A DNA stretch of 64,000 nt from IMG/VR virus record IMGVR_UViG_3300025108_000015, positions 32,001 to 96,000 of that record, one strand, 5' to 3'. The notes under the pieces are model-generated. The model did not search any database. It was not told the DNA's origin and saw nothing but the letters and a program-made list of their open reading frames with translations. The position numbers and the translations under genes are program-made. This document shows positions 1-64,000 of the stretch, in pieces. How positions within the stretch are numbered: position 1 is the stretch's first letter; every line of letters starts with the position of its first letter. The stretch comes from a virus.

Positions 1-285
1 CTATGGAATACTGAAGGTAAATTAGTAACACCAATTATTGGTACAGTTTACTATCCAGTCCCAATGGATATTGAAGGTGGGTATTTGGAAATATTTAGTG
101 GTGGTGACGATAACGAACCGGAACGTATTAAAGCCAAACATAATAGGTTAGTCATATTTCCAGCCGGCCAATACAAACATAGGGTTACTGAAGTTACAAA
201 GGGTAATCGTAGCGCAATCGCAATAAACCTATGGGCATCTGCGCCAAGTGGTGTAGAAAATGGTGAAATAATTTTGGAAAAATAA
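1..285 (+). CDS. 2OG-Fe(II) oxygenase, prolyl-hydroxylase-like (5'-truncated by window edge)
   Basis: Frame is open from base 1 (LWNTEGKLVTPIIGTVYYP...). It shows GGYLEIF, NRLVIFP, distal H (KHRV) and the R-x-A/S 2OG-binding strand typical of the family. Confidence 0.7.
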   Translation, partial: LWNTEGKLVTPIIGTVYYPVPMDIEGGYLEIFSGGDDNEPERIKAKHNRLVIFPAGQYKHRVTEVTKGNRSAIAINLWASAPSGVENGEIILEK

Positions 286-304
286 AATAATTTTTGTATA
301 TTAG
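273..304 (+). promoter_or_regulatory. Bacteroidota sigma70-like promoter
   Basis: TTTG(273-276)-N20-TATATTAG(297-304). Confidence 0.7.
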
Positions 305-308
305 TAAT

Positions 309-728
309 ATGAAAAAGCAGTTACAACAACTTTGGGACTTCCAAAGTATATATGACCAAACACGGAATACAACACCTACATTAATTGAGCCAGATGATTA
401 CTATTTAAGGTATCGTTTGGGTAAAGAAGAGTTGGTGGAGTATTTAGAGGCTTGTAATAACGATGACATTGTGGAAGTTACAGATGCACTTGCTGACCAA
501 CTATATATCTTATTAGGTACTATGGTTGCTCATGGTATGGGTGATATCATCGAGGATGTCTTTGATGAGGTCCATCGTTCTAATATGTCAAAGTTAGGTG
601 AGGATGGTAAACCTATTTATCGTGAGGATGGTAAAGTATTAAAAGGGCCTAATTTTTCAAAACCAAATCTATCTCAATTCTTAGCCGATACTACTCAAAT
701 TGAACTTCCTTTTAATGAGAAAGTTTAA
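309..728 (+). CDS. MazG-like all-alpha NTP pyrophosphohydrolase (DR2231-like)
   Basis: EELVEY...EVTDALADQLY and FDEVHRSNMSK...REDGKVLKG motifs; ATG at 309 preferred over the upstream alternative start. Confidence 0.8.
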   Translation: MKKQLQQLWDFQSIYDQTRNTTPTLIEPDDYYLRYRLGKEELVEYLEACNNDDIVEVTDALADQLYILLGTMVAHGMGDIIEDVFDEVHRSNMSKLGEDGKPIYREDGKVLKGPNFSKPNLSQFLADTTQIELPFNEKV

Positions 729-729
729 G

Positions 730-933
730 ATGGCACTACGAGGTGAATCACATCCACAACATAAACTTACGGAGGACCAAGTAAAGTCTATTCGCCAGTT
801 GTGGGCTGTTGGTCATAGAAATACAAGAGTTTTAGCACGAAACAATGGTGTATCACCCGCTAACATTCGTAGAATAGTAAGGGGAGAAACTTGGACACAT
901 ATTCTTTTTGGAGAATTTAATGATTATCAATGA
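730..933 (+). CDS. Stand-alone HTH DNA-binding domain of the type found at HNH endonuclease C-termini
   Basis: GESHPQHKLTEDQV..IR...LA...GVS...I..IVRGETWTHI pattern; no nuclease domain attached. Confidence 0.6.
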   Translation: MALRGESHPQHKLTEDQVKSIRQLWAVGHRNTRVLARNNGVSPANIRRIVRGETWTHILFGEFNDYQ

Positions 934-1691
934 AAGTAGAGGGTAAGGTATATTTTAATCCATCTAAATTTTCAGTAAGACCGATTTCAAAATCAGTTGC
1001 AAAAGACATAGTGGTAAATCACCATTATGCTGGAATTTGGACAAAAGTATCTTATGCATTGGGTTTGTTTTATGAATCCGATGAAGAACATCAGTTTTTC
1101 AGTGGTGTAAATGAGAAGTTAGTCGGAGTGGCTACGTATGGCGACCCCATAGGTAGGCATTCTGGCGCTTCTATTTCTGAACATATTGACCGAACTGAGG
1201 TATTTGAACTTACCAGATTATTTGTATTTGATGGATATGGGTGTAATATAGAAAGTTGGTTTGTAGGTCAGACCTTCAAGTGGTTACGCAAAAATACTCC
1301 CCATATTAAAGCACTTATCTCATACTCCGACCCTAAAGTAGGCCATAAGGGAACAATTTATATGTCTACAAATTGGATTTATCAAGGTAATCGTATCAGA
1401 CCAAACGATTCGTGGTTATTTAGATGGGAAGATGGTGGTGAATGGACTCATTCACGTACATCGTTCGTAAAGTTTGGTACTAACAACCCTACCAAAATAC
1501 AAGAAATGACATCAACGCCATTTTGGATTAAAAAGGAGTTGAGGAAACATAGATACGTTTACATTTTGGATAAGTCAAAAAAAAGTCGTATATTGAAGTC
1601 ATTGAAATACCCATCATTACCATATCCAACGGAAAATGAGGAATTTAAAGAAGAGATATACAAATTAGACCCAATTGAAAGAAGCAAATAA
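930..1691 (+). CDS. Mom-like GNAT-fold DNA modification protein, paralog 1
   Basis: GVATYG.P, ELTRLF, NIESWF, LISYSDP..GH.GTIY..TNW.YQG signature. Confidence 0.75.
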   Translation: MKVEGKVYFNPSKFSVRPISKSVAKDIVVNHHYAGIWTKVSYALGLFYESDEEHQFFSGVNEKLVGVATYGDPIGRHSGASISEHIDRTEVFELTRLFVFDGYGCNIESWFVGQTFKWLRKNTPHIKALISYSDPKVGHKGTIYMSTNWIYQGNRIRPNDSWLFRWEDGGEWTHSRTSFVKFGTNNPTKIQEMTSTPFWIKKELRKHRYVYILDKSKKSRILKSLKYPSLPYPTENEEFKEEIYKLDPIERSK

Positions 1692-2469
1692 AATATACGT
1701 AGACACGTCACGTGTTACAATTCGTGAGATTGGTAAGGCAACCGCAAAAGAGATGATTGTTACTTACCACTATTCTCATGCTTGGACGATGTGTAGATAC
1801 GCTCTTGGGATATTCTATGAAACTGATAAGAAAGACGTATTAGGTAATTCAGAACAACTAATTGGATGTTTAGTATATGGGTATCCAGTAGGTAGGTCAG
1901 CAATCAAGTCAGTTATCGATGGGTTAGAGAAAGACCAATGTTTGGAGTTGACACGATTGTTTATACACGATGGGTATGGGTCTAATATCGAGTCATACGC
2001 TATGGGTCAATCATTCCAATGGATTAAGGAGAATGCTCCTAATATCAAGATGTTACTCAGTTACGCTGATCCTGAACAATTACATTTAGGTGGTATCTAC
2101 CAAGCAACAAATTGGTTATACCAAGATTGTCGTGATATTCAACTGATGCCAAACTATTCTATATCAATCCAAGATAACCCACATAAGTGGATACACTCAC
2201 GGACTGTATTCTCACGTTGGGGGTCTCATAATTTAGACCATCTAAAAACTCAAATGGGTAAGGAGAACATAAAAGAGTTTTGGAGAAAGAAGGAGTCTGC
2301 TAAACACCGATACATCCAAGTATTGGGTCAGAACAAATCAGAGAAACGTAAGTTGACTAAACAACTCAAACACAAAGTGAGCCCGTATCCTAAAGATGCG
2401 AGTGAGTTCCTATCAGAGGTAGTCAGACACGAAACATTCGAGCCGGAAAATAAAGTAAGTTTTTGGTAA
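1675..2469 (+). CDS. Mom-like GNAT-fold DNA modification protein, paralog 2
   Basis: GCLVYG.P, ELTRLF, NIESY, LLSYADP...H.GGIYQATNW.YQ; colinear with paralog 1. Confidence 0.75.
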   Translation: MKEANKIYVDTSRVTIREIGKATAKEMIVTYHYSHAWTMCRYALGIFYETDKKDVLGNSEQLIGCLVYGYPVGRSAIKSVIDGLEKDQCLELTRLFIHDGYGSNIESYAMGQSFQWIKENAPNIKMLLSYADPEQLHLGGIYQATNWLYQDCRDIQLMPNYSISIQDNPHKWIHSRTVFSRWGSHNLDHLKTQMGKENIKEFWRKKESAKHRYIQVLGQNKSEKRKLTKQLKHKVSPYPKDASEFLSEVVRHETFEPENKVSFW

Positions 2470-2471
2470 GT

Positions 2472-2526
2472 TTAACAATTTCTTAACATTATAATTTGGT
2501 AGATTAAGAAAATAATCGTATATTAG
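2472..2526 (+). promoter_or_regulatory. Promoter with upstream TTAACA direct repeat
   Basis: TTAACA at 2472 and 2483 (11-bp period); TTTG(2495)-N20-TATATTAG(2519). Confidence 0.75.
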
Positions 2527-2540
2527 TTAATAAATAAGAA

Positions 2541-4373
2541 ATGAAAGATATGAAATTAATTGACAAGTTAAAACAATTTGTAGAGAGTGACAAAAGACAC
2601 AAAATCATTACCGCTAGTATCTCTGAAATCAGAGAAATTTTTAAACCCAAAGAAGATGTTCCAGCAGTATTTAAGATTCAGTTTTATATCTTTAACTCTG
2701 TATGGAATCGTATTCCTAACTTTGGTATCCCTTCTGTATTAGAAGATAAATTAAAATACGCAATCAAAATTGGTAGTGGTATTTCTTCGTATAACCAACT
2801 TCCGATTTCTTGGATTGAGGATAAAGTTTTTAAACTTAAAAACTTCCTAATGAAAGATAGGGGACACATCACTACTTTAGTGTGTTGGTTGTACTCACAT
2901 AAGTTTCCAATAACAGCTTTTGAAAAAATTGTTGATAAACTAATCACCCAATACAAATCAGTTGAGGATTGGAAGAACGATTTTTCAGTTAAACACACTG
3001 TTTCCATATTAGAAGAAGTTCAATCTTACATTGAGGAATCAAAAAACCAACAAAAGAAAGTTGGAACTAAGAAATCACACCAAACACTTTCCATTCAGAT
3101 GATTTGTGAGAATGTTTCATCGTTTGGTGAAACACTTGATGATTTTGAAGTAAGTATTGAGGTTCGTAGAGAAAGTATCTATGTTCATATGTTAGAGATT
3201 TTAGCTCTTAACAACACTTTTAACAAATGGATTGAGTATCAGAAAGCATTCCTTGGTTTTGTTGGTAAGGTAATGAGAAAGGATGGTTCTGATAATTACT
3301 TCAGAGATGTTATTAATATAGATGCAGTTAGAAATCACATTGATGATTTGAATACATTTATGGGTAATAGTAAGATTGTTATCTTCTCATCGGCAATTGC
3401 TTCTTACAAACGAAAGGTATCTGAATATAGTGAAATCATCCCCATGAGGTTATTGGGATTACGAAAGTTGACCACCTTTGATAAGAGGGGTTCATACTAC
3501 TACTCATCAACTGAAAGTGTTATTGAAGAACAATTGATGGCTTTACATACTAATAATGTTACTGAAGAATCCGCTAAATTGGAATTGACAATTATGAATC
3601 AAATAGCTGATAATGTGGCTTGGGATTCATATGAAGAGAAACGAAAAGATTTGTTGAGTTCACAACCTGATAAGTTGAATACCAAAAATTTAGAACATGC
3701 TTCATTGGGTAAGGAAGATTTTGGTATGGCGTGTGTGGATGCTGTAATGGAGTTGAGAGCAGCTCTACCACATATGGGTGATAGAAAATCAGAAAAACAA
3801 ATTAACCTATTGGTTACTGATTTTGTGAATGGTTTGATTGTACAAATGGAAGAAGTGGTTGATGATGAAACTCTTTTCAATGTTGGGGCTACTATGGATA
3901 AGCGATTCCAAAAGCTGATTCTACCAACTTATACCAAACTTAAAAATTCATACACATCAGAATCTCCAAAGGATAACAAACAAACGATTTACGAAACTCT
4001 ACTTAATGAACTTAAACCATACCTAAACGGACAGGCTAAGTTTAAAGTAATGAAGTTTACATCCGAATCTTACAAAGAACCTGAAGTTGCTACCATTAAT
4101 TTTGGAACAACTAAACGAGGTGAAGCTGGTTTAGATTTGGGACAACGAAAACAAAGTATGGGTTACACCATTCATAATTGTATTGTTCAGCAGAAACACC
4201 ACAACCGCTCTGAAAACGATGTTGACCACAATATTTCAAATGTGGACTATTGGAAGTGGTATTCTAAAGCCAACTTTGATTTGGTGATGAAGAATCAACA
4301 ACACTTCATCTCAATTGGTGAGTTTAGTGTTTTGGCTGATGCACACACATTGAATAACATTTTTAACGGATAG
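2541..4373 (+). CDS. 610-aa protein of unknown function; possibly degenerate DUF262 (ParB/Srx) plus C-terminal HNH-like (GmrSD-like)
   Basis: Long clean ORF with its own promoter. Weak echoes only: KDRGHITTL vs DGQQRLTTL, and LDLGQ...NC...KHHNRS vs an HNH core. Confidence 0.35.
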   Translation: MKDMKLIDKLKQFVESDKRHKIITASISEIREIFKPKEDVPAVFKIQFYIFNSVWNRIPNFGIPSVLEDKLKYAIKIGSGISSYNQLPISWIEDKVFKLKNFLMKDRGHITTLVCWLYSHKFPITAFEKIVDKLITQYKSVEDWKNDFSVKHTVSILEEVQSYIEESKNQQKKVGTKKSHQTLSIQMICENVSSFGETLDDFEVSIEVRRESIYVHMLEILALNNTFNKWIEYQKAFLGFVGKVMRKDGSDNYFRDVINIDAVRNHIDDLNTFMGNSKIVIFSSAIASYKRKVSEYSEIIPMRLLGLRKLTTFDKRGSYYYSSTESVIEEQLMALHTNNVTEESAKLELTIMNQIADNVAWDSYEEKRKDLLSSQPDKLNTKNLEHASLGKEDFGMACVDAVMELRAALPHMGDRKSEKQINLLVTDFVNGLIVQMEEVVDDETLFNVGATMDKRFQKLILPTYTKLKNSYTSESPKDNKQTIYETLLNELKPYLNGQAKFKVMKFTSESYKEPEVATINFGTTKRGEAGLDLGQRKQSMGYTIHNCIVQQKHHNRSENDVDHNISNVDYWKWYSKANFDLVMKNQQHFISIGEFSVLADAHTLNNIFNG

Positions 4374-4381
4374 TAAATAAT

Positions 4382-5500
4382 ATGAGAGTATTAGTTATAC
4401 CAAATTATACAAATTTTGGGGCTGTTAAGGACATCAATAGGGATTCGTTCCTATTGGTGTTTAAGTCCTTTATAGAGAATACTGAAATCGGAAAAGAGTG
4501 GGAGTGGATTCTACCATATCCTGACTTTGATAATCATCCTGGCATCATTAATAAGTTTGAACACCCTAATGTTGAACTCATAAAGATGGACGGGTTAGAT
4601 TGCTTTCCACCTAAAATGAGAGTAGACTATCCACATAAGTTTTTCAATAGACTGATTGAAAAATACAATGGTGAGTTTAATCTTATATGGTCACATTTGC
4701 CGGAGTGGACAAATGAATTCAAAGTATCAAGAATATATAATAAATCACAACCTATTATTGGGTATTGTCATTGGTGGGAAATCAAAGACAATGGGGCTAG
4801 AGACAATAACTCATTTTGGAGAAATGTCAAAGGTATGTTACAAATGAAAGTTTGTGGTGTAAACTCACAATGGGTAAAGGATTTAGTTATCAGACGAGCA
4901 TCAGAAACATTCCAACCACATATTACTGATAAATTAGAAGAAATTATCCAACCTTGGTATTTGGGATGTGATTCAGCCACACCAACATCCACATATGAAC
5001 CTAAAACTATTCTATTTAATCATAGATGGGGAGTATATACTGGCGCCGAGTGGTTCTTCGAGGCAATGGATGAGTTATGGGAAACTCGTAAAGACTTCCA
5101 AGTATGGACTTCATTAAAAGATATGGGTAAATCATATACCAAGTATATTGGACACGCTGATAGAGATGTGTATATGAATCAAATGTCCAAAGCACATTTT
5201 GGTGTAGGTACATTCCAAGGATATTCGGCTTGGTCAATGTCGGCTACTGATGGGTTAAGTCGAGGTGTACCTTACTTACTTCCAAATGATTTTTGTTATC
5301 CCGAAATGGTTGGTGAGGAATATCCACTACTTTATAATGGTAAAGAAGAATTTAAGAAAATGGTTGTTAAGTTATTGGATGGTGAAATCGAACGTCCTGA
5401 TGTAACTCATATAGCGGAGTCTTTACTATGGGAATCTCAACTTAAAAGCTGGGATGTCGAGAACAACTTTATTAATATGGCTAGAAAAGACTTTAATTAA
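4382..5500 (+). CDS. GT-B fold glycosyltransferase (GT4-like), coupled to the DNA polymerase gene
   Basis: ILFNHR, then FGVG...SAWSMSATDGLSRGVPYLLP...YPEMV resembles the GT4 E-x7-E region; TAA/ATG overlap with polB. Confidence 0.65.
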   Translation: MRVLVIPNYTNFGAVKDINRDSFLLVFKSFIENTEIGKEWEWILPYPDFDNHPGIINKFEHPNVELIKMDGLDCFPPKMRVDYPHKFFNRLIEKYNGEFNLIWSHLPEWTNEFKVSRIYNKSQPIIGYCHWWEIKDNGARDNNSFWRNVKGMLQMKVCGVNSQWVKDLVIRRASETFQPHITDKLEEIIQPWYLGCDSATPTSTYEPKTILFNHRWGVYTGAEWFFEAMDELWETRKDFQVWTSLKDMGKSYTKYIGHADRDVYMNQMSKAHFGVGTFQGYSAWSMSATDGLSRGVPYLLPNDFCYPEMVGEEYPLLYNGKEEFKKMVVKLLDGEIERPDVTHIAESLLWESQLKSWDVENNFINMARKDFN

Positions 5501-8016
5501 TGTATCAAAATGTATACTTCGAAAAAGAAAACAACCTCATCCATTGTTGGGATGATGAGAAAGGTTACTTCACATCTAAATACCGTAGATATGCTTACGT
5601 TAGAGATGGGAATGGTGCTCATACTTCTATTCATGGAGAGAGGCTAAAGAAAATCAACTTTTGGAAGCAAGACGATGGTCTTGAATTATATGAAAGTGAT
5701 GTAAACGAGATGACACGTTTTCTGATTGACCAATATGGTGATTCAGATGAGGTATCGAATGGACATACTGTACTTACCTTTGATATTGAGGTAGAGATGA
5801 ATAGTGGTCTGCCTGATACAAATGAAGCTAAGAATGCTATGACCTCAGTCGCAGGTCATGATTCGGTGAGTGGTGATTACTTTGTATATGTTGTAAATAA
5901 AGGTGAGAAGATTAACAAGACCATCAAAGGTGCTACGGTAGAATCGTTCGATACTGAAGAAGGTATGTTGATTGCGTTCCTAAACAAATGGAAAGAAATT
6001 AATCCAACTATTATTACTGGTTGGAACATTGACTTCTTTGATGTCACGTATCTATACAATCGAATGAAGAGAGTATTGGGTGAGTCTACTGCAAATCAAT
6101 TATCACCAATTGGTAAAGTTCATTGGAATAAGTATCGTAATCGTTATTTGATTGCTGGAGTATCTGCATTGGACTACATCGCTTTATTCAAGAACTTTAC
6201 GTATACTGAATATCCAAACTACCGATTAGACACTATTGCTCGATTAGAGTTGGGTAGAGGTAAGATTGAGTATGAGGGTAACCTTGACCAATTATTCAGA
6301 GATGACTTAGAGAAGTTTATTGAGTACAACTTGGTAGATGTTGAGTTAGTTGTTGATATGGACAAGAAACTTCAGTTCATTGATTTAGCTAGAGCAATAT
6401 GTCACGCAGGTCACGTATTTTATGAAGACTTCTTATTCTCGTCAAAATGGCTAGAGGGTGCAATGTTAACGTTCCTACGTAGGAGTGGTCGTGTTGCTCC
6501 AAACAAACCAAGACGAAGAGCACGTAATGATGATGGAACTGAGGCTGAAGGTAAGTTTACCGGCGCATATGTAAAAGAACCTAAACCTGGTCTTTACAAA
6601 TGGGTATATGATTTGGATTTAACATCACTATATCCATCTATCATTATGACCATCAATATCTCGCCAGAGACAAAGATTGGTAAGTTAAAGAACTATGTGG
6701 CTGAAGACCATATGAAGGGTAAGATTGAAACATATTCAATTATCGATGACGATGGTAATGAGTTTCCTCCATTGGCTAAGGATAAGTTTATGAACTTTAT
6801 CGAAAAGTCAAACTACTCAGTTGCTGCTAATGGTGTTCTATATCGTAGAGATAAGGTGGGTGTGATTCCTGAGATTCTTAATGTTTGGTTTGACAAACGT
6901 GTGGAATACAAAGACCTTATGAAGAAGTATGGTAAGGAAGGTAATGATGAGTTGTATAAGTTCTACTCTCAACGTCAGTTGGTACAAAAGATTATGTTGA
7001 ACTCCTTATATGGGGTACTTGGTCTACCATCATTCCGATTCTATGATGTGGATAATGCTGAGGCAACCACAATCACAGGTCAGACTGTAATTAAGACTAC
7101 CGAGTTGATTGCTAACCAATACTACACAAAGAACATTGGTAAGGAAGCAGATTATAATGTGTATACTGATACGGATTCCGTATTCTATCAGGCAGCACCA
7201 CTTGTAAAAGCTCGTAATCCTGAAATCGATGAGAACTCGGATGAACAAATGATTCCAGCAATTCTATCAGTCGCTAAAGAGGTTGAAGAGCACATCAACA
7301 AGGTGTATGATATGATGGCATTTAAATTGTTCAACGTAGACACTCACCGATTCGACATCAAACAAGAGACTATCGCTAAGGGTGGTTTTTGGGTATCGAA
7401 GAAGAGATACGCTCAATGGATTATAAATGATAATACCGTTGATTGTGATAAGTTGGATGTGAAGGGGTTAGATGTAAAACGTTCATCATTTCCAGTATAC
7501 TTCAAAGAGGTAATGTCTACTGTACTGATGGATATCCTAAAAGATGAGGACAAGAAGAAGTTGGACGATAAAATCCTAAACTATAAGGATGGGATGACTG
7601 ACCAACCATTTGTGAATATCGCAAAGAACTCGGCTGTAAAGGATATGTCTAAGTATAGGTTTAAGGACCAAGCACTTGGTGAGTTCATGAAGGGGACACC
7701 TGCTCACGTAAAGGCTGCACTTACTTACAACCAACTATTGAAGAAGTTTGATGCTCCTTACAAATACGAACCAATGAAGGATGGTGATAAGATTAAGTGG
7801 GTATATCTAAAGAAGAATCCACTTGGACTTCAGACTACCGGATTTACTGGTCACTCCGACCCACCTGAGATAAACGCATTCATTGAACAATACATTGACT
7901 ATGATTTGATTTGGGAGAAGGAGTTGAATAACAAACTCGATGACTTCTACAAAGCAATGAATTGGGAGAAACCAAATCCCAACCTTGCTGCTGCAGCACA
8001 ATTTTTCTCATTTTAA
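5500..8016 (+). CDS. polB: Family B DNA polymerase (T4 gp43-like)
   Basis: Exonuclease FDIE, GWNIDFFD and YNLVD; polymerase DLTSLYPSII, KIMLNSLYG, YTDTDS; no intein seen. Confidence 0.97.
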   Translation: MYQNVYFEKENNLIHCWDDEKGYFTSKYRRYAYVRDGNGAHTSIHGERLKKINFWKQDDGLELYESDVNEMTRFLIDQYGDSDEVSNGHTVLTFDIEVEMNSGLPDTNEAKNAMTSVAGHDSVSGDYFVYVVNKGEKINKTIKGATVESFDTEEGMLIAFLNKWKEINPTIITGWNIDFFDVTYLYNRMKRVLGESTANQLSPIGKVHWNKYRNRYLIAGVSALDYIALFKNFTYTEYPNYRLDTIARLELGRGKIEYEGNLDQLFRDDLEKFIEYNLVDVELVVDMDKKLQFIDLARAICHAGHVFYEDFLFSSKWLEGAMLTFLRRSGRVAPNKPRRRARNDDGTEAEGKFTGAYVKEPKPGLYKWVYDLDLTSLYPSIIMTINISPETKIGKLKNYVAEDHMKGKIETYSIIDDDGNEFPPLAKDKFMNFIEKSNYSVAANGVLYRRDKVGVIPEILNVWFDKRVEYKDLMKKYGKEGNDELYKFYSQRQLVQKIMLNSLYGVLGLPSFRFYDVDNAEATTITGQTVIKTTELIANQYYTKNIGKEADYNVYTDTDSVFYQAAPLVKARNPEIDENSDEQMIPAILSVAKEVEEHINKVYDMMAFKLFNVDTHRFDIKQETIAKGGFWVSKKRYAQWIINDNTVDCDKLDVKGLDVKRSSFPVYFKEVMSTVLMDILKDEDKKKLDDKILNYKDGMTDQPFVNIAKNSAVKDMSKYRFKDQALGEFMKGTPAHVKAALTYNQLLKKFDAPYKYEPMKDGDKIKWVYLKKNPLGLQTTGFTGHSDPPEINAFIEQYIDYDLIWEKELNNKLDDFYKAMNWEKPNPNLAAAAQFFSF

Positions 8017-8048
8017 TTTGGATAGTCCAATTTAATTTCGTATATTAG
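8017..8048 (+). promoter_or_regulatory. Bacteroidota sigma70-like promoter
   Basis: TTTG(8017)-N20-TATATTAG(8041). Confidence 0.75.
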
Positions 8049-8072
8049 TATAATAAATAACAAATAATAACA

Positions 8073-8768
8073 ATGAAAAAGAATTCTATTGAAGGTTTCA
8101 TCTCTCGTTACAACTTGGGTGGTGAAGTGGAGTCAGTAAAAGTTAATTCTACTGACGCCGGAATGCAAGTTTCATTCATCTCTGATGACAAAACTCTATT
8201 GGGTACTGTTGAGAGTGAAGAGACTGGTTTTCCAAATGGAGAGTATGGGGTTTATACCACATCTCAATTAAAAGGTCTACTTGGTGTATTGGGTAGTCAA
8301 GTTGATGTATCCGAAGGTACGGCTGCATTGGTATTCTCTGATGGTAAAACTTCAGTAAACTATATGTTGGCTGACCTCTCAGTTATTCCAGTAGTACCTG
8401 AACTAAAACAACTTCCACCATTTACATCTAATGTAACTATGGATGGTGATTTCATCGCTACCTTTACAAAAGCTAAGGGTGCTATGTCTGATTCAGACAC
8501 GTTTACATTTACGTGTAAAGAAAACAAAGGTGAGGTAATTTTAGGTTACTCTAAAATCAACTCTAACCGAATCTCTATGAATGTCGAGTGTACGTGTGAA
8601 AGTGATGTTGAACCAATTTCATTCTCAGCTAAGTACTTGAAAGAGATTCTAAGTGCTAATCGTGGTGCTAAGTCATCTTCTTTGAAGATTTCACCACAAG
8701 GTCTTGCTCACGTTGCATTTGAGCATGATGGATTCAAGTCTAATTACTATTTAGTAGAGATTAAGTAA
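8073..8768 (+). CDS. Sliding clamp (gp45/PCNA-like)
   Basis: 231 aa with a repeated alpha/beta pattern and FSAKYLKEIL...LKIS..GL..V.F C-terminus; lies between polB and the clamp loader. Confidence 0.8.
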   Translation: MKKNSIEGFISRYNLGGEVESVKVNSTDAGMQVSFISDDKTLLGTVESEETGFPNGEYGVYTTSQLKGLLGVLGSQVDVSEGTAALVFSDGKTSVNYMLADLSVIPVVPELKQLPPFTSNVTMDGDFIATFTKAKGAMSDSDTFTFTCKENKGEVILGYSKINSNRISMNVECTCESDVEPISFSAKYLKEILSANRGAKSSSLKISPQGLAHVAFEHDGFKSNYYLVEIK

Positions 8769-8769
8769 T

Positions 8770-9960
8770 ATGCAGTTTTGGGACACAGAACCAACGAAGC
8801 CGGTGTTTGACTATAATGTTGAGAAAGAAAAGTTCATTGAGAATATGGACTACCTTTCGTCAATGTCAGTAGAAGAGCAGACGCTTTACAAAAAGTGGGA
8901 TGAGTGGAATTCAGACTTACCAACTTCAATGAAACGGAAAGCCGCAATGGCTCAGTATATTGACCAACTATGGTCACCTACTGACATTACGAACAAGGAC
9001 CAAACAATCAAAGAGATTGAGGACCTTGACCCATACGTTGAGATTGTAACTGACTCCAAAGAATCCACTCGTTGGACTGAAATCCGTAAGTTAATCCATA
9101 CAATGTCATTCACTGCTAATCCAGGTCGTAATGTAAAGATGTACATTAAAGACCGAGTAAGTGGTAAGATGTTGGGGTTGGTTTCTTTGGGTTCTGATGT
9201 CACTTCATTGGGAGTTAGGGATAACTATATAGGATGGACTAAGGAGAACAAATTCCAAGATGGTAGATTGAATCACACTACAATAGCAAGTACTATTGTG
9301 TGTACTCAACCATTAGGATATAACTTCTTAGGTGGTAAGTTAGTAGCCTGTATGACTACATCTCCAGTCGTTCGTGAACATTGGAAAGAAAAGTACGGAC
9401 AAGAACTTATTGCAGTAGGTACTACTTCACTATATGGTATCCACTCTCAATATAATGGTATTCCACATTTCAAAACATTGGGTGAGTCAGCTGGTAAAGT
9501 TGCTACCAAGCCAGATGATTCAGTTTATGATGTATGGCATCAATGGTTAAAAGAAAACCAGCCAGATGAGTATGCTAGACACACAACTCAGAAGGATGGG
9601 ATTGCTGGACCTGTATCAGGTGTAAAGCAACGTATCCTATCAATGATATTCAAAGAATTGGGTATTAAACAAAGTCATTATATGCATGGATTCAAACGAG
9701 GTGTATACTTCGCTATGATGTATGATAATGGAAATGAGTTTCTTCGTAATGAGATTGGCGAAAGTGAATTGAAACTAAAGAAGAAGTTTGAGGAAGGTGA
9801 CGATTATACTATGAGGTGGTGGAAGAAGAAGGCTATTAAACGATACTCTAAACTATTTGATGAGGGTCGTATTAAACCAGAACCATTATTTTATCTTGAC
9901 ATCATTGGTATGTCTTGGGAAGAAGCAAAAAAACAATACTTAAAAGAAGTAGGACGATGA
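8770..9960 (+). CDS. DUF4338 (DruA-like, Mom-related GNAT fold) protein
   Basis: IASTIVCTQPLGYNFLGGKLVA, W...YG..L.AVGTTSLYG..SQYN, GES.G pattern. Confidence 0.7.
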   Translation: MQFWDTEPTKPVFDYNVEKEKFIENMDYLSSMSVEEQTLYKKWDEWNSDLPTSMKRKAAMAQYIDQLWSPTDITNKDQTIKEIEDLDPYVEIVTDSKESTRWTEIRKLIHTMSFTANPGRNVKMYIKDRVSGKMLGLVSLGSDVTSLGVRDNYIGWTKENKFQDGRLNHTTIASTIVCTQPLGYNFLGGKLVACMTTSPVVREHWKEKYGQELIAVGTTSLYGIHSQYNGIPHFKTLGESAGKVATKPDDSVYDVWHQWLKENQPDEYARHTTQKDGIAGPVSGVKQRILSMIFKELGIKQSHYMHGFKRGVYFAMMYDNGNEFLRNEIGESELKLKKKFEEGDDYTMRWWKKKAIKRYSKLFDEGRIKPEPLFYLDIIGMSWEEAKKQYLKEVGR

Positions 9961-10877
9961 GTAATTCACTATGGGTTGAGAAGTATCGACCAGACACATT
10001 AGAAGGTTATGTAGGTAACGACCATATCCTTGAGAAGGTAAAGATTTATATCGAGAATGATGACGTACCACACTTACTACTTTATGGAGTAGCAGGTACT
10101 GGTAAAACCACTCTCGCTAAAATCATTACAAACCAAATTGATTGTGATGTTATGTACATTAACGCATCTGATGAAAACTCAGTAGATGCAGTTAGGGATA
10201 AGATTAGAGGGTTCGCATCATCTATGGGATTCCGTAAGTGGAAAGTTGTAATATTAGATGAGTCTGATTACTTAACACCAAACGCACAAGCAGCACTCCG
10301 TAATCTTATGGAGACATTCAGTAAGTCAACACGATTTATCTTAACGTGTAACTATGTGGAGAAGGTAATCGACCCTATCCAATCAAGATGTCAAACATTT
10401 GCTATTGCACCTCCATCAAAGAAGGAAGTAGCTAAACGTTTACACCAAATCTTAAATAAAGAAAGTGTTACGTTTAACAACGAAGACCTTGCCGTGTTGG
10501 TGAATAGTGGATATCCTGATATTCGTAGAGTACTAAACGCAGCACAACGTCAAGTTGTCAAGGGTGAGTTAAAGATTGATACCACATCTACTGTACAAGC
10601 TAATTACACCGATAATGTAATTAAGGTTTTACAAAAAAGTGGTGACATCAAAGAACAATTCACGGAAATCAGACAAATCATCAATGATTCAAAATTAAAG
10701 GATTTTACACCATTGTATCGTTCTCTTTATGACGAGGTAGATAACTACGCAAGTGGTAAAGTGGGTCAGACTATCTTAAACATCGCAGATGGTCAGTACA
10801 AAGACGCAATGGTAGTTGATAAGGAAATCAACGTAATGGCGATGATGTTAAATATATTAATAACAATAGGAAAGTAA
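9957..10877 (+). CDS. Clamp loader AAA+ subunit (RFC small / T4 gp44-like)
   Basis: WVEKYRP, Walker A GVAGTGKTT, NASD, Walker B ILDESD, SRC motif; start at ATG 9957. Confidence 0.93.
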   Translation: MSNSLWVEKYRPDTLEGYVGNDHILEKVKIYIENDDVPHLLLYGVAGTGKTTLAKIITNQIDCDVMYINASDENSVDAVRDKIRGFASSMGFRKWKVVILDESDYLTPNAQAALRNLMETFSKSTRFILTCNYVEKVIDPIQSRCQTFAIAPPSKKEVAKRLHQILNKESVTFNNEDLAVLVNSGYPDIRRVLNAAQRQVVKGELKIDTTSTVQANYTDNVIKVLQKSGDIKEQFTEIRQIINDSKLKDFTPLYRSLYDEVDNYASGKVGQTILNIADGQYKDAMVVDKEINVMAMMLNILITIGK

Positions 10878-10880
10878 ATT

Positions 10881-11051
10881 ATGGCAAATTCAAACGAATT
10901 ATTCGAACAAATGACCGAGCTATTTGCAGACTTCACCGAGTCTCACAATGGAACGACTAAGAAGTCATCTACCCAAGCTAGAAAAGCAATTGGTGAGTTG
11001 AAGAAATTAGTTACTGAGTATCGTAAGGCTTCGGTAGAAGAAAACAAGTAA
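10881..11051 (+). CDS. Histone H1-like (Hc1-type) nucleoid protein, 56 aa; missed by ORF track
   Basis: My translation: MANSNELFEQMTELFADFTESHNGTTKKSSTQARKAIGELKKLVTEYRKASVEENK. It matches the Bacteroidota Hc1-like pattern G.K.A..RARK....L.K...E.RK.S.E. Confidence 0.6.
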   Translation: MANSNELFEQMTELFADFTESHNGTTKKSSTQARKAIGELKKLVTEYRKASVEENK

Positions 11052-11054
11052 GTT

Positions 11055-11345
11055 ATGGCTAAGAAAAAAGGTAAAGTAGTAAGTATGGGTGGTCCATCTA
11101 ATGCACAACCAGCACCGCAAATACAATTAGACCCATTCAAGTTACCAACAGTAACTTGTCCTAATTGTGATGGTATATTTTTTACGGAAGTTTCCATGTA
11201 CAAGGAAGTGCCAGCAGTTCAGTCACCATCAGGTCAAGCATCCATGTTACCTATTCCCGTAGTCATTTGTAATGAATGTGGGACAGTACATCCAAAGTTC
11301 ACTCCAAAAGAGTTTTTTGAAGATGGCGGAAGCAAAGAAAGCTAA
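11055..11345 (+). CDS. Small zinc-ribbon protein
   Basis: CPNC...CNECG. Confidence 0.6.
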   Translation: MAKKKGKVVSMGGPSNAQPAPQIQLDPFKLPTVTCPNCDGIFFTEVSMYKEVPAVQSPSGQASMLPIPVVICNECGTVHPKFTPKEFFEDGGSKES

Positions 11346-11763
11346 GACCTTATTTCAACACCTTTCGGGAATAAAGGAGAAGAAAACATCTTGGGAGTCC
11401 CTTTCAGTTATGGACAAAAAGAGTTTCGAACCATATATGGTAAATAGATTTCTATCTATGAATATGGGTCTTCTTGAGTTGGTCAATGAGTTACAACAAT
11501 ATACCATTGGCCAACTCTCACCGAAAGATGTATACAAGTTATACTTGGATGTCTTACCTAAGAAAAAGTCATTCGACAAGTATATAAAAGCAAAGGGTGG
11601 TGACAAGTATAATGATAAGGTATTGAGTTACTTGACACGATACTTCGAAGTATCAGAACGTGAAGTTAAGGATTATCTTGAAATTTTATCAAAAGATGAA
11701 GTAATTGAGATTATTCAAAAGTTTGGTGTAGATAAAAAAGACATAAAAAAATGGCTGAAATAA
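11323..11763 (+). CDS. Clamp loader accessory subunit (T4 gp62-like)
   Basis: F.PYMVNRFLS...L..VNE motif and position; ATG 11323. Confidence 0.6.
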   Translation: MAEAKKAKTLFQHLSGIKEKKTSWESLSVMDKKSFEPYMVNRFLSMNMGLLELVNELQQYTIGQLSPKDVYKLYLDVLPKKKSFDKYIKAKGGDKYNDKVLSYLTRYFEVSEREVKDYLEILSKDEVIEIIQKFGVDKKDIKKWLK

Positions 11764-12161
11764 TAAAAGAAGCAAAGACTAAAGTTGAGTGGGTTAATGA
11801 AGAAGAAAGACCCATATATGGTGAGATGACCGCAAGAGAATTTTGTGAGGATACTTATCCTGAAATGATGGAAGAGTACAAAAGAATCATGTGGGAACAA
11901 TACGAGACCTTTTGTAAAAAACAACGAAACTACGGACCAGGTAACATCTCGGTTGGAACTCCGTTGGAGACAAAAGATGACGTAAAATTATCACTAACCG
12001 GATTATGGTTTAGAATGAACGATAAGGTTCAGAGACTAAAACAACTCGTAGTATTAGGTCAGCCAGATGAGGTTGGTGAATCACTACAAGATACCTATGC
12101 AGATTTATCAGTATATGGTATCATTGCCCAATTAGTCCAAAACGGAAAATGGGCAAAGTAA
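11751..12161 (+). CDS. DUF1599 / nucleotide-modification-associated all-alpha domain
   Basis: KQRNYG..NI, RMNDKVQRL, ESLQDT..DLSVYGII. Confidence 0.65.
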   Translation: MAEIIKEAKTKVEWVNEEERPIYGEMTAREFCEDTYPEMMEEYKRIMWEQYETFCKKQRNYGPGNISVGTPLETKDDVKLSLTGLWFRMNDKVQRLKQLVVLGQPDEVGESLQDTYADLSVYGIIAQLVQNGKWAK

Positions 12162-12171
12162 TTGTTAAAAC

Positions 12172-12226
12172 TTAACAATTTAATAACATTAAAATTTGGT
12201 GGTTCCGCCATAATTTTGTATATTAG
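12172..12226 (+). promoter_or_regulatory. Promoter with upstream TTAACA/ATAACA direct repeat
   Basis: TTAACA 12172, ATAACA 12183; TTTG(12195)-N20-TATATTAG(12219). Confidence 0.75.
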
Positions 12227-12231
12227 AGTAT

Positions 12232-13167
12232 ATGAAAAAGTCAGAAGTATCAAATGTGTTTAACCTCTCCATACGAGAAGACGTAGGTGGGGTTTCCAAA
12301 GTATCATACTCCCAATATACGATGTGGGCGAACTGCCCTAAACAATGGAAGTTAACCTATATGGATGGTCACAAAGACTTTGACCCATCCATTCACCTTG
12401 TCTTTGGTACTGCCATGCACGAGACTCTTCAAGAGTGGTTACAAATCTTGTATAAGGATGGGCCTACTGAAGCAGATAAACTCGACTTGGGTCAGTTGTT
12501 ATTAACTTCAATGGCTAATGAGTACAAATCAATGTCAGAACGATATGGTTCATTCACAACCAAAGCTGAGATGAACGAGTTCTACGATGATGGTATTCAA
12601 ATCATTGACTACATCAAAAAGAATCGTACTGATTACTTCTCAACTAAGAAGTTAAGCTTGAGGGGTGTAGAGTTACCAATCTTCCACGAGACCTCAAACA
12701 AAAACATTATGATGAAGGGATTCATCGATTTAGTGTTTGAAGACCAAGATGGTATCATAGAGATTTGGGATATCAAGACATCTACAAGAGGATGGAATGA
12801 GTATCAGAAGAAAGATAAAACCAAGACTGCTCAATTAGTTCTATATAAGAAGTTCTTCTCAGAACAATACGGATGGCCTATCGACAAGATTCAAGTCAGA
12901 TACTTTATTGTAAAACGTAAGTTGTGGGAAGAAGCAATGTTTGCTCAGAAGAGAGTTCAAGAGTTTGTACCTGCTCATGGTAGTATTACAATGAGAAACG
13001 TATCAACATCATTCGATGATTTTATATCTAAATCATTCAATGAAGATGGGTCATATAATACTGAAGGTGAGTTTCCTGCTATCGCAGGTAAGAACTCCAA
13101 GAATTGTAAGTATTGTCCTTTCAAGAAAAGTGAGTTGTGTAATCGTAAGGAAAGAATCAAATCCTAA
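12232..13167 (+). CDS. PD-(D/E)XK exonuclease, Cas4/AddB-like, with Fe-S cysteines
   Basis: SYSQ...W..CP, GTAMHE, GFIDL, DIKT, QL.LY, C-terminal CKYCPF...C. Confidence 0.85.
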   Translation: MKKSEVSNVFNLSIREDVGGVSKVSYSQYTMWANCPKQWKLTYMDGHKDFDPSIHLVFGTAMHETLQEWLQILYKDGPTEADKLDLGQLLLTSMANEYKSMSERYGSFTTKAEMNEFYDDGIQIIDYIKKNRTDYFSTKKLSLRGVELPIFHETSNKNIMMKGFIDLVFEDQDGIIEIWDIKTSTRGWNEYQKKDKTKTAQLVLYKKFFSEQYGWPIDKIQVRYFIVKRKLWEEAMFAQKRVQEFVPAHGSITMRNVSTSFDDFISKSFNEDGSYNTEGEFPAIAGKNSKNCKYCPFKKSELCNRKERIKS

Positions 13168-13170
13168 TAT

Positions 13171-13701
13171 ATGAGAAAGTTACTATTAGTACCTGCTATT
13201 TTATTAATTTCAGCTACCTACATGATTAAAAAAAAGGAATCTTTAATTAATATTCCTTTAAAAGAAATTAACCAAATCGAAGTAACACCCCCAAATGTAC
13301 AATTAGCACCCGTTTCGTTAAGAAACCTAAACGATTTAGTAGAAGCAATCATTTGGGTAGAAAGTCGTGGTGACACGTCTGCATATTGTAAAAAAGAAGA
13401 TGCTGTTGGTGTTCTTCAAATTAGACCAATAATGTTAAAAGAAGTTAACCGAATTTTGGATTTAAAAGGTTCAGGTTACATATTTACATTAGAAGACCGA
13501 TGGAGTAGAGATAAATCTATTCAAATGTTTAACATAGTTGCAAATTATTATCACGAAACAAGTTCATATGAAAAAATCGCTAGGTGTTGGAATGGTGGTC
13601 CGAAGGGATTACAAAAAAAACAAACCAAGAAGTATTGGAGGAAGGTTCAAAAAAGACTCAAAAAATATGAGAATAGCACTGCTGGGGAGCCCAACGTATG
13701 A
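13171..13701 (+). CDS. Lysozyme-like / transglycosylase with N-terminal signal
   Basis: AIIWVES catalytic Glu, GVLQIRP, ARCWNGGP; hydrophobic N-terminus. Confidence 0.7.
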   Translation: MRKLLLVPAILLISATYMIKKKESLINIPLKEINQIEVTPPNVQLAPVSLRNLNDLVEAIIWVESRGDTSAYCKKEDAVGVLQIRPIMLKEVNRILDLKGSGYIFTLEDRWSRDKSIQMFNIVANYYHETSSYEKIARCWNGGPKGLQKKQTKKYWRKVQKRLKKYENSTAGEPNV

Positions 13702-14062
13702 GAATAGGGGTGAAGTAAAAGAACTCGTTTGGAATCTAAAACAAAAATTTGGAGAAGAATTAATACTAATAACACGTGGAAATACTGATGGTATAGAAAA
13801 ATGGGTACGTAAGTTCTCATTAGAATTAGGTGTTAAGTATATAGAGTATAATCCAGCACATACTATAATGTCATTATATAGTGGCATGGAATCTGAATAT
13901 TATGGTAAGCCATATCACCCAACTCAGCCTTTACATCAATATGATTGTGTAGTCAGAGGTTCAGATAAGTTATACTTCTTTGGGGAAATTAAAAAAAATG
14001 AATTCAACCATTTTAAACGAGTATTAAGTCGTAATGGTAAAACTGCTAAATTTATACAATGA
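13667..14062 (+). CDS. SLOG-superfamily protein (DUF2493-like)
   Basis: MRIALLGS..Y, ILITRG...GIEK....F....GV.Y.EY.P.H; ATG 13667. Confidence 0.55.
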   Translation: MRIALLGSPTYENRGEVKELVWNLKQKFGEELILITRGNTDGIEKWVRKFSLELGVKYIEYNPAHTIMSLYSGMESEYYGKPYHPTQPLHQYDCVVRGSDKLYFFGEIKKNEFNHFKRVLSRNGKTAKFIQ

Positions 14063-15894
14063 ATATAATAGGAATGCACACCGGCCATGATGCATCATTA
14101 TCGTTAGTACGTAATGGCAAATTAGTATCATCATTAAGCGTTGAAAGATACAGTAGGGTAAAGAAAGATGAAGTATTAAGTAGAGAGTTCTTTAACCACT
14201 TTCTACAAGTAAACGAAATGACTATTGATGATATAGATTGTATCACAATGGCATTTTGGAACTATGATAATTGTAATTGGATAAAACTATACAGCCCAAC
14301 CAATTCCGTTTATCCACTTAATACATTTGGCGCACAACGACAAGACACGAGAATACTCAACCACTTGGATGAGTTTCCATACAAACCAGAATATGTTGAT
14401 GGGCTTGGGATATCTCTGCCGGACTTTATAGACAACATCGACCCTCCATTTGGGCCTGAAGTGATACAACATAGTGAATCATTTCCATTGATAATTGATA
14501 TAGAGGGGTACACCCGACCAATTAATGGTTGCTTTGTAAGACATCATACTGCCCATGCTGCAGCTGCATTTTATACATCACCATTTCCAAGGGCAGCTGT
14601 ATTTACGGCTGACGCTTCGATGCATACTCCAAAAAATTGTAGTACCTCAATGGTTGGTAATGGTAGTATACTACAATCTTTTAAATCTCCTGAATTTATG
14701 TTGGGGAACTTCTATGATGTAGCTACTGAGTTTTGTGGGTTAGGGCCGGGAACATTAAAAGCAGGTACATTAATGGGATTATCTTCATTCGGTAATGTAA
14801 ATGGTAAGACCATGGAGCAGTGGGAAAAATGGTGTCTCCCATTTAATCAAATTAGTACTGAATATCACCGATATAGTGATTGGTTATTTTCAGAAATCAG
14901 TGGTAGATACCCATTCATAAGTACAGCACGTAAAGAGTACGTAAATAAAGAACCAGGTTATCAGTTTATAAATAGAATATACCAAACAGTGTATTCAAAA
15001 GAAGAATCAGATTCTCAAGAAGTCATGGATATTGCTGCAAGTATTCAATATTTATTAGAACGTGCTCTTATTAAGTATATCAATGAATTGTATGAAGATA
15101 CTAAAAATTTCAACGATGGTAATTTGTGTTTAGCCGGTGGTACATTTTTAAATTGTAACGCAAATTATAAGATATTAAAAGAAACAAAATTTAAGAATAT
15201 ACACTTTTTCCCAGCGTGTGGTGATGATGGAATACCAGCTGGTTCGGCATTGTTTTACTATCACTTTAATTTAGGTGGTAAACGTGTTAACTACACTACA
15301 AATGAACTTGCTTATTTAGGTGTTACATATGACCACCAACCTGAAACTGACACAAATGCAGTTCCATTAGATTTGGATGTAGTTGCTCAAAATATTGCTG
15401 ATGGTAAAATTGTGTGTTGGTATCAAGGTCACTCTGAAGTAGGTCCACGTGCATTGGGTAATCGTTCTTTTATAAGTGACCCTCGTAATAAAGAGATGAA
15501 GGATATTCTAAACTCAAGAGTTAAATTCAGAGAATGGTTTAGACCATTTGCGCCAGTAGTGTTAACCGAAGATAAGGAGGAGTGGTTCAATATGGATTTT
15601 GAGTCACCATTTATGTTACATACTGTACCATGTAGAAAGCCACAAGAAATACCATCAGCAGTTCATATAGACAATACATCACGTGTTCAGACTTTAACAA
15701 GAGACCATAACCCTATATTTTACGATTTGATTTCTAAATTTAAGGACATAACTGGTGTGCCAGTTGTACTAAATACTTCACTGAATGTAAAAGGTGAACC
15801 TATTGTGGAAACGCCCGAAGATGCAATGAAATTATTTGATGAGTCTGATGTTGATATATTAGTAATCAACGATATGATGTATTTTAAAAATTAG
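14059..15894 (+). CDS. Carbamoyltransferase, NodU/CmcH/TobZ family
   Basis: HDAS...ERYSR.K, HHTAHAAAAF, GTLMGL, LAGG..LNC, DDG...G, GPRALGNRS, VK.RE.FRPFAP, H.D.TSR.QT, LNTSLN. Confidence 0.92.
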   Translation: MNIIGMHTGHDASLSLVRNGKLVSSLSVERYSRVKKDEVLSREFFNHFLQVNEMTIDDIDCITMAFWNYDNCNWIKLYSPTNSVYPLNTFGAQRQDTRILNHLDEFPYKPEYVDGLGISLPDFIDNIDPPFGPEVIQHSESFPLIIDIEGYTRPINGCFVRHHTAHAAAAFYTSPFPRAAVFTADASMHTPKNCSTSMVGNGSILQSFKSPEFMLGNFYDVATEFCGLGPGTLKAGTLMGLSSFGNVNGKTMEQWEKWCLPFNQISTEYHRYSDWLFSEISGRYPFISTARKEYVNKEPGYQFINRIYQTVYSKEESDSQEVMDIAASIQYLLERALIKYINELYEDTKNFNDGNLCLAGGTFLNCNANYKILKETKFKNIHFFPACGDDGIPAGSALFYYHFNLGGKRVNYTTNELAYLGVTYDHQPETDTNAVPLDLDVVAQNIADGKIVCWYQGHSEVGPRALGNRSFISDPRNKEMKDILNSRVKFREWFRPFAPVVLTEDKEEWFNMDFESPFMLHTVPCRKPQEIPSAVHIDNTSRVQTLTRDHNPIFYDLISKFKDITGVPVVLNTSLNVKGEPIVETPEDAMKLFDESDVDILVINDMMYFKN

Positions 15895-15922
15895 GATTTA
15901 ATAAATATATTTTGTATATTTA
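15891..15922 (+). promoter_or_regulatory. Variant promoter ahead of the glycan island (overlaps an ATATTTATA motif)
   Basis: TTAG(15891)-N20-TATATTTA(15915). Confidence 0.5.
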
Positions 15923-15950
15923 TAACTAAATAAAAAGGAAATAGTTACGA

Positions 15951-17360
15951 ATGGAATTACCAAAACTACGAAAAGTAGACCCAACTAAACCGAAGAAGAA
16001 AAAGATTCTACTTCTATCGGATGACCTCAGATTACATAGTGGTATTGCCACACAATCAAAGGAGATTGTTTTTTCAACAATTCATAAGTATGATTGGGTT
16101 CAACTTGGAGCCGCACTAAAACATCCTGAAGAGGGTAAGATGTTTGATGTTTCAGCTGATACACAAAAGGAAACTGGTGTAGAAGATGCATCACTCAAAA
16201 TATACGCAAGTAGCGGATATGGGAATCCTGAAATACTAAGGCAACTTATTAACATTGAGAAGCCTGATGCAATCTTACACTTCACTGACCCACGTTTTTG
16301 GAAGTGGTTGTACGATATGGAGCATGAAGTAAGAGAGTTCGTTCCTATTATGTATTACAATATTTGGGACTCATTACCAGACCCAATGTGGAATGCACCA
16401 TTTTATGCATCGTGTGATATGCTGATGTCAATCTCAAAACAAACATATGGTATCAACAAGAGAACTCTTGAGAAATATGGTATGGCGAAGGAAGATTGGG
16501 CATACAAATATATCCCACATGGAGTATCCAAACACTTCAAACCATTACCATCGGATGACGCAAAGTTAGTGGAGTTCAAAAACAGATTTGGATTAAACGA
16601 ATACGACTTTGTAGTTCTATGGAACAATAGAAATATTCGTAGAAAAGTACCAGGTGATGTAGTTCTTGCATTCAATGAGTTTGCAAAACAACATGAGGAT
16701 AAGAAGGTATGTTTATTCTTCCATACTCAACGAAGTGATGACAATGGAACTGACTTGAATGAGGTAATCAAACACAATGGTCACTATGGTGATTACAAGT
16801 TTACTGATGCTAAATTCACTACCGAAGATTTAAACCTATATTACAATTCAGGTGATATCATTCTAAACATCGCTTCTAATGAAGGTTTCGGACTCGCCTC
16901 TTGTGAAGCATTGAGAGCTGGTACACCAATTATAGTCAACGTAACAGGTGGTCTTCAAGACCAATGTGGTTTTGATTTGGAAGGTGAAACTCTAACTGCT
17001 GAAGATTATGTTGAGATTGGGTCACTACATGATAGAAGAAAATGGTCTAAGTATGAATTATTAGGACGTGGTAGTTGGGTTTATCCTGTATGGCCATCTA
17101 ATAGGTCACTACAAGGTTCACCACAAACACCATATATATTCGATGATAGATGTGACTTTATGGATGTAGCTGAGAAGTTAGGAAACGCTCTTGAAGATGG
17201 TAGAGACCACTTAGAATACGTGGGACATATTGGACATGAGTGGGTTCAAGGTGAGAGTGGGATGGCATCCGAAAATATGGGTGGTAAGTTTATTGACGCA
17301 ATTGATGGTTGTCTTGAAAATTGGACACCTCGTAAAAGATTTGAGATTTATTCAGTATGA
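15951..17360 (+). CDS. GT4-family glycosyltransferase
   Basis: NRNIRRK, NEGFGLASCEAL..GTP...TGGL.DQ. Confidence 0.85.
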   Translation: MELPKLRKVDPTKPKKKKILLLSDDLRLHSGIATQSKEIVFSTIHKYDWVQLGAALKHPEEGKMFDVSADTQKETGVEDASLKIYASSGYGNPEILRQLINIEKPDAILHFTDPRFWKWLYDMEHEVREFVPIMYYNIWDSLPDPMWNAPFYASCDMLMSISKQTYGINKRTLEKYGMAKEDWAYKYIPHGVSKHFKPLPSDDAKLVEFKNRFGLNEYDFVVLWNNRNIRRKVPGDVVLAFNEFAKQHEDKKVCLFFHTQRSDDNGTDLNEVIKHNGHYGDYKFTDAKFTTEDLNLYYNSGDIILNIASNEGFGLASCEALRAGTPIIVNVTGGLQDQCGFDLEGETLTAEDYVEIGSLHDRRKWSKYELLGRGSWVYPVWPSNRSLQGSPQTPYIFDDRCDFMDVAEKLGNALEDGRDHLEYVGHIGHEWVQGESGMASENMGGKFIDAIDGCLENWTPRKRFEIYSV

Positions 17361-18676
17361 AAAAGTTATGTGTAGTTAGTTGCCCTATTGCAACGAGAAG
17401 TGGGTATGGTGCTCGTTCGAGGGATTTAGTCCGTTCGTTAATTCAAACCAAAGGTGAAGAGTGGGATATAAAAATCTTACCACAACGATGGGGTAATACA
17501 CCTCAAAATGCACTCACAACGGAAGATGTAGACTTAACATCAAGGCTCATTAGTGGTAATATAAATCAGAAGCCAGACGTGTGGATGCAGATTACAATTC
17601 CAAGTGAGTTCCAACCCGTTGGTCACTTTAACATTGGGGTATCGGCTGTTATTGAAACTACCGATGCATCTGCTGAATTTATTGATGGGTGTAATCGTAT
17701 GGACCTTACATTGGTTTCATCAGAACACTCTAAGAAAACACTCGAAGTGGTTTATGATAAAATAAATGAAAAAACCAAAGAAAAGGTAGGTCAAACATCT
17801 CTAACAAAGCCGGTTGAAGTTTTATTCGAAGGATTTGACCCTAAGATTTACGATAATAAATCTGAAGTTCATCAATCTGTTAATGATGTACTAAGTAATG
17901 TGAAAGAATCTTTTACATATCTATTTGTTGGTCATTGGTTACAAGGTAACATAGGTCATGATAGAAAAAACGTAAGTGGTTTGATTCACACATTCCTAAA
18001 TACGTTTAAAAACAAAAAGAATCCACCTGCACTTATTCTAAAGACATCTATCACGGCACCTGGCATCACAAATGTACATGAGTTGAGAAAGAGAATCGAA
18101 ATGATTAAAGGTATGATTGATTCAAAGATACTACCAAACATCTATATTCTCGATGGTGACCTTTCAGATGAGGAGATGAATTCACTGTATAATCACCCAA
18201 AGGTAAAAGCACACGTATCATTTACACGTGGTGAGGGTTTTGGTAGACCTTTATTGGAAGCTTGTGTTAGTGGTAAACCAATCATTACATCAAATTGGAG
18301 TGGTCATGTAGACTTCCTTCACTCAGATTACAACTTCTTAGTAGGTGGTGAACTTCAGAATGTAGACAAATCGGCTGCAAACAATTGGATTAGGAAAGAG
18401 TCCAAGTGGTTTACAATTAATTATAATGACGCAGCTCATACTTTAAAAACAATCTACGATAATTATAAGAAAGCAGTTGAGAAGTCTCGTAAGAATCGTA
18501 AGTATGTAAAAGACAACTTTACACTTGATAATATGTCAAGTAAATTGTCCGAAATACTTGACATTTACAAAGTAGGTGATGGTCCACAACAAGTTGGATT
18601 AACGTTACCAACTTTGAAAAAGAAAGACACGCCAACTGAATTAAAATTACCAAAACTAAAGAAAGTAGGTGAGTAA
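17357..18676 (+). CDS. GT4-family glycosyltransferase
   Basis: SGYGARSRD, DRKN, RGEGFGRPLLEA..SGKPII..NWSG..DF. Confidence 0.8.
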   Translation: MKKLCVVSCPIATRSGYGARSRDLVRSLIQTKGEEWDIKILPQRWGNTPQNALTTEDVDLTSRLISGNINQKPDVWMQITIPSEFQPVGHFNIGVSAVIETTDASAEFIDGCNRMDLTLVSSEHSKKTLEVVYDKINEKTKEKVGQTSLTKPVEVLFEGFDPKIYDNKSEVHQSVNDVLSNVKESFTYLFVGHWLQGNIGHDRKNVSGLIHTFLNTFKNKKNPPALILKTSITAPGITNVHELRKRIEMIKGMIDSKILPNIYILDGDLSDEEMNSLYNHPKVKAHVSFTRGEGFGRPLLEACVSGKPIITSNWSGHVDFLHSDYNFLVGGELQNVDKSAANNWIRKESKWFTINYNDAAHTLKTIYDNYKKAVEKSRKNRKYVKDNFTLDNMSSKLSEILDIYKVGDGPQQVGLTLPTLKKKDTPTELKLPKLKKVGE

Positions 18677-19173
18677 TGCCCGATTACACGACAATGCATA
18701 GAAATCGAATTGCTGACGCTACTCGTATACCTAAGTCAAAATTAGAGAAAGGTATGGTAGCTAAAATCAGATACAAGAAAGTATCTGGTGAGGCCCGAGA
18801 TTATTATGTATTCGTGTTACAGCCAAAGTTTAAAACATACTTTCATTGTTTAGACTTAAAACACATCGCACCACCACAAATGCTAAAAATGGCATCTTCA
18901 TTAAATGAAGTAATCAGTTCAACCTCGAAAGTAAAAAAGTTAGATTTGACTAAATTAAATCTTGATGTAAACTCTAAACAATTTTACCTTAATGAGATTA
19001 GAAATAAGAAGTTAAAAGGTGGTTATCGTACATTAGTTGAAAAGAATATATCAACTGTTATGGTATATAACTATGATTATGGTATCTTCGATAAGATAGA
19101 TACTAAAGCAAAACGTAGACAAGAAGATAGTCTTGAAAAGGATGACACTCCGGACTTCTTAAAAGGAATATAA
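18676..19173 (+). CDS. Hypothetical protein
   Basis: Coupled ORF within the operon; no motif recognised. Confidence 0.5.
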   Translation: MPDYTTMHRNRIADATRIPKSKLEKGMVAKIRYKKVSGEARDYYVFVLQPKFKTYFHCLDLKHIAPPQMLKMASSLNEVISSTSKVKKLDLTKLNLDVNSKQFYLNEIRNKKLKGGYRTLVEKNISTVMVYNYDYGIFDKIDTKAKRRQEDSLEKDDTPDFLKGI

Positions 19174-19176
19174 TAT

Positions 19177-19803
19177 ATGAAAATCAGTTACGCAGTCACA
19201 GTATGTAATGAGTTCTTAGAGATTCAAACCTTACTACAAAAGTTAATCACACTAAAACAACCACAAGATGAGATAGTTGTATTATGGGATTCTAAGAATG
19301 GTGACCCAATGGTAGAAACATATCTCCGTAAAATGAACGCGGAGAAGACTCAATTCCTATGGTATCCTTATGAGTTCGATGGACACTTTGCAGATTTAAA
19401 GAATGAACTTACCAAACATTGTAGTGGGGATTACATCTTTCAGATTGACGCAGATGAGTACCCACATGAAACTCTTATGGATAACATCCACTCAATCTTG
19501 GAAGTAAATGATGTTGATGTGATTCTCGTACCACGAGTAAATACAGTCGAAGGGTTAACTCAGAACCATATTCAAAAGTGGGGATGGAATGTCAACGAGG
19601 GGGGTTGGGTAAACTTTCCAGACCCTCAATGGAGAATATACAAAAACTCAGATACGATACGTTGGGAAAATAAGGTACACGAGAAACTCGTTGGATATGA
19701 TACTATCTCTAATCTACCATGGGCAGAGGAACTATCCTTATACCACCCAAAACAAATTGAACGACAAGAAAAGCAAAACGAATATTACGACACCCTCGTG
19801 TAA
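19177..19803 (+). CDS. GT2-family glycosyltransferase
   Basis: ISYAVTVCNE, FADLKN, YIFQIDADE (DxD), FPD.Q.R, VHE. Confidence 0.85.
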   Translation: MKISYAVTVCNEFLEIQTLLQKLITLKQPQDEIVVLWDSKNGDPMVETYLRKMNAEKTQFLWYPYEFDGHFADLKNELTKHCSGDYIFQIDADEYPHETLMDNIHSILEVNDVDVILVPRVNTVEGLTQNHIQKWGWNVNEGGWVNFPDPQWRIYKNSDTIRWENKVHEKLVGYDTISNLPWAEELSLYHPKQIERQEKQNEYYDTLV

Positions 19804-19853
19804 TTCCATTTTGGAAACGAACGTGTGTCAAAAGAAAATTTAACAATTTTATT

Positions 19854-20678
19854 ATGAAAAAAACTATTGGTATTATAGGTAATGGCTTCGTTGGAGAGTC
19901 ACAAGCATTCGCGTTTTCCCCAACTACGAATGTTCGTATATTCGACATAGACCCCTTAAAAGCTACTCATACTCTTGAAGAAACATTAGAACAAGAATTT
20001 GTGTTTGTATGCTTACCCACACCAATGACTATGGATGGGATTCAAGATATTTCGTATATTGAGAACTTTTTCGAATCAATCACACCTAATGATGATACGA
20101 TATTCATTATTAAGTCTACGGTCTTGCCAGGTACTACACAAGGTTTGATTGATAAGTATGGGTACAATATAATTTTCTCTCCGGAGTTTTTGACCGAACG
20201 TACTGCGAAGTTGGATATGTTGACTCAATCACGAATCATCTTTGGTGGTAGTGAAGACTTGACTAAACGGGTAGAAGAATTGTTTACGGATAGATTTATG
20301 AATCGACACATCATCCATACTAATTCAACTACGGCAGAATACATCAAGTATATGAATAATACATTTTTTGCAACAAAAGTTGCAGTGATGAACGAGTTCT
20401 ATCGATTGAGTCAATGTATTGATGTTGATTGGAAAACGGCACTATATGGATTTGCTGCAGATGGTAGAGTCGGAGATAGTCATTTACACGTACCTGGTCC
20501 TGATGGTAAGTTGGGGTATGGTGGTACTTGTTTCCCCAAAGATGTAAACGCTATTATTAATTTTGCTAAAGAGCATGGAGTTTCTATGAACGCCATTGAA
20601 GGTGGTTGGGAAACTAATGTAGAGGTTAGGCCTGAACGTGATTGGGAACAATTGGAAGGTAGAGCAGTTTCTAAATGA
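19854..20678 (+). CDS. ugd: UDP-glucose/UDP-GlcNAc 6-dehydrogenase, short form lacking the C-terminal domain
   Basis: GNGFVG, VCLPTP, IKSTV.PG, PEFL, K...N...A.K, GYGGTCFPKD. Confidence 0.88.
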   Translation: MKKTIGIIGNGFVGESQAFAFSPTTNVRIFDIDPLKATHTLEETLEQEFVFVCLPTPMTMDGIQDISYIENFFESITPNDDTIFIIKSTVLPGTTQGLIDKYGYNIIFSPEFLTERTAKLDMLTQSRIIFGGSEDLTKRVEELFTDRFMNRHIIHTNSTTAEYIKYMNNTFFATKVAVMNEFYRLSQCIDVDWKTALYGFAADGRVGDSHLHVPGPDGKLGYGGTCFPKDVNAIINFAKEHGVSMNAIEGGWETNVEVRPERDWEQLEGRAVSK

Positions 20679-21514
20679 TTTTCTGGAGAACATACGATAA
20701 TAAAGTAATTCCTATACAAGAGGTTGAAGCGTTAGGATTTCCTTTAAGTGACCCTTCCTATATTACTGATGAATACTTGGAAGGTAAAAACTTTGTAATC
20801 CTAAGAACTTGTTTTGGTGTTGGGGATTGGGGAATTATCTCCGCATTCCCACGAAAATTAAAGGAGAAGTATTCCGATTGTAAGGTTTGGATACCATCAC
20901 CAAAATTGTTGAGAGAGATGTTTGGTCACTTAGAACAAAATTGGTCAGCGTGGTCAGACCCGCTTCAAGTAGTTCATACTATTTTTGATAACAACCCCTA
21001 TATAGATGGGTTTGTAGATTCATTTGAAGGGGAGGTGTTCAATGACCACTACCGAATCTATGGTGATGAAGATGTACCACTTATGGAAGAGTTGTTGAGG
21101 TTCTGGCAGTTCGAGGAGTTCGATGATATTGAACCCGAACTATACTTTTCAAAAGAAGAAATTGAGTTAGGTGACCAAATCATAAAAGAACATTGTGATG
21201 GAGACTTCGGAACTCTTCTAATATCAAATAGATTTGATGGTGTTGGGGTTGAAAAAATCCAACAAAAAATTAATGAGTATGACCTACCTATGTTCTATTG
21301 GACTAAATCTACGGATGTAGGGTTAAATTTCAAAGAAGCATTAGATATGAGACACATCAATACTCGTATTCAGTTATACATCAAAACAAAGGCAAAGTTT
21401 AATGTGGGTAACCAAACTGGAGTGAATGATACCATCGCAAATTATTCACCAACCTATACAGTTGCCAGGCCTAATCTTGGGTCAAATTTAGTTAGAAGTG
21501 AGATTTACTTATGA
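20675..21514 (+). CDS. Putative glycosyltransferase, GT9 (heptosyltransferase)-like
   Basis: GVGDW.I.SA..RKLK.KY.D.K...; NPYID; GNQTG. Confidence 0.5.
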   Translation: MIFWRTYDNKVIPIQEVEALGFPLSDPSYITDEYLEGKNFVILRTCFGVGDWGIISAFPRKLKEKYSDCKVWIPSPKLLREMFGHLEQNWSAWSDPLQVVHTIFDNNPYIDGFVDSFEGEVFNDHYRIYGDEDVPLMEELLRFWQFEEFDDIEPELYFSKEEIELGDQIIKEHCDGDFGTLLISNRFDGVGVEKIQQKINEYDLPMFYWTKSTDVGLNFKEALDMRHINTRIQLYIKTKAKFNVGNQTGVNDTIANYSPTYTVARPNLGSNLVRSEIYL

Positions 21515-22185
21515 GAGTAGTAGTATATACAGCGATTATTGGTGGGTATGACACACTCAATGAACCACTCGTAAAACCAGATGGTGTGGACTTTGTTTGT
21601 TTTACCGATAGGGAGATGGAGTCTGACACTTGGGAGATTCGTAAGATTACGTCATTATATGAGGACTCTACAAGAACTGCACGAAAGTATAAGGTTTTAC
21701 CACATCGTTGGTTTACTGAATATGATGTCAGTATATGGGTTGATGGTAATAAACTTATAGAGGGTAATGTTTTAGATTATATCACACAGTTAGGGGGGAG
21801 TAACCTTTCGTTGTTTGACCATATGGAATGTTTTGACAAAAGAAATTGTGTATATCAAGAGGCAAATGCTATTTTTAGGTTAGGACAAGAGTCGGGTAAA
21901 ACTTACAAAGATAACCCATTAACTATAAAATCCCAAATGGAACGATATCTTTCTGAAGGATATCCACAAAATAATGGATTGGCATTTACTTGCGTTGTGG
22001 TTCGGAAACACAATGACTCAGATACTATCAATCTGATGGAAAATTGGTGGACTGAAATCAAATATGGTTCTAAGAGAGACCAATTAAGTTTTGATTACGT
22101 TGCTTGGAAAAATAACTATGATTTTAAGTATCTAAGTGGTGATGGTAGAAACGATGGTATAATAACACATAAATCACATTTATGA
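21511..22185 (+). CDS. DUF616 (TOD1/MUCI70-like) glycosyltransferase
   Basis: VVYTAIIGGYD.L, FVCFTD, AR.YK.LPH, SIWVDG, W..E....S.RDQLSF. Confidence 0.85.
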   Translation: MRVVVYTAIIGGYDTLNEPLVKPDGVDFVCFTDREMESDTWEIRKITSLYEDSTRTARKYKVLPHRWFTEYDVSIWVDGNKLIEGNVLDYITQLGGSNLSLFDHMECFDKRNCVYQEANAIFRLGQESGKTYKDNPLTIKSQMERYLSEGYPQNNGLAFTCVVVRKHNDSDTINLMENWWTEIKYGSKRDQLSFDYVAWKNNYDFKYLSGDGRNDGIITHKSHL

Positions 22186-23174
22186 AACGTATATTGTTTA
22201 TAACATCTCAGTATAGAACTGGGGAGCGGTTATATCCCATCTTACCCATACTTGCGTCTGAATATAAGGTAGACCTACTAAAGGTATATCAGATGACCAA
22301 TAAATACAAGTGGGTTGGTGATAAAGATATGCGATTAAAGTTTAATGGAGACTACTTACATTTATTTGATTCGGTATTTGAAAACACGTGTGATGTCACT
22401 AAGTATGACCTCATCATATCTGATGATAATAGACATACATCAAAAACAAAACTATCCAATTTATACAATCAGAAGAATTGTCCGATGGTATCCTTCGAGC
22501 ACGGAAATAATGATAAAGGGTATTTCAGATTGGGCTACAAAGTAGTCTTTGATAAATGTTTTGTGTTTGGTGACAAGGATGTGAAACACAAAGACCAGAT
22601 TGCAGGTGGTATTCCATCTAATGATAGGCTATCCGAGTATATAAACTTGGAAAAGAAACACATTTTGGTAATTGTGAATTTTTTAGGCAATAGAAGGTCA
22701 CCATTCAAAGTTAACTTTGATAATACGGTATTTAATAAAATTAACTTAGTAAATCTACAACAACGAACTGGTTTACCAGTTGTTATAAAACTAAAAAGTA
22801 GAGCAGATGAGGGTGGGTTTAAGAACAACCTAACATACCTTCAAAGTATATTACCAAGCGAATTAGACTACAAGATTATTATCGATGCTGAAGATGATAA
22901 CAAATTAATTGCTGAGAGTAAATACGTTATATCAGCACCATCAACTCTTGCATTCAAACCAATTCAGTTGGGTATACCAACCATTTTAATCAAAGACTCT
23001 GGTCAGATTGGTAGTTTCTATGATTATGATGGGTTGTATGACATTGATGAAATTAATATAGACTATTTACTAAAGGACACCAATAATCATCAATGGATAA
23101 CCAACTCAGTAATGGGTGGTATCAATTTCAACTCTTCAGAAATAGTGGTGTCTAAATTAAAAGAAATGTTATGA
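22182..23174 (+). CDS. Putative GT-B transferase (capsule/CDP-glycerol or sialyltransferase-like)
   Basis: FEHG, GGIPSND.L, IKLKSR, LI...YVIS.PST...K....GIPT. Confidence 0.45.
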   Translation: MKRILFITSQYRTGERLYPILPILASEYKVDLLKVYQMTNKYKWVGDKDMRLKFNGDYLHLFDSVFENTCDVTKYDLIISDDNRHTSKTKLSNLYNQKNCPMVSFEHGNNDKGYFRLGYKVVFDKCFVFGDKDVKHKDQIAGGIPSNDRLSEYINLEKKHILVIVNFLGNRRSPFKVNFDNTVFNKINLVNLQQRTGLPVVIKLKSRADEGGFKNNLTYLQSILPSELDYKIIIDAEDDNKLIAESKYVISAPSTLAFKPIQLGIPTILIKDSGQIGSFYDYDGLYDIDEINIDYLLKDTNNHQWITNSVMGGINFNSSEIVVSKLKEML

Positions 23175-24178
23175 AAGTAGTTCATATTTTAGCAGCACGC
23201 CCTAATTTTATAAAAGCGTCACCAATCATCCGCGAATTTAAAAATAATGGACATGAAAATGTAATCATACATACTAATCAACACTATGATTACAAAATGT
23301 CTGAAATATTTTTTGAACAATTAGATATTCCAACGCCGGATGTTCATTTAGGTATTGGGTCATCAACTCATGCAAAACAAACCGCAGACGCAATGATTTC
23401 CATAGAAAGGGAGTTGGTAGATTTGGATGTGGACTATGTTGTAGTGTATGGTGATGTTAATTCATCAATGGCAGGAGCACTTGCTGCATCTAAATTAAAT
23501 ATACCAATAGTCCATATTGAATCTGGATGTAGAAGTTATGATAATACGATGCCGGAAGAAGTAAATCGTAAAATTATAGATACGATTAGTGATATACTGA
23601 TATGTACTGAAAAATCCGCGTTTGAAAATCTGATTAAGAGTGGATTTGATGAAAAATCAATCTATGTGGCAGGTAACACTGCAATTGATAGTATGTATGA
23701 ATTGGCATTCGATGATATGAGTGGTATAGATTACGATTACTATTTGGCAACTTTTCATAGACCATTTAATGTAGATGACCCAATTATATTGGATTCAATA
23801 CTCTCTAAATTAGAGGATTTTTCATTGCCTGTGATTATACCGGCGCATCCAAGATTAAGAAAGAATCTTAGTAGAGACTATAAAAATATTATATTCAAAG
23901 AACCAGTTGGATATTCCGAATTTATTTCGTATATTAAACGAAGTAGTGGTGTAATATCCGATTCAGGAGGTGTTCAATGTGAGTGTGGTGTTTTGTCAAA
24001 GCCACTTCTTACCCTTAGACCATCTACTGAACATCTTATTACATTAGATTATGGTAATAAATTAATTGGGTTGGACGAATTGGATGAATCTTCGTTTCCA
24101 ATAGACTTCTCAACACAAACACCAACTGAGTGGGATGGTAATGCATCCAAGAGGGCGGTAGAATTTATTTTAAAATGA
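23171..24178 (+). CDS. wecB: UDP-GlcNAc 2-epimerase (non-hydrolysing, WecB/WbpI-like)
   Basis: ARPNFIK, HTNQHYD, VYGDVNS, HIESG.RS...MPEE.NR, ATFHRP.N, SDSGGVQ.E, WDG.AS.R. Confidence 0.9.
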   Translation: MKVVHILAARPNFIKASPIIREFKNNGHENVIIHTNQHYDYKMSEIFFEQLDIPTPDVHLGIGSSTHAKQTADAMISIERELVDLDVDYVVVYGDVNSSMAGALAASKLNIPIVHIESGCRSYDNTMPEEVNRKIIDTISDILICTEKSAFENLIKSGFDEKSIYVAGNTAIDSMYELAFDDMSGIDYDYYLATFHRPFNVDDPIILDSILSKLEDFSLPVIIPAHPRLRKNLSRDYKNIIFKEPVGYSEFISYIKRSSGVISDSGGVQCECGVLSKPLLTLRPSTEHLITLDYGNKLIGLDELDESSFPIDFSTQTPTEWDGNASKRAVEFILK

Positions 24179-25038
24179 AAAACTTTGCATTGATAGGTGC
24201 TGCTGGGTATATAGCACCACGACACGTTGAAGCCATAAAGCACACTGGTAATAATTTGTCTGCTATTCTTGACCCATATGATGGTGTTGGGTACATAGAC
24301 AAATACTTCCCAACTGCATCTTATTTTAAAGAAGCAGAACGATTTGACCGGCACTTATTTAGACACCGTGGTGAGTTTGACTATGTTTCAATATGCTCCC
24401 CAAACTACTTACACGATGCACATATGAGGTTATCTCTTAGAAATGGGTGTGATGTAATTTGTGAAAAACCATTGGTACTTAAACTTGAACACCTTGATGC
24501 ATTGAGGAGTTTGGAGAATGAAACAGGTAATACAATAAACACCATTCTTCAACTTAGATATCACGATTCGATTATAGCTTTAAGAGAAAAGTTTAAAAAC
24601 ACAAATAAAGTTCATAATGTGGTTTTAGACTATATCACACCAAGAGGTACTTGGTATAACTACTCTTGGAAAGGTGACCATGATAAATCAGGTGGAGTTG
24701 CATCAAACATTGGTGTACACTTCTTTGATATGTTGAGTTGGGTATTTGGTGAGGTAGAATCCTTTGAAGTAGAAAATGGTGAACTGTACTCACGTGGTAC
24801 TATAAAACTAAAAAACGCTGAGGTAAAATATAATCTAAGTATTGATTCAAATGATTTACCCTGGTCCGATTGGAAACCATATAGATGTATAACAGTCGAT
24901 GGTGATGAATTAGAATTTTCAGAGGGCTTTACTGAGTTACACAATAAGAGTTATGAACAAATCTTATTGGGGAATGGTTATGGGTTGAGTGATATTGAAC
25001 CCACTATAAAATTAATAGAAAGTGTAAGAAATGCATAA
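24175..25038 (+). CDS. wbpB: Gfo/Idh/MocA oxidoreductase, WbpB/WlbA-like UDP-GlcNAcA 3-dehydrogenase
   Basis: FALIGAAGYIAPRH..AIK, ICSPNYLHD.H, ICEKPLV, LQLR.H, SWKGD..KSGG...NIG.HFFD, FTELH..SY. Confidence 0.85.
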   Translation: MKNFALIGAAGYIAPRHVEAIKHTGNNLSAILDPYDGVGYIDKYFPTASYFKEAERFDRHLFRHRGEFDYVSICSPNYLHDAHMRLSLRNGCDVICEKPLVLKLEHLDALRSLENETGNTINTILQLRYHDSIIALREKFKNTNKVHNVVLDYITPRGTWYNYSWKGDHDKSGGVASNIGVHFFDMLSWVFGEVESFEVENGELYSRGTIKLKNAEVKYNLSIDSNDLPWSDWKPYRCITVDGDELEFSEGFTELHNKSYEQILLGNGYGLSDIEPTIKLIESVRNA

Positions 25039-25993
25039 GAATATTATCATATACACGTCATCCCATAACAACTATGATATGTTGAAGGGTGAAGTTCTTA
25101 AAATAGATTTTGAGGGGTTTGAGTTTATAAATGTTGATGATGCATCAACGGATTCTGAGATACAAAAGGGTAAGAAAATTTGTAAAGATAATGATGTAAC
25201 ATACTTACAAAATAAGGGTAGAGGTGTACAAATGGCAACTCAAACTCTAATTGACTTTATAAATGAAAATAGAGCTGATTGTAAATATATTATTTGTTTA
25301 CAACACGATGTGAAACCCATAACTAATGGGTTCTTTAAAAAACTATCAACTTACATTTCAGATGGTAAATTAGATGAATTTGGCGCTATTGGGTTTAATG
25401 TAATTGATAGGGGTAAGTATACTGGAAACTCGTATGAGTTGTTTAAAAAGGGTACATATGGTCTTGGTATGATTGGGTTAGCACATTTATCGGTAGCTAA
25501 CGAATCAAAAAGATGGATGAGCCCACATCATAACTCAGAATCTTTAAAAAGAAATAAAGAAAAGTGGTCTAACCCATTCATTATAGAATTTCCCGCTTGG
25601 ATGGTAGTGGGTATAAATGTTAATATTTGGAACAAAGTTGTAACTCCAACTGAAGATTATCAATTCCACCTATGGTTTCCAGATGTTGCAATGCAACTAA
25701 ATCGGTCTAATCACCCACTCTTGGTCATACCATCCTTATATTGTTTAAATCAACAAGAGGTGAAATCAAAGTATGGGATAAGTGAAAACTCCGCCCATGG
25801 TGCCAACCGAGGGGAAGTACATCACTTCGGAAAATCCTCTAACTTCAAAGCATGGAAACGAAGATGGGGTTGGGAATACACAAACGCAAAAAATACATTC
25901 AAATCAGTAGCCGAACAATATAAAGGAACATTATTGTATGAGTATTACAAACATAATAATAATAACGGACCATTAAAAAACTACGACTTATGA
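25031..25993 (+). CDS. GT2-family glycosyltransferase
   Basis: NVDDASTD, QHD, WFPD..MQ. Confidence 0.6.
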   Translation: MHKNIIIYTSSHNNYDMLKGEVLKIDFEGFEFINVDDASTDSEIQKGKKICKDNDVTYLQNKGRGVQMATQTLIDFINENRADCKYIICLQHDVKPITNGFFKKLSTYISDGKLDEFGAIGFNVIDRGKYTGNSYELFKKGTYGLGMIGLAHLSVANESKRWMSPHHNSESLKRNKEKWSNPFIIEFPAWMVVGINVNIWNKVVTPTEDYQFHLWFPDVAMQLNRSNHPLLVIPSLYCLNQQEVKSKYGISENSAHGANRGEVHHFGKSSNFKAWKRRWGWEYTNAKNTFKSVAEQYKGTLLYEYYKHNNNNGPLKNYDL

Positions 25994-26955
25994 GAATCAT
26001 AGTAACAGGAGCAGCGGGCCTAATTGGGAGTCACCTTACTGACCATTTAATTTTAGAGGGGCATGATGTAATTGCAGTAGATAACTTATCATTTGGTAAT
26101 CCTAAAAATTGTAATTTCACCCTATATAACATAGATTTAACAACTGAAAATTGTCTTGATAAATTTAAGGAGGTTGATATAGTTTGTCATCTGGCTGCAT
26201 ATAAAAAAGCGCCTAAAAATTCAATAGCATCATCTGATGTTATGAAAGTTAATTTCAAGATGATGGATAATATTCTCGAATATTGTAGTAAGACAAACGC
26301 TAAGTTGATGTTTACATCCACTTCAGACATCTATGGTAACTCAGATACTTTTACCGAAGATGAACCAATCACTATTGGACCACCTAATGTCGAGAGATAT
26401 TCATATGCATTGTCAAAATTACACGATGAGCAACTGGTACTTAATATGATATCTGAAAATAGACTTCATGCATCAATCGCTAGAATCTTTGGATGTGCTT
26501 CACCCCGTTCAAATAAAGGGTGGTCAGGTGGGCATATACCATTGTTTGTAGATAAAGCTATAAAAAATGAAGATATAGTTATACACGGAGATGGGTCTCA
26601 AACAAGAAGTATGTCCCACGCATTAGATATTGTAAATGGATTAGTATCTATGGTAGATAATATAGATGAACTGAATGGTGAGATTTATAACTTAGGTACT
26701 GATGAGGAAATGTCCGTAAAGAAGTCTGCTGAGTTAATAATAGAAAAAACCAATTCTAAATCTAATATTATATTCCAACCGAAAACTGAAGCATTTGGTA
26801 ATTATAGGGAGATTACTCGTAGATTCGCAAATACGAAGAAAGCCAGAGATAAATTTGGATATGAGGTAAACTATACGTCTACACAAGTTATAGATGAAAT
26901 AATAAAAAGTTTTACAAATGAAAATAGCAGTAATAACACCAGTAAAACACCTTGA
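25990..26955 (+). CDS. NAD-dependent epimerase/dehydratase (extended SDR)
   Basis: TGAAGLIG, HLAA, STSDIYG, YALSK, G.G.QTR. Confidence 0.9.
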   Translation: MRIIVTGAAGLIGSHLTDHLILEGHDVIAVDNLSFGNPKNCNFTLYNIDLTTENCLDKFKEVDIVCHLAAYKKAPKNSIASSDVMKVNFKMMDNILEYCSKTNAKLMFTSTSDIYGNSDTFTEDEPITIGPPNVERYSYALSKLHDEQLVLNMISENRLHASIARIFGCASPRSNKGWSGGHIPLFVDKAIKNEDIVIHGDGSQTRSMSHALDIVNGLVSMVDNIDELNGEIYNLGTDEEMSVKKSAELIIEKTNSKSNIIFQPKTEAFGNYREITRRFANTKKARDKFGYEVNYTSTQVIDEIIKSFTNENSSNNTSKTP

Positions 26956-27835
26956 TGGGGTATATGAACTACTTCAGACAAAGGGTGAGGTTTACTTGTT
27001 AGAGAATGGTACACGGCACCAAGTTAGTGAACTATTACTTAACAACCCAATTGATACTATCTTTTGTAACCCAAATCAACAAAGTTACAAAATAGATAAA
27101 GACTTGTTGTGGGGTACTGATGTTCGTATTATCAATACCGCATCCACTGGACTAAATCACATTGACTTAGACTATTGTAAATCGGTGGGTATTGAAATCC
27201 AATGTCACAAAAATGACTTTGAGTTAATTAATCAACTACCATCTACTTCCGAGTTAGCATTTGGGTTACTTCTCGACTTGATGAGAAATATCACAATTTC
27301 AAACAATGTGACCAAACGAGATAAAAGCTGGGACTACCTACCATTCGTAGGTCAGCAAATGAAAGACTATAAAGTTGGTATCGTTGGGTATGGTAGATTG
27401 GGTAAGATGATGGCCAAGTTTTGTAGAGCATTTGATGCTGAGGTTTACATCTACGACCCATATTCAGATGAATCTAACATTGAGACATTGGAAGAGTTGT
27501 TTGATATATGTGATGCAGTATCGCTCCACGTTCACGTTACGGATGAAACACGACATATGATTGATTATGATTTACTTTCACGTGGTGTTAAGTTCTTGGT
27601 AAATACATCTCGTGGTGAGATTGTAAATGAAACTGATATCATAAAGGCACTACACGAGTGTAAGTTGTGGGGGTATGGTACTGATGTTATAGAAAATGAG
27701 TTTGGTGACCCATCTAAATCACCATTCTTTAATTTGGAAAATTCAAAATTAAATTGTATATTTACACCACATACAGGAGGAATGACCATACAAGGTCAGA
27801 CCAAAGCATATAAATGGAGTATAGATAAATTATGA
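26918..27835 (+). CDS. D-isomer-specific 2-hydroxyacid dehydrogenase
   Basis: STG.NHID, GIVGYGRLG, VNTSRGEI, TDV...E, TPH.GG.T. Confidence 0.85.
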   Translation: MKIAVITPVKHLDGVYELLQTKGEVYLLENGTRHQVSELLLNNPIDTIFCNPNQQSYKIDKDLLWGTDVRIINTASTGLNHIDLDYCKSVGIEIQCHKNDFELINQLPSTSELAFGLLLDLMRNITISNNVTKRDKSWDYLPFVGQQMKDYKVGIVGYGRLGKMMAKFCRAFDAEVYIYDPYSDESNIETLEELFDICDAVSLHVHVTDETRHMIDYDLLSRGVKFLVNTSRGEIVNETDIIKALHECKLWGYGTDVIENEFGDPSKSPFFNLENSKLNCIFTPHTGGMTIQGQTKAYKWSIDKL

Positions 27836-28374
27836 GAGTACTAGCAATAATTCCAGCAAAGCTGGATTCTAAAAGACTAAAACACAAGAACATTAGAGAG
27901 ATTGATGGTAAACCCATGTTCCTACATTCAGTTGATTATGCAAACGCAAGTCAATACCATGTAGAGGTTATCGTATCATCTGAGAGTGATGTTGTTGGAG
28001 AGATTTGTAATCAACACGAAGTAAGATTCCACAAAAGGACTGCTGAGTTGTGTGGTGATGTTGAGGTTGTGGATGTATATGAATATGTAATCAGTCAGAT
28101 TAAACACGAAGAGTATGACCTTGTGGTTGGATTACAACCCGATAATCCAAATAGGTCACATACTTTGGATGAGTGTATTGACTATATGATTGAGAATAAT
28201 TATGATGACTTGATTACAGTAAATCCATCTTACAAGAGAAGTGGTTCAGTTCGTATATTTAAATACGACTATCTAAAAGCAGGTAAAGTCAGTAAAAGAC
28301 TTGGGTGTATCAAAGATGATGCAACCGATATACACTATGAATCTGACTTGGAAAGTGTAAAAAATAATTTATGA
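27832..28374 (+). CDS. Acylneuraminate cytidylyltransferase (NeuA-like)
   Basis: AIIPAK..SKRL..KNI, V.LQP..P.R, DI....DL. Confidence 0.85.
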   Translation: MRVLAIIPAKLDSKRLKHKNIREIDGKPMFLHSVDYANASQYHVEVIVSSESDVVGEICNQHEVRFHKRTAELCGDVEVVDVYEYVISQIKHEEYDLVVGLQPDNPNRSHTLDECIDYMIENNYDDLITVNPSYKRSGSVRIFKYDYLKAGKVSKRLGCIKDDATDIHYESDLESVKNNL

Positions 28375-28964
28375 AGACAGTCAATAACAGAGCAGCTTTA
28401 AAGAACAAAGCAGATGGGGAAATCAAAAAATTAAAAGAGTTCTGGATTTCATCTGAGATTCCTCTAATTTGCGACTTAGGGAGTAATATAGGATACTATA
28501 CTGAAAGCTTTATCAATCATTTCTCAGAAAGCACAATACATGCTTACGAACCCCACCCGTACAATATTGAAAAGTTTAAAACTTTCGTCAAATCAGATAA
28601 AGTTATTCTTCACGAATACGGATTATTTAATAAGGACACCGAATTGATAATAGGCTTACCAAATCATGCTAAAGATAACAATGGGTGTTATAGTATAAAG
28701 CATACACATAACGGAATAAAGGTCAAATTAAGAAAAGCAGATAAACAAGAGATTCGACCCGATATTGTAAAAATTGATGTAGAAGGAGCAGAACCTCAAA
28801 TATTAGAGTGTGCGGAGTTTTTTAAAAATACTAAACTGATACTTATCGAGATGTTATACAAAGATGATATGAATATAAACGAAGAAATCTCAGAAAGGTT
28901 ATTAGAATTAGGGTACACATATAAATTAAATACAAGTAAAAATAATCAGTTATGGTTAAAGTAA
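28371..28964 (+). CDS. FkbM-family SAM methyltransferase
   Basis: DLGSNIG, HAYEP, KIDVEGAE. Confidence 0.85.
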   Translation: MKTVNNRAALKNKADGEIKKLKEFWISSEIPLICDLGSNIGYYTESFINHFSESTIHAYEPHPYNIEKFKTFVKSDKVILHEYGLFNKDTELIIGLPNHAKDNNGCYSIKHTHNGIKVKLRKADKQEIRPDIVKIDVEGAEPQILECAEFFKNTKLILIEMLYKDDMNINEEISERLLELGYTYKLNTSKNNQLWLK

Positions 28965-29752
28965 TAGCAGAAATAGGTTGGAATCATTGTGGCGATATGG
29001 AACTCGCCAAAGAGATGATTCTATCGGCAAAGGAAAGTGGTGCAACTTACGCAAAGTTTCAAAGTTGGTCAGTTAGTAGACTCAAGCCAGGTGCTTGGGA
29101 TGAAGATGGCCGTAGAGAGATTTATGAGAAAGCAGAACTTACAAGGGAAAGACACATTGAACTAATCAACTATTGTAATGAAGTGGGTATCACTTTTATG
29201 TCAAGTGTATTCAGTATCAAAGATGCAGAACTTCTTGTTGAATTGGGTGTTGAAGATGTGAAGATTCCAAGTTTTGAATCTCGTAATCACGAACTTATCA
29301 AGTATTGTGATGAAAACTTCAAAACAATCTTTATGTCAACTGGGACATCTACCTTTGATGAGATTAAAGAAAGTGTAAACTTAATCAAGATTGCAGACCT
29401 TTATTTATTACATTGTGTATCTACTTACCCTTGTAATCCATCAATGTCAAATATTAATCGAATGAATCGACTAAAGACACTACATATGCCAGTTGGGTAT
29501 TCAGACCATATTCAAGGTGTAGAGTCGGCAAAGGTTGCGATTGGTGAGGGTGCAATGGCTATTGAAAAGCACTTTACTACCGACAATGACTTGCCGGGTC
29601 GTGATAACAAATTCGCAGTACTACCTCATCAAATGAAGGACTTGACTGACCATATCACGATGAGAGAGGAGATGTTTATTCAACACGGGAATGATTTCCA
29701 AGATAGTGAATTGGATTCGAGAAACAACTATACAGGAAGATTCGATGGTTAG
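28952..29752 (+). CDS. neuB: N-acetylneuraminate synthase family (NeuB), lacking the C-terminal SAF/AFP-like domain
   Basis: IAEIGWNH.GD, AKFQ, KIPS, STG, LHCVS.YP, GYSDH, IEKHFT. Confidence 0.9.
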   Translation: MVKVIAEIGWNHCGDMELAKEMILSAKESGATYAKFQSWSVSRLKPGAWDEDGRREIYEKAELTRERHIELINYCNEVGITFMSSVFSIKDAELLVELGVEDVKIPSFESRNHELIKYCDENFKTIFMSTGTSTFDEIKESVNLIKIADLYLLHCVSTYPCNPSMSNINRMNRLKTLHMPVGYSDHIQGVESAKVAIGEGAMAIEKHFTTDNDLPGRDNKFAVLPHQMKDLTDHITMREEMFIQHGNDFQDSELDSRNNYTGRFDG

Positions 29753-30383
29753 TGTTATAATTAGAAATCACAATGAACACGAGTACATCGGGTTCTCAAT
29801 TCAATCAGTGTTGGAGTATATACCTGATGCTGAGATATTGATAATAGATGACCACTCTACCGATGACTCATTGGGTGTTGTTAAGTTGTTTAACAATAGA
29901 GGTGACATCAAGGTGACTACTATTGATGACTACACTCCTGGTAAAGCAATAAATCTTGGTGTAAAACTCGCTAAGTATGAAACGATTTTAGTATTGTCAG
30001 CACATTCTCAGATTACGAAGATGAATTTGGGTTATGTTCAAACCAAACTAAAGTACTACTCGGCGGTATTTGGAAACCAAACTCCAATTTATAGAGGTAA
30101 AAAAATTACTAAGAGATACATATGGTCTCATTTCGGAACTGATGAAGAGGTGGATAATATGCATTCTACTATTGAAGATAGACCATTCTTACACAATGCA
30201 TTTTGCTTTTACAATAAAAAAGATTTGGTTAAGAATCCATTTGATGAATCTATTCCAGGAAAAGAAGATAGGTATTGGGCAATTGAGATTTTAGAAGAAG
30301 GTAAAAACTATTTATATACACCAAGTATCGAAGTAAATCACTACTATACTGGTAATGGCGCGACTTGGAAAGGATTAGGATAA
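29745..30383 (+). CDS. GT2-family glycosyltransferase
   Basis: VSVIIRN.NE, DDHSTD.S, G.A.N.G, EDR.W; ATG 29745. Confidence 0.8.
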   Translation: MVSVIIRNHNEHEYIGFSIQSVLEYIPDAEILIIDDHSTDDSLGVVKLFNNRGDIKVTTIDDYTPGKAINLGVKLAKYETILVLSAHSQITKMNLGYVQTKLKYYSAVFGNQTPIYRGKKITKRYIWSHFGTDEEVDNMHSTIEDRPFLHNAFCFYNKKDLVKNPFDESIPGKEDRYWAIEILEEGKNYLYTPSIEVNHYYTGNGATWKGLG

Positions 30384-31081
30384 TGTATAATAGAACGAAC
30401 AAAGTATATGATGTGGTGGTGTGTACAACCGCAGTAGATAGGATTGATTTACATGAGATGGTATTTCCAAAGTACATTGAGTTCCTATCGGGATTAAATG
30501 TATATTGGATGTTTACTATGAATGATATATGGAATAGTGCTGATACATCTATTCAATATCTCATATCACTGCTCAAGCAAAATAATATAGATTATAATTT
30601 CAGTTGTCACGGGTTTGGTGGAACTCAGTATGACTTTTACAAATCCGCACACTATTTGGTAAATAATGTTTCTAATATGAATCCTAAATATGGTGTAGTT
30701 TGGTTAGAAGATGATTGGTTACTTACAAAAGAAGATAAAAAACTAAAACCTATATTAGAATCTTTTAATTTTGGTGAGAATGACTACATTGGATTAGCAG
30801 CAAATAAGTTTATGAGTTTTAATCCTGGTGTATTTGGTATGGGGATTATAAATAAAATAATGTTGAAAAACATAAACAATATGGAAGGTGTATATGGACC
30901 ATCAATTGATGATTTTGGGAAGGGTAATCCTGAAAGAGCAAGTTTGTATGGACCAACAAGGCAACCATCCTCGCTAAAATGTCCAGGTAAACATCATCAC
31001 CGACCTTACTTTAAGGATATCGGTAGGAGTTGGGTTTCTCGTAATAAATTAAAAGAAAGAACTTTTAAACAAAATTTATAA
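30383..31081 (+). CDS. Hypothetical protein, possible GT-A fold
   Basis: WLEDDW (DxD-like), FNPG; lies inside the glycan island. Confidence 0.4.
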   Translation: MYNRTNKVYDVVVCTTAVDRIDLHEMVFPKYIEFLSGLNVYWMFTMNDIWNSADTSIQYLISLLKQNNIDYNFSCHGFGGTQYDFYKSAHYLVNNVSNMNPKYGVVWLEDDWLLTKEDKKLKPILESFNFGENDYIGLAANKFMSFNPGVFGMGIINKIMLKNINNMEGVYGPSIDDFGKGNPERASLYGPTRQPSSLKCPGKHHHRPYFKDIGRSWVSRNKLKERTFKQNL

Positions 31082-31947
31082 TGAAAATATTAGTTACAGG
31101 TGGTGCAGGTTTTGTAGGAACAAACCTCATCAAAAGATTATTGAAAGATGGACACAATGTAGTATCTATCGACAATTATTATACTGGTAATGTACAAAAT
31201 CATCAAAAAGGATGTAAGTATCTAAACCACGACCTCAGAAACATTACTGAGTTTATGGATGTTGATGTTGTATTTCACTTGGCAGCGATTGCCCGTATCC
31301 AACCATCATTCAAATTACCCAAAGAATATTTTACTACCAATGCAAATGGAACTCTGAATTTGGTAGATTGGTGTGCTAATAATAACGTACCAATCATATA
31401 CGCTGGTTCATCATCAAAACATAGTGGTAGATTTAAGAATCCATATACATTCTCAAAAGATGTGGGTGAAGACATCATTTCACTTTATCAGAAACATTAT
31501 GAGTTGAAATCATCAATTACACGATTTTACAATGTATATGGACCACATCATCTAAAAGATGGTGGGTATTGTACTTTAATTGGTAAATGGGAAAAGGCAA
31601 TTGAAGATGGTAAGTCGCTTACTATTTTTGGTGATGGTACTAAACGTAGAGACTTTACTCATATTGACGATATCGTAGACGCATTAGTAAAGATTATGGA
31701 ACAAGGGGCATATGGGTATGACTTTGAACTTGGTAGAGGTAAAAACTACTCTGTTAAAGACATAGCAGATATGTTCAACTATGATGATATTGTTTATGAA
31801 GATGATAAGCCAGGTGAAGCATTGGTAACTCTTTGTGAAGATACACTCGCTAATGAAATACTTGGTTGGATACCAACTAAGGATATAGATAATTACATAA
31901 CAAGTTATATAAATGAAAAAGAACATAATATTCATACCGGCAATTGA
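31081..31947 (+). CDS. NAD-dependent epimerase/dehydratase (UDP-glucose 4-epimerase-like)
   Basis: TGGAGFVG, HLAAIARI, Y..SK, RFYNVYGP, GDG...RDFTHI.D. Confidence 0.9.
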   Translation: MKILVTGGAGFVGTNLIKRLLKDGHNVVSIDNYYTGNVQNHQKGCKYLNHDLRNITEFMDVDVVFHLAAIARIQPSFKLPKEYFTTNANGTLNLVDWCANNNVPIIYAGSSSKHSGRFKNPYTFSKDVGEDIISLYQKHYELKSSITRFYNVYGPHHLKDGGYCTLIGKWEKAIEDGKSLTIFGDGTKRRDFTHIDDIVDALVKIMEQGAYGYDFELGRGKNYSVKDIADMFNYDDIVYEDDKPGEALVTLCEDTLANEILGWIPTKDIDNYITSYINEKEHNIHTGN

Positions 31948-32680
31948 TGCAGGTCGTGGAAGGCACCACGCATACAATTACAGTATTCAATCTTGGCAGA
32001 AGTGGGCTGAGAAAAATAATGCTGAAGTTGTAATTTGGGATACTGCGTTATATACTTGGGAAGAGATGACTATCCCATGGCAACGATATCACTTATTTAA
32101 AATACTTGACCATAACGAGATAGAATTTGACCAAGTTCTAATGGTTGATTCCGATACGATAGTACATCCAGATACACCTAATTTCTTTGAAATGAACGAA
32201 CGTAAGTATACTGGTGTTCTTGATTTGGGGTGTTGGGAATGGACTGGTAGGTCACTAAGACATTACAAAGATATGTTCGATGGTTACAAGCTAGATAGAG
32301 GTATGTACTTTAATGGTGGATTTCAAATTGTAAACGAATCCCATAGAGAATTCTTTGATTACGTATTAGACTTTTATTTTAAAAATCAAGATACTTTGGT
32401 AGAAAAGCAAAAAGCAGGATTGGGTACTGACCAAACTGTTATAAACTATCTGATACAAACTCAAGGAATTGATTTGAAGATGTTACCTGCCACATTCAAT
32501 CTACATCATATGTCGAGTAAGAACCTACTTAACTTTGGCCAATCGTGGTGGGGTGATAGTATGGATAATCTATACGAACAAGCGTGGGTATATCATTTTA
32601 ATGCAATTCCTAAAAATGGATTGAATAGAAACTCATCATACTTTATAAAAAGAGCATACGAGGAATTATGGGGAGAATAG
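31913..32680 (+). CDS. GT8-like / nucleotide-diphospho-sugar transferase
   Basis: VDSD (DxD), YFNGG, DQT.IN, HFN. Confidence 0.65.
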   Translation: MKKNIIFIPAIDAGRGRHHAYNYSIQSWQKWAEKNNAEVVIWDTALYTWEEMTIPWQRYHLFKILDHNEIEFDQVLMVDSDTIVHPDTPNFFEMNERKYTGVLDLGCWEWTGRSLRHYKDMFDGYKLDRGMYFNGGFQIVNESHREFFDYVLDFYFKNQDTLVEKQKAGLGTDQTVINYLIQTQGIDLKMLPATFNLHHMSSKNLLNFGQSWWGDSMDNLYEQAWVYHFNAIPKNGLNRNSSYFIKRAYEELWGE

Positions 32681-33615
32681 CATTTATATCAGAGTTACCA
32701 TTTAATGGTAAGGTGAATAGAAACCACCCACATATGAGAACTGAGTTTGCTCAATTTTGTGCTCTAAACGCAGACCATTATTGTTTCTATCAGATGGAAC
32801 AATTACAATCTGAATACGACCATATCATTCTACTCATTAGTAAGACTGATAAACTCAGAGATTTTGTATACCAAAAAGAAAAGTTGGTATCAGACTTGAG
32901 GAAGTTTGGTAAGAAGATTTGGTTTATGCAAGAGGCAACCGCACAAATATATCAAACAAAAGAACTTCATCATCAGATTTGGCATTATAATTTATTACAA
33001 GAAGTAGATGGTATCCTTACTGAAAATGTAACGGATTTTAACTACTTTAAAGGTATAACCTCTTCTGATAAAGAAATTCACACAATTCCCACTTTGATTA
33101 TTGAAGATAATTTTGTATATTTAAAAAATACTACAAAAGAAGAAAAGGTTATGATGGGTGGTAATTTCACTTCTTGGTATGGTGGGTTTGATTCTTACTT
33201 GGTATCGAGTGAGTTTAACAAACCAATATCAGTACCTAAAATGAGAACAGTTGCAAACGAAAGCCAATTGGTAGAGGTATTACCACACGTTACATTTTCA
33301 GAGTGGATGAAACTCCTATCAAGTTATAAGTACGCGGTACATCTAATGCCTAACACCACTGCAGGTACGTTTTCATTGAATTGTTCTTTTCTTGGTATAC
33401 CATGTATAGGTTATGTTGATGCTGATACACAACGATTATCTCAACCCATGCTATCGGTTGATAGATTTGATTTAGAAAGTGCACGAAGTTTAGCAAAACA
33501 ACTTAGAGATGATGAGGGCTTCTATAATGAATGTTCCAAATCGGCTCTAAATAATTACAACAAACACTTCCATGAGAATGTGTTTTTAACTAAAATGAAT
33601 AAAATATTATGTTAA
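32668..33615 (+). CDS. Putative GT-B glycosyltransferase
   Basis: AG.F...C..LG.PCIG region resembling the GT4 C-terminal signature. Confidence 0.45.
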   Translation: MGRIAFISELPFNGKVNRNHPHMRTEFAQFCALNADHYCFYQMEQLQSEYDHIILLISKTDKLRDFVYQKEKLVSDLRKFGKKIWFMQEATAQIYQTKELHHQIWHYNLLQEVDGILTENVTDFNYFKGITSSDKEIHTIPTLIIEDNFVYLKNTTKEEKVMMGGNFTSWYGGFDSYLVSSEFNKPISVPKMRTVANESQLVEVLPHVTFSEWMKLLSSYKYAVHLMPNTTAGTFSLNCSFLGIPCIGYVDADTQRLSQPMLSVDRFDLESARSLAKQLRDDEGFYNECSKSALNNYNKHFHENVFLTKMNKILC

Positions 33616-34814
33616 ATAAATCAGATATATCATTTATCCAACCATCTCGTGATAATTTAAAGTACCTAAAGTGGTCATACGATTCAATCAGAAAGAATGG
33701 TGGGCCAGAACCAACCATTTGTGTTGCAGATGACTTCAGTAACGATGGAACTTGGGAGTGGTGTCAAGAAATGATGACCACGGACCCAAACTTCAAGGCA
33801 ATACGAAACGAAGGACCAACACGATTGGGTCATACTATTCTATACGATAGATTAATCAACGAAGTAGCTACCACGCCAATTGTAGGTATATATCATGCTG
33901 ATATGTATTTATGTCCTGGCGCTCTTGAATCAGTATTAGAACACATTAAACCTCTAAGTGTGGTATCACTTACTCGTATCGAACCACCATTACATCCGGA
34001 TGGTCCTGAAAAGATTCTTTTGGACTTTGGTATTGAGCCGGAAGAGTTTGTTGATTTAGAAGATAAGCTATTAGAACAATTACCATCGTTAAAACAAGGT
34101 AAAACTACTGAGGGTATATTTGCCCCATGGTTCTTATTTAAAGAAGACTTTACTTCTATTGGTGGACACGACCCGTTATTTGCACCCCAATCAAAAGAAG
34201 ATACTGATATCTTTAATCGATTCCATCTGAATGGATATAAGTTTATTCAGACTTGGGATGGGTTTGTATATCATATGACTTGTAGAGGTAGTAGATTTGC
34301 AGATGGAGCGAAGCGTAATCCAAATGGAGAGGTCTTCATGAAGAATAGGGAGACTGATGAGTGGTTGATTCAGAATCAACGTTCAACTCGTAACTTCCTT
34401 AGAAAGTGGGGGCATTATTGTAAACATGATAAGTTAATGAAACCAGTCGTACCACATAAGTACGATATACAATTCAATATTGAAAATGGTACTTATGCAT
34501 TACTACATGCCTTAGAACCCTGGTGTAGTAGAATTGTAATAGATTTAGATAAAGATAAAATCAAAGAATATATTGAGTTAGAACAACCAAGCACTCAGTT
34601 CGATTTAAGTAAAAGAATCAATGTAGATGTAGATTCTGATATTGAAATTAGTTTTGATGGTAATAAATTTACACAAAATGCATTTAATTACATACAGCAA
34701 TTATCAGAAATATTAGATTTTAACGATTTTTCTAATGGTGAGTATGAATTAGACATATTTAATATAAAGGTGAATCGTGTAAAACACTACGATTCTGAGT
34801 TAATTAATCTATGA
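33609..34814 (+). CDS. GT2-family glycosyltransferase
   Basis: ADD.S.DGT.EW, YHADM, GG.D..F.PQ..ED.D. Confidence 0.8.
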   Translation: MLNKSDISFIQPSRDNLKYLKWSYDSIRKNGGPEPTICVADDFSNDGTWEWCQEMMTTDPNFKAIRNEGPTRLGHTILYDRLINEVATTPIVGIYHADMYLCPGALESVLEHIKPLSVVSLTRIEPPLHPDGPEKILLDFGIEPEEFVDLEDKLLEQLPSLKQGKTTEGIFAPWFLFKEDFTSIGGHDPLFAPQSKEDTDIFNRFHLNGYKFIQTWDGFVYHMTCRGSRFADGAKRNPNGEVFMKNRETDEWLIQNQRSTRNFLRKWGHYCKHDKLMKPVVPHKYDIQFNIENGTYALLHALEPWCSRIVIDLDKDKIKEYIELEQPSTQFDLSKRINVDVDSDIEISFDGNKFTQNAFNYIQQLSEILDFNDFSNGEYELDIFNIKVNRVKHYDSELINL

Positions 34815-35056
34815 GATACTTTATATTACTACCAGGAGACACCGAAGAATCAGTTGATTTCTCAACTAATGTCTTAGGTGAAATTTCATTCAAAAACTTT
34901 TGGGCAGACCAAGGGTTTGAGATATTAGTAAGATTGGTAGAAAAGTATCCGGACACTTTATCTGAAGTGACAATCAAAGACGAACAATCTAAATCTTATT
35001 CCGTAGAAGAATTCTTGGACAAAATTAAAAAGTTAAAGGTAATCCAAAATGGGTAA
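34811..35056 (+). CDS. Hypothetical protein
   Basis: Overlap-coupled ORF. Confidence 0.5.
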   Translation: MRYFILLPGDTEESVDFSTNVLGEISFKNFWADQGFEILVRLVEKYPDTLSEVTIKDEQSKSYSVEEFLDKIKKLKVIQNG

Positions 35057-35234
35057 AATAGACCTTAATAAATTAGAAGACTATGTAGATAGTCATGAGA
35101 GATATGAAAAATTTACAAAATCAAATAGGAAGAAAGCTAATAATGAAGAAAACTTTCTCCAATCACAAGGGAAGTCTGTTGGGGGGAGAACGACTGACAC
35201 TTATATCGGTCAACGAACAAAAGCAAGAACTTAG
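35049..35234 (+). CDS. Small hypothetical protein
   Basis: Coupled to the upstream gene; overlaps a second ORF at 35143-35298. Confidence 0.4.
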   Translation: MGKIDLNKLEDYVDSHERYEKFTKSNRKKANNEENFLQSQGKSVGGRTTDTYIGQRTKART

Positions 35235-35298
35235 AGTATCAGACCCATTCGGAAGTGACTGGATAATTCCTTTGGAATTTGTAGATACTTATATATAA
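35143..35298 (+). CDS. Small hypothetical protein
   Basis: MKKTFSNH...DPFG..W.IP; overlaps the previous ORF in another frame. Confidence 0.35.
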   Translation: MKKTFSNHKGSLLGGERLTLISVNEQKQELRVSDPFGSDWIIPLEFVDTYI

Positions 35299-35309
35299 GG
35301 ATATGTAAT

Positions 35310-35465
35310 ATGAGTGGATTGAGTAGATATGAAGAAGCACTTGAACGTTTAATCAAATCGGTTGATGAGAAGTGGTCAGCTTCATATAAAAAATCCATAG
35401 ATTGTAATAACCCAAAAGGCTTTAGTCAAAAAGCACATTGTGCCGGCCGCAAAAAAGGAAAATAG
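35310..35465 (+). CDS. 51-aa protein with EKWS..YKKSIDCNNPKGFSQKAHC motif; missed by ORF track
   Basis: My translation: MSGLSRYEEALERLIKSVDEKWSASYKKSIDCNNPKGFSQKAHCAGRKKGK. I recall this motif from large myophage proteins. Confidence 0.6.
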   Translation: MSGLSRYEEALERLIKSVDEKWSASYKKSIDCNNPKGFSQKAHCAGRKKGK

Positions 35466-35466
35466 T

Positions 35467-36348
35467 ATGTTACTAAAAGTAGGTTCAAAAGGAAACGAAG
35501 TTAAATTATTACAAGAGTTTTTAGAAATTGGCGCAGATGGTATATTCGGTAAAGGAACTGAGAAATCAGTTAAAGAATTCCAAAAAATCAATGGTTTGGT
35601 TGCTGATGGTATCGTTGGCGCTTCCACTTGGGATTGTATGGGTTTGGCTACTACTGATGACTCAGAAAAGACATTCGAAACGGAAAATTGTCTAATTGTT
35701 AATAGACATTACTTACCTAATGGTGAGTATAAATCAGGCCCAACTAATAAAGAGTATATATTCTTACATCATACTGCAGGGTGGCACAACCCATTCAATT
35801 GTATCGACCAATGGGGTAGAGATTCTCGTGGTGCAGTAGCAACTGAATTTGTATTAGGTGGTCCATCAGTAAAAGGTAACAATGAAGACTATGATGGTGT
35901 AATGGTACAAGCATTTCCTGAAGGTGGTTATGGGTGGCACTTAGGTAAGAATGGGTCACAGTATATGCACACACATTCAGTAGGAATTGAAGTGTGTAAC
36001 TTTGGCTGGATTAAAGATGGTAAAACATATGCCGGTACACGAGTTCATGAATCTCAGTTGGTTGAGTTAGACACCCCATTTAGAGGATTCAAAACTTGGC
36101 ACAAATATTCCGATGACCAAATCGAAGCACTTAGAAAGTGGATTCTATGGATTGGTGAGAGAGATAACATTGATGTAAGAAGCGGATTAGTAGAAGAAGT
36201 AAAGAAAAAAGGTGCAGGTGGATTTGAATTCAATGAAGATGCATACTATGGTAGAGTAAAGGGTATGTGGACTCATACTAATACACGTAAAGATAAGTTT
36301 GATATGTTCCCACAACAAGAACTATTAGATATGTTAATCTCTTTATAG
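35467..36348 (+). CDS. N-acetylmuramoyl-L-alanine amidase with N-terminal peptidoglycan-binding domain (endolysin)
   Basis: LKVGSKG..V..LQ..L....DG.FG..T...V..FQ...GL..DGIVG; IFLHHTAG, SVGIEVCN.G, HTN.RKDK.D; ATG 35467. Confidence 0.88.
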   Translation: MLLKVGSKGNEVKLLQEFLEIGADGIFGKGTEKSVKEFQKINGLVADGIVGASTWDCMGLATTDDSEKTFETENCLIVNRHYLPNGEYKSGPTNKEYIFLHHTAGWHNPFNCIDQWGRDSRGAVATEFVLGGPSVKGNNEDYDGVMVQAFPEGGYGWHLGKNGSQYMHTHSVGIEVCNFGWIKDGKTYAGTRVHESQLVELDTPFRGFKTWHKYSDDQIEALRKWILWIGERDNIDVRSGLVEEVKKKGAGGFEFNEDAYYGRVKGMWTHTNTRKDKFDMFPQQELLDMLISL

Positions 36349-36397
36349 TAATATTACATAGTTATAACAGTAACGTAAATCATCCACGGAATTTATT

Positions 36398-39355
36398 ATG
36401 AAAAAGTATTTAATTAATTTATTACTATTGTTATTACCAACTGTAACATTAGCACAAGGTACAAGTTGGTTTGAGTTAAAAGTAGAATTTGGTAGATACA
36501 TATTCACCAGTGGAAATGTATATTCAAACGACCAGTCAATTTTAATAAAGCAAGGTAACGATACATTATACTACAAAGACTACGTTTCCTTAACTAATCC
36601 AAGTACTTACAACTACACTATTTTAAATTGTGATACTGGTGATGTTAAGATAATACTTAACTCTAATAGAACTAGATGGTGGGATAATCAAGGTGTACCT
36701 CCGGTTGTGTGGTTACGAAACGCAACTCAAGATACATTTGTAAACATAGCCCCAATGACATTAGGGTTATTTAGTGGTGCAAACTCAGTTTACTCATACG
36801 ATACAACTGTTAATCTCCTATCACAACCACCACCATACGCAGGTTGTATGGATACATTATCTTCAACTTACGACTCTAATGCTAATATTAATAATGGTCA
36901 ATGTAAATATCCTGTAACTTTTGCAGTAGATATGAACTCTTATAATGACACGTTCTCTCAAGTTTATGTAAGTGGGCAGTTTAATAGTTGGAGTGGTATT
37001 GCAGATTCTTTATCTGATTCAGATGGTGATGGTATTTGGACAGGTACTATTGATATACTAAACAATCCAGGTTGGTTATGGAAGTACTCAGTTGATAACT
37101 GGGTTGACCAAGAGTTACCACCAAATATGCAAAACAATCAAAACCCATACGCTACTTGTTTCTTATTAGATGCCGCAGGGTTTACAAATAGAAATCTTAT
37201 TGTAGATGGAACATCAGTAGTATTAGATACTAATTGTTGGGAAAAGTGTTTAGATTGTGCTGATATTATAGGATGTACTGATACCACTTCTGCCGAATAC
37301 AACCCATGGGCTACAATAAGTGATGGGAAGTGTATAGGGAATCCAGCAGATACACTTTCTTGTTCTTCAAGTGAAACTTACTTAGACGTACAATTCACTC
37401 CCGATAACTATGGTAGTGAATCAAGTTGGATTCTTTATGACAATAATGGAGCAGTATATACAGCATCTCAAGGGACCTATTCTGGCGCATCACCAGGTAT
37501 AGCTATATCACATTACATTTGTGTTGATACAAATGTATTAGTAGATATTGTAATTAACGATTCTTATGGTGATGGTTTAAATGGTACTTTATTTGGTGGT
37601 CAAGTAGATGGTGATTTAAAAGTATATGATTGTTCAGGTAATCTATTATGGTCGTTATCTGATACAATTCCAAATGGTAACTTTGGGTATCAATTCACAT
37701 CTCCACAATTTAATACTGGAGGGATATGTTCTTCAGGCGCGTCTGATGTTTATGGGTGTATGAATCCATTCTCAACCACATACAATCCAAGTGCTACAAT
37801 AGACACGGGTACGTGTGGGCCAGCCCGAATAGTAGGATGTACTGACACATCAGCATTCAACTATGTAGATACCGCTAACACCAGTGAGATAATGACTGGC
37901 GATTATACCTTAAAAATAAAAGATGGCGCCTCAAATGGTTGGGGTGGTACTTGGTTAGGTATCAAACAAGGTGATAACTTGTCTCCTCAATTTAAAATGG
38001 GACCAAATGATGGTTATGAATTAACGTTTGATGTACCTTTAAACATCTATGAACCAATTGATTTGTACCTATTTACAACGACTCAATCTCAAAACTCAAT
38101 CGCTCAGATAGCATATACGTTGTATGGTCCTGAAGGTGATACTATTGTAGATGTTCCGTTTTGGGGAGCAACTACATTACAATTCCCCATAATTCAAAGA
38201 GTTGATTCACAACCAACATTTGGTGATGTTTGTATCGAAAAAGTATTCGGATGTACCGATTCAACATCTATTAATTACGATTCATTAGCTAATACCGATG
38301 ATGGTGGGTGTATTCCTGTTATTTTAGGATGTATGAATCCATTGTCATTTAATTACAACCCTAATGCAAATACGCCTGATACTTGTATAGCTATTAAAGT
38401 AGGTTGTACGGATTCAACAATGTGGAATTACGACCCATTAGCAAATACGTCAGGTACTTGTATTCCTTATATCTATGGTTGTACAAACCCATCCTCATTT
38501 AATTATAATGCATTAGCTAACACGGATGATGGTTCATGTGTTCCTGTAATTTATGGGTGTACGGACCCAACATCTTATAATTACGATTCATTAGCTAACA
38601 CGGATGATGGGTCGTGTATCGCTAGAGTGTATGGTTGTACTGATTCAACTTCGTTTAACTTTGACCCATTAGCTAATACTGATAATGGAACTTGTGTTCC
38701 TTACATTTATGGGTGTATGGATGTTAACTCATTTAACTACAATCCTGATGCTAATACAAATCAAGTATCGGCTACTGATTTTTCAAACCCATGTATTCCA
38801 ATTATCTATGGTTGTACTGATTCAACGTCACTTAACTACAACCCATTAGCTAATACTGATAATGGTAGTTGTATTACCCCAATATATGGTTGTACTGACC
38901 CAAATGCTCATAATTATAACCCAAATGCTAATGTTTCTGACACTACGGCGTGTTTATATGATGCTGGGTGTATAGATGGGCCTGGTAACCCATATTGGTT
39001 AAATGACCCATGTTACGCTTGGGTAATTGATGTAGACGAGTATTGTTGTACTAATTCGTGGGACACTGATTGTCAATATCTGTATGATTATTGTGCTACT
39101 GTCAATGGTACTCTTAGTATTGATGATATTGACTTTAAAAATATTGTTGTGTATCCTAACCCAACAACAAATACATTAAATATCAGAACTACCTTGGATA
39201 TTACATATACTTTATACGACTTTATGGGTAAATTGATTGTTGAAAATTCTAAAGAACGAACAATTGATATGTCATCATTAGCAAATGGTGTTTATTTCCT
39301 ATCAATTGAACACCATGGTACACGATTTAATAAAAAAATTGTAAAGGAAGATTAA
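36398..39355 (+). CDS. Secreted repeat protein with a T9SS type-A C-terminal sorting domain
   Basis: Signal peptide ending TLA-Q; CBM48/CBM20-like module (VTFAVDM...VSGQFNSW...D.DGDGIW); 13 GC(T/M)D/N Cys repeats; C-terminal VYPNP...L...D..GK.I...IDMSSL.NGVYFL......KKIVK. Confidence 0.85.
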   Translation: MKKYLINLLLLLLPTVTLAQGTSWFELKVEFGRYIFTSGNVYSNDQSILIKQGNDTLYYKDYVSLTNPSTYNYTILNCDTGDVKIILNSNRTRWWDNQGVPPVVWLRNATQDTFVNIAPMTLGLFSGANSVYSYDTTVNLLSQPPPYAGCMDTLSSTYDSNANINNGQCKYPVTFAVDMNSYNDTFSQVYVSGQFNSWSGIADSLSDSDGDGIWTGTIDILNNPGWLWKYSVDNWVDQELPPNMQNNQNPYATCFLLDAAGFTNRNLIVDGTSVVLDTNCWEKCLDCADIIGCTDTTSAEYNPWATISDGKCIGNPADTLSCSSSETYLDVQFTPDNYGSESSWILYDNNGAVYTASQGTYSGASPGIAISHYICVDTNVLVDIVINDSYGDGLNGTLFGGQVDGDLKVYDCSGNLLWSLSDTIPNGNFGYQFTSPQFNTGGICSSGASDVYGCMNPFSTTYNPSATIDTGTCGPARIVGCTDTSAFNYVDTANTSEIMTGDYTLKIKDGASNGWGGTWLGIKQGDNLSPQFKMGPNDGYELTFDVPLNIYEPIDLYLFTTTQSQNSIAQIAYTLYGPEGDTIVDVPFWGATTLQFPIIQRVDSQPTFGDVCIEKVFGCTDSTSINYDSLANTDDGGCIPVILGCMNPLSFNYNPNANTPDTCIAIKVGCTDSTMWNYDPLANTSGTCIPYIYGCTNPSSFNYNALANTDDGSCVPVIYGCTDPTSYNYDSLANTDDGSCIARVYGCTDSTSFNFDPLANTDNGTCVPYIYGCMDVNSFNYNPDANTNQVSATDFSNPCIPIIYGCTDSTSLNYNPLANTDNGSCITPIYGCTDPNAHNYNPNANVSDTTACLYDAGCIDGPGNPYWLNDPCYAWVIDVDEYCCTNSWDTDCQYLYDYCATVNGTLSIDDIDFKNIVVYPNPTTNTLNIRTTLDITYTLYDFMGKLIVENSKERTIDMSSLANGVYFLSIEHHGTRFNKKIVKED
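38240..38960 (+). repeat. In-frame tandem repeats (9 units of ~25-27 aa, GCTD...NY(D/N)PLANTDDG.C) within the T9SS cargo gene
   Basis: Recurrent ggttgtac(t/g)ga...aattac...ttagctaa(t/c)ac(t/g)gat units; boundaries approximate. Confidence 0.85.
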
Positions 39356-39356
39356 T

Positions 39357-40436
39357 ATGAAAAAGTTATTGTTATTACTGATATTACCTCTTACAATGTC
39401 AGCACAAACTAAAGATGATAAATCAACACTTAGTGATTTCAAAAAGAATTTAAATAAAATTACTAAGTTTGCTACATTCTATGGTGCATATAATGGTAAT
39501 AATTCGATTTCGGATATTACCACATACTCAGTTACGGATGGGCTAAGTACGACAACAACTGTAACTCCTTACGATTACTCAGCAGTATTTGGATTGAGAA
39601 AGATTCAGAGATTTGGATATGAACCAAATATTCAGAATAGGTTTAAGAATGGTACTGAAAACTCATTCTCAGATGCAGCAACCATAGGAAGTAAATCACG
39701 TGGATTCGAGTATTTGTTCGAATTTGATTATAGAAGACAACAAGGTAAGCAGTTCTTAAATCAAGACCACTTTGTAAGATACATTGCAGACAACTATGTA
39801 TTTAAAGTAGAATACTTAGAGGATGGGTTTGCTGATATTGGTTATTTCGAGTCTTCAGAAAGACTTAGACATAAGTTCAATAGAAAGTTTTCAATTAATA
39901 TAGGTGCAATGCAACGTATCTCAGAACCATATGGATTCGACCCATTTGCCGATTGTATAAGACCTGATGGTAGTATCCCATGGATGAAAATAGCTACCGA
40001 TATGGGGTACAATTGGAATACATTGGGGTTGGGTGATGTTTATACAAATCCTAATGGTGAAATAGTAGCTAATAGTACCGCAGTATTCGAAGAAGTGGTT
40101 GTACCACAAATACTTTCAGAGTATGCTAATAACCAAAGAAATCAGTTACCTAACAAATGGGAACACTCATTGGTATTAGGATTTGATTATTACAAATACT
40201 CTAAAAACTTTTGGTTACACTCGTGGGCAAACTTGTTACCATATCACCTTGACTTAGACGATGATTATAGTTACCATAAATTTCACAATGGGCAATGGAT
40301 AGATTATTCAGGTGGACTAATTCTTGGATACCGATTCAATAAGTCATTGGGTATATTTACTGAAGGTAGATATCATCAATATTGGAATCGTAGTTGGTAT
40401 GAATTCTCAACTGGTATAAACTTTATTATATTATAA
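39357..40436 (+). CDS. Putative outer-membrane beta-barrel protein
   Basis: Signal peptide ending MSA-Q; aromatic/Gly-rich alternating strands; C-terminal YEFSTGINFIIL strand. Confidence 0.55.
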   Translation: MKKLLLLLILPLTMSAQTKDDKSTLSDFKKNLNKITKFATFYGAYNGNNSISDITTYSVTDGLSTTTTVTPYDYSAVFGLRKIQRFGYEPNIQNRFKNGTENSFSDAATIGSKSRGFEYLFEFDYRRQQGKQFLNQDHFVRYIADNYVFKVEYLEDGFADIGYFESSERLRHKFNRKFSINIGAMQRISEPYGFDPFADCIRPDGSIPWMKIATDMGYNWNTLGLGDVYTNPNGEIVANSTAVFEEVVVPQILSEYANNQRNQLPNKWEHSLVLGFDYYKYSKNFWLHSWANLLPYHLDLDDDYSYHKFHNGQWIDYSGGLILGYRFNKSLGIFTEGRYHQYWNRSWYEFSTGINFIIL

Positions 40437-40440
40437 TATC

Positions 40441-40674
40441 ATGAAAAACTTTAAAAAAAATATTGGAACATTATTATTGACTATCATAGTAATACTCCAC
40501 ATAATATTCATACATTTAAAGATATCAAGCGTAGAATCTAAGATTCCAACTGACTATGTACCAAGAATGGAATATGAATTAAAAGACCAAATGATTAGAC
40601 AATCGATAAATAATATTTTTGGTGATATTAGAGAAATACAAAAAGAACTTGAAAAAATAGAAGAGGGGAAGTAA
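40441..40674 (+). CDS. Single-TM coiled-coil membrane protein, paralog A
   Basis: N-terminal TM; RMEYELKDQMIR motif. Confidence 0.6.
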   Translation: MKNFKKNIGTLLLTIIVILHIIFIHLKISSVESKIPTDYVPRMEYELKDQMIRQSINNIFGDIREIQKELEKIEEGK

Positions 40675-40677
40675 GTT

Positions 40678-40962
40678 ATGGCTAAGAAGTTAGATGAGGG
40701 AACTCAAATTACTTTAGATTTAAAAACAATAGGAATCATCTTATTCTTTGTTGCCACTGTCGTAGGTATGTGGTTTACATTACAATCTGACATAGAAGAT
40801 GCAAAAGAATTACCAATACCACCCGATCCAGAAGTAACACGGATGGAGTTCGATATGAAAGACCAGATGATTCGTAATACTATTCTTAATACACAAGGTG
40901 ATGTTACTGAGATAAAAGAGGACATGAAGCGTATAGAAGAAAAAATAGATGAGTTGAGGTAA
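40678..40962 (+). CDS. Single-TM coiled-coil membrane protein, paralog B
   Basis: TM segment; RMEFDMKDQMIR motif shared with paralog A. Confidence 0.65.
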   Translation: MAKKLDEGTQITLDLKTIGIILFFVATVVGMWFTLQSDIEDAKELPIPPDPEVTRMEFDMKDQMIRNTILNTQGDVTEIKEDMKRIEEKIDELR

Positions 40963-40963
40963 C

Positions 40964-41293
40964 ATGAAAAAGATACTACTAATATTATCATTACTATTCA
41001 TTACAAATATATCAAAAGCTCAGATAGTTGTAATACACTTCAATGCTGCTTGGAACGAATCTAATTCAGTTAAGTGGGTAGATGGTTTAGAAGATTGTGA
41101 TATAGAACACGTTGATATCGCTAAAAAACCCAAACTACAAAAAGAATATCAAGTAGTAGTAGTACCTACTATTATAATACTTCAGTATGATGAAGTTAAA
41201 AAAAGATACCAAGCTGACTTGAGTTTTAAACTTAGTGCTACAAAAGAAGAAATACAAGATGCAATAGATGAACTTGTACTAAGTGGGTTTTAA
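40964..41293 (+). CDS. Exported thioredoxin-fold protein without CxxC
   Basis: Signal peptide ending SKA-Q; VIHFNAAWN..N at the active-site position; VDI...L..EY.V.VVPTIII (cis-Pro). Confidence 0.65.
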   Translation: MKKILLILSLLFITNISKAQIVVIHFNAAWNESNSVKWVDGLEDCDIEHVDIAKKPKLQKEYQVVVVPTIIILQYDEVKKRYQADLSFKLSATKEEIQDAIDELVLSGF

Positions 41294-41332
41294 CATCGTT
41301 ACATATTTATAATCAATAAGGAGTTACATTAC

Positions 41333-41578
41333 ATGAAAACAATTTGGAGAAAGATTATGGCTTTTAAAGACATTTTTAAAGATGACAACGATGTAAACGA
41401 GAAAAATGTAATAGGATTTCTATCATTTGCAGTAATGGTAATATTCGCAGCTGCCGATTTAATTACTGGTTACTTAGGTAAAGATTTGGTAGTTCAAGAA
41501 TTCATATACAACTCATTTGTGTTTATAACACTTGGTTGTTTTGGCATCGCAGGCTTAGAAAAGTTTGCTAAAAAATAG
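41333..41578 (+). CDS. Two-TM membrane protein (holin-like)
   Basis: Two hydrophobic helices and a basic C-terminus (EKFAKK). Confidence 0.5.
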   Translation: MKTIWRKIMAFKDIFKDDNDVNEKNVIGFLSFAVMVIFAAADLITGYLGKDLVVQEFIYNSFVFITLGCFGIAGLEKFAKK

Positions 41579-41584
41579 TAAAAA

Positions 41585-42229
41585 GTGAAACTTAGTGATA
41601 TAATAGAACTCAAGTCAATGGGGTACTCCGATGAGATTGACCCTAAACACTTGAAGGTGATGAAGGAAACTCCATCTATGTTGGCTGACTTTGAATGGAA
41701 GCAATTCGCAGGTCAACCACCACATGGTAATGATAATTCCAAAACGAAGATGGAACTCCACCAACTTGCTAAACTCCCTATGGATAACTCATTCGTAAAA
41801 GAAATGGATGATATATCTAAAGTATTCAAAGACTATTGTAATACAGTAGATATCGATTACCCAAAAGGATTAGTGGATATATTGATTGACGATTCTCGTA
41901 TTTTCATAACTAAACTTAAATACTTATATAATAGACCACGACCCAAACAATTGGCAAAACACCCAATGGTGAATGTCCCAATGAAGGATACTGAGTTGGA
42001 CTCTATGAATACTCCCTCATATCCAAGCGGACACTCAACTCAAGGTGTGTTAATTGGTTTGGTTTTGAGTGATATGTATCCGGACCATCAACACAATTTA
42101 ATGGACTTAGCAAAAGACATATCATACTCACGAAATGTGGGAAGAGCACACTACCCATCAGACTCAAAGTTTGGTGAAAAGCTTGGTAACGAAATGTTTA
42201 AGTATTTAAAAAAAGTGAAACTAATATAA
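41585..42229 (+). CDS. PAP2 / vanadium-haloperoxidase-like phosphatase
   Basis: K..Y.RPRP, PSYPSGHS, SR..G..HYPSD. Confidence 0.85.
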   Translation: MKLSDIIELKSMGYSDEIDPKHLKVMKETPSMLADFEWKQFAGQPPHGNDNSKTKMELHQLAKLPMDNSFVKEMDDISKVFKDYCNTVDIDYPKGLVDILIDDSRIFITKLKYLYNRPRPKQLAKHPMVNVPMKDTELDSMNTPSYPSGHSTQGVLIGLVLSDMYPDHQHNLMDLAKDISYSRNVGRAHYPSDSKFGEKLGNEMFKYLKKVKLI

Positions 42230-43317
42230 TGTCACTATACAAACAACATATGGGTGTTCGAATTGCCGAAGGTATTGACCTTGATATGATGAAGCTCATC
42301 AACAAGGCTATGAAGCAAATGCCCGGCTCTCCAAAGCAAAAGAAGACTATTGCACAACTAAATAAGTTGAGAAAATCTGCCGGACTTGAACCACTCAAAG
42401 AAGATATCAAAATACCAATTAAAGTGGGTGATACTGTTTTAGGTGGTAAATTCAAGAACAAGAGAATTGTAGTAAAGTCAATCGGTAAGAATGAAAAAGG
42501 TGATATCACAATCAATGGTAGACCACTCCTAAAGTATCGTATTATAGATAAGGTAGAAGAATCCGTACTAGCTGATAAGATTGAGTGTGACAATTGTGGT
42601 TCGACTTGGATGAAGAAAGATGGTGGTGATGACTTATACATTTGTCATAAGTGTGGTCACGACAATCAGAAATACGACAAAGCAGATAAGAGTTATAAAC
42701 GACTCAATGTAGGTGAATCATCTATCAACGAGTTTGGTGGTACTTTGTTTCATTTAGTTGGATTTGATTCAAACAACAAACCAGTTCAAAAGATAATCAA
42801 AAGGGTATCCGACTCCTTTATGAAGGATGTTGCCAAGTATGGTTCTGAAAAACTATTCAAAAGTGGTAAGAATGTCGAGTATGTAAAGATATACTACGAC
42901 AAGAACCATTTGGTAACTGTAAAAGATGGTGGTAGAAAAATAGTCAAAGAAAAGAGTTGGGGTAAGTTACCAATCAACGAAATCCCAATGGGAGACCTTC
43001 AGAAGATTGACCAATTCGCAGATAAGAAACTCAATCCAGTAGATGTAGTTCTAACTGACAAACATTTCTTTGATAGATTGAACGACCCCCGTAATGGTAA
43101 AGAGATATCACAAGCAGAACTCATAGGGTTCTTTAAACGATTGAGTAAGAAGAAGAAAGAGTTTGTTGAGTTTTTAAATCAGTATAACTCATTGGTGGCT
43201 GTGGATGATAGAACAAATCTTAACATTCCATTTATGAAGCAGGCAAACAAGGCAATCGCAAAAACAGTGATGCGTAAAAAAGATTTCAAATCTTCCGACA
43301 AAAAGTTGGATATTTAA
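42229..43317 (+). CDS. Multidomain probable virion protein with a Zn ribbon
   Basis: CDNC...CHKCGH; modules separated by L/I/V-x-E sites; C-terminal HFFDRLNDPRN domain. Confidence 0.5.
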   Translation: MSLYKQHMGVRIAEGIDLDMMKLINKAMKQMPGSPKQKKTIAQLNKLRKSAGLEPLKEDIKIPIKVGDTVLGGKFKNKRIVVKSIGKNEKGDITINGRPLLKYRIIDKVEESVLADKIECDNCGSTWMKKDGGDDLYICHKCGHDNQKYDKADKSYKRLNVGESSINEFGGTLFHLVGFDSNNKPVQKIIKRVSDSFMKDVAKYGSEKLFKSGKNVEYVKIYYDKNHLVTVKDGGRKIVKEKSWGKLPINEIPMGDLQKIDQFADKKLNPVDVVLTDKHFFDRLNDPRNGKEISQAELIGFFKRLSKKKKEFVEFLNQYNSLVAVDDRTNLNIPFMKQANKAIAKTVMRKKDFKSSDKKLDI

Positions 43318-43336
43318 TAAATTATTCGTATATTAG
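43305..43336 (+). promoter_or_regulatory. Bacteroidota sigma70-like promoter
   Basis: GTTG(43305)-N20-TATATTAG(43329); ATG only 2 nt downstream. Confidence 0.65.
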
Positions 43337-43338
43337 TA

Positions 43339-44103
43339 ATGAAATTAAAACAACTCATATTAGAAGGAATGTACGATAAACTCACGGGTGAAATCAATAA
43401 AGACGTATTCAAAACTATCAAGAATGCTATTAAGGGTAGTGGTACTCAAGAGAAGCCAAAGAAGTTTAAAGGGTATGATGTTCGTAAAGACCCAATGCCA
43501 ATGGTAGGTACAATGCAAAACCTATTTCAAGGTGAAAATAGAACATTATATGTTGGTGACTACACTGATAAAGTTAGTGGTGTTAGTGTTGAGGTTGAAC
43601 TCAAGCTCGCAGTAACTGAGGATGGTGTAGAGCCAGGTAAGTTCTTTATAGATGGTTCAGCTGAAGCTGATGAGGATTTCCCATCGTTGGAAGTAAATAT
43701 TGGTATTCATTCCGATGATGTTAATGGTAGTGTATTTTCAAAGATACAGCCAGTACTCAGAGATTTAGTAAGACATGAGATAGAACACCTAACACATGGC
43801 AAGGGTTCCGGCGCAGAGAAGTCTGGTAAGAGGATGAGAGGTGATACTGCGATGAGACGAAAGATTCGGTCTAATCCTAAATTGTATTACAAATACTTCT
43901 TACTACCAAAAGAGGTAGATGCAAACATCCACGGATTGTACTCTAAAGCAAAGACAATGAAACAACCCTACCAAAAAGTGGTTGATGATTACTTAGACTC
44001 GTTGGTTGATGATGATGTAATCACAATTGAGAAGAGAAAAGAAATTTATAAGAAGTGGAAGAAACGAATCCCAAAGATTGGTGGACTCCCTAAATTGAAG
44101 TAA
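43339..44103 (+). CDS. Putative zincin-like metallopeptidase domain protein
   Basis: VRHEIEH (HExxH) and downstream P.E..A. Confidence 0.55.
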   Translation: MKLKQLILEGMYDKLTGEINKDVFKTIKNAIKGSGTQEKPKKFKGYDVRKDPMPMVGTMQNLFQGENRTLYVGDYTDKVSGVSVEVELKLAVTEDGVEPGKFFIDGSAEADEDFPSLEVNIGIHSDDVNGSVFSKIQPVLRDLVRHEIEHLTHGKGSGAEKSGKRMRGDTAMRRKIRSNPKLYYKYFLLPKEVDANIHGLYSKAKTMKQPYQKVVDDYLDSLVDDDVITIEKRKEIYKKWKKRIPKIGGLPKLK

Positions 44104-44104
44104 T

Positions 44105-44674
44105 ATGGCTAAAGTATTAAGAGTTTTTGACTTTGATGACACACTTGCAACAACAGTGTCGTACATCTATGTAAAACACAAAGATGGGACTAAGACCACA
44201 CTATCGCCAGAGGAATATGCAAAGTATACCGAAAAATCTGGTGACGAGTATGACTTTAGTGACTTCAATCGTATGTTGAACAAACCACAAGTTATTAAGA
44301 AGAACTTCAAACTACTCCAGCGTATGTTAAAGAACCCTTCTAAGAAGGTAACAATCTTAACTGCACGTAAGTTAGGTTTCCCTATACGAAAGTTCTTTAA
44401 AGACGAGTATGGGATGGATGTATATCCAGTAGCACTCGCATCTAACAATCCAAAGGACAAAGCAGATTGGATTGAAAAACATATCAAAAAAGGATATACT
44501 GACATCGCATTTATGGATGACTCCATTAAGAATGTAAGAGCAGTGGGTAATCTACAAAAGAAATATCCAAATGTCAGAGTTAAGTCAGTACTCGCAGTAG
44601 AACATCTCAGTTCTAATGAAAAGACTGAATTAATAGAAAATTACCTATCTAACACATTCTTAGATATCATATAG
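44105..44674 (+). CDS. HAD-superfamily phosphatase
   Basis: FDFDDTL, ILTAR, K, FMDD...N. Confidence 0.8.
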   Translation: MAKVLRVFDFDDTLATTVSYIYVKHKDGTKTTLSPEEYAKYTEKSGDEYDFSDFNRMLNKPQVIKKNFKLLQRMLKNPSKKVTILTARKLGFPIRKFFKDEYGMDVYPVALASNNPKDKADWIEKHIKKGYTDIAFMDDSIKNVRAVGNLQKKYPNVRVKSVLAVEHLSSNEKTELIENYLSNTFLDII

Positions 44675-44719
44675 ACTATTTATAACCATAAGTTACTTAA
44701 TTCAATTAGGACTACGTAA

Positions 44720-45097
44720 ATGGCTAATACGCAAAAAGATATACTTAAAGAAATTCTTGTAGAAATTGCTGAAATGAAGGGTAAGTTACCAAATGGTGAA
44801 CTTAAACGTATGGAAGTGAGTATTAACGAGATGAAAGAAGATTATTCAGACTTAAAGACTGATGTATCTGATATAAAATTTACACTCTTAAATCCTGAAG
44901 ATGGTGTAATAGTACGTGTCAATAAAAACACGGTATATAGATATGACCGCGAAGACAAACAAGAGTACTATGATGGCGTACTAACCGAATTTGAAAAAAT
45001 GAAAGATTGGAAGGATGGTGTTACCAAAGCTCTATGGATTTTATTTGGTTCAATGATAGGTGTACTCGGATACATTATAAAATCCAACTTTATGTGA
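44720..45097 (+). CDS. Coiled-coil protein with a C-terminal TM helix
   Basis: ALWILFGSMIGVLGYII hydrophobic tail. Confidence 0.55.
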   Translation: MANTQKDILKEILVEIAEMKGKLPNGELKRMEVSINEMKEDYSDLKTDVSDIKFTLLNPEDGVIVRVNKNTVYRYDREDKQEYYDGVLTEFEKMKDWKDGVTKALWILFGSMIGVLGYIIKSNFM

Positions 45098-45130
45098 TTT
45101 ACTAACTTTCTTAAAACTATTTATGATTAT

Positions 45131-45337
45131 ATGATTAACTACGAACAATCGGCAATAGACGAAGTATATGATATTATACTATACAATCCGGACGTTCATA
45201 GTGAAATGAAGTTAAACATAGTAGATAACCTACTTGAGTATTACACTAATATCGAAGAATATGAAAAGTGTAAAAACTTACAAGAGTTACGGTTAGTTAT
45301 GGAGAGAGAAAATGAATCTAATAATAAAAAGACTTAG
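45131..45337 (+). CDS. Small protein with a UvrB/UvrC (UVR)-like motif
   Basis: LLEYY...EEYEKC..L..L. Confidence 0.5.
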   Translation: MINYEQSAIDEVYDIILYNPDVHSEMKLNIVDNLLEYYTNIEEYEKCKNLQELRLVMERENESNNKKT

Positions 45338-45500
45338 TAGTGAAGTACAAAGTTTAGATGGCAATACATTGATGTATGTTCAGACTGAAGGTGGTACTAA
45401 CATAAGAGCCGAAGTTTGTACCGAACAAGAGGTTTCAAACTATATTTACATACTAAAATCAGACTACGATATAAAACAAGTTATATATTTTGACCTTTAA
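45312..45500 (+). CDS. Hypothetical protein
   Basis: Coupled ORF. Confidence 0.45.
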   Translation: MNLIIKRLSSEVQSLDGNTLMYVQTEGGTNIRAEVCTEQEVSNYIYILKSDYDIKQVIYFDL

Positions 45501-45739
45501 TGGATTCCCGACTATATTTATTAAATGATGATATCCACTCGTTTGAAGACGTAGTGTTTGTTTTAAAACGTTACTTAGGTTATTCAGACTTACATGGAGC
45601 ATCTATTGCTGAATTAGTACATAGAACTGGTAAGTGTGAAATAAAGATAGGTGAGTTCTCTACATTAGAACTTGTCAAAGAAGCTTTAGTAAAAGAAGGT
45701 TATAACGTAAGATTGGAAAATGATTATGAAGGATACTAA
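45500..45739 (+). CDS. clpS: ATP-dependent Clp protease adaptor ClpS
   Basis: LYLLNDD.HSFE.V...L, A..VH..GKC. Confidence 0.75.
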   Translation: MDSRLYLLNDDIHSFEDVVFVLKRYLGYSDLHGASIAELVHRTGKCEIKIGEFSTLELVKEALVKEGYNVRLENDYEGY

Positions 45740-45926
45740 ATCCCAAGGATTGGGTGATACAATTGCAAAAATAACATCTGCTACTAAATTAGACAAGTTA
45801 GCAGAATCAATTGCTGATGCAGTTGGTGTGGATGATTGTGGGTGTAAATCGAGACAATCCAAGCTAAATAGAATGTTTCCATACAAAACTGGTAGAGACC
45901 CTAAAAACTTTCCAACAAAGGACTAA
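45726..45926 (+). CDS. Small phage protein (GLGDTIAK...CGC..RQ.KLN motif)
   Basis: Motif I recall as recurrent in phage small proteins. Confidence 0.55.
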   Translation: MKDTKSQGLGDTIAKITSATKLDKLAESIADAVGVDDCGCKSRQSKLNRMFPYKTGRDPKNFPTKD

Positions 45927-45927
45927 T

Positions 45928-46857
45928 ATGAATTTGATTAATAAGTTGATAAAGGAAGTAATCACCGAGGAACAACTCGATGAGAAACTCATTACATATA
46001 ACAATAGAAAACCATATGGTCAAGTAGTATTCTTGGCAGGTGGTGCTGGAAGTGGTAAGGGATTTGCCAGTTCCAACTTCTTAGACTCAGCTGGATTTAA
46101 AGTTCGTGATGTCGATGAAATGAAAAAACAACTCCAAGTCTTAAATAGAATGGGTAAACTCACAGTTTCAGATATCCTAAAAAAGTATGGTAAAAAGATA
46201 AAACCAAAGGATATGGAGATTGTTAACAAGGTATTTAACACCGAATTGCCAAGGGGTGGTAAACAAACTCTTCGTAATCTTAATCTAAAAGATCCAGACC
46301 ACGTGGCAACACTACATTATTTGGTAAAGGCCATGGGTATTAAAGATAAGTCTTTAGAGAATATGTTGGCTGCTACAAACAATCCAGAGACACTTCCTAA
46401 CATTATGTTTGATATCACGGCAAAAGATTTAAGTGATATTACTGATGTACTTCCTTTATTGAAAAAAGCAGGTTATGATTCTAAGAACATTCACTTGACT
46501 TGGGTTCTTACAAATTATGTAACAGCAATGGAAAACAATAAAAATAGAGAACGTATGGTACCTGAAGATATTCTTCTAAAAACACATGAAGGTGCTTCAA
46601 ATACAGTTTGGTCATTAGTTACACGAGCACTACCAAAAGGAATGAATGGTAGAGTTGACGTTATCCTAAACAACCCACAACATACTGTATTCTATACGGA
46701 TGGGGATGGTAAGACCATTAAAGGTGGTGTTAAGGGTTTCCTTTCACTTCCAGTCAAAAAAGCAGGTGGTTCAATCTTACCAGAAAAAGTTTGGAAAAGC
46801 AAACTATTTGATTGGATAAAAGATAACGCTCCTGAAGTCATTTCTAAAAATATGTAA
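45928..46857 (+). CDS. P-loop kinase (zeta-toxin/polynucleotide-kinase-like)
   Basis: FLAGGAGSGKG Walker A, DVD, FD.T, A...N..RER..P. Confidence 0.7.
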   Translation: MNLINKLIKEVITEEQLDEKLITYNNRKPYGQVVFLAGGAGSGKGFASSNFLDSAGFKVRDVDEMKKQLQVLNRMGKLTVSDILKKYGKKIKPKDMEIVNKVFNTELPRGGKQTLRNLNLKDPDHVATLHYLVKAMGIKDKSLENMLAATNNPETLPNIMFDITAKDLSDITDVLPLLKKAGYDSKNIHLTWVLTNYVTAMENNKNRERMVPEDILLKTHEGASNTVWSLVTRALPKGMNGRVDVILNNPQHTVFYTDGDGKTIKGGVKGFLSLPVKKAGGSILPEKVWKSKLFDWIKDNAPEVISKNM

Positions 46858-46875
46858 TAAAACTAAAAATAAGTT

Positions 46876-47460
46876 ATGAGAGTAAATTCATTAATCGTAG
46901 ATGATTTTTATACGAATGTAGATGATGTAAGAGCCTTTGCGTTATCTCAAGAATTTGGTATCACCGGTAATTATCCGGGCAACAGAACAAAGTCATTTGC
47001 TAACGATACTATCAAGGAATACATAAATTCACTAATACGACCCACGGCAGGTGAAATTACATATTGGGCAACCGATGAATATAATGGCGCGTATCAATAT
47101 ACCACTCAAAGAGACCGCTCTTGGGTTCATGCTGACCAAACAACAACGTGGGCTGCATTAGTATATCTTACACCAAATGCACCATTAAGTGGTGGAACTG
47201 GATTGTTTAGACACAAAGAGACTGGATTGGAAATGTCACCTAAGTTATCAGATGGTACAATTGACGATGAACTACTTAATGTAGTCTACAAGGATTCCCA
47301 AGATATGACAAAGTGGGAAATGACAGATAGAATTGCTAATAAATATAATAGATTAGTGTTATATAGAGGTGATTTGTTTCATATATCATTAGACTACTTT
47401 GGTACTAACAAAGAAGATGGTAGATTATTTCAGACATTCTTTTTCAATACTGAATATTAG
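46876..47460 (+). CDS. DUF6445-like 2OG-Fe(II) oxygenase
   Basis: IVDDFY, YPG.RT, WVHAD, A.LVYLTP, GGT.LF, NRLVLY...FH, R..QTFF. Confidence 0.7.
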   Translation: MRVNSLIVDDFYTNVDDVRAFALSQEFGITGNYPGNRTKSFANDTIKEYINSLIRPTAGEITYWATDEYNGAYQYTTQRDRSWVHADQTTTWAALVYLTPNAPLSGGTGLFRHKETGLEMSPKLSDGTIDDELLNVVYKDSQDMTKWEMTDRIANKYNRLVLYRGDLFHISLDYFGTNKEDGRLFQTFFFNTEY

Positions 47461-48107
47461 TGAACTACTCACATAAACATAAGTTTGTATGGGTTGCGCC
47501 ATTTAAGGTAGCAAGTAGGGCAACTGCAGATTTCTTTAGAGAACACTCAGACCTAAATCCTCACCTACCAAATAAAGATAATCCTGGTATGATATTCACC
47601 CATACTCAAGGATGGCCTGAAGAATGTCCGAGTGATTACTCATACATTGTGAATGTCAGACATCCATATTATAGGTGGATTTCGTATTGGAAGCATGACC
47701 TAAACGACACTACCGAATTAAAACCCAATACACCAGACCCATTAACAGCACTCAAGAGTGTTACTGATGAGAGGTGTATGGCTTGGTCCGAGTGGAGAAT
47801 TATATCAGATTACCCAATTGACTATATCCTTCACGCGGAATCAGTAGAAGACGACCTTCGTAAACTTCCATTCGTGGATGATGATATGGAGATTAAGTTC
47901 ACTCGTAGTAATCGAAGACCCACACAAATACCATTGGGTACAACTTGGGATGAGGAAGAACTCAGAGAGTTGGTATATGATAGATTCAGGCAAGACTATG
48001 ATAATTTAGGATATGGTAAGTGGGATAACTACGACCACATTTGGGATTGTAGTCCAAAGACTGGCGCAAACATCAGGTCAGTCAAAACTTTCCCAACAAA
48101 AATTTAA
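47460..48107 (+). CDS. Sulfotransferase (Sulfotransfer_2-like)
   Basis: F.W.APFKVASR (5'-PSB-like), VRHPY.RWISYW (3'-PB-like); GTG start. Confidence 0.65.
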   Translation: MNYSHKHKFVWVAPFKVASRATADFFREHSDLNPHLPNKDNPGMIFTHTQGWPEECPSDYSYIVNVRHPYYRWISYWKHDLNDTTELKPNTPDPLTALKSVTDERCMAWSEWRIISDYPIDYILHAESVEDDLRKLPFVDDDMEIKFTRSNRRPTQIPLGTTWDEEELRELVYDRFRQDYDNLGYGKWDNYDHIWDCSPKTGANIRSVKTFPTKI

Positions 48108-48159
48108 CAATTTCTTAACATTAAAAGCTTGTGTAACTACTACTTTTTCACTATATTTA
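48104..48159 (+). promoter_or_regulatory. Promoter with TTAACA direct repeat
   Basis: TTAACA 48104/48115; CTTG(48128)-N20-TATATTTA(48152). Confidence 0.7.
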
Positions 48160-48187
48160 CTATGTAATAATGAGAGAGATAAAGCTT

Positions 48188-48418
48188 ATGACAATTAAAG
48201 AATTTTACTTAGACAACTACCCAAGTGATGAGTTGGGTAATGAGATTAACGAGAACTCAACCTTCGTTGGGTTACTTTGGATGTTACAAACCAAACGTTC
48301 TGTCTACGACTTTCTTGGAATCTCCGATACTATTGTCAGAGAACGAGTGTTTCAAGAGTTGGCAAAACAGCTTCGATTAAGTTACACCACCATCTACGAG
48401 ATGTGGTTGAAAGCTTAA
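48188..48418 (+). CDS. Hypothetical early-type protein
   Basis: Follows its own promoter; alternative start 48170. Confidence 0.55.
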   Translation: MTIKEFYLDNYPSDELGNEINENSTFVGLLWMLQTKRSVYDFLGISDTIVRERVFQELAKQLRLSYTTIYEMWLKA

Positions 48419-48470
48419 CAATTTCTTAACATTAAACATTTGGTGATATCAAAAATTATCACTATATTAG
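48415..48470 (+). promoter_or_regulatory. Promoter with TTAACA direct repeat
   Basis: TTAACA 48415/48426; TTTG(48439)-N20-TATATTAG(48463). Confidence 0.8.
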
Positions 48471-48498
48471 TACTGTAATAATAAGAGATATAAAAGTT

Positions 48499-49044
48499 AT
48501 GAAGAAAGAAAATCCAAACATCCAAGTTGACTTCCAAGGAGTCCGTTACAACGTTCGTAAGACTGCTCTAAGAACTTACACCTATGGTGAGAACGAAGGT
48601 AGTAGGTATTTGAATATTGGGCCAACTGAGGGTGGTCAGATGACTAAACAATACGTTAAGACCATCAACAAGAACTACCTTTGTAAGGTCAAAGCAGAAC
48701 ACTTTAGTATGGGTAACTCACTAAATGTTTATGTGACTATGAAAGATGGGTCACCAATTCCACAAGAAGACTTTAATAAAATCAAAGACTTTGTTGAGAT
48801 GTTCAAGTATGGTAGTTTCAATGGTATGATTGATATGTACGAAACTCGAAACGCAAGTTACGAAACCGACAACGGAAACCACATTGAGGGTGGATGTAAA
48901 TACACCCACGTTAGTAACACACCACGATTCGGAACAGTTGAGTGGATTGTCAATGAGGTAACGAATCTTGGTAGAACTCTTGAGGATACTACACAATACG
49001 TTTCTAACAAAAAGATTGTTGAAAGAGCAGTGGCTCAACTTTAA
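48499..49044 (+). CDS. LPD29-like (large polyvalent protein domain) protein
   Basis: V....FSMG.SL.V...F.YGSFNGMID.YE pattern. Confidence 0.55.
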   Translation: MKKENPNIQVDFQGVRYNVRKTALRTYTYGENEGSRYLNIGPTEGGQMTKQYVKTINKNYLCKVKAEHFSMGNSLNVYVTMKDGSPIPQEDFNKIKDFVEMFKYGSFNGMIDMYETRNASYETDNGNHIEGGCKYTHVSNTPRFGTVEWIVNEVTNLGRTLEDTTQYVSNKKIVERAVAQL

Positions 49045-49096
49045 CAATTTCTTAACATTAAAAGTTTGGTGGTTGACTAAATAATCACTATATTAG
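49041..49096 (+). promoter_or_regulatory. Promoter with TTAACA direct repeat
   Basis: TTAACA 49041/49052; TTTG(49065)-N20-TATATTAG(49089). Confidence 0.8.
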
Positions 49097-49106
49097 TACT
49101 GTAATA

Positions 49107-49298
49107 ATGAGAGATATGATAAATAAAATTGATTTTAAGTTTTTAGTTGCTTCTTTAATGTTTTTAAGTTTGGGTGTATTAACACTTAATGGTAACATTC
49201 AAAACTACGTTCACTTCCAAGACCCCTTAAACGAAATGGGATTTGCATTCTTAGGGTTTTTCGGTGGTGTTTTATTCGCATTAGGTATTAAAAAATAA
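49107..49298 (+). CDS. Small two-TM membrane protein
   Basis: Two hydrophobic segments; alternative start 49116. Confidence 0.55.
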   Translation: MRDMINKIDFKFLVASLMFLSLGVLTLNGNIQNYVHFQDPLNEMGFAFLGFFGGVLFALGIKK

Positions 49299-49301
49299 AA
49301 T

Positions 49302-49610
49302 ATGGATTGTAAAATAATAATTGGTTGTCAGTATTACGAAAACTATAACGTAGGTCCGGAAGGATTCGGTGAAGTTCCACATTGGAAACCCAAAGGTGGG
49401 CATGATTTCCAAATCAAAGTGGATTCAGATTTGTTGTTGTATTCTAATAAGTTAGAACAACATTTAACAAAGTTGGTTGAGGCTCAATCAACTATTGCTG
49501 AAAAGTTTGAGTATCGTGAACACAAACTTGAATGGAGTGAACCATCGGTTTTGAGTACGGAATCTTTGTATGAACTAATTCGAACAGAAGATGAAGAAGT
49601 GGCAGTATAG
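49302..49610 (+). CDS. Hypothetical protein
   Basis: QYYENY...PHWKPKGG motif. Confidence 0.55.
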   Translation: MDCKIIIGCQYYENYNVGPEGFGEVPHWKPKGGHDFQIKVDSDLLLYSNKLEQHLTKLVEAQSTIAEKFEYREHKLEWSEPSVLSTESLYELIRTEDEEVAV

Positions 49611-49782
49611 AGAAATGGGGTCTCGCGATAAGAAGACCAAGAAGCTAAAATACTACAATGTATCAGTTGAGAACTGGAAGATTGTAGATTGTGAGTGTCC
49701 GGCACGTGAGTTCCGTAGATACACCCCTTGTAAACATATGAAACGACTATCAGAAAAGATGTCAAACTTAACAATAAATTAA
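49591..49782 (+). CDS. SWIM-type zinc finger protein
   Basis: CECPA...CKHM. Confidence 0.65.
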   Translation: MKKWQYREMGSRDKKTKKLKYYNVSVENWKIVDCECPAREFRRYTPCKHMKRLSEKMSNLTIN

Positions 49783-49822
49783 CATAAAAACTTGTGTATG
49801 TCGAATATATTTCGTATATTAC
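49768..49822 (+). promoter_or_regulatory. Promoter with TTAACA direct repeat
   Basis: TTAACA 49768/49779; CTTG(49791)-N20-TATATTAC(49815). Confidence 0.7.
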
Positions 49823-49853
49823 ACCTGTAATAAGAGAGAGAGAGATAATAAAC

Positions 49854-50207
49854 ATGAAACAAAAAACTATTTTCAGCGATATTGATGGGACTTTAGTTCA
49901 CCAAGTACAATTCGAAAATATTGACCCGTTCACTTCCAAAGCACTACCTGGCGCTGTTGAGATTCTAACTAAGATGTTCAAAGAAGGTCACCACATTGTG
50001 TTGACTACTGCACGTCCAGAAGAACTAAGAGACACTACCATCCAAGAGATGGACTTGTTAGGAATTCCATTTCACCAATTGGTAATGGGTATTGGTCGTA
50101 GTGAACGTATTTTAATCAACAATACAAGTACTAAGAACCCCAACGAGAAACGTGCTACGGCTATCGAGGTTCAGAAAAACAATGGTATTGAAGGTTACGG
50201 ACTATAA
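49854..50207 (+). CDS. Small HAD-family phosphatase
   Basis: FSDIDGTL, VLTTARP, LVMG...R.LIN; ATG 49854. Confidence 0.75.
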   Translation: MKQKTIFSDIDGTLVHQVQFENIDPFTSKALPGAVEILTKMFKEGHHIVLTTARPEELRDTTIQEMDLLGIPFHQLVMGIGRSERILINNTSTKNPNEKRATAIEVQKNNGIEGYGL

Positions 50208-50228
50208 AACTTAAAAACAAATAAATAT

Positions 50229-50405
50229 ATGAAAAAGTTAGCCAAATGGGCACCAGCCCTAATCGCATTAATCGCATTACTCTATTCAGTAGCGTTAGGT
50301 TCGATGGGTCGTACTGAAGAAGCACAATACTCTTCACATTGGCCAAGTACCTTAATCCTATTCTATCTACTAATAGACAAAATTAAGAACACGGAAATAC
50401 AATAG
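50229..50405 (+). CDS. 58-aa membrane protein; missed by ORF track
   Basis: My translation: MKKLAKWAPALIALIALLYSVALGSMGRTEEAQYSSHWPSTLILFYLLIDKIKNTEIQ. Confidence 0.55.
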   Translation: MKKLAKWAPALIALIALLYSVALGSMGRTEEAQYSSHWPSTLILFYLLIDKIKNTEIQ

Positions 50406-50407
50406 TT

Positions 50408-50596
50408 ATGAGCTTTTCAATGTATTTTGTAGGTTTTGTAATTTTTGTATTGTATATGTACTTTACTATTTGGAACATTAATAATGGTTCTAAAAAGCAA
50501 GAAGAAGATTACTACCAAAGACATAATCAACCTAACCCATCTGATTATGATGGCATGGGCAATTATAGTAGGTTCCCTAAAGATGAAATGGACTAA
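50408..50596 (+). CDS. Small single-TM protein
   Basis: Hydrophobic N-terminus; DYDGMGNYSRF tail. Confidence 0.55.
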   Translation: MSFSMYFVGFVIFVLYMYFTIWNINNGSKKQEEDYYQRHNQPNPSDYDGMGNYSRFPKDEMD

Positions 50597-50697
50597 ACTA
50601 TGGATTGGTTATTACTATTACTTATCGGAATACTTGGTGGTTCTACTACTTATGGTATGATACGTGTATTATCGTATCTTCACGATAAGGAGAATGG

Positions 50698-50934
50698 ATG
50701 ACTAAAGAAGATTTAATAGAGCTTGGATTTGATAGATTTGATGAGTATGATTCGGATGTTGGGGACTGGTATTACTATGAATCAACATGGAATGGTATTG
50801 AATTAATTACAAATCCATCAGATGAGTGGAATTCTAAAGGAATGTATGTCGAGATAATTGATACAGATGTAAGATTCCGGTCACTAAACGATTTATGGGC
50901 ACTAAAGGAGATACTTAGTAATAATATGAAGTAA
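50698..50934 (+). CDS. Hypothetical protein
   Basis: MT..DLIELGF start; coupled ORF. Confidence 0.55.
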   Translation: MTKEDLIELGFDRFDEYDSDVGDWYYYESTWNGIELITNPSDEWNSKGMYVEIIDTDVRFRSLNDLWALKEILSNNMK

Positions 50935-51269
50935 TGAGAGATAACTTAAAAACAATAGTTGTACATATACCAAAGCGGTGTAGAAAGCCAAAAATGGATA
51001 TATTCGATGACCACATTGATAAAGTTAACAATGCACGTTCAACTAAATACTTACCAGATGATACCAATATTATTGCAATGGGTATGGGTGGTCAAGGTTT
51101 AATTGATATGTATAATGAGAAACACTTTGGTATTAAACGTAAGGTAGTATCTAAAAAGGTGGTGAGTTTAAAGAATAAAAATACCACTAAGAAAAAAGTT
51201 AATAAATCTGAATTGAAGAAAGCTATATCTAACCAAAAGTCATTTGTTAATGGTGAAAAGTTTTGGTAA
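50934..51269 (+). CDS. Hypothetical protein with a basic C-terminus
   Basis: Coupled ORF; Lys-rich tail ending FW. Confidence 0.5.
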   Translation: MRDNLKTIVVHIPKRCRKPKMDIFDDHIDKVNNARSTKYLPDDTNIIAMGMGGQGLIDMYNEKHFGIKRKVVSKKVVSLKNKNTTKKKVNKSELKKAISNQKSFVNGEKFW

Positions 51270-51293
51270 TCTCAGATTTATTTTGTATATTAG
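51262..51293 (+). promoter_or_regulatory. Promoter upstream of groES
   Basis: TTTG(51262)-N20-TATATTAG(51286). Confidence 0.75.
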
Positions 51294-51316
51294 TAAATAA
51301 TAAAGGAAAACAAGTT

Positions 51317-51601
51317 ATGAAGTATCAACCTTTGAATGACTATGTGTTAGTCAAAACTATCAAAGAAGAAGAGAAAACTAAAGGTGGACTCTACAAACCA
51401 TCAGACTCTAAAGAGCAAATGCATGGTGAAGTAATATCAGTTGGAAATGGTATCTACACATCCAATGGTACATTGATACCTATGGTTTTAAATGTAGGTG
51501 ATAGAGTAATTGTACCAAATACTGGTATCCAAATGAAGTTGGATGGTGAGAAGTACAATATGTATCGTGAACAAGAAATTCTAATGGTAATCAATGAGTA
51601 A
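51317..51601 (+). CDS. groES: Co-chaperonin GroES
   Basis: PLNDYVLV, E.KT.GGLY.P, G.V..VG.G, VGD.V, E.EIL; ATG 51317. Confidence 0.92.
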   Translation: MKYQPLNDYVLVKTIKEEEKTKGGLYKPSDSKEQMHGEVISVGNGIYTSNGTLIPMVLNVGDRVIVPNTGIQMKLDGEKYNMYREQEILMVINE

Positions 51602-51773
51602 GATTAAACGTTGGATTGATGACGAAATGTCAAAGGGTATTGACCTATTACATCCAGACAATCAAGGATTTGATGATGATTATCAAGAAGAAGGTTTTGG
51701 GGAATGGTGTCACTACTCAGGAATGCCATCACCAAACGCATACGATAATACTGAAGGTTTAGATGAGGGATGA
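51594..51773 (+). CDS. 59-aa acidic protein with CHYSGMPSP motif; missed by ORF track
   Basis: My translation; overlaps the groES stop and the next start. Confidence 0.5.
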   Translation: MSKIKRWIDDEMSKGIDLLHPDNQGFDDDYQEEGFGEWCHYSGMPSPNAYDNTEGLDEG

Positions 51774-52114
51774 GAAATCTATTAATAGGAACACTTCTAT
51801 TTATAATAGGACAATCGTTAATATGGTTTCAAACCAACGGACAATTCGTATGGCCGTGGTTTAAAAAAAACCCACTGATAGTGTCCATCGTGGCTGGTAC
51901 GGGTATAAGTTACATATTTATTATGGCTACTCGTATGATAGCTGAGTATTATGATGGTACATTGTGGCCTGGTAGGTTTATTGCTTTTGGTAGTGGTATA
52001 TTTGGATTCACATTTCTAACTTGGTATTTTATGAATGAGGGTATTACTCTAAAAACACTTATATCATTAATTCTGGCAATTACAATAGTATCAATACAAA
52101 TCTTATGGAAATAG
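51770..52114 (+). CDS. Small multi-TM membrane protein
   Basis: About four hydrophobic helices in 114 aa (SMR/DMT-like size). Confidence 0.6.
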   Translation: MRNLLIGTLLFIIGQSLIWFQTNGQFVWPWFKKNPLIVSIVAGTGISYIFIMATRMIAEYYDGTLWPGRFIAFGSGIFGFTFLTWYFMNEGITLKTLISLILAITIVSIQILWK

Positions 52115-52323
52115 TAAAAAGTGAACTCGCTAGACACACGCTGATTCTAAATGAAGTTACTGAAATCGTATACTCAAATCCAATTCATATAAAAGGTATA
52201 ACTGCCTATAACGAGAAACGTAAGTTACTAACTCTTACAGATAGAGTTCAACAAAATCGCCAATTACTAAGAAGAAGAGACCTTCAATTTTTACAAAGGT
52301 TGATTAATAAGTATTCTCAATGA
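52105..52323 (+). CDS. Hypothetical protein
   Basis: Coupled ORF. Confidence 0.4.
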   Translation: MEIVKSELARHTLILNEVTEIVYSNPIHIKGITAYNEKRKLLTLTDRVQQNRQLLRRRDLQFLQRLINKYSQ

Positions 52324-52346
52324 TACTTATATAAAAATGGAAACAA

Positions 52347-52955
52347 ATGAGTAGTTACAAAAAAGGAACAAAACTTCCAAATGGTTATGTTTTAGGTAAA
52401 GGAAGAACTCCACTTAACCTTACTGAAGCTCAAATCCGTTATGCGATGAAGAACTCCAAATCTAACTCATCTGCTGCAAGATTCCTTAATGTATCATTTA
52501 CTACTTATCAGAAATATTCCAAATTATACAAAGACGATGATACTGGTAAAACTTTATATGAACTACATAAGAACCAAAAAGGTGAAGGTGTAAAGAAACC
52601 ATATAATGTTTCAAAAGGTAGATATGCGCTTCAAGACATTTTGGATGGTAAATATCCTGATTATGGTGTACATTTCTTAAAGAAGAGATTAATCAATAAC
52701 GCAGATAATATGCCAGAGTTCCCACATGAATGTCATAATTGTGGGTATAGTGAAAGTAGAATTACGGATGGAAACGTTCCATTAGTATTAGACCACATGG
52801 ATGATGATTGGACAAATCATAAACTTGAAAATATAAGATTTTTATGTTACAATTGTTATCACAACCTCCGAGGTAATATCAGAGGCAGACAGCCTGAGTG
52901 GAGAGCTGAACAAATTAGAAAAGCAAGAAAAAAACAAAAAAAGAAGGACAAATAA
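52347..52955 (+). CDS. HNH endonuclease with an N-terminal HTH-like region
   Basis: CHNCG...LVLDH.D.D..N.KLEN.RFLC.NC. Confidence 0.8.
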   Translation: MSSYKKGTKLPNGYVLGKGRTPLNLTEAQIRYAMKNSKSNSSAARFLNVSFTTYQKYSKLYKDDDTGKTLYELHKNQKGEGVKKPYNVSKGRYALQDILDGKYPDYGVHFLKKRLINNADNMPEFPHECHNCGYSESRITDGNVPLVLDHMDDDWTNHKLENIRFLCYNCYHNLRGNIRGRQPEWRAEQIRKARKKQKKKDK

Positions 52956-52958
52956 GTT

Positions 52959-54542
52959 ATGGGTAAAGAAGTATTTTACGGAAAGACATCGAGAGAGAAA
53001 CTCTTAGAAGGTGTAGATGCATTAGCAGATGCAGTTGTAGTTACATTAGGACCACGTGGTCGTAACGTGATTATTGAAACTGATACAACACCACATATTA
53101 CAAAGGATGGGGTTACAGTAGCTAAGTCTATTGAATTTACAGACCCAACCAAAAACTTGGGTGCTAAGGTAATCAAAGAAGCATCTCAACAAACTGCTGA
53201 CAACGCAGGTGATGGGACAACTACCTCAACTGTACTTGCACGTGATATCTTTAAAAAAGGTATGGATGCAATTGAAAAGGGAGCTAACCCAATTGAATTG
53301 AAACGTGGGATGGATACTGCAGTAAAAGGTATTGTTAATAATCTTGTTGAAACCATTTCAACTAAAGTAGAAACTAACGACCAAATCAAACAGGTAGCAA
53401 CAATCTCAGCAAATGGTGATTCGGTGATTGGTTCTATGATTGCTGATGCAATGGACCAAGTTGGTCGTGATGGGGTAATTACTGTTGAAGAGGGTAATTC
53501 AAGTGATGATGAACTGACTATTGTAGAGGGGTTGGAATTCGAACAAGGATACCTATCACATTATTTCATTAACAATCAGACCAAATTGACTTCTGAATTA
53601 GAAGACCCTATGATTCTTATGTATGATGGTCGTATTTCAGAAATGGATGACATCGTTGGTATCCTTGAGGGTGTATCAAGTAAGAATCAGGCAATTGTAG
53701 TAATTGCTCAAGAAGTAGATGGGCAAGCGCTAGCTACAATGGTAGTTAATTCGGCACGTCAAACCTTAAAATGTGTTGCTATCAAAGCACCTGGCTTCGG
53801 TAACGAACGTAGTGAGATGTTGAGAGATATGTCTGCTCTAACCGGCGCTACTTTGTTTGGTGGTGTTGGTAAAGAGTTGGAAGATATCACAATGGATGAC
53901 TTAGGGTCAGCTGACAAAGTAGTGGTTAGTAAATCTAAATCAGTAATCATTGGTGGTGCTGGTGAATCGGATGATATCAAACTCCGTATTGACCAAATCA
54001 AGAATGAAATCGAAGAATCGAGTTCAGACTATGAGAAAGAAAAACTACACAAACGATTATCTAAGTTAAGTGGTGGTGTTGCAGTTCTCAGAGTAGGTGC
54101 TGAATCTGAAATCGAGATGAAGGAAAAGAAAGATAGAATTGATGATGCTCTACTTGCTACAAAAGCTGCAGTCGAGGAAGGTATTGTGCCAGGTGGTGGT
54201 TCTGCTCTAATCCACGCAAGTGATAGAATACATATGGGTGTTGATAGATTATCAGCTGACCAAGAAACCGGATTCAATATTGTATGTTCTGCCTGTTACT
54301 CACCTTTTAATTCTATTTTAGAAAATGCAGGTTTAACTTATACACCAGAAGGTGAAACTCAAACTACTTATGGTTATAATGTAGTGACTGAACAATGGTG
54401 TGATATGTTAGAAGTGGGTGTAATTGACCCAACCAAAGTAACACGAACGGCACTTGAAAAAGCTGTCTCAGTTGCATCTACATTACTAACCACGGAATGT
54501 ATGATTGTCAATGAGGTAGAGGATAGTGAATCGGAAGCTTAA
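52959..54542 (+). CDS. groEL: Chaperonin GroEL
   Basis: TLGPRGRNV, ITKDGVTVAK, GDGTTT, KAPGFG, GGVAV, GIVPGGG, IDPTKVTR; no GGM tail. Confidence 0.97.
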   Translation: MGKEVFYGKTSREKLLEGVDALADAVVVTLGPRGRNVIIETDTTPHITKDGVTVAKSIEFTDPTKNLGAKVIKEASQQTADNAGDGTTTSTVLARDIFKKGMDAIEKGANPIELKRGMDTAVKGIVNNLVETISTKVETNDQIKQVATISANGDSVIGSMIADAMDQVGRDGVITVEEGNSSDDELTIVEGLEFEQGYLSHYFINNQTKLTSELEDPMILMYDGRISEMDDIVGILEGVSSKNQAIVVIAQEVDGQALATMVVNSARQTLKCVAIKAPGFGNERSEMLRDMSALTGATLFGGVGKELEDITMDDLGSADKVVVSKSKSVIIGGAGESDDIKLRIDQIKNEIEESSSDYEKEKLHKRLSKLSGGVAVLRVGAESEIEMKEKKDRIDDALLATKAAVEEGIVPGGGSALIHASDRIHMGVDRLSADQETGFNIVCSACYSPFNSILENAGLTYTPEGETQTTYGYNVVTEQWCDMLEVGVIDPTKVTRTALEKAVSVASTLLTTECMIVNEVEDSESEA

Positions 54543-55242
54543 AAAATATAACTTAAAGTATGAGTATTTAAAACTTGAAGAAGAGGATACCATTGAGTCT
54601 TTCGATGAGTATGTATCAGATTTTGAATTTTATTTCGAAAAATACTACAAAAAACCTAAAAAAGGTACACCTACTGCTAAAGAACGACATATTTGGGTAA
54701 ATGAAGAAACTGGAGAGGTTCGACACGAAGCCCCAAGTATGTCGTTCGAAGATATGGCAGAGGATAATAAACGAGTAGAACGAGAGAAATCTGAAAAAAA
54801 GAAGAAACGACTCGCTGAGATTAAAAATAGACCTGATAGGATTAAGAAGTTATATAAAAAAGTAGCAATAGCTACACATCCTGATAAGGGTGGTACTGAA
54901 TCCGAGTTTCAAAGAGTGTCCAACGCATTTAATGAGTTAGATTTAGCTACTTTACTTAATTTTGCTGGTAAATATGATGTAGAATATGATTTTGATGATG
55001 ATGACGAAGATATTCTTTTGAAGAATCTAAAAAAGCTAGAAGAAAGTATATCACATAAAAAATCAACATTAGCATGGTATTGGGGTACGGGCACACGTGA
55101 TGATAGGTTGGACGTATTACGTACCATAAAAAAGCAAACTGGTTGGGATGTTGAAGAATCGGATTTACCACCAGACCTTAAACCAAAAAAAGATGAACAA
55201 ATCTTATTAGAAGATAAGAAAAGTTTGGATAATAAAAAATAA
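54526..55242 (+). CDS. J-domain (DnaJ-like) protein
   Basis: IKKLYKKVAIATHPDKGG...F.....AF. Confidence 0.8.
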   Translation: MNRKLKKYNLKYEYLKLEEEDTIESFDEYVSDFEFYFEKYYKKPKKGTPTAKERHIWVNEETGEVRHEAPSMSFEDMAEDNKRVEREKSEKKKKRLAEIKNRPDRIKKLYKKVAIATHPDKGGTESEFQRVSNAFNELDLATLLNFAGKYDVEYDFDDDDEDILLKNLKKLEESISHKKSTLAWYWGTGTRDDRLDVLRTIKKQTGWDVEESDLPPDLKPKKDEQILLEDKKSLDNKK

Positions 55243-55255
55243 TGTTGTATATTAG
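55224..55255 (+). promoter_or_regulatory. Bacteroidota sigma70-like promoter
   Basis: TTTG(55224)-N20-TATATTAG(55248). Confidence 0.75.
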
Positions 55256-55258
55256 ACT

Positions 55259-55339
55259 ATGAATACCAATCAAATATTCCTCTATTGGGATGAAGACATC
55301 ACAACGGAGCAAACAAGTTCAACTAAAAACGAAGAATAA
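55259..55339 (+). CDS. 26-aa micro-ORF
   Basis: MNTNQIFLYWDEDITTEQTSSTKNEE; starts 3 nt after the promoter and its stop abuts the next ATG. Confidence 0.4.
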   Translation: MNTNQIFLYWDEDITTEQTSSTKNEE

Positions 55340-55537
55340 ATGGCAAAATTAAGAAAATTGGTCACCTATACTGATTATAGATGGGAAGAGACTGAGGAAT
55401 TAACTCCTGAACAAGTAGAAAAATGGAAGTCAGAAGACGAAGACCTACAAGATGAAGTTCTTGATGAGGTAGAGTTTGAATTATCTCATGACAAGGCCTT
55501 GGAAGATTCAGAATGGCCTGAACTAATAGAAGACTAA
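55340..55537 (+). CDS. Small acidic hypothetical protein
   Basis: Clean ORF. Confidence 0.55.
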   Translation: MAKLRKLVTYTDYRWEETEELTPEQVEKWKSEDEDLQDEVLDEVEFELSHDKALEDSEWPELIED

Positions 55538-55538
55538 G

Positions 55539-56102
55539 ATGGCAAATCACGTTCAAACTTGGATTCAAGTTCATAAAGGAAATGACCAAGTATTTAAAAA
55601 ACTCAAAGAAATGTTCACTCTACCAGAAGGTAAGTGGAATTATAGTGAAGAGATAAACTTTCACGACTTACTATGGCCTGGCCATGAGGATGAAGATTAC
55701 GATAGGGGTATATTCACCGAAAGAATGGGTGCTAAATGGTGTTACATTGAAGATGTGAGTTGTTTAGAAGATGACGAGTTTGAAATGTCTACAACTTCAG
55801 CTTGGAATTGGTCATCAGGAGCATTTGAACGTTTATTTGATATTCTTAAAGAAATTGATGAAGACGTTGTACTTACTGCTACCTATGAAGACGAAGGATA
55901 TAACTTTGTTGGTGGTGCTGCAATATCTAAATTAGAAGGTCTATACGATTACCAAGACACTACACTTGAATATCCCGAAACCGATGAGGATGATGAACTT
56001 GATAAGTTTTACGACCAAGTGTCGGAGGCAATGGTATCATGTCGTGACGAAGCACTTGCAGATGCAACTTACATATATACTGAAGAAAACGAAGATGAAT
56101 AA
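55539..56102 (+). CDS. DUF1281/YubB ferredoxin-like fold protein
   Basis: MANHV, W...MGAKW, TSAW, YEDEG..F.G. Confidence 0.55.
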   Translation: MANHVQTWIQVHKGNDQVFKKLKEMFTLPEGKWNYSEEINFHDLLWPGHEDEDYDRGIFTERMGAKWCYIEDVSCLEDDEFEMSTTSAWNWSSGAFERLFDILKEIDEDVVLTATYEDEGYNFVGGAAISKLEGLYDYQDTTLEYPETDEDDELDKFYDQVSEAMVSCRDEALADATYIYTEENEDE

Positions 56103-56709
56103 AAAATGGAATCCTATGAAAACATCATTGACACGATTATCGTTACTATTATTACTATTGCTTGGTTCGGTTACCTCACATGGGCAGACTGGAAAAACAA
56201 TAAAAAGTGACATATATACAGTAGTATATTCTGAAGATTATCAACAACCACTTAAATTGACGTATGTAGTACAATGTCCATCAGGTGGTGTTAGTAGAGG
56301 TGGGTTAGATTTCTATACCAACGATTCGGTAAATACTTCAGATGCCGATGACTATCGTAATAATGAGTGGGATAGAGGTCATTTAGCACCCGCAGCCGCA
56401 TTCAATTGTGATAGAGAAACATTAAAGAAAACATTCTCATATCTAAATTGTGCATTACAACATGAAGGACTCAATCGTGGTCCATGGAAAGAGTTGGAAC
56501 GTTTCGAACGTAACCTTGCTAAATTCTTTGAAGTAATGGTTAGTATTGAGGTAGACTTTGGAGAGACTCCATATAGAGTACCAGCCGGCGCTGCTATACC
56601 TATTGGGTTTACAAAAACCATATCATTTGATAACAAAATATATCAATTTTACTTTCCTAATACGGATGTAGCAGGGCAGGATTGGTTTAATTTTATTGTG
56701 GCGAAATGA
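56095..56709 (+). CDS. Exported DNA/RNA non-specific endonuclease (NucA-like)
   Basis: Signal-like LSLLLLLLLGSVTSHG-Q; DY....WDRGHLAPAA, TF.Y.N..LQ...LNRG.W..LE, A.IP..F.K. Confidence 0.88.
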   Translation: MNKKWNPMKTSLTRLSLLLLLLLGSVTSHGQTGKTIKSDIYTVVYSEDYQQPLKLTYVVQCPSGGVSRGGLDFYTNDSVNTSDADDYRNNEWDRGHLAPAAAFNCDRETLKKTFSYLNCALQHEGLNRGPWKELERFERNLAKFFEVMVSIEVDFGETPYRVPAGAAIPIGFTKTISFDNKIYQFYFPNTDVAGQDWFNFIVAK

Positions 56710-56740
56710 GAATAATAACTTTGGGATATAAATTATAGAG

Positions 56741-57028
56741 ATGGGTAGTTTAAAATCAAAATACAAACGAGATAAGTCGGAGCTAATAGAAACGTTATTA
56801 GATAATGGGCGAACTACTGCTGTATTGGAGATAAATGTTCTTACGACATCTAAAATCAAAGAACATTTAATCTACGAATGTATTTACTTACATAATAGTA
56901 AATTAAAGACTACTCAGATTATTGCTAAGGATATTACCGATGCAATGAGTAGATTAGACCCTTTTATAAAATCAGGCGCATCGAGCTCAGTAATTAATTA
57001 TGTTTTGAATAACGAGAACATAATATGA
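56741..57028 (+). CDS. Hypothetical protein
   Basis: Clean ORF. Confidence 0.5.
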   Translation: MGSLKSKYKRDKSELIETLLDNGRTTAVLEINVLTTSKIKEHLIYECIYLHNSKLKTTQIIAKDITDAMSRLDPFIKSGASSSVINYVLNNENII

Positions 57029-57216
57029 AAGATAAGATAGTATTTCTTTTATCAGTAGGTGTAATCCTTTTACTTGGAATGTTAATAATAGGGGATTTTA
57101 TTATCTCTCTAAAAGAAAACAGGCCAGTAGATGAATCAATTATACATTTGATACAAGTATCAATCACAGGTGTAATAGGAATATTAGGAACTTACTTTGG
57201 AATGAAAAACAAATAA
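57025..57216 (+). CDS. Small two-TM membrane protein
   Basis: Two hydrophobic helices. Confidence 0.55.
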   Translation: MKDKIVFLLSVGVILLLGMLIIGDFIISLKENRPVDESIIHLIQVSITGVIGILGTYFGMKNK

Positions 57217-57219
57217 ATT

Positions 57220-57456
57220 ATGGCAAATCCAATAGGTTGTATTGAAGCAATTAATAATGTAAGAACATCTGTTCAAGGGAATGACCCAAGGGGATGGATG
57301 AAAGCATGTGCAATAGAAACTTTACTAAAAGGTAAAAGTGGTAAACATTTTAAAAATTGTTTGATTCATAAAATGGAATCTACTGCTCAGCACATCGAAG
57401 ACCCCGTGGGGTATGCAGACGAGTTATATAATGAAATTAAGGGTAAGTGTAGTTAA
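57220..57456 (+). CDS. Small Cys-containing hypothetical protein
   Basis: Clean ORF with four Cys. Confidence 0.5.
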   Translation: MANPIGCIEAINNVRTSVQGNDPRGWMKACAIETLLKGKSGKHFKNCLIHKMESTAQHIEDPVGYADELYNEIKGKCS

Positions 57457-57459
57457 AAC

Positions 57460-58032
57460 ATGAAAAACTTAATAGTAATAGCACATCCTGATAAGAAATC
57501 ATTTTGTTATAATGGTATCTACAAAACTATTTTACAAACATTGGATGTAGATGGTGAAGAAATTAGAGTAGCAGATTTATACGCTGATAACTTCGAGAGA
57601 CCACGAACTGATATAATTAATCGTTATAAAGAAGATGTTACGTGGTCTGATAGAATCTATTTTGTATCGCCAGTATGGTGGTTTAGATTGACTCCGAGGT
57701 TGGAAGTATTCTTTGATGAAGTATTTTCTCCAGGATTCGCATACAAGTTTGTACCTATCATTGGTAAGTACGCATACCCTAAACCATTCTTAAAAGATAA
57801 GATAGTTAGAACTTACATCACCCACGGAGCACCAGCACTTCCAGTACTTACACTTTACTTGAACTCAGTTAAACTTCGGTTAGTTATGGGTGTATACACA
57901 TTTGTATTTGGATGGTCACCATCAAGGTGGTTAAAAACAAAACAATTTTGGTCAGTACCATTCGTTTCAGATAAAAAACGTAAGTCCTACTTACAACGTG
58001 TTATTAAAGATATTCGGAAGGATTTAAAATAA
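57460..58032 (+). CDS. NAD(P)H:quinone oxidoreductase, flavodoxin-like (MdaB/KefF family)
   Basis: AHP...SF, DLY...F, P.WW...P..L..F.D..F.PGFAY, T.G.P. Confidence 0.85.
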   Translation: MKNLIVIAHPDKKSFCYNGIYKTILQTLDVDGEEIRVADLYADNFERPRTDIINRYKEDVTWSDRIYFVSPVWWFRLTPRLEVFFDEVFSPGFAYKFVPIIGKYAYPKPFLKDKIVRTYITHGAPALPVLTLYLNSVKLRLVMGVYTFVFGWSPSRWLKTKQFWSVPFVSDKKRKSYLQRVIKDIRKDLK

Positions 58033-58266
58033 TTGGAATCAGAAGATATTGATAGAATAATTGAAATGGCTTGGGAAGATAGAACTCCCTTTGAAGCCAT
58101 AGAATTTCAGTTTGGTATCAAAGAGAATGAGGTTCGTAAGATAATGAGAACTCATATGAAAGAGTCATCATTTAAGATGTGGAGAAAGAGGGTCAAAGGT
58201 CGTAAAACCAAACACGAGAAGACCACAACATCAATTAGATTTAAAAGCAGTAACCAAAAGTTATGA
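58033..58266 (+). CDS. TIGR03643 / DUF2805 family protein
   Basis: RIIEMAWEDRTPFEAI..QFG..E.EV..IMR...K.SSFK.WRKRV.GRKTKH; TTG start. Confidence 0.8.
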   Translation: MESEDIDRIIEMAWEDRTPFEAIEFQFGIKENEVRKIMRTHMKESSFKMWRKRVKGRKTKHEKTTTSIRFKSSNQKL

Positions 58267-59177
58267 AAAACATAATAGTTTTAATTACATTAGTAGTAAG
58301 TATAAATGCTAACGCATCTCACTTTATGGGGGGTATCATCCAAGTTGCTCAAAAGAGTCAAGACTCCGTTTCCATTGGGATGTATATTGTAGGTGACCAA
58401 TTCCCAATACTTCCACAATATGTAACTTTAGAAATATGGGAGATGGATTCCCAAGGGTCGTATGACTTGGGTGGGTATATTACACTTACTAAATTCAACA
58501 ATGGTACACATCAAGGATTTAACACCGCAAACTACGGAAGTGATTATATTAATTTAGATTCGAACAAATATAGATTTATATATACCAATTGCTGTTGGTC
58601 AGTCTTAAATAACTCAACTAACTCTACTAATTCAGAGTTTGTCATATCAACGGACTATTGGCACGTTCCAAACAATACCACACCATATATGGAAAATCCA
58701 ATGTGGATTAATGTTCAGAGTAATAGTGTGAATGTTATGAAGCCGGTGTGGGGAATCTTTAATTGTTATTTTGGACATGATGACAATGATTCAGTCAACT
58801 TATATATGACCGAACTCTATTCATCCTATTCAAATGGAGTATTCGTACCTCAAACACAGACATCAACTAATATATCAGCTAATAATGATTCAATTACATT
58901 TGTAGGTACAACTTTAGGAAGAGTGGGTTATGGATTTCAGATTGATAAATATCGTAGTGGATACCTACTCACCAGCCAACGAATTCAATGGACATTTGTA
59001 GTGACACAAACCACACTTGATATTGAAGAAAATATCGGATATCGAGATATGGAATATAAAGTCTACGATTGGAGTGGTCGCTATATGGGAAGTGATATAA
59101 AAACACTAAATGGTGGATTATACGTAGTTAGATATAGTAATGGTAAAATGGAGAAGATAAATGTATTACTTCGATAG
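58263..59177 (+). CDS. Secreted protein with a reduced T9SS-like C-terminal domain
   Basis: Signal peptide followed by ASHFMGG (typical Bacteroidota T9SS-cargo N-terminus); C-terminal KVYDWSGR...L..GLY.VR...G...KI. Confidence 0.6.
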   Translation: MKNIIVLITLVVSINANASHFMGGIIQVAQKSQDSVSIGMYIVGDQFPILPQYVTLEIWEMDSQGSYDLGGYITLTKFNNGTHQGFNTANYGSDYINLDSNKYRFIYTNCCWSVLNNSTNSTNSEFVISTDYWHVPNNTTPYMENPMWINVQSNSVNVMKPVWGIFNCYFGHDDNDSVNLYMTELYSSYSNGVFVPQTQTSTNISANNDSITFVGTTLGRVGYGFQIDKYRSGYLLTSQRIQWTFVVTQTTLDIEENIGYRDMEYKVYDWSGRYMGSDIKTLNGGLYVVRYSNGKMEKINVLLR

Positions 59178-59343
59178 TGAACAAACAAATGCCCGTTCTA
59201 TGATGGGAAAGTATTTTATGGCATCTCTATTATGGAATACCGAGCCAGAGAAAATGATGTCTATATTAAAAGTAATGGGTAGTACATATACCGAATATGG
59301 ATTACCAATTGACTACGATTCATTGGGGATAGAGAGATGTTAA
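59161..59343 (+). CDS. Hypothetical protein
   Basis: Coupled ORF. Confidence 0.4.
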   Translation: MYYFDSEQTNARSMMGKYFMASLLWNTEPEKMMSILKVMGSTYTEYGLPIDYDSLGIERC

Positions 59344-59738
59344 AAGTAGTAGCTGGATTTTTATTTGATTATGATACATTCCTTATAGGACAACGTAAGT
59401 CAGATAACAACTCATATCCAGACTATTGGGAATTGCCAGGTGGGAAGGTTGATGATTCTGATTTAAATACGGACGAGTCAATCAAACGAGAGTGGAGAGA
59501 AGAATTAGATATAGAGGTCTTTATATGGCACGAACTACCTACTCAGATAATCAACGATATAGAGGTTATTCCTTATATGTTGAAGTATGAAAGTGGGAAG
59601 CCAACACTAAATGAACACAAATCAGTAAAATTCGTGAAATTTAATGAAATAAAACACTATAAATTGACTCCAATAAGTAAAGAAATACTACATATAATAA
59701 AGAGGTCATACAACATATTTTTAAAACCACAGGAGTAA
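59337..59738 (+). CDS. NUDIX hydrolase, MutT-like
   Basis: WELPGGKV...ESI.RE.REE. Confidence 0.85.
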   Translation: MLKVVAGFLFDYDTFLIGQRKSDNNSYPDYWELPGGKVDDSDLNTDESIKREWREELDIEVFIWHELPTQIINDIEVIPYMLKYESGKPTLNEHKSVKFVKFNEIKHYKLTPISKEILHIIKRSYNIFLKPQE

Positions 59739-59745
59739 CACCATT

Positions 59746-59949
59746 ATGAAACCCATCTACGAACTTATCTCTCAGTTCACAAAGAAGACATTCGGTAACA
59801 AGAACAACACCCCAATCAATCACATCGCAGAATTCCAAGAAGATATACCAACGGTTTGGTCACGTCAATTAGAGTATTCGGAGAAGCCACATATATCATT
59901 CGATATTACACAAGAAGATATATATAACGACATCCAAAGTAACCAATGA
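59746..59949 (+). CDS. Hypothetical protein
   Basis: Clean ORF. Confidence 0.45.
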   Translation: MKPIYELISQFTKKTFGNKNNTPINHIAEFQEDIPTVWSRQLEYSEKPHISFDITQEDIYNDIQSNQ

Positions 59950-60122
59950 AAAGCCAGACCGACCCACATCGAGATGGACACGAACGATTTCGTGTGACTA
60001 AGAAAAATTTGGAAGATAAACTTCCAAATCCCTCTATATTAAATGAATTACAGGACTTCAACACAACCCTTGGCGATGGGTTAGATGACTTGGACGAATG
60101 GTATCCAGATAACGTATTATAA
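59946..60122 (+). CDS. 58-aa hypothetical protein; missed by ORF track
   Basis: ATGA overlap with the upstream stop; DF.TTL.DGLD motif. Confidence 0.45.
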   Translation: MKSQTDPHRDGHERFRVTKKNLEDKLPNPSILNELQDFNTTLGDGLDDLDEWYPDNVL

Positions 60123-60198
60123 TAAGGTAAATTATGTTTGCGATAATAGTATTAGGTTTGTTGATAATATACACATATAAAATAACACATGATAATGA

Positions 60199-60483
60199 AT
60201 GATGAGTAAAGAAATGCCAAGAGAAAGAACAAAGGTATGGGTAAACGTCATACACACGAATAAGACAATCCAATTCTTTTTGAATAATAGTCCTCTACGT
60301 GGGGATGGTTCGTTTATGTCATTGGAGTATTTTAGCGTATATAAGGAATTGCAAGATTTGAGTGGATATAGATACTTAAATTCAAAGTATGACCTTCTTG
60401 ACAAGATTCCCCCATCTCCAAGTTTTGATGACTTACCATCAAGTCCAACGGAAGAGTATCATGATGATGACTTCGAGTATTAA
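60199..60483 (+). CDS. Hypothetical protein
   Basis: Clean ORF. Confidence 0.45.
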   Translation: MMSKEMPRERTKVWVNVIHTNKTIQFFLNNSPLRGDGSFMSLEYFSVYKELQDLSGYRYLNSKYDLLDKIPPSPSFDDLPSSPTEEYHDDDFEY

Positions 60484-60694
60484 AAAAAGTGATATAAAAC
60501 TAAATCAGCTAAATCTTATGGATATACAAATAGATGAACGTAATAATAGAATCAGAGTTATTAAAGATAACCATGTATATAGTATAGACAAAGAACATCC
60601 TCATTATGATGTTATAGTAGATAACCTTTTAAATATAGGGAACTCTATAACCACATATAAGGATAAGGTTAAAAGATTCTCTCCACATGGTTAA
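60461..60694 (+). CDS. Hypothetical protein
   Basis: ORF with uncertain start. Confidence 0.4.
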   Translation: MMMTSSIKKSDIKLNQLNLMDIQIDERNNRIRVIKDNHVYSIDKEHPHYDVIVDNLLNIGNSITTYKDKVKRFSPHG

Positions 60695-60911
60695 CAAGAA
60701 GAATATAATAGACTTACATGGAGTAAGGCATGGAGACGTAGAAGAAGTCTTAGAGAATAACCTATTAGGGTATCATGATACGGAAGGCTGGGAGATAATA
60801 ACAGGCAATTCAACCTATATGATAGAGATAGTAGAGGAGTTTCTAAGGTTAAACCTATTTAAGTTCTATCGAACCTCTGATAACTATGGTAGAATTATAT
60901 TAGCTCACTAA
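60687..60911 (+). CDS. Stand-alone Smr-domain protein
   Basis: IDLHG, IITGNS, N.GR..L. Confidence 0.65.
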   Translation: MVNKKNIIDLHGVRHGDVEEVLENNLLGYHDTEGWEIITGNSTYMIEIVEEFLRLNLFKFYRTSDNYGRIILAH

Positions 60912-60992
60912 GCTAATCGTAGGGTTATCGTACCCTATCAGAGGACATCAGAGCTGGGAAGTGCTAGTGTAATTTCCACCAAATATTCAGAG

Positions 60993-61013
60993 ACCCCTTT
61001 ATAGGGGTTTTTT
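60993..61013 (+). terminator. Rho-independent terminator
   Basis: ACCCCT-TTAT-AGGGGT hairpin followed by TTTTT, at the end of the gene block. Confidence 0.7.
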
Positions 61014-61019
61014 ATGCCT

Positions 61020-61620
61020 ATAAGGGTAATGATTACTCTTGTGGTCCGTACAAGGGTAAAATAACTACACATTTACCCCCACTTTCCCCCACTTTACCAC
61101 ATTTTCTATCAGTCACTTAACAAAATGTGTAGTTTTTAAACAATGTGTTAGATTTATAACAAAATGTAAGGATAGTAACACATACCCCTCTCAGCCCTCA
61201 ATCATTCATTTTTACCACAATTAACACAAACACACTTTCAGAAAAGGATACTATTACTTAACTACCACAAATTAGACTGGTATTATGTGTCTTTCGCGCG
61301 AGCAAGCAAAATTTCTGACAGGAAAGTTATTAACAGCCCTTTGTGGATAACTTTTTAGGGGTAAAATGTGGGTAGTCCGAGCCACCAAGCCTGAATATTG
61401 ACCATATATTAACATTTGTTAATAGACTTACAATGGTTAGCCGCGACTTACAAATGAAACAAAGTGTTACAATTGTAACTATTAAAGTTATTAACAATGG
61501 GATGTGGATAACTTAATGGCTAAATATTTGGCAATGTGGGTTATTTTTCGTATCTTAGTGGGGGGGTATATATAAAAAAAATAGTTAACAAATGTTAATT
61601 CCTCTCAACCCTAGTGTTTA
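61020..61620. other. Non-coding region with paired DnaA boxes; candidate replication origin
   Basis: TGTGGATAA at 61342 and 61503, each 6 nt after GTTATTAACA (61326, 61487); palindromes at 61407-61424 and 61466-61479. Confidence 0.55.
61527..61558 (+). promoter_or_regulatory. Promoter-like motif with no obvious ORF directly downstream
   Basis: TTTG(61527)-N20-TATCTTAG(61551). Confidence 0.55.
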
Positions 61621-61666
61621 CAGGGGTTAACGAATGATTTAGAATCGTTCTATATAAGGTGAATGG

Positions 61667-61698
61667 CTTGGATATTAAAGAATATTGTTGTATCTTAG
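61667..61698 (+). promoter_or_regulatory. Bacteroidota sigma70-like promoter
   Basis: CTTG(61667)-N20-TATCTTAG(61691). Confidence 0.6.
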
Positions 61699-61702
61699 TA
61701 GT

Positions 61703-61885
61703 ATGTTAAAAGATATAAAGGTTAAATACAATTCAAGATTAAAGAGTGTTTCATTTACTAAGGAGTCATCTATCACTGATGAGGAGTTAGAGACGTGTAT
61801 GGGGTATCTTTATTGGAGGTTTCGTAAAGAAGCTAATGATAGTGAGTTCTCTGATGATGGTAAAAAGCTAATATTAAAGATGTAA
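61703..61885 (+). CDS. Small hypothetical protein
   Basis: ATG 4 nt after the promoter. Confidence 0.5.
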   Translation: MLKDIKVKYNSRLKSVSFTKESSITDEELETCMGYLYWRFRKEANDSEFSDDGKKLILKM

Positions 61886-61896
61886 TTGTTAATAAC

Positions 61897-61952
61897 TTAA
61901 CGATTTCTTAACATATACAATTTGGCAATCCCAAACTTTATCACTATATTAG
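61897..61952 (+). promoter_or_regulatory. Promoter with TTAAC(G/A) direct repeat
   Basis: TTAACG 61897, TTAACA 61908; TTTG(61921)-N20-TATATTAG(61945). Confidence 0.75.
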
Positions 61953-61985
61953 TAGTGTAAGAGTGAGAGAGTTAAAAGATATAAG

Positions 61986-62147
61986 ATGATATTACGAGGA
62001 TTAATGATGTGTCAGATAGTTGATGGGAGTGGAATCCCAGTTAATAATGTAATCTATGAGGATTACGAAAAGGCTAAAGAGCATTGTAATAACTTGATGG
62101 AGAACTACACCGAGTACTACGGAGTAAGAATACTAACCATTAAGTAA
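61986..62147 (+). CDS. 53-aa hypothetical protein; missed by ORF track
   Basis: Follows the promoter and a GA-rich leader. Confidence 0.45.
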   Translation: MILRGLMMCQIVDGSGIPVNNVIYEDYEKAKEHCNNLMENYTEYYGVRILTIK

Positions 62148-62290
62148 GGTATATGGATGTACAAGAGCAAGTTTATTGGTGTGACCTATGTGAGTGTTAC
62201 TCAACCATATCAGAAGATAACCCGTGGGGTACTTGTTTGTGTTCGTGAAATAAAAGTGAAGTAAAATAATAATAGCTAAATATATAGTAT

Positions 62291-62494
62291 ATGAGAAGAG
62301 AGTATAGTAATGGGTATATACCCAAGATAGAGTATTGGAATGGTAAACTACAATATGCCATTAGTCAAAACAATTGGGTAGAGGTAGAGTATTGTATGAA
62401 GAAGATGAACCACTTCGTTTCTCGTCAGTATGTAATAGAGAACCAACAACCCTTCACCCCAGGCGTGAATGGCGCTCCCACCTTTCAGTTATAA
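62291..62494 (+). CDS. Small protein, paralog A (GYIPKI.YW family)
   Basis: Shares Y..GYIPKI.YW...KMN.F..R with 63361-63528. Confidence 0.6.
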   Translation: MRREYSNGYIPKIEYWNGKLQYAISQNNWVEVEYCMKKMNHFVSRQYVIENQQPFTPGVNGAPTFQL

Positions 62495-62521
62495 AGAGAA
62501 GAGACCTCTAATTAAGTTAAT

Positions 62522-62559
62522 CTAAGCCGTTCCACCCCCGTAAACCATTATAGGTGATG
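62522..62559 (+). repeat. 38-bp exact direct repeat, copy 1 (candidate structured RNA)
   Basis: CTAAGCCGTTCCACCCCCGTAAACCATTATAGGTGATG. Confidence 0.85.
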
Positions 62560-62615
62560 TATGGAGATGTACCAAGTAAGGTGGACTGGTTAAAACAAAT
62601 ACACGAGAGAAAGCT

Positions 62616-62768
62616 ATGAACAAGATGAATCAATTCCTACGCATTGCAAATGCGAGACTCAAAAAGACATACCCTAACAAGATGCAGAGAAAGTCTTGGG
62701 CTGCTAATATGTATGCGAGATGGATAGAGCGCAAAACCTTTAATGATACAAGTAAGGGTATAAACTGA
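62616..62768 (+). CDS. 50-aa basic hypothetical protein; missed by ORF track
   Basis: MNKMNQFLRIANARLKKTYP...; AAGCTATG start context. Confidence 0.5.
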   Translation: MNKMNQFLRIANARLKKTYPNKMQRKSWAANMYARWIERKTFNDTSKGIN

Positions 62769-62802
62769 CCTTTAATGATACATTGTAAGGCTATAGCTTG
62801 AC
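62736..62802. repeat. Tandem ~32-bp hairpin-forming repeat (2 copies)
   Basis: ACCTTTAATGATACA at 62736 and 62768, each followed by GTAAGG.TATA..TGAC. Confidence 0.7.
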
Positions 62803-62822
62803 ACTTTTAAAACAAACGAGAA

Positions 62823-63092
62823 ATGAAAACACCAATGCAAAAACTAATTGAAGTGCTGAAAGTCCATAGAGATACGGCATTTGAAAAGGAGAAACAATAC
62901 GAAGACCTTGTATTGACTGAATACTATGAAGGCAGAGCAAAGGCATTTGAAGATGCTATAAGTTTTGCGGAACTACACCTTGAGAAAGAGAAAGATGTGA
63001 TGTGCGACTTTGCAGATGACTATCAAAGGAACTGCTTCCAAAAATCAGCAGATGACTACTTTGAGGAAACCTTTAAAAAAAAAGAGAAATGA
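62823..63092 (+). CDS. MKTPMQ-family small phage protein, paralog A
   Basis: MKTPMQKLIE...EKEK..M...F..KEK. Confidence 0.6.
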   Translation: MKTPMQKLIEVLKVHRDTAFEKEKQYEDLVLTEYYEGRAKAFEDAISFAELHLEKEKDVMCDFADDYQRNCFQKSADDYFEETFKKKEK

Positions 63093-63334
63093 AAACACCA
63101 ATGCAAGAGTTGATTGAGCAACTTGAAAAAGAACACAAGAGATTTTTAGAGGAAGATGATGTGCCTAATTGGTTCTACAAAAACGGAATAAAACAAGCAA
63201 TCAAATACGCTGAATCAATGCTTGATAAAGAGAAAGAGGTGATGGAGTCTGCTTGGCAAGATGGTATGTATGAATGTGACGGAGACGGAACATTTGAAGA
63301 TTTCTACAAAACCTTTAACACCAAAGAGAAATAA
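63089..63334 (+). CDS. MKTPMQ-family small phage protein, paralog B
   Basis: MKTPMQELIE...DKEKE.M...F..KEK. Confidence 0.6.
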   Translation: MKTPMQELIEQLEKEHKRFLEEDDVPNWFYKNGIKQAIKYAESMLDKEKEVMESAWQDGMYECDGDGTFEDFYKTFNTKEK

Positions 63335-63360
63335 AATAATAATTGCTAAATAAGTAGTAT

Positions 63361-63528
63361 ATGAAGTATACACAAGGGTATATCCCAAAAATTAAGTACT
63401 GGTACGGAGTACTAAAGACAGCCGAAGGAGCAACGGCTATGAATCATGCTCTGAGTAAGATGAACTACTTCCAAAATAGACACTATGAAGTGTATGGGGA
63501 GTGGATATCAGTAGATGACCTTATCTAA
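63361..63528 (+). CDS. 55-aa protein, paralog B (GYIPKI.YW family); missed by ORF track
   Basis: My translation: MKYTQGYIPKIKYWYGVLKTAEGATAMNHALSKMNYFQNRHYEVYGEWISVDDLI. Confidence 0.6.
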   Translation: MKYTQGYIPKIKYWYGVLKTAEGATAMNHALSKMNYFQNRHYEVYGEWISVDDLI

Positions 63529-63532
63529 GGAA

Positions 63533-63570
63533 CTAAGCCGTTCCACCCCCGTAAACCATTATAGGTGATG
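63533..63570 (+). repeat. 38-bp exact direct repeat, copy 2
   Basis: Identical to 62522-62559. Confidence 0.85.
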
Positions 63571-63792
63571 AAAGAGACTCGTGTGGGGGGTGGGGGCATT
63601 TTAACGTAACCCTCTAGCAATCAAGCTGTTAGAAGGGGCTGGGGTCGGTTTTCCTATCGAGCCTGGTTTTTTTGGATGGAAAAGAAGTCCCCTCCACGCT
63701 TGGATACACCAAAGTGAGATGATATTAAAATACCTAATGTTAATATATGGGTAATACTTGTTAATAACCTGTCAATACTTTCAGAGATATTG

Positions 63793-63824
63793 TTTGGTTA
63801 TACAAGTATATTGTTGTATATTAG
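63793..63824 (+). promoter_or_regulatory. Bacteroidota sigma70-like promoter
   Basis: TTTG(63793)-N20-TATATTAG(63817). Confidence 0.75.
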
Positions 63825-63847
63825 TAGAGTAATAAGAGATAAGAGTT

Positions 63848-64000
63848 ATGACGTATTTAATTGACCCACAAGATTTAGTCCTTAGAGCATGGACACGTAT
63901 TAAAGGTTTCAATGACATGGTTATTGGTAACGACATTGAATCACACACACTATTAGAACTAGCAACTGAGGTTTCTGAAGAGTGGACTAACGATTGGGAT
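63848..64000 (+). CDS. Hypothetical protein (3'-truncated by window edge)
   Basis: GAGTTATG start; frame open to the end of the window. Confidence 0.5.
   Translation, partial: MTYLIDPQDLVLRAWTRIKGFNDMVIGNDIESHTLLELATEVSEEWTNDWD

Follow-up and report, generated by a model that had tools for sequence, protein, structure and literature searches.

What does a gene of the DruA (DUF4338) family do between the sliding-clamp and clamp-loader genes of a phage? A widespread defence system takes its name from the family, and T4-like phages of the ocean have it in abundance. We know of no DruA/DUF4338 protein, defence DruA included, with a known activity. We examined such a gene in a 64,000-nt stretch, here called the window, of the 172,976-bp virus record IMGVR_UViG_3300025108_000015; the virus is a large uncultured T4-like marine phage. 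The original prediction, made from the letters of the window, took the protein for a Mom-like enzyme working at the replication fork, the third base modifier of a hypermodification pathway. The following features of the window bear on it.

294..728, plus strand: MazG/PRA-PH-type nucleotide pyrophosphohydrolase (PF01503, E 2e-14)
930..1691, plus strand: Mom paralogue 1 (PF25680, E about 1e-43 to 4e-43)
1714..2469, plus strand: Mom paralogue 2 (Mom2), ending ...VSFW-COOH (PF25680, E 1e-48)
4382..5500, plus strand: probable GT-B/GT4-like glycosyltransferase (GT), 372 aa (ESM Atlas features only)
5500..8016, plus strand: family B DNA polymerase (PolB, gp43-like), C-terminal ...AAAAQFFSF (Pfam DNA_pol_B, E 3e-42)
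8073..8768, plus strand: gp45/PCNA-type sliding clamp, 231 aa (phrog_223 'processivity factor', E 2e-10; AF2/Foldseek)
8770..9960, plus strand: DruA/DUF4338-family gene, 396 aa (PF14236, PADLOC, AF2 model)
8770..8814, plus strand: conserved aromatic-acidic N-terminal peptide MQFWDTEPTKPVFDY, DruA codons 1-15, a candidate clamp-binding motif
9957..10877, plus strand: gp44-type clamp-loader large subunit (AAA+) (phrog_168, E 1.3e-80; Pfam AAA, DNA_pol3_delta2 and Gp44_lid)
11272..11763, plus strand: gp62-type clamp-loader small subunit (phrog_225, E 3e-19)
11751..12161, plus strand: DUF1599 ('nucleotide modification associated domain 1'), weak (PF07659, E 3e-4, under the cut-off; phrog_1485, E 2e-10)

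The gene lies as had been described, with a 1-nt gap to the clamp gene on one side and an ATGA overlap with the loader gene on the other. The clamp stop codon TAA (8766-8768) is followed by a single T and then by the DruA ATG at 8770, and in the ATGA at 9957-9960 the gp44 ATG (9957) overlaps the DruA TGA. The AF2 model of the clamp (pLDDT 92.7) has PCNA-type matches by Foldseek (E 1e-12, TM 0.75-0.80). As for the other parts of the proposed pathway, the two Moms, a MazG-like enzyme and a weak DUF1599 are present, while the glycosyltransferase is recognized on language-model features only: its ESM Atlas feature score of 0.98 is to GT4 clusters only, and searches of Pfam and PHROG gave no match. 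The glycosyltransferase gene is translationally coupled to that of PolB, and in some distant relatives its homologue comes immediately after DruA (the two genes adjoin in L128 and L142). A scan of positions 4000-14000 for sigma-70 promoters and terminators was no richer than shuffled sequence.

The gene at 8770-9960 matches PF14236 with E 7.3e-24 and 84.9 bits (cut-off 27) over profile positions 13-296 of 297, the PADLOC DruA model PDLC00002 with E 5e-26, and also phrog_19197; PF14236 was matched by all 50 diverse DruA homologues. By tblastn, phage DruA aligned with DruA of DruABCDE operons at 25% identity over the GNAT core (E 3e-14). Those annotated defence genes, whose bacterial context was drawn from a plasmid collection only, are followed downstream by three genes and then one for a helicase that exceeds 1,800 aa. 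Nineteen invariant columns are common to phage and defence DruA (G119, R120, K133, G136, R150, G155, P181, G188, G189, K190, L191, T218, T219, S220, G223, S226, Y228, G238 and R358). Judged by these alignments, the phage protein is a genuine member of the DruA family, with a core common to the DruA of DruABCDE. A match of residues 41-66 to acyl-CoA-binding protein (ACBP) was weak and found in one of 50 family members, and was taken as chance. A viral scan with the distant DruA homologue P0138 found nothing.

That no other Druantia gene accompanies this one had been noted for the window, and it agrees with our search for the MZB domain (PF09369) of the DruE-type helicase, which is absent from the whole 172,976-bp record. 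With that domain absent, and with a clamp and a clamp loader for neighbours, identification of the locus as a Druantia system was dropped.

In the AF2 model of DruA (pLDDT 93.6) an N-terminal helical domain (residues ~15-85) precedes the GNAT core (~86-330), into which helices are inserted at 243-309; further helices form the C-terminus. In three PDB structure searches, all of the listed matches had acetyl/acyl-transferase folds and almost all were GNATs, with Z 7.5-10.0 over model residues ~80-343; on its model, then, DruA has the GNAT fold that had been expected of it. Mu Mom (8bv8) was the first match in both VIA searches (Z 10.0, rmsd 3.9-4.1, 168-173 of 202 residues aligned, spanning 83-86% of the chain). 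The next matches, CoA-dependent GNATs among them, follow at Z 8.7-8.9, so that the margin of Mom is just ~1.1-1.3 Z. The description 'GNAT/Mom-like' therefore holds for the fold and fails for membership of the Mom family by sequence. Alignment of DruA with the Mom profile by hhalign was not significant (probability 0.9%), and PF25680 had no match in DruA at E 0.01 or better, its genome-wide search returning the two Mom genes only; filing DruA in the Mom family was accordingly dropped. A profile built from the Mom proteins of the window's clade, for its part, finds Mu Mom 8bv8 with E 2.6e-22. Neither the DruA protein nor its family profile had a meaningful match among PDB sequences.

The essential active-site residues of Mom are R111, S124, D149 and R151. 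Going by sequence and secondary structure only, beta4 of DruA has no Arg to correspond to R111 of Mom, and the protein's own conserved candidate residues are R150, K190, S220, Y228 and R310; the S124 motif of Mom is missing from the DruA sequence. After DruA strand 170-178 (beta4) comes an invariant N185-x-L-G188-G189-K190-L191, which is like GNAT motif A without matching it. Motif A (Q/R-x-x-G-x-G/A), which follows beta4, is the pyrophosphate-binding loop and marks acyl-CoA use; since a Gly-rich loop is kept in DruA where CoA-using GNATs bind pyrophosphate, acyl-CoA would be a possible donor. Helices 250-304 of the model lie between strands 235-239 and 311-316; Mom has an HTH-like insertion before its last beta-strand.

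The dN/dS of DruA is 0.05-0.08, equal to that of PolB, clamp and loader; a decaying or hitch-hiking gene was rejected on this ground. In distant relatives its identity (67-69%) is above that of PolB (54-57%) and gp44 (53-60%). Wherever a locus of its clade includes the clamp gene (well over 100 loci), the order clamp-DruA-loader is kept, with a clamp-to-DruA gap of at most 20 nt in 78 of 78 loci, and the -4 (ATGA-type) overlap of DruA and loader is found in 32 related loci as well. A sister clade has the same order with clamp-DruA spacing of up to ~190 nt; in a more distant clade DruA has another place within the replication module, where its neighbours are Mom, GT and PolB genes. The neighbourhood survey thus found a placement that is not random. 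At one locus (L128) a Mom gene fills the slot between clamp and loader in place of DruA, and two Moms occur alongside DruA in 14 of 16 related records. At the most distant loci, L111 and L133, the neighbours of DruA are PhoH, a protease and unknowns only.

In a quick IQ-TREE tree, from which rows of at least 95% identity and matches shorter than 370 aa were left out, placement in the clamp slot had a single origin, with one ancestral relocation. Because the slot arose once, the many clamp-slot loci are not independent evidence. That DruA may work at the fork, as the original prediction proposed, is weakened by this single relocation and by the fact that Mu Mom acts post-replicatively (PMC13219725).

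T4-like phages of Synechococcus and Pelagibacter also have DruA-like proteins, which the Phold preprint (10.1101/2025.08.05.668817) noted from structure. These are likewise solo homologues in Kyanoviridae-type myoviruses and lie in the replication/recombination region; they are 26-36% identical to the window DruA and sit outside the clamp slot. There DruA comes after gp55-gp47-gp46, adjoining MazG in Mosig. None of the three genomes checked (Mosig, HTVC008M and S-B68) has a Mom gene. Since pelagiphages have DruA without Mom, DruA is not simply the third step of a Mom pathway, and the single complete multi-enzyme pathway of the prediction is conjectural.

In the more distant clade, where DruA lies outside the clamp slot, the gene is preceded at 12 loci (9 distinct sequences) by a non-canonical tRNA-Gly(UCC) that lacks the canonical D-loop, with 24-61 nt between the end of the RNA and the start of DruA. 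The genome of the window has two copies of this look-alike (C1:104305-104377 and 104445-104517), ~60 kb from DruA, and these copies and the DruA-adjacent RNAs are one family (CM R1, 80-97 bits). The cloverleaf has compensatory changes in 13 of its 21 pairs; G1-C, C2-G, G3-C, C35, C36 and U73 are invariant. All five related records with a completeness of 74% or more contain the RNA, and the Mom-less pelagiphages Mosig and HTVC008M have DruA together with a related aberrant tRNA-Gly. In cyanophage S-B68, which has DruA, an R1-type RNA was not found. The two Moms in the window's genome could also use the look-alikes.

Fusions were found among DruA relatives: of 20 long representatives, 8 carry a ParB_N domain, and there is a single fusion with UDG. 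This domain composition points to DNA as the DruA substrate. A role for DruA in base modification is supported indirectly, by the ParB_N and UDG fusions, by the linkage to tRNA-Gly and by the Mom found in the same slot in one relative.

The N-terminal peptide stands apart in the DruA model, where pLDDT is below 50 for residues 1-6 and has a mean of 46 over the first ten-residue block. A start motif, M-x-FWDTEP or FFDEP-x-FDF, is kept across ~150 loci with a readable start. The N-terminus in the window, MQFWDTEP..VFDY (FWD...FDY), resembles the PolB tail QFFSF; nearly all relatives have a PolB tail of the form [QEK]FF[SGA]F-COOH, and the C-terminal [NST]FW of Mom2 is conserved in relatives. The pattern [QNDS]F[FW] occurs at a terminus in 5 of 218 ORFs of the genome, including PolB, DruA and Mom2, the argument from termini being post hoc, with three further matches of which two belong to DNA enzymes (p roughly 0.05). 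An N-terminal PIP peptide is what T4 RNase H uses to bind gp45 (PMC3012046), and by analogy the N-terminal peptide could possibly tether DruA to the sliding clamp. Its likeness to the clamp-binding tail of PolB lends the fork reading weak backing.

From the family, the GNAT fold with its match to Mom, the selection, the gene order and, in relatives, the tRNA adjacency and DNA-domain fusions, we infer that DruA is an active GNAT-fold transferase that is made with the replisome and modifies phage DNA in a Mom-like way, likely fed by glycyl-tRNA and maybe tethered to the clamp; we give this reading an even chance. DruA would be produced together with the phage replisome and would covalently modify phage DNA in the manner of Mu Mom. 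The most likely donor would be glycine carried on the phage's own non-canonical tRNA-Gly(UCC), and the most likely acceptor a base in double-stranded DNA. The N-terminal peptide may hold DruA on the clamp, so that new DNA would be modified soon after synthesis.

The same RNA might instead be the substrate. DruA would then be an acyl-CoA-dependent GNAT acting on the private tRNA, with TacT/AtaT-like N-acylation of the glycyl group either yielding an N-acyl-glycyl donor for Mom or a second DruA paralogue, or keeping the look-alike from translation. The Gly-rich loop after beta4 is typical of CoA-binding GNATs, some of which are among the structural matches just behind Mom; the look-alike adjoins DruA, two Moms usually accompany DruA, and TacT acts on Gly-tRNAGly, as cited in PMC13219725. 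We consider this unlikely all the same, for the ParB_N and UDG fusions indicate DNA and not tRNA, the pelagiphages have DruA and the tRNA-Gly look-alike without Mom, and defence DruA has the same invariant core without a known private tRNA. Less probable still is a protein acyltransferase acting on a replisome or host protein (clamp, polymerase or host nuclease), tuning replication or disarming the host. Most GNATs acylate proteins or small molecules, many of the structural matches are protein N-acetyltransferases, and the gene lies within the replisome operon. The best structural match is nevertheless Mom, and such an enzyme would leave the fusions and the tRNA-Gly adjacency unexplained; moreover, the family also occurs in Druantia and fused to DndF (PMC10853773), both of them DNA-centred.

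The homology to DruA of type I Druantia, and the frequent capture of defence components by phages, could also suggest a part in defence or counter-defence, as a decoy against host Druantia or as a phage-borne means of excluding other phages. This we find very improbable: the record has no DruE-type MZB domain, purifying selection is strong and has kept the catalytic-looking core in full, and the gene holds its place in the core replication operon even among phages with a PolB identity of only ~50%. Nor would a linked tRNA look-alike and DNA-domain fusions be expected of a decoy.

A wider claim extends the Mom-like reading to the whole family, and we put it forward tentatively, as more doubtful than the reading for the phage protein itself. 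Phage and type I Druantia DruA would all be GNATs, distinct from Mom, that modify DNA with aminoacyl-tRNA as donor; in T4-like phages DruA, placed on the clamp by an N-terminal PIP-like peptide and fed by a phage-encoded Gly-tRNA unfit for translation, would write an undescribed hypermodified base during replication, and type I Druantia would be a modification-based system of self/non-self recognition. Should the reading for the phage protein be correct, DruA would join Mom as the second family of enzymes that modify DNA by way of tRNA, and the DNA of abundant marine phages would probably hold a new modified base, which bears on sequencing, on the evasion of restriction and on metagenomics. 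There would also be a hint of the way in which DNA is marked or sensed by type I Druantia. This phage group offers a testable set, an enzyme together with a candidate glycyl-tRNA donor, DNA substrate and clamp anchor.

Three further known systems invite comparison. DruA of type I Druantia (e.g., Ralstonia pUW163a and P. putida pKF715A) belongs to the same Pfam and PADLOC family and has the same invariant residues, whereas the window DruA is solo and adjoins replisome genes, in a record without a DruE-type domain; the N-terminal domain of the phage protein differs, and the aromatic-acidic terminal peptide is absent from defence DruA. FemX/FemA and L/F-transferase, with the staphylococcal non-proteinogenic tRNA-Gly, embody the same concept, a dedicated, translation-unfit Gly-tRNA that feeds a GNAT-fold transferase. 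Their acceptors are peptidoglycan precursors or proteins, however, and their tie to DruA is no closer than superfamily (FemA 1lrz matches the DruA model at Z 7.7). Mu Mom (PF25680, 8bv8; Silva et al., 2026, PMC13219725) is, like DruA, phage-encoded and of GNAT fold, and, from the order of secondary structures, each appears to have additional helices inserted towards the end of the fold. DruA is the longer protein (396 aa against 232 aa), with an additional N-terminal helical domain and C-terminal helices. Its invariant Gly-rich loop after beta4 is missing from Mom, and its gene lies in a replisome operon of early type, whereas Mom of Mu is a late product. Transfer by Mom from Gly-tRNAGly onto dsDNA is established (PMC13219725); glycine tRNA is thus the proven donor of Mom, DruA is linked genetically to a glycine tRNA, and in this phage group Mom genes swap or share positions in the replication module with DruA.

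The window's source record is a 172,976-bp IMG/VR virus genome of about 90% completeness; its closest cultured relative is Microcystis phage Mel-JY01 (PolB identity 48%). The solo DruA (DUF4338, PF14236) lies among the following genes.

Features of the replisome operon (window coordinates, strand, assignment)
294-728, +, MazG-like
930-1691, +, first Mom
1714-2469, +, second Mom, ending of the [NST]FW-COOH type
between second Mom and GT-B, +, unknown protein of 610 aa
between the 610-aa unknown and PolB, +, probable GT-B, 372 aa
5500-8016, +, PolB
8073-8768, +, sliding clamp, 231 aa (AF2 model and PHROG match)
8770-9960, +, DruA, 396 aa (Pfam, PADLOC, PHROG)
9957-10877, +, gp44-type clamp loader
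10881-11051, +, Hc1-like (histone H1-like) ORF, 56 aa (PF07432, E 1e-6)
between the Hc1-like ORF and gp62, +, Zn-ribbon ORF
11272-11763, +, gp62
3′ of gp62, +, DUF1599, then PD-(D/E)XK nuclease

The 231-aa ORF was modelled since PHROG gave its sole prior match, and is a PCNA/gp45-type clamp (pLDDT 92.7; Foldseek E 1e-12, TM 0.75-0.80). The tight packing described in the original prediction is confirmed: the clamp's TAA (8766-8768) is separated by a single T from the DruA ATG at 8770, and an ATGA overlap at 9957-9960 joins DruA to the clamp loader. DruA is also solo, as had been claimed, the MZB domain (PF09369) of DruE-type helicases being absent from the 172,976-bp genome. The Hc1-like ORF, which follows the clamp loader here, occurs in only some relatives, and takes another position in others, for example related loci L078-L082.

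The 396-aa protein matches almost the whole Pfam DruA model (E 7e-24), PADLOC DruA (E 5e-26) and phrog_19197, and tblastn finds 25% identity (E 3e-14) to the annotated DruA heading canonical DruA-B-C-D-E operons of Ralstonia and Pseudomonas plasmids. Alignment reveals 19 invariant positions common to phage and defence DruA: G119-R120, K133, G136, R150, G155, P181, G188-G189-K190-L191, T218-T219-S220, G223, S226, Y228, G238 and R358. These matches and shared invariants make the phage protein a true DruA-family enzyme. A functional study of DruA was not found in the literature searched, where phage DruA-like proteins appear only as structural look-alikes (Phold preprint, 10.1101/2025.08.05.668817). 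DruA-like folds also occur in the Klosneuvirinae giant viruses Faunusvirus (E 2.5e-20), Yasminevirus and Dasosvirus (BFVD matches A0A3G4ZXG3, A0A5K0UAJ3 and A0A3G4ZRA1, proteins of 469 to 1260 aa).

The AF2 model of DruA, built with 50 diverse homologues as input (pLDDT 93.6, pTM 0.89), starts with four helices (15-85) and continues with a GNAT core (~86-330), in which helices at 250-304 are inserted ahead of the last strand; further helices make up the C-terminus. Foldseek against PDB returned acetyl-/acyl-transferase folds only, with weak E-values. By VIA-align over 48,161 representative chains, phage Mu Mom (8bv8_B) ranked first (Z 10.0, rmsd 3.9, 168 of 202 residues aligned), followed by 49 GNATs (Z 8.7-7.5); re-alignment of the top 1000 Foldseek chains again placed Mom first (Z 10.0, 173 aligned), with SpeG next at 8.9. 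Mom's lead of ~1.1-1.3 Z is modest, though both comparisons show it. The GNAT assignment of the original prediction is thus supported by model and structural matches, and DUF4338 was independently assigned to GNAT by the Aravind group (PMC10853773). By sequence DruA is not a Mom, with no match to PF25680 and a non-significant hhalign score against the Mom profile; the window's two Moms match 8bv8 at E 2.6e-22. Residues 41-66 (KKWDEWN...AAMAQYI; window 8890-8967) give a weak match to the acyl-CoA-binding protein family, in its second half (E 2.4e-4, below cut-off), probably by chance, since only one of 50 family members shows such a match.

Placement was surveyed by IMG/VR scans, the second seeded with a 51%-identical homologue. 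The order PolB-clamp-DruA-gp44 is kept in all of the best 80 loci (DruA 67-100% identical), with a clamp-DruA gap of -2 to +20 nt in the 78 where the clamp is visible; gp44 lies within 43 nt of DruA in 64 loci and at 258-1467 nt in the remainder. The sister clade from the second scan has the same order, with clamp-DruA spacing up to ~190 nt and a small ORF and dUTPase, sometimes a 2OG oxygenase, inserted 3′ of DruA. Such inserts, a 139-141-aa unknown and dUTPase, are seen before the clamp loader at L106:9233-10061, L125:5662-7002 (with a 2OG-Fe(II) oxygenase) and L068:9233-9942. A quick ML tree groups all clamp-slot DruAs in one clade (SH-aLRT 100), which argues that the gene order is a single relocation retained ever since rather than many independent events. 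Mel-JY01 has neither DruA nor Mom, and its clamp adjoins the loader.

A more distant clade (54-64% identity) has DruA at other positions, still within the replication module. The order in L150 and L154 is tRNA-like RNA, DruA, PolB, clamp, gp44, Mom, Mom; in L118 it is DruA, 610-aa ORF, GT; and the GT homologue directly follows DruA in L128 and L142. In L128 the place that DruA takes in the window's clade, between clamp and clamp loader, is also filled by a Mom homologue (13561-14244; 48% identity with the Mom of the window), and DruA lies upstream. The DruA of pelagiphages and cyanophages comes after gp55-gp47-gp46; in Mosig it adjoins MazG. The expected non-random placement therefore stands, in that the order is constant within the clade and the replication module is kept elsewhere, but the clamp slot itself arose once.

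Some close relatives carry a short third Mom-like ORF between PolB and clamp (29-35% identical; L012:740-1018, L013:215-493, L019:727-1005, L031:6633-7034, L040:6633-7034), which the window lacks. The clamp-loader gene is split by ~1.3 kb in L055 (2589-4832) and L062 (1440-3683), and PolB by ~1 kb in L048 and L050, suggesting introns, inteins or homing-endonuclease insertions; two overlapping PolB matches in L044 suggest a frameshift.

DruA has dN/dS of 0.05-0.08, equal to PolB, clamp and loader (relatives with dS 0.5-2.4). Among the remotest loci of this clade, identity is 67-69% for DruA, 62-65% for the clamp, 54-57% for full-length PolB and 53-60% for gp44.

ARAGORN found a tRNA-Gly(UCC/ACC) ending 24-61 nt 5′ of the DruA start codon at 12 loci (9 distinct sequences). 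These look-alikes have no canonical D-loop, TTATAGGAAA replacing the G18G19 type, and two copies from the window's own genome (C1:104305-104377 and 104445-104517, whole-record coordinates), with T-loops that are aberrant too, align with them. A covariance model scores all look-alikes at 80-97 bits and ordinary tRNAs at 30-60; 13 of 21 cloverleaf pairs have compensatory changes. G1-C72, C2-G71, G3-C70, C35, C36 and U73, which we take to be bacterial Gly identity elements, are invariant. The RNA was found in all five related records at least 74% complete. As 14 of 16 related records have 2-3 Mom genes, Mom could use it too. Its tie to DruA rests on L150, where both genes are visible and it adjoins DruA, not Mom, and on the complete pelagiphage genomes Mosig and HTVC008M, which have DruA and a related aberrant tRNA-Gly and no Mom. 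These RNAs (L169:1501-1572, HTVC008M; L170:1501-1572, minus strand, Mosig) have an ACC-type anticodon loop, lack G18G19 and lie 4-6.5 kb from DruA; the Mosig T-arm core, GGGGCAGTACC, exactly matches own-genome copy 1, and HTVC008M has a different, also aberrant T-loop. Cyanophage S-B68 has DruA, and no look-alike was found there.

Phage DNA-modifying enzymes often have ParB_N as a partner, and UDG domains act on DNA by flipping out bases. Among 50%-identity representatives, ParB_N-DruA fusions make up 8 of 20 long forms (P0128, P0133, P0134, P0137, P0155, P0163, P0164, P0246), with single fusions to a UDG-superfamily domain and to DUF3102 (proteins P0149, P0142); several other N-terminal extensions, in 550-736-aa forms, have no Pfam match. 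A DUF4338-DndF fusion has been reported (PMC10853773). The ParB_N, UDG and DndF fusions favour DNA as the acceptor.

The window's clade conserves M-x-FWDTEP-x-x-P-x-FD[YF] at the DruA N-terminus, the distant clade's conserved form being FFDEP-x-FDF; in the model, residues 1-6 have pLDDT <50 (mean 46 over the first 10-residue block). PolB ends in [QEK]FF[SGA]F-COOH in nearly all relatives, and Mom2-type proteins in a conserved [NST]FW-COOH after a Pro/Glu-rich linker. Mom1-type proteins have no such tail; it may be a clamp-binding peptide on one of the two Moms. Genome-wide, [QNDS]F[FW] falls within a terminus in 5 of 218 plus-strand ORFs: PolB, DruA, Mom2, an endonuclease (phrog_945) and an HD hydrolase. 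T4 gp43 and RNase H bind the clamp via C-terminal and N-terminal PIP peptides respectively (PMC3012046). The DruA peptide is a candidate clamp binder on this suggestive but post hoc pattern.

We give about an even chance to DruA being a Mom-like DNA-modifying transferase that would be made alongside the replisome and transfer a group onto DNA in a Mom-like way. If so, the enzyme is very probably active and DNA is rather likely its acceptor; glycyl-tRNA look-alike as donor falls somewhat short of even, and tethering to the clamp is doubtful. Least certain is the donor, since N-x-L-G-G-K-L, an invariant loop that follows beta4, looks like a CoA pyrophosphate loop. The acyltransferase folds would also suit a protein acyltransferase, which the fusions to DNA-directed domains make improbable. 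A TacT-like enzyme with the charged look-alike tRNA as its substrate would fit that loop and the adjacency of the two genes; with the same fusions pointing to DNA it is unlikely, though slightly less so. A defence or decoy role, suggested by kinship to defence DruA, seems quite remote for a solo gene so constantly placed.

New for this locus are the synteny around the clamp slot, with its one origin, the invariant core common to phage and defence DruA, DruA fusions to ParB_N and UDG, the pattern of terminal peptides, and evidence of the look-alike travelling with DruA even without Mom. Compared with Mu Mom, which carries R111 in beta4, DruA has no Arg at that place, judged from sequence and secondary structure. 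Compared with defence DruA, the phage protein probably has the same chemistry, judging from the shared residues, and adds the N-terminal aromatic-acidic peptide that defence DruA lacks.

Follow-up and report, generated by a model that had tools for sequence, protein, structure and literature searches.

Phage-encoded cargo for the host's type IX secretion system (T9SS) is not a new principle, since it was predicted by Bellas et al. (2020, Nat Commun, PMC7468147) and by de Jonge et al. (2019, Viruses, PMC6949934). The first of these studies described genes with T9SS type A sorting domains in the uncultured 'Cryophage', found them to be variable among variants and proposed that the phage hijacks the host T9SS. 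The second reported T9SS sorting-domain proteins in crAss-like gut phages, one of them with BACON repeats, whose genes are located near or upstream of the head module and for which a tail-fibre or structural role was considered. We analyzed a window of 64,000 nucleotides of a marine virus (positions 32,001 to 96,000 of IMG/VR record IMGVR_UViG_3300025108_000015), in which the gene at 36398..39355 encodes a predicted T9SS type A cargo of 985 aa, P0001. Coordinates are those of the window, and all the features described lie on the plus strand. Like the Cryophage genes, the P0001 gene belongs to an uncultured phage and carries a predicted T9SS type A sorting domain. However, the Cryophage cargo comprises an endoglucanase, a GH39 and a PA14-domain protein of a cryoconite phage, whereas P0001 appears to be non-enzymatic, combines a CBM20/48 module with a Cys-repeat stalk and is encoded in the lysis/envelope cluster of a T4-like marine phage. 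Like the crAss-like proteins it has a T9SS sorting domain and probably belongs to a Bacteroidota phage; in one of the crAss-like proteins the domain is joined by carbohydrate-binding-type (BACON) repeats. Neither a Sec signal nor a lysis context is reported for them in PMC6949934.

The cultured Flavobacterium phage vB_FspM_immuto_3-5A (MW353176.1), a T4-like relative whose major capsid protein is 57.7% identical, encodes a further protein of this kind, immuto35A_15, which scored 36.7 bits with Pfam Por_Secre_tail and 47.1 bits with TIGR04183 and is annotated in its record only as 'cohesin domain-containing protein'. Like P0001, it combines a T9SS C-terminal sorting domain (CTD) with a Sec signal in which Gln is at +1, and its gene neighbours encode other exported lectin-type proteins. 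Yet it is 243 aa long, contains a cohesin domain, is unrelated to P0001 in sequence outside the CTD and has no adjoining barrel homolog. Bacterial cargo was compared as well. The repeats of P0001 recur in five proteins from Flavobacteriales/Cryomorphaceae contigs (213 kb to 1.39 Mb), each with TIGR04183 at its end (44-51 bits), and SprA is encoded in all three of these cargo-bearing genomes that were checked, as it is in two further genomes tested. Such chromosomal cargo of marine Flavobacteriales, for example a protein of 2,638 aa (L060:772-8685) from an SprA-encoding genome, resembles P0001 in its GC(T/M)D repeats, beta-sandwich modules and terminal TIGR04183 domain, but it is bacterial, much longer or differently composed, 23-38% identical and not linked to a lysis cluster. 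A host link through the single-cell genome AH-700-E14 was rejected, as its contig carries the host-type repeat protein only and no phage genes. The sequence-only reading of this DNA knew of no characterised phage T9SS substrate; our search found none either, but the idea itself has the precedents given above.

The phage and the integrity of the locus

The window is part of a single T4-like IMG/VR virus contig of 172,976 bp, on which genes for a T4-type Gp23 (258 bits), a DNA polymerase of family B and a clamp loader were identified. Judged by the major capsid protein, the nearest cultured relative known to infect Bacteroidota is a Flavobacterium phage (57.7% identity). The source is a large, uncultured marine phage of T4-like type whose hosts are probably of the Flavobacteria type. 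A megablast search with 16 kb around the gene gave no match among GenBank phages, and no tRNAs were found in the 64-kb window. Gp23 was present in two of five related viral fragments; DNA polymerase was found in none of the five because these sequences are fragments, and a search for an SU10-type capsid matched nowhere and is uninformative.

The reading frame of P0001 is intact, with an ATG start and zero internal stops in the ORF listing and its translation. The same gene order occurs in an independent assembly of 172,940 bp, syntenic loci amount to 16 in total and the G+C content is even along the window, so the locus is not a chimera. The sequence-only reading, which had given the same coordinates for the gene, had named an assembly chimera as an outcome that would overturn it, and the independent assembly and the 16 syntenic loci exclude it. 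More than 120 homologs of P0001 were detected at E=0.

Export signals and domain organization of P0001

The N-terminus of P0001, MKKYLINLLLLLLPTVTLA|QG, shows on inspection KK in the n-region, then a hydrophobic core and, just before Gln, a small-x-small site, as in a Sec signal peptide of aa 1-19 (36398..36454) with predicted cleavage at TLA|Q. Gln at +1 after signal cleavage is common in Bacteroidota, and the signal with this residue is conserved in nearly all of 120 homologs. The opposite end (aa 915-985 plus the stop codon, 39140..39355) is a type A CTD that matched PF18962 with 56.1 bits (cut-off 27; aa 918-982 of 985) and TIGR04183 with 50.4 bits (cut-off 23; aa 918-984), and it aligns to the substrate CTDs 8glk_D and 8glj_D of solved F. 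johnsoniae T9SS complexes. P0001 thus has two of the marks of T9SS type A cargo, a CTD above the curated cut-offs at the extreme C-terminus and an N-terminal Sec signal. PF18962 is present in 38 of 39 aligned full-length homologs. Since both signals are kept in more than 120 homologs, the CTD is under purifying selection (dN/dS 0.18) and SprA-encoding Flavobacteriales have cargo with the same modules, export of P0001 through Sec and then the T9SS is well supported and, judged on sequence, very probable.

Between these signals the AF2 model places four beta-sandwich domains, one of them with the starch-binding fold of CBM20/48. The N-terminal 'head' (aa 20-146, 36455..36835) is followed by the CBM20/CBM48-like module (aa 171-288, 36908..37261), by D3 (aa 314-450, 37337..37747), in which the motif D-x-YGDG is invariant, and by D4 (aa 497-612, 37886..38233). 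Foldseek, run on the 601-residue model, yielded nothing but strings of Ig-like domains of a generic kind, and the domain-resolved VIA-align list was relied on instead. In this list the residues equivalent to aa 169-284 matched the CBM20 of STBD1 (8x8k) with a Z of 10.8 and an rmsd of 2.1 over 91 of 97 residues, and below it stood CBM20, CBM48, CBM25, CBM26 and CBM41 entries, many of them starch-binding; the module therefore has the CBM20/CBM48 fold. At the sequence level the Pfam CBM_48 match (PF02922) of P0001 was sub-threshold (14.9 bits vs the cut-off of 22.4), and phmmer found SIP2 alone (E 0.7). Across the family, PF16561 matched 14 of 39 full-length homologs (E up to 0.01; best 4.8e-08), and CBM_48 and CBM53 also matched members. 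At least 90% of the sequences retain F195, N196, W198, W214, W228, K229 and D233; these FNxW, WK and D positions presumably correspond to the binding residues of AMPK-beta. The other domains gave weaker matches in VIA-align, all with a Z of 5.8: the head to Ca-dependent CBMs (2xhh), D3 to PLAT/C2-like folds and D4 to PLAT-like folds. No catalytic fold was recognised in the all-beta-sandwich model. The ESM Atlas feature search returned solely unnamed viral clusters.

Because the model is all beta-sandwich, includes a CBM20/48 fold and contains no recognised catalytic fold, it supports reading P0001 as a binding protein rather than an enzyme, that is, as an adhesin or glycan-binding protein. The glycan could be an alpha-glucan. 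P0001, surface-held or released, would then be a particle or nutrient adhesin of benefit to the infected cell: by binding an algal or bacterial glycogen-like polymer it would keep this cell, and afterwards its burst, on the polysaccharide particles that new hosts inhabit. The starch-binding fold with its conserved aromatic and Lys positions, the family matches to PF16561, CBM_48 and CBM53, and the host genomes with T9SS cargo of the same modules agree with this possibility. We nevertheless find it unlikely, as the position in a lysis cluster and the late-type motif described below speak against a feeding role and variability is greatest in the head, outside the CBM.

Thirteen GC(T/M)(D/N) units of P0001 lie at aa 149, 292, 453, 480, 618, 644, 669, 694, 720, 746, 772, 805 and 831, of which the last nine are two-Cys repeats (GCTD..NY..AN.DDGSC) in tandem (aa 618-856, 38249..38965) with a period of 25-26 residues and, once, of 33. 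The Cys knot (aa 857-900, 38966..39097), which starts with GCID at aa 857, is the most conserved segment of the protein and has near-invariant columns. The 41 Cys of P0001 all lie outside the CTD, the number of repeats varies from 11 to 24 across homologs and the tandem array is presumed to form a disulfide-stiffened stalk. When P0001 was compared with phages by tblastn, the repeat unit alone matched, in cyanophage S-CAM3 and in a marine virus. The S-CAM3 protein has no signal peptide, so Cys-rich repeats are no proof of periplasmic folding.

The annotation of that S-CAM3 protein as virion structural also bears on a different view, in which P0001 would decorate the virion or act after lysis, with the CTD-like domain serving as a mere Ig-like fold and the N-terminal hydrophobic stretch not working as a signal. 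Ig-like domains are common on virions. The T9SS-domain proteins encoded near the head genes of crAss-like phages (PMC6949934) likewise make a structural Ig-like use of this fold in phages conceivable. Against this, the canonical Sec signal with Gln at +1 occurs in nearly all homologs, P0001 matched no structural PHROG and its architecture is identical to that of chromosomal T9SS cargo. Moreover, about 88 kb separate the gene from Gp23, and its place is not in the structural modules but between sugar-metabolism and lysis/envelope genes. A virion role is accordingly very improbable.

The overall dN/dS of P0001 was 0.12, with purifying selection on every domain; by parts it was 0.28 in the signal peptide, 0.34 in the head and 0.07 in the tandem repeats, besides the CTD value given above. 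Mean identity was 43% in the head, 73% in D4 and 84% in the Cys knot; conservation was lowest in aa 20-146, the most variable structured domain. From aa 314 onward the proteins of the related loci L004 and L011 do not differ, whereas their head and CBM show a dS of 0.7-1.0, which indicates that the N-terminal head is a variable part that has been swapped by recombination. These data argue against a simple jamming of the host, in which abundant P0001 would saturate the T9SS or its attachment sites so that receptor proteins are no longer displayed and superinfection is excluded. The conserved CTD would suit such a role, and in Flavobacterium columnare and F. psychrophilum, in the outline given by two reports (10.1101/2020.10.02.323337, PMC9804748), resistance to phage maps to gliding-motility/T9SS genes. 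Yet jamming would need neither 900 residues of conserved binding domains under purifying selection nor a swappable head, and we give it very little credence.

Several of these features had been picked out beforehand from the letters of the sequence. The TLA-Q Sec signal, the canonical type A CTD, for which a TIGR04183 search had been suggested and with which PF18962 agrees, and the 13 repeats, nine of them in tandem, were all recovered. For the proposed CBM48/20-like module the fold held, but the Pfam score of P0001 itself fell short of the threshold. The adhesin or glycan-binding reading gained support from the model. The central proposal, a phage-made cargo for the host T9SS, fits the signals, the selection, the host-type relatives and the sound assembly, with the export step itself predicted from sequence.

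The lysis/envelope gene cluster

The upstream neighbour of the P0001 gene is an endolysin-type gene (35440..36348; PG_binding_1 and Amidase_2, by Pfam and PHROG matches) whose likely true start, from the sequence, is the ATG at 35467. Downstream, only one base past the P0001 stop codon, begins the gene of a 359-aa outer-membrane beta-barrel with the Sec signal MSA|Q (39357..40436; assigned by synteny and an AF2 model of pLDDT 79.8). It is followed by a pair of paralogs (77 and 94 aa; 40441..40962), both of which have a single TM segment and a coiled coil, by a 109-aa exported (SKA|Q) protein with a thioredoxin fold and no CxxC (40964..41293; sub-threshold Pfam Thioredoxin match, sequence and synteny, including that of podovirus locus L029) and by an 81-aa holin-like protein with two TM segments (41333..41578; from its sequence), preceded by a late-type TATTTATA motif at 41304. 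The Gln +1 pattern is shared by three exported neighbour proteins, in keeping with a Bacteroidota host. PHROGs held no family for P0001, the barrel or several of the neighbours.

The barrel matched generic barrels at a Z of about 10 (NanC, OpcA, Tsx) and PorV at 8.7, and no specific family was found for it among the structure matches. A PorP/SprF partner (PF11751) was considered and rejected: none of 36 barrel members had any Pfam match, and hhalign of barrel A1 with ten PorP/SprF from three Flavobacteriales genomes aligned the signal peptide alone, with a probability of 13%.

The P0001 gene was linked to the barrel, 94-aa and 109-aa genes in all 16 viral loci, and the 94-aa protein was conserved in all loci examined and in podovirus locus L029. 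The order of the genes varies: in L033 it is 2-TM protein, cargo, barrel, TM coiled coil, Trx and endolysin, with the 2-TM homolog directly upstream of the cargo. The P0001 gene is a conserved member of this lysis/envelope cluster, and the idea of a stray moron gene was rejected for that reason. Such linkage, the one-base gap to the barrel gene, the endolysin and holin-like genes that flank the cargo in varying order and a distant barrel homolog that adjoins a holin in a podovirus could also mean that P0001 is a working part of an outer-membrane lysis/envelope machinery together with the barrel, the TM coiled coils and the Trx fold, for instance as a factor that weakens the outer membrane or marks it at lysis, and not an independent lectin. 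However, the TM coiled coil/Trx/barrel module occurs without such a cargo in podovirus locus L029 and in L123/L124, so the cargo is an add-on. Compared with the barrel, the cargo is also the faster-evolving protein (63-68% vs 82-86% identity for the same pairs of genomes), and a head swapped by recombination is typical of ligand-recognition proteins. Membership in the lysis machinery itself is thus quite unlikely.

We looked for promoter motifs by k-mer enrichment, used in place of a sigma-70 consensus scan that performed no better than on shuffles. The late-type TATTTATA was enriched between genes (19 of 23 copies intergenic), and one promoter class of the form TTTGG-N19-TATATTAG resembled Bacteroidota promoters. 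In the relatives L004 and L011 the cargo gene has the late-type motif 42 nt upstream of it; in the present genome none was found within 6 kb upstream of the gene. From this sequence context, the P0001 gene is probably a late gene.

A possible role at the surface of the infected cell

We consider it reasonably probable that infected cells export and display, through the host Sec and T9SS pathways, a stalked, non-enzymatic glycan-binding protein. Sec would export the precursor, with cleavage of the signal peptide ahead of Gln20, and roughly 20 disulfides would form in the periplasm. The type A CTD would then be recognised by the host T9SS (the SprA translocon and PorV), P0001 would reach the cell exterior and the CTD would be removed there, leaving the protein either surface-anchored or released. 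In the anchored case, the C-terminal end would sit at the cell, the Cys knot and the nine repeats would form an acidic stalk and the CBM20/48-like module and the head would point outward. Its genomic context suggests that P0001 is probably displayed on the surface of infected cells late in infection; anchoring as opposed to release, exclusion, aggregation and particle attachment are guesses.

As to function, our preference, held with low confidence, is a masking of surface glycan or receptor near lysis. As a lectin-like mask or decoy, P0001 would bind a glycan or receptor of the host surface, on the lysing cell as well as on debris from it, or would exclude superinfecting phage, and recombination would exchange its head as the glycans of the host change. 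Phage T5 makes Llp, an outer-membrane lipoprotein that blocks the FhuA receptor. The likeness is functional and goes no further than an envelope protein, made by the phage, that would mask a receptor on the infected cell and debris, as Llp differs in its lipoprotein export route and its size and shows no homology to P0001. Extended further, and rather doubtfully, the masking role would make P0001 a late 'exit' factor, of a sort that is not known from Bacteroidota phages so far: a lectin, displayed through the T9SS and encoded beside an envelope-spanning module, that coats the lysing cell and outer-membrane debris and masks the phage's own glycan receptor, with a head exchanged in step with host glycan diversity. 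Progeny would then not be lost by re-adsorption, or superinfection would be excluded, and the inner-membrane coiled coil, the periplasmic Trx fold and the outer-membrane barrel would form a three-part module that may replace spanins.

Marine Flavobacteriia are major degraders of algal polysaccharide. If display of P0001 holds, they would, while infected, have proteins of phage origin on the cell surface or around it, and adsorption, aggregation and particle attachment could change. What is gained here is a domain map and the head as a candidate swappable specificity part, while Flavobacterium sp. LMO8 and phage immuto form a cultured pair that could serve as a test system for T9SS-dependent export of phage proteins. 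The P0001 family has hundreds of variants in public metagenomes and belongs to an abundant T4-like marine phage group, so that any role of the protein would be ecologically widespread.

Export signals and integrity of the phage locus

The protein encoded at 36398-39355 (+) had been described from the sequence alone as a Sec-exported cargo of the Bacteroidota type IX secretion system (T9SS), with 13 GC(T/M)D repeats, nine of them in tandem, and a type A C-terminal sorting domain (CTD). The ORF, the sequence and the profile scores bear out this description. The ORF runs uninterrupted for 985 aa and its N-terminus, MKKYLINLLLLLLPTVTLA/QG, is laid out like a Sec signal peptide followed by Gln at position +1. 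The C-terminus matched PF18962 with 56.1 bits (curated cut-off 27), and the TIGR04183 profile, which that reading had suggested as a check, matched aa 918-984 with 50.4 bits (curated cut-off 23). The CTD also aligned with the 75-residue substrate CTDs in the F. johnsoniae T9SS structures 8glk and 8glj. The nine tandem units among the 13 two-Cys units, GC(T/M)(D/N), span aa 618-856 with a period of 25-26 and are directly followed by a Cys knot (aa 857-900). None of the 41 Cys residues lies inside the CTD, and the mature protein is strongly acidic, with a net charge of about -75. Export by Sec and then by the T9SS is a well supported prediction that we consider very probable.

The window is part of a single IMG/VR virus record of 172,976 bp, about 90% complete by CheckV, with nearly all of the coding sequence on a single strand and an even G+C content. 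Besides a T4-type major capsid protein, Gp23 (258 bits), it encodes a DNA polymerase of family B together with a clamp loader and an exonuclease. An assembly chimera, the doubt raised earlier about the continuity of the cargo gene with phage genes, is excluded because gene order is unchanged in an independent assembly of 172,940 bp (99% identity) and because local synteny around the gene is kept in fifteen more viral loci. Among cultured phages with a Bacteroidota host, Flavobacterium phage vB_FspM_immuto is nearest by capsid protein (57.7% identity); the best GenBank match, Microcystis phage Mel-JY01 (PP395634.1), is slightly above the Flavobacterium phages at 59.5%, and Rhodothermus phage RM378 matches distantly. 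A cyanobacterium is given as the host of Mel-JY01, and TIGR04183 found no match in that phage. A Bacteroidota host is supported for the present phage by the T9SS tag, by the Gln +1 of three adjacent predicted exported proteins and by the promoter-like class TTTGG-N19-TATATTAGTA. The phage also encodes a GroEL-type chaperonin at 52959-54542 (phrog_5725, E 3e-163).

Domain structure and relatives of the cargo

An AF2 model of aa 20-620, built on a 40-sequence alignment (pLDDT 77.8), is all beta and consists of four sandwich domains with single Cys repeats as joints. Foldseek with the whole model returned generic strings of Ig-like domains. In a domain-resolved search, the top match of aa 169-284 was the CBM20 of STBD1 (Z 10.8, rmsd 2.1 over 91 residues), followed by the CBM48 of AMPK-beta and SNF1, glucoamylase, beta-amylase, CBM25, CBM26 and CBM41, and the modelled fold places this module firmly among starch-binding modules. 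Pfam CBM_48 stayed below threshold on the cargo itself, and PF16561 matched 14 of its homologs (best E 4.8e-08). Residues F195, N196, W198, W214, W228, K229 and D233 are kept in at least 90% of the sequences. The three remaining sandwich domains showed no more than a weak resemblance (Z 5.4-5.8) to Ca-dependent CBMs and PLAT/C2 sandwiches, and no catalytic fold was recognised in structure searches with the aa 20-620 model. We tentatively favour a role as a late-made putative lectin that would mask a surface glycan or receptor at lysis, or would exclude superinfection; adhesion to particles through alpha-glucan binding is a rival reading of its role.

A word-index search returned 507 relatives, at least 120 of them at E=0 and 35-99% identity, and several come from contigs 138-176 kb long. 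The signal peptide with its Gln +1 and the ...GVYFL...NKRIVKED tail are retained by almost every member; PF18962 is present in 38 of 39 aligned full-length homologs, and repeat copy number varies from 11 to 24. Since two distant relatives (37-39% identity) share their contigs with Gp23, the gene is an old one among T4-like marine phages. Purifying selection acts on every domain (dN/dS 0.12 overall; 0.07-0.11 for the CBM, D3 at aa 314-450, D4 at aa 497-612 and the repeats; 0.18 for the CTD; 0.28 for the signal peptide). The N-terminal head (aa 20-146) varies most among the structured parts: its mean identity is 43%, compared with 66-73% in the other domains and 84% in the Cys knot. Two metagenomic variants of the cargo gene, in the related loci L004 and L011 (8001-10955), have identical DNA from aa 314 through the stop codon and are strongly diverged over the first ~300 codons, with a dS of 0.7-1.0 in head and CBM. 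This points to a recent recombinational exchange of head and CBM onto a constant stalk and anchor, a pattern typical of specificity-determining tips.

Marine Flavobacteriales MAGs commonly encode cargo-type repeats and sandwich modules, with identities of 23-38%. Five MAG proteins with these modules, whose contigs measure 213 kb to 1.39 Mb, each carry TIGR04183 at the C-terminal end (44-51 bits), and the T9SS translocon SprA is encoded in the three genomes checked among them; in its architecture the phage protein thus resembles host T9SS cargo. Such a build fits gene or module capture together with recognition by the host machinery. Jamming of the host T9SS is a further rival to masking or superinfection exclusion. 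Two apparent host MAG matches, L032 and L033, were actually phage contigs binned with Flavobacteriales, and a single-cell genome match (L109) was a host gene.

Gene neighbourhood and probable late expression

An endolysin-type gene with PG_binding_1 and Amidase_2 domains lies upstream of the cargo gene, and one base past the stop codon of the cargo starts the gene for a 359-aa protein (39357-40436, +) with a signal peptide (MSA/Q) and a predicted outer-membrane beta-barrel fold (pLDDT 79.8). The structure matches of the barrel were generic barrels (Z about 10); no Pfam or PDB sequence match was found for it, and hhalign gave no sign of a relationship to PorP/SprF, the outer-membrane partners of T9SS cargo. 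A barrel homolog (P0168) occurs in a bacterial context (L125). Then follow genes for a pair of paralogous coiled-coil proteins with TM segments, for an exported thioredoxin-fold protein that lacks CxxC and for a 2-TM holin-like protein. The cargo, the barrel, a 94-aa coiled-coil protein and the 109-aa thioredoxin-fold protein stay together in each of the 16 viral loci, arranged in two different orders. On phage contig L033 the succession is 2-TM, cargo, barrel, TM coiled coil, thioredoxin fold and endolysin. The trio of 1-TM coiled coil, thioredoxin fold and barrel (39357-41293) could form an envelope-spanning set that stands in for spanins, and a part of the cargo in outer-membrane lysis is another rival to masking or exclusion. 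The trio also occurs in small phage-like contigs and in a 45-kb marine podovirus, directly before a GTA_holin_3TM holin (L029:7306-9092), in each case without a T9SS cargo; the cargo is thus an add-on that the envelope module does not require. In the same genome pairs the cargo diverges faster than the barrel (63-68% vs 82-86% identity).

Among other genes, one following the 2-TM holin-like gene (41585-42229, 40 bits) encodes a PAP2-superfamily phosphatase that may act on lipid or undecaprenyl phosphate in this envelope cluster. Outside the window, a 193-aa protein (C1:149906-150487) with a lipobox-like LTRGC/Q could be an o-spanin-like lipoprotein, and a 175-aa Sec-signal protein (MKS/Q) with a strand-like C-terminus (C1:97604-98131) is a candidate for envelope targeting.

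Genome-wide, the 8-mer TATTTATA was the top word for intergenic enrichment, with 19 of 23 copies intergenic. The copies are mostly within structural-gene regions, before structural and lysis genes, and the word is similar to the T4 late promoter TATAAATA. A second promoter-like class, TTTGG-N19-(C/T)GTATATTAGTA, precedes replication and early genes, and we take its TTTGG-N19-TATATTAGTA form to be similar to the Bacteroidota -33/-7 layout. Sites of the two classes, searched in the whole genome, include positions 297, 2519, 8041, 12219, 43329 and 48463. In L004 and L011 the 8-mer precedes the cargo gene by 42 nt, and in related locus L013 it sits at the start of the gene. As the nearest upstream copies in the present genome are at 30309 and 15917, the gene would here be read within a longer late transcript; the first downstream copy (41304) is ahead of the 2-TM gene. 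From these motifs we infer late expression of the cargo. The copy at 15917 precedes a block of ~20 kb of sugar-modifying genes (14059-34814) immediately 5' of the lysis/envelope cluster. The block includes a Nol-like carbamoyltransferase, several glycosyltransferases, a UDP-glucose dehydrogenase-like gene and a nucleotide-sugar epimerase, and its products may act on virion fibres or on the host surface.

Related phage proteins

Three T9SS type A genes were reported in 'Cryophage' with a proposal of host-system hijack (Bellas et al. 2020, PMC7468147), and crAss-like phages were found to have T9SS sorting-domain proteins (de Jonge et al. 2019, PMC6949934). We found no characterised phage T9SS cargo in the literature, in agreement with the sequence-only reading. 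The present cargo adds a well-resolved case to a kind that had been predicted in print before, and brings no new principle.

Two copies of the repeat unit of the cargo, YGC(T/K)D..NYNP.AN...GC, occur in a 516-aa protein from the tail-fibre region of Synechococcus phage S-CAM3 (YP_009321289, L110:5572-7122), which lacks a signal peptide and carries the annotation of a virion structural protein. This unit thus moves between phage fibre proteins and T9SS cargo. This likeness would suit a virion protein, yet such a role is unlikely for the cargo because of its gene position and the signal peptide conserved across its family.

A 243-aa protein of the cultured phage vB_FspM_immuto_3-5A combines a Sec signal with a cohesin domain and a Por_Secre_tail domain; the record of the phage (MW353176.1) carries no T9SS cargo annotation for it. 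The adjoining genes immuto35A_13 to _15 (L027:2528-5423) specify three proteins with a Sec signal and a Gln +1, namely a C-type lectin, a 363-aa protein without assigned function and this cohesin protein with its T9SS type A CTD. This phage offers a ready experimental system.

Follow-up and report, generated by a model that had tools for sequence, protein, structure and literature searches.

A possible undescribed route through the outer membrane of flavobacteria-type hosts: a gene trio in an uncultured, large marine phage

Results

Genes of the locus

We analysed a stretch of 64,000 nucleotides (hereafter the window; positions 32,001 to 96,000 of IMG/VR record IMGVR_UViG_3300025108_000015), which belongs to a 173-kb phage genome of a lineage described as T4-like. 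The preliminary description of this DNA had placed five tightly packed genes downstream of a T9SS cargo gene, and we confirmed all five ORFs on the plus strand (Table 1). Three of them, barrel, tmB and trx, are referred to below as the trio. The ATG of barrel lies 1 nt past the cargo stop codon, and the spacers that separate barrel, tmA, tmB, trx and hol measure 4, 3, 1 and 39 nt. Scans for sigma-70, terminator and T4 late-promoter motifs gave nothing better than shuffled sequences.

Table 1. Genes of the lysis and trio region, in window coordinates
Gene	Coordinates	Strand	Product and matches
endolysin	35440..36348	+	Pfam PG_binding_1 7e-13, Amidase_2 3e-10; PHROG endolysin families
T9SS cargo	36398..39355	+	985 aa; Por_Secre_tail (PF18962) 4.7e-15; TIGR04183 1.6e-13
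barrel	39357..40436	+	359 aa; predicted outer-membrane beta-barrel
tmA	40441..40674	+	77 aa; tmB paralogue
tmB	40678..40962	+	94 aa; predicted bitopic inner-membrane protein
trx	40964..41293	+	109 aa; predicted exported thioredoxin fold
hol	41333..41578	+	81 aa; 2 TM segments; holin/antiholin candidate

A DNA search of the region against 50,697 cultured-phage records found no match, and neither did tblastn searches of the same records with tmB, with barrel and with two distant barrels; among the window proteins searched, hol alone had relatives there. Barrel, tmA, tmB and hol had no above-threshold match in Pfam, PHROG or NCBIfam. Weak matches to TssN and TssO (E 5.6e-4 and 0.026) were dismissed, as we take them to reflect membrane-protein composition.

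The endolysin combines PG_binding_1 and Amidase_2 domains, the make-up of an N-acetylmuramoyl-L-alanine amidase, and no signal, SAR or TM segment was found in it. Its relatives are 293 aa long, and translation here probably begins at the ATG at 35467, from which the protein would have the same length. Near the endolysin we found no membrane proteins beyond tmA, tmB and hol. The last of these has TM segments at 26-44 and 57-75, an N-in/C-in charge bias and a basic C-terminus, features that together with endolysin adjacency are those of a class II-like holin and agree with its earlier description as holin-like. Although it matched no holin family in Pfam, PHROG or NCBIfam, hol is thus a candidate holin or antiholin. 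A relative in a cultured phage, 57% identical, is gp192 of Flavobacterium phage vB_FspM_immuto (NC_055915), whose gene immediately precedes those of the endolysin gp191 (phrog_181, 3e-63) and the annotated holin gp190. The usual order in relatives is, likewise, hol-endolysin-holin.

The cargo is a secreted protein with 41 Cys residues and, having an N-terminal signal peptide and a C-terminal Por_Secre_tail domain, it is built as a type A T9SS cargo. Members of its family are 675-1325 aa long, contain 30-63 Cys and have in common a signal peptide cleaved between Ala and Gln and a PNPT motif in the CTD. T9SS cargos of type B use adjacent PorP/SprF-like barrels; the CTD found here is of type A (TIGR04183) and not of the type B that goes with a PorP/SprF partner. 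A comparison of the cargo with the neighbouring large, presumably tail-fibre, proteins revealed no common domain or similarity, and receptor masking via a domain common to cargo and tail fibre was rejected on this comparison.

Signal peptides cleaved before Gln had been noted for barrel, trx and cargo, and the homologues bear this out: all 21 barrel homologues have Q17 and all 20 trx homologues have Q20, and the cargo reads TLA/QG, with the slash at the cleavage site.

Predicted products of the trio and tmA

The AF2 model of barrel (pLDDT 83.5, pTM 0.75) has about 14 long strands and a large loop insert at roughly 190-266, within which residues 241-262 form a helix. A long turn at 83-115 is highly conserved and modelled with low confidence. 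The protein ends in IIL or IIF, that is, in a hydrophobic or aromatic final residue. Structural matches were to outer-membrane barrels only (NanC at 1.5e-5 with Foldseek; CymA, TamA and OmpG at Z about 10 with VIA). From its signal peptide, closed barrel and C-terminal residue, we confidently predict that barrel is an outer-membrane beta-barrel; the preliminary description had called it barrel-like and would have dropped its reading for a soluble barrel, and the one predicted is transmembrane. We could not assign it to a specific family, as both models match generic 12-16-strand outer-membrane barrels only. PorV (6h3i_F) was rejected as a relative, its Z of 8-10 being on par with that of unrelated barrels. 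PF11751 (PorP/SprF) gave no match at E<=0.1, and when the barrel alignment (A1) was compared by hhalign with five PorP/SprF proteins of a Winogradskyella MAG, the probability was 1.2% with the signal peptide alone aligned, so that barrel was rejected as a PorP/SprF protein. Some barrel homologues bear lipobox-type signals.

The barrel family has 430 representatives in a 1.84-billion library clustered at 50% identity, and its nearest Protein Atlas clusters are all viral and unnamed. None of 400 sampled Flavobacteriaceae genomes was positive, and we reject a host origin for the genomes searched; the sole match in species-representative genomes lay on a phage-like contig of 7.6 kb that had been binned with a Winogradskyella MAG. 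Judged from these searches of host genomes and the Atlas, the family is restricted to viruses. With the distant barrel representatives P0031 and P0034 and alignment A6, no IMG/VR loci were retrieved.

Hydropathy and charge analysis of tmB predicts one TM helix (17-35), with the N-terminus inside according to the charge bias, then a Pro-rich linker (PIPPDPEV) and, in the periplasm, an amphipathic helix in which V75, I78, M82, I85, I89 and L92 form a heptad pattern. The protein, thus, has the N-terminal TM segment and periplasmic coiled-coil domain of an i-spanin, with a periplasmic part of only about 59 residues. Its alignment (A3) contains an invariant R-x-E...K motif. At least 590 stretches in IMG/VR match tmB, which together with hol is the most conserved member of the locus; identity of tmB is 64-91% where that of barrel is 51-85%. 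By sequence comparison tmA and tmB are paralogues (BLASTP E 3e-14, 40% identity), and the motif that they had been said to have in common is present as R-M-E-[YF]-[ED]-[LM]-K-D-Q-M-I-R. The tmA protein is also N-in, with a TM helix at 8-26 and then a C-terminal helix, which like that of tmB is predicted to be periplasmic and has a heptad pattern. It is carried by the window and three other loci only (L001, L003 and L005), a distribution that makes it, on this comparison, a recent local duplicate limited to the closest relatives.

The trx alignment profile matches PDB thioredoxins (2vim) at E 4.8e-7, and Pfam Thioredoxin matches the window's protein at 1.5e-4 and the homologue from a distant lineage of small phages (L047) at 2.3e-10, the latter with 40.8 bits on PF00085 against a cut-off of 23.5 bits. 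Judged by these profile matches, trx is a real thioredoxin fold. As the preliminary description had reported, WNESN stands where WCGPC is expected, and Cys is absent from this site in the homologues as well. Across 20 homologues there is no variation at W30 and N31, and conservation of N34 is at least 90%; the cis-Pro (P68) is kept, and so, without exception, is the C-terminal Phe. The protein, thus, lacks the CxxC of a redox-active thioredoxin. Its signal peptide is of the SPase I type, and it has no lipobox of the kind that a small o-spanin lipoprotein would carry. None of tmA, tmB and trx matched a spanin family in Pfam, PHROG or NCBIfam; the only spanin-family match was a weak one of the L047 tmB homologue to phrog_739 (E 0.0058).

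Recurrence of the trio and linkage to lysis genes

We collected 119 unique trx-anchored instances from IMG/VR contigs of 15-170 kb. Both barrel and tmB lie within 6 genes of trx in 98 of them, most of the others being cut by contig ends, and tmB is directly upstream of trx in all instances, including those with cyclically permuted gene orders. Conservation of the gene order across phage contigs, the check which the preliminary description had asked for, is thus far beyond chance, and the lack of co-occurrence that would have refuted its reading was not seen. The cargo is near the trio in 83 of the 119, most commonly in the order cargo-barrel-tmB-trx.

In the subset of 34 instances with at least 4 genes on each side, an endolysin gene is directly adjacent in 15 and within 4 genes in 20, and a holin-like gene lies within 3 genes in 25. 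No recognised endolysin was present within 6 genes in the remaining 14; several of these have a nearby holin or an unclassified amidase-like ORF, called by eye from an NRIIIHCSAT-type motif with no family scoring. In two distant lineages the trio directly adjoins an endolysin and a holin. One is L047, whose barrel is 36% identical to that of the window and whose gene order is barrel, a 169-aa ORF, tmB, trx, endolysin (phrog_33083) and holin (phrog_3427, 1.9e-26); it has no large cargo, only an unrelated Cys-rich protein of 161-236 aa. The other, L196, has hol at some distance upstream of barrel-tmB-trx-Peptidase_M15_3-holin, and neither a T9SS cargo nor any Cys-rich neighbour. Overall, three non-homologous endolysin families (Amidase_2, the phrog_33083 type and Peptidase_M15_3) and two holin families alternate around a constant trio in several unrelated phage types, a mosaicism such as lysis cassettes typically show.

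Discussion

In phages of Proteobacteria the outer-membrane step of lysis is the job of spanins. A scan of all start sites of the 173-kb genome found no credible ORF for a lipobox o-spanin or u-spanin. Phages that infect Bacteroides or the marine flavobacterium Croceibacter appear in a published list of phages described as 'spanin-less' (PMC6139136). The trio is virus-restricted, on the searches above, and placed where spanins would sit, and we put at a little under an even chance the reading that it is an envelope-spanning, spanin-analogous device of the lysis cassette, with the cargo as a lineage-specific add-on. The barrel, tmB (with tmA) and trx proteins would assemble late and bridge the inner membrane, the periplasm and the outer membrane. 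Hol would let the amidase destroy the peptidoglycan, and the bridge would then disrupt or fuse the outer membrane. In such a device trx would take the role of the lipoprotein o-spanin, and barrel would be the phage's own outer-membrane anchor. In the T4-like lineage the Cys-rich cargo would join as a fourth part, which barrel probably holds at the cell surface. What we infer in this reading is that the three proteins touch one another, that their expression is late and that they have a role in disrupting the outer membrane. It is also possible, though we propose it tentatively and with the balance somewhat against it, that the trio represents a new class, the third besides spanins and disruptin-type peptides, of machinery with which phages breach the outer membrane. 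Its three parts would link the inner membrane, via the periplasm, to the outer membrane; phages of marine Bacteroidota would provide the barrel as an anchor of their own and a redox-dead thioredoxin as the connector, and in some lineages this bridge would be tied to a surface protein exported by the T9SS.

The trio resembles the two-component spanins (lambda Rz/Rz1, T4 PseT.3/PseT.2; Kongari et al. 2018, PMC6139136) in that tmB has i-spanin topology and the next gene product is exported, in that both genes belong to a lysis cassette, next to those for endolysin and holin, and in the outer-membrane lysis step as its job, which for the trio is a proposal. It differs in that trx is soluble with an SPase I signal, whereas the o-spanin is a lipoprotein; in its outer-membrane beta-barrel, which has no spanin counterpart; in the 94 aa of tmB, shorter than the 117-153 aa of known i-spanins; and in the lack of sequence homology. 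An 'unusual lysis/spanin-like system' had been suggested for the locus, and its context agrees with this part of the suggestion, as the trio lies beside three endolysin and two holin families and the hol homologue abuts the endolysin in immuto; spanin-family homology and a lipoprotein o-spanin were not found.

The conservation of tmB is unusually high. Spanins usually diverge fast, and the high conservation hints at a conserved host partner instead. Other observations also speak against a bridge: the periplasmic part of tmB is too short to cross the periplasm alone, the secreted, lectin-like cargo of about 1000 aa has no obvious lysis job, 14 of the 34 well-flanked instances have no recognised endolysin close by, and late genes cluster for reasons besides common function.

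It seems unlikely, though less so than the readings taken up below, that the trio is instead a module for cargo handling and surface display, in which barrel anchors or escorts the cargo at the surface of the infected cell, trx chaperones it in the periplasm and tmB tethers the assembly for receptor masking, superinfection exclusion or adhesion, with the lysis genes as mere neighbours in a late operon. The 1-nt junction of cargo and barrel, the cargo's presence near the trio in most instances with cargo-barrel-tmB-trx as the commonest order, and its 41 Cys are consistent with such a role, for which the pairing of type B cargos with PorP/SprF and the F-plasmid TraF offer precedents. TraF is a CxxC-less periplasmic thioredoxin fold with Cys-rich partners. 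TraF serves an assembly that spans the envelope, as a structural subunit or a chaperone, and trx, too, is periplasmic and without redox cysteines; no specific relationship is detectable, and the context of trx is phage lysis whereas that of TraF is conjugation. The layout also recalls SprB/SprF-type loci, in which, as here, an outer-membrane beta-barrel gene of a Bacteroidota system lies directly 3' of a T9SS cargo gene and is coupled to it. However, the phage barrel is unrelated to PorP/SprF, the cargo CTD is of type A rather than type B, and barrel accompanies tmB and trx even where the cargo is missing: in L196 the trio has no Cys-rich neighbour at all, in L047 only the unrelated small protein, and linkage to endolysin and holin persists there. 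The lack of any domain common to the cargo and its large neighbours also argues against display. The 'dedicated surface-display module' of the preliminary description, thus, does not hold as a general role, given the cargo-free trio of L196, the unrelated barrel and the type A CTD; it may hold here as a lineage-specific add-on, given the translational coupling of cargo and barrel. The best reading of the cargo is, indeed, as a lineage-specific partner of the trio. Phage T9SS cargos have already been described in the 'Cryophage' work of Bellas et al. 2020 (PMC7468147), where a phage of a Bacteroidota host likewise codes for a protein that carries a T9SS sorting domain of type A and the cargos are variable enzymes and PA14 proteins. 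The terms 'beta-barrel' and 'lysis' do not occur in that text, and 'outer membrane' occurs once, describing the T9SS.

A device for lysis timing or superinfection control, with tmB and tmA as antiholin-like periplasmic sensors similar to T4 RI, hol as a holin or antiholin partner, and barrel and trx sensing or blocking incoming phage, appears quite improbable to us. The size of tmB, with its N-terminal TM segment and helical periplasmic domain, is similar to that of T4 RI (97 aa); the strong conservation of tmB and hol would be expected if these proteins touch a holin or some host machinery, and the presence in many relatives of hol plus a second, Phage_holin_4_1-like holin is the pattern of a holin/antiholin pair. 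No homology to RI, Imm or Sp was found, however, and the trio also occurs in small phages that are not T4-like; an outer-membrane barrel and a periplasmic thioredoxin fold are without precedent in lysis inhibition, and hol is separable from the trio, since immuto carries hol without barrel and tmB. We disfavour, as very improbable, the reading that the genes are unrelated, function independently and lie together by accident because the late region is compact: none of them has an assigned function, but co-occurrence and fixed adjacency hold over the 119 unique instances, in several phage types and under cyclic permutation of the order.

The trio is abundant in ocean viromes, as the counts of tmB matches and barrel representatives given above indicate. 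If its role in the outer-membrane lysis step is true, it would constitute a new class of lysis proteins, made of an outer-membrane barrel and a dead thioredoxin, would improve the annotation of many marine phage genomes and, because the Ala/Gln signal peptide is invariant, would serve as a marker for Bacteroidota hosts. If, instead, its task is to handle the T9SS cargo, the trio would be the first case of a phage coding for accessory proteins of a secretion system of its host.

Immuto offers a comparison within cultured phages. The likeness comprises the hol homologue, a Phage_holin_4_1-like holin (none of this type was found in the window's genome) and a 380-400-aa membrane protein (cluster 6; gp185), which are syntenic over gp192-gp185, and GroEL is common to both phages. 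Immuto differs in its GH19-type endolysin and in being without barrel and tmB, which had no tblastn match. No cargo is annotated in the region of immuto that we read. There, 3' of the holin, immuto has instead the overlapping genes gp187 and gp186, which code for a TM coiled-coil protein and a signal-peptide protein, respectively.

Layout and predicted products of the five genes

The window covers bases 32095-96094 of an IMG/VR virus record that is 172,976 bp long and estimated 90% complete. Like the cultured Flavobacterium phage vB_FspM_immuto (NC_055915; immuto below), this genome has genes for GroEL and for a family B DNA polymerase. Every gene of the region under study lies on the + strand. 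The preliminary description had placed five tightly packed genes behind a T9SS cargo; they are present at 39357-41578, with spacers of 4, 3, 1 and 39 nt, and the barrel ATG follows the cargo stop codon after 1 nt. Further downstream, a 125-aa protein with a coiled-coil-like N-terminal region and a C-terminal transmembrane (TM) tail anchor gave no family match.

Features of the window and of related loci (L-numbers; L050 is immuto)
Feature	Position	Strand	Remark
GT2 glycosyltransferase, then three small ORFs	5' of endolysin	+	gene order read in window
Endolysin	35440-36348	+	PG_binding_1 and Amidase_2 domains
Cargo	36398-39355	+	985 aa, Cys-rich, T9SS type A sorting domain
barrel	39357-40436	+	
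tmA	40441-40674	+	
tmB	40678-40962	+	
trx	40964-41293	+	
hol	41333-41578	+	
PAP2-family phosphatase	41585-42229		Pfam 4e-10
125-aa protein	44720-45097		
GroEL	52959-54542		
63-aa membrane protein	57025-57216		
Barrel homologues, lipobox-like signal	L176 5890-6984; L101 5634-6680; L106 73-1149; L097 5126-6181		
Two extra genes between barrel and tmB (Cys-rich protein and 2-TM protein), small-phage lineage	L189 6982-7682; L191 6829-7724		
gp187/gp186 of immuto	L050 10365-11028		overlapping genes

Modelling barrel with AF2 on 21 sequences gave a mediocre result (pLDDT 63.8), whereas an alignment of 48 sequences including distant representatives gave pLDDT 83.5 and pTM 0.75. This second model consists of 14 long strands; residues at about 190-266 form a structured insert, and the connection at 83-115 is of low confidence. 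Structural matches were all outer-membrane barrels (NanC, OmpG, CymA, TamA, autotransporter beta-domains and PorV), none of them prominent, and the barrel-like protein is therefore predicted to be an outer-membrane beta-barrel rather than soluble. Residues 81-111 contain 12 of the 74 invariant columns of the barrel alignment; in the model this stretch is a periplasmic turn, because there are 14 strands and a periplasmic N-terminus, and we infer that it is a putative binding site.

Gln after the signal peptidase I site is a habit of Bacteroidota. The invariant Q17 of barrel (21 homologues aligned), the invariant Q20 of trx (20 homologues) and the cargo site, which reads TLA|QG, fit this habit and bear out the cleavage before Gln proposed for all three. 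In some barrel homologues a lipobox-like signal (L-A/T-S/A-C) and, after it, a conserved AAPK-x-CC motif stand before the usual Gln, which suggests lipidated or doubly processed variants. In the L047 group, a set of small-phage contigs, the start of barrel is overlapped by a further ORF of 66 aa that resembles a lipoprotein.

The adjacent membrane proteins tmA and tmB are indeed paralogues (BLASTP 3e-14), each single-pass and N-in; the linker of tmB is rich in Pro, and its C-terminal part shows a heptad pattern, in keeping with paired coiled-coil proteins. The Cys-less thioredoxin also held up: the trx profile matches PDB thioredoxins (4.8e-7), an L047 homologue passes Pfam at 2.3e-10, and trx carries WNESN at the WCGPC position with the cis-Pro retained. 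Loci L083, L084, L086, L098 and L142 contain a second, separate trx-family match some 5-6 kb further downstream, beside 154-aa and 260-aa ORFs. The holin-like hol has two TM segments and is N-in/C-in.

Conservation and occurrence of the trio

A single barrel protein as query returned 47 IMG/VR loci, whereas the trx and tmB alignments returned 284 and at least 590 matching stretches. ORFs were called on 177 loci and labelled with HMMs, which yielded 107 unique instances anchored on trx; two more scans raised the number to 119, on contigs of 15 to 170 kb; counts rest on the best-scoring 80 loci per scan, so relatives of this phage are over-represented. Gene order is conserved across phage contigs: barrel, tmB and trx (the trio) co-occur, and trx is always immediately preceded by tmB. 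Cargo-barrel-tmB-trx is the most frequent order, and the cyclic permutations barrel-tmB-trx-cargo and tmB-trx-cargo-barrel are also found. The large T9SS cargo is a common but not obligatory partner.

Searching 1.84 billion representatives with the barrel profile gave 430 matches at E<=1e-3; ten of these were scanned, and none had a Pfam domain above cut-off. Protein Atlas clusters nearest barrel and tmB are all unnamed and all viral. Neither protein matched any cultured phage searched, and a sample of 400 Flavobacteriaceae genomes gave no match to barrel. Its one match in species-representative genomes is a 7.6-kb phage-like contig in a Winogradskyella MAG bin (L049, NZ_JABDKL010000125.1; barrel-(tmB)-trx-178 aa-hol-endolysin-holin), which looks like a phage fragment rather than a host locus and hints weakly at Winogradskyella as host.

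Linkage to lysis genes

Genes neighbouring the trio were clustered and then annotated. Endolysins among them belong to three families: Amidase_2; one of 202 aa (phrog_33083 endolysin, 1.6e-14); and Peptidase_M15_3 (4e-23; phrog_894, 5e-41). Holins belong to phrog_3427/GTA_holin_3TM and to a family of 140-aa proteins that matches Phage_holin_4_1 weakly (E 0.0015) and on an unscored reading of the sequences appears homologous to immuto gp190. Among 34 instances with at least four genes on both sides, an endolysin is directly adjacent in 15 and at most four genes away in 20, and a holin-like gene is adjacent in 17 and at most three genes away in 25. By our own estimate, chance would give such proximity in roughly 6-27%, assuming 45-250 genes and a single endolysin per genome.

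Two distant lineages are the most telling. The L047 group comprises 11 contigs of a small phage whose barrel is 36% identical; there barrel is followed by a secreted Cys-rich protein of 161-236 aa, a 2-TM protein of 60 aa, tmB, trx, endolysin and holin. In the L196 group, which lacks the cargo altogether, hol and three basic proteins precede barrel, tmB, trx, M15 peptidase and holin. The conserved core is therefore the trio, tied to lysis genes. The Cys-rich protein of the L047 lineage has an LDL-receptor-A-like DCxDGSDE motif and a C-terminus resembling a short sorting domain; the second extra gene between barrel and tmB encodes 60-62 aa across the small-phage lineage.

In immuto, the hol homologue gp192 (57% identical) directly precedes the endolysin gp191 (phrog_181, 3e-63) and the annotated holin gp190. 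Downstream of this holin, gp187 (116 aa, N-terminal TM and coiled coil) and gp186 (133 aa, A|Q-type signal peptide, C-terminal TM) resemble spanins in architecture, but have neither lipobox nor spanin family match; immuto lacks the trio. Our 63-aa membrane protein resembles, by eye, gp189 (annotated YneF-like), which lies directly 3' of the immuto holin; ours is 15 kb from the endolysin, near GroEL.

At the position of the PAP2 phosphatase, which follows hol only here and in the near-identical L001, close relatives of our phage have two small genes and a Phage_holin_4_1-like holin of 140-150 aa. A search of this 90%-complete genome gave no homologue of the 140-aa holin, which leaves hol as the sole holin candidate next to the amidase. 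Scanning every start codon of the genome gave no credible lipobox signal, and no canonical o-spanin or u-spanin is visible in it; no small membrane proteins besides tmA, tmB and hol lie close to the endolysin.

A possible role in lysis

The preliminary description had offered a lysis or spanin-like system and a dedicated surface-display module. The former is strengthened by the position of the trio beside endolysins and holins and by the absence of a lipoprotein spanin. We tentatively favour an envelope-spanning, spanin-analogous lysis accessory, at slightly less than even odds. In this scheme tmB, oligomerised via its C-terminal heptads, would be anchored in the inner membrane, trx would be the periplasmic connector and barrel an outer-membrane anchor supplied by the phage; the device would come into play after removal of the wall by hol and the amidase. 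Beyond the compartments, folds, linkage and lack of a lipoprotein spanin established here, we infer that the trio forms a complex and disrupts the outer membrane. Spanin-less phages, including Bacteroides and Croceibacter phages, have been listed (PMC6139136), and a 2025 survey gives only unimolecular spanins for Bacteroidetes phages (PMC12596118); in full-text literature searches, no lysis cassette combining a barrel with coiled-coil and thioredoxin proteins came up.

Against this reading, no homology of the trio to spanins was found, the periplasmic domain of tmB is short and tmB is very highly conserved, 14 of the 34 well-flanked instances have no recognised endolysin nearby, and it is hard to see what a lectin-like cargo of 1000 aa would do in lysis. 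T9SS cargos in phages are already known (PMC7468147), and the trio could be a module that displays the cargo. This is unlikely, however, as some lineages (L196) have the trio alone, without cargo, barrel resembles PorP/SprF with an hhalign probability of only 1.2%, and the cargo sorting domain is type A. It is more doubtful still that the genes are a lysis-timing or exclusion device, and, with tmB and trx in fixed order, it is highly improbable that they are unrelated neighbours.
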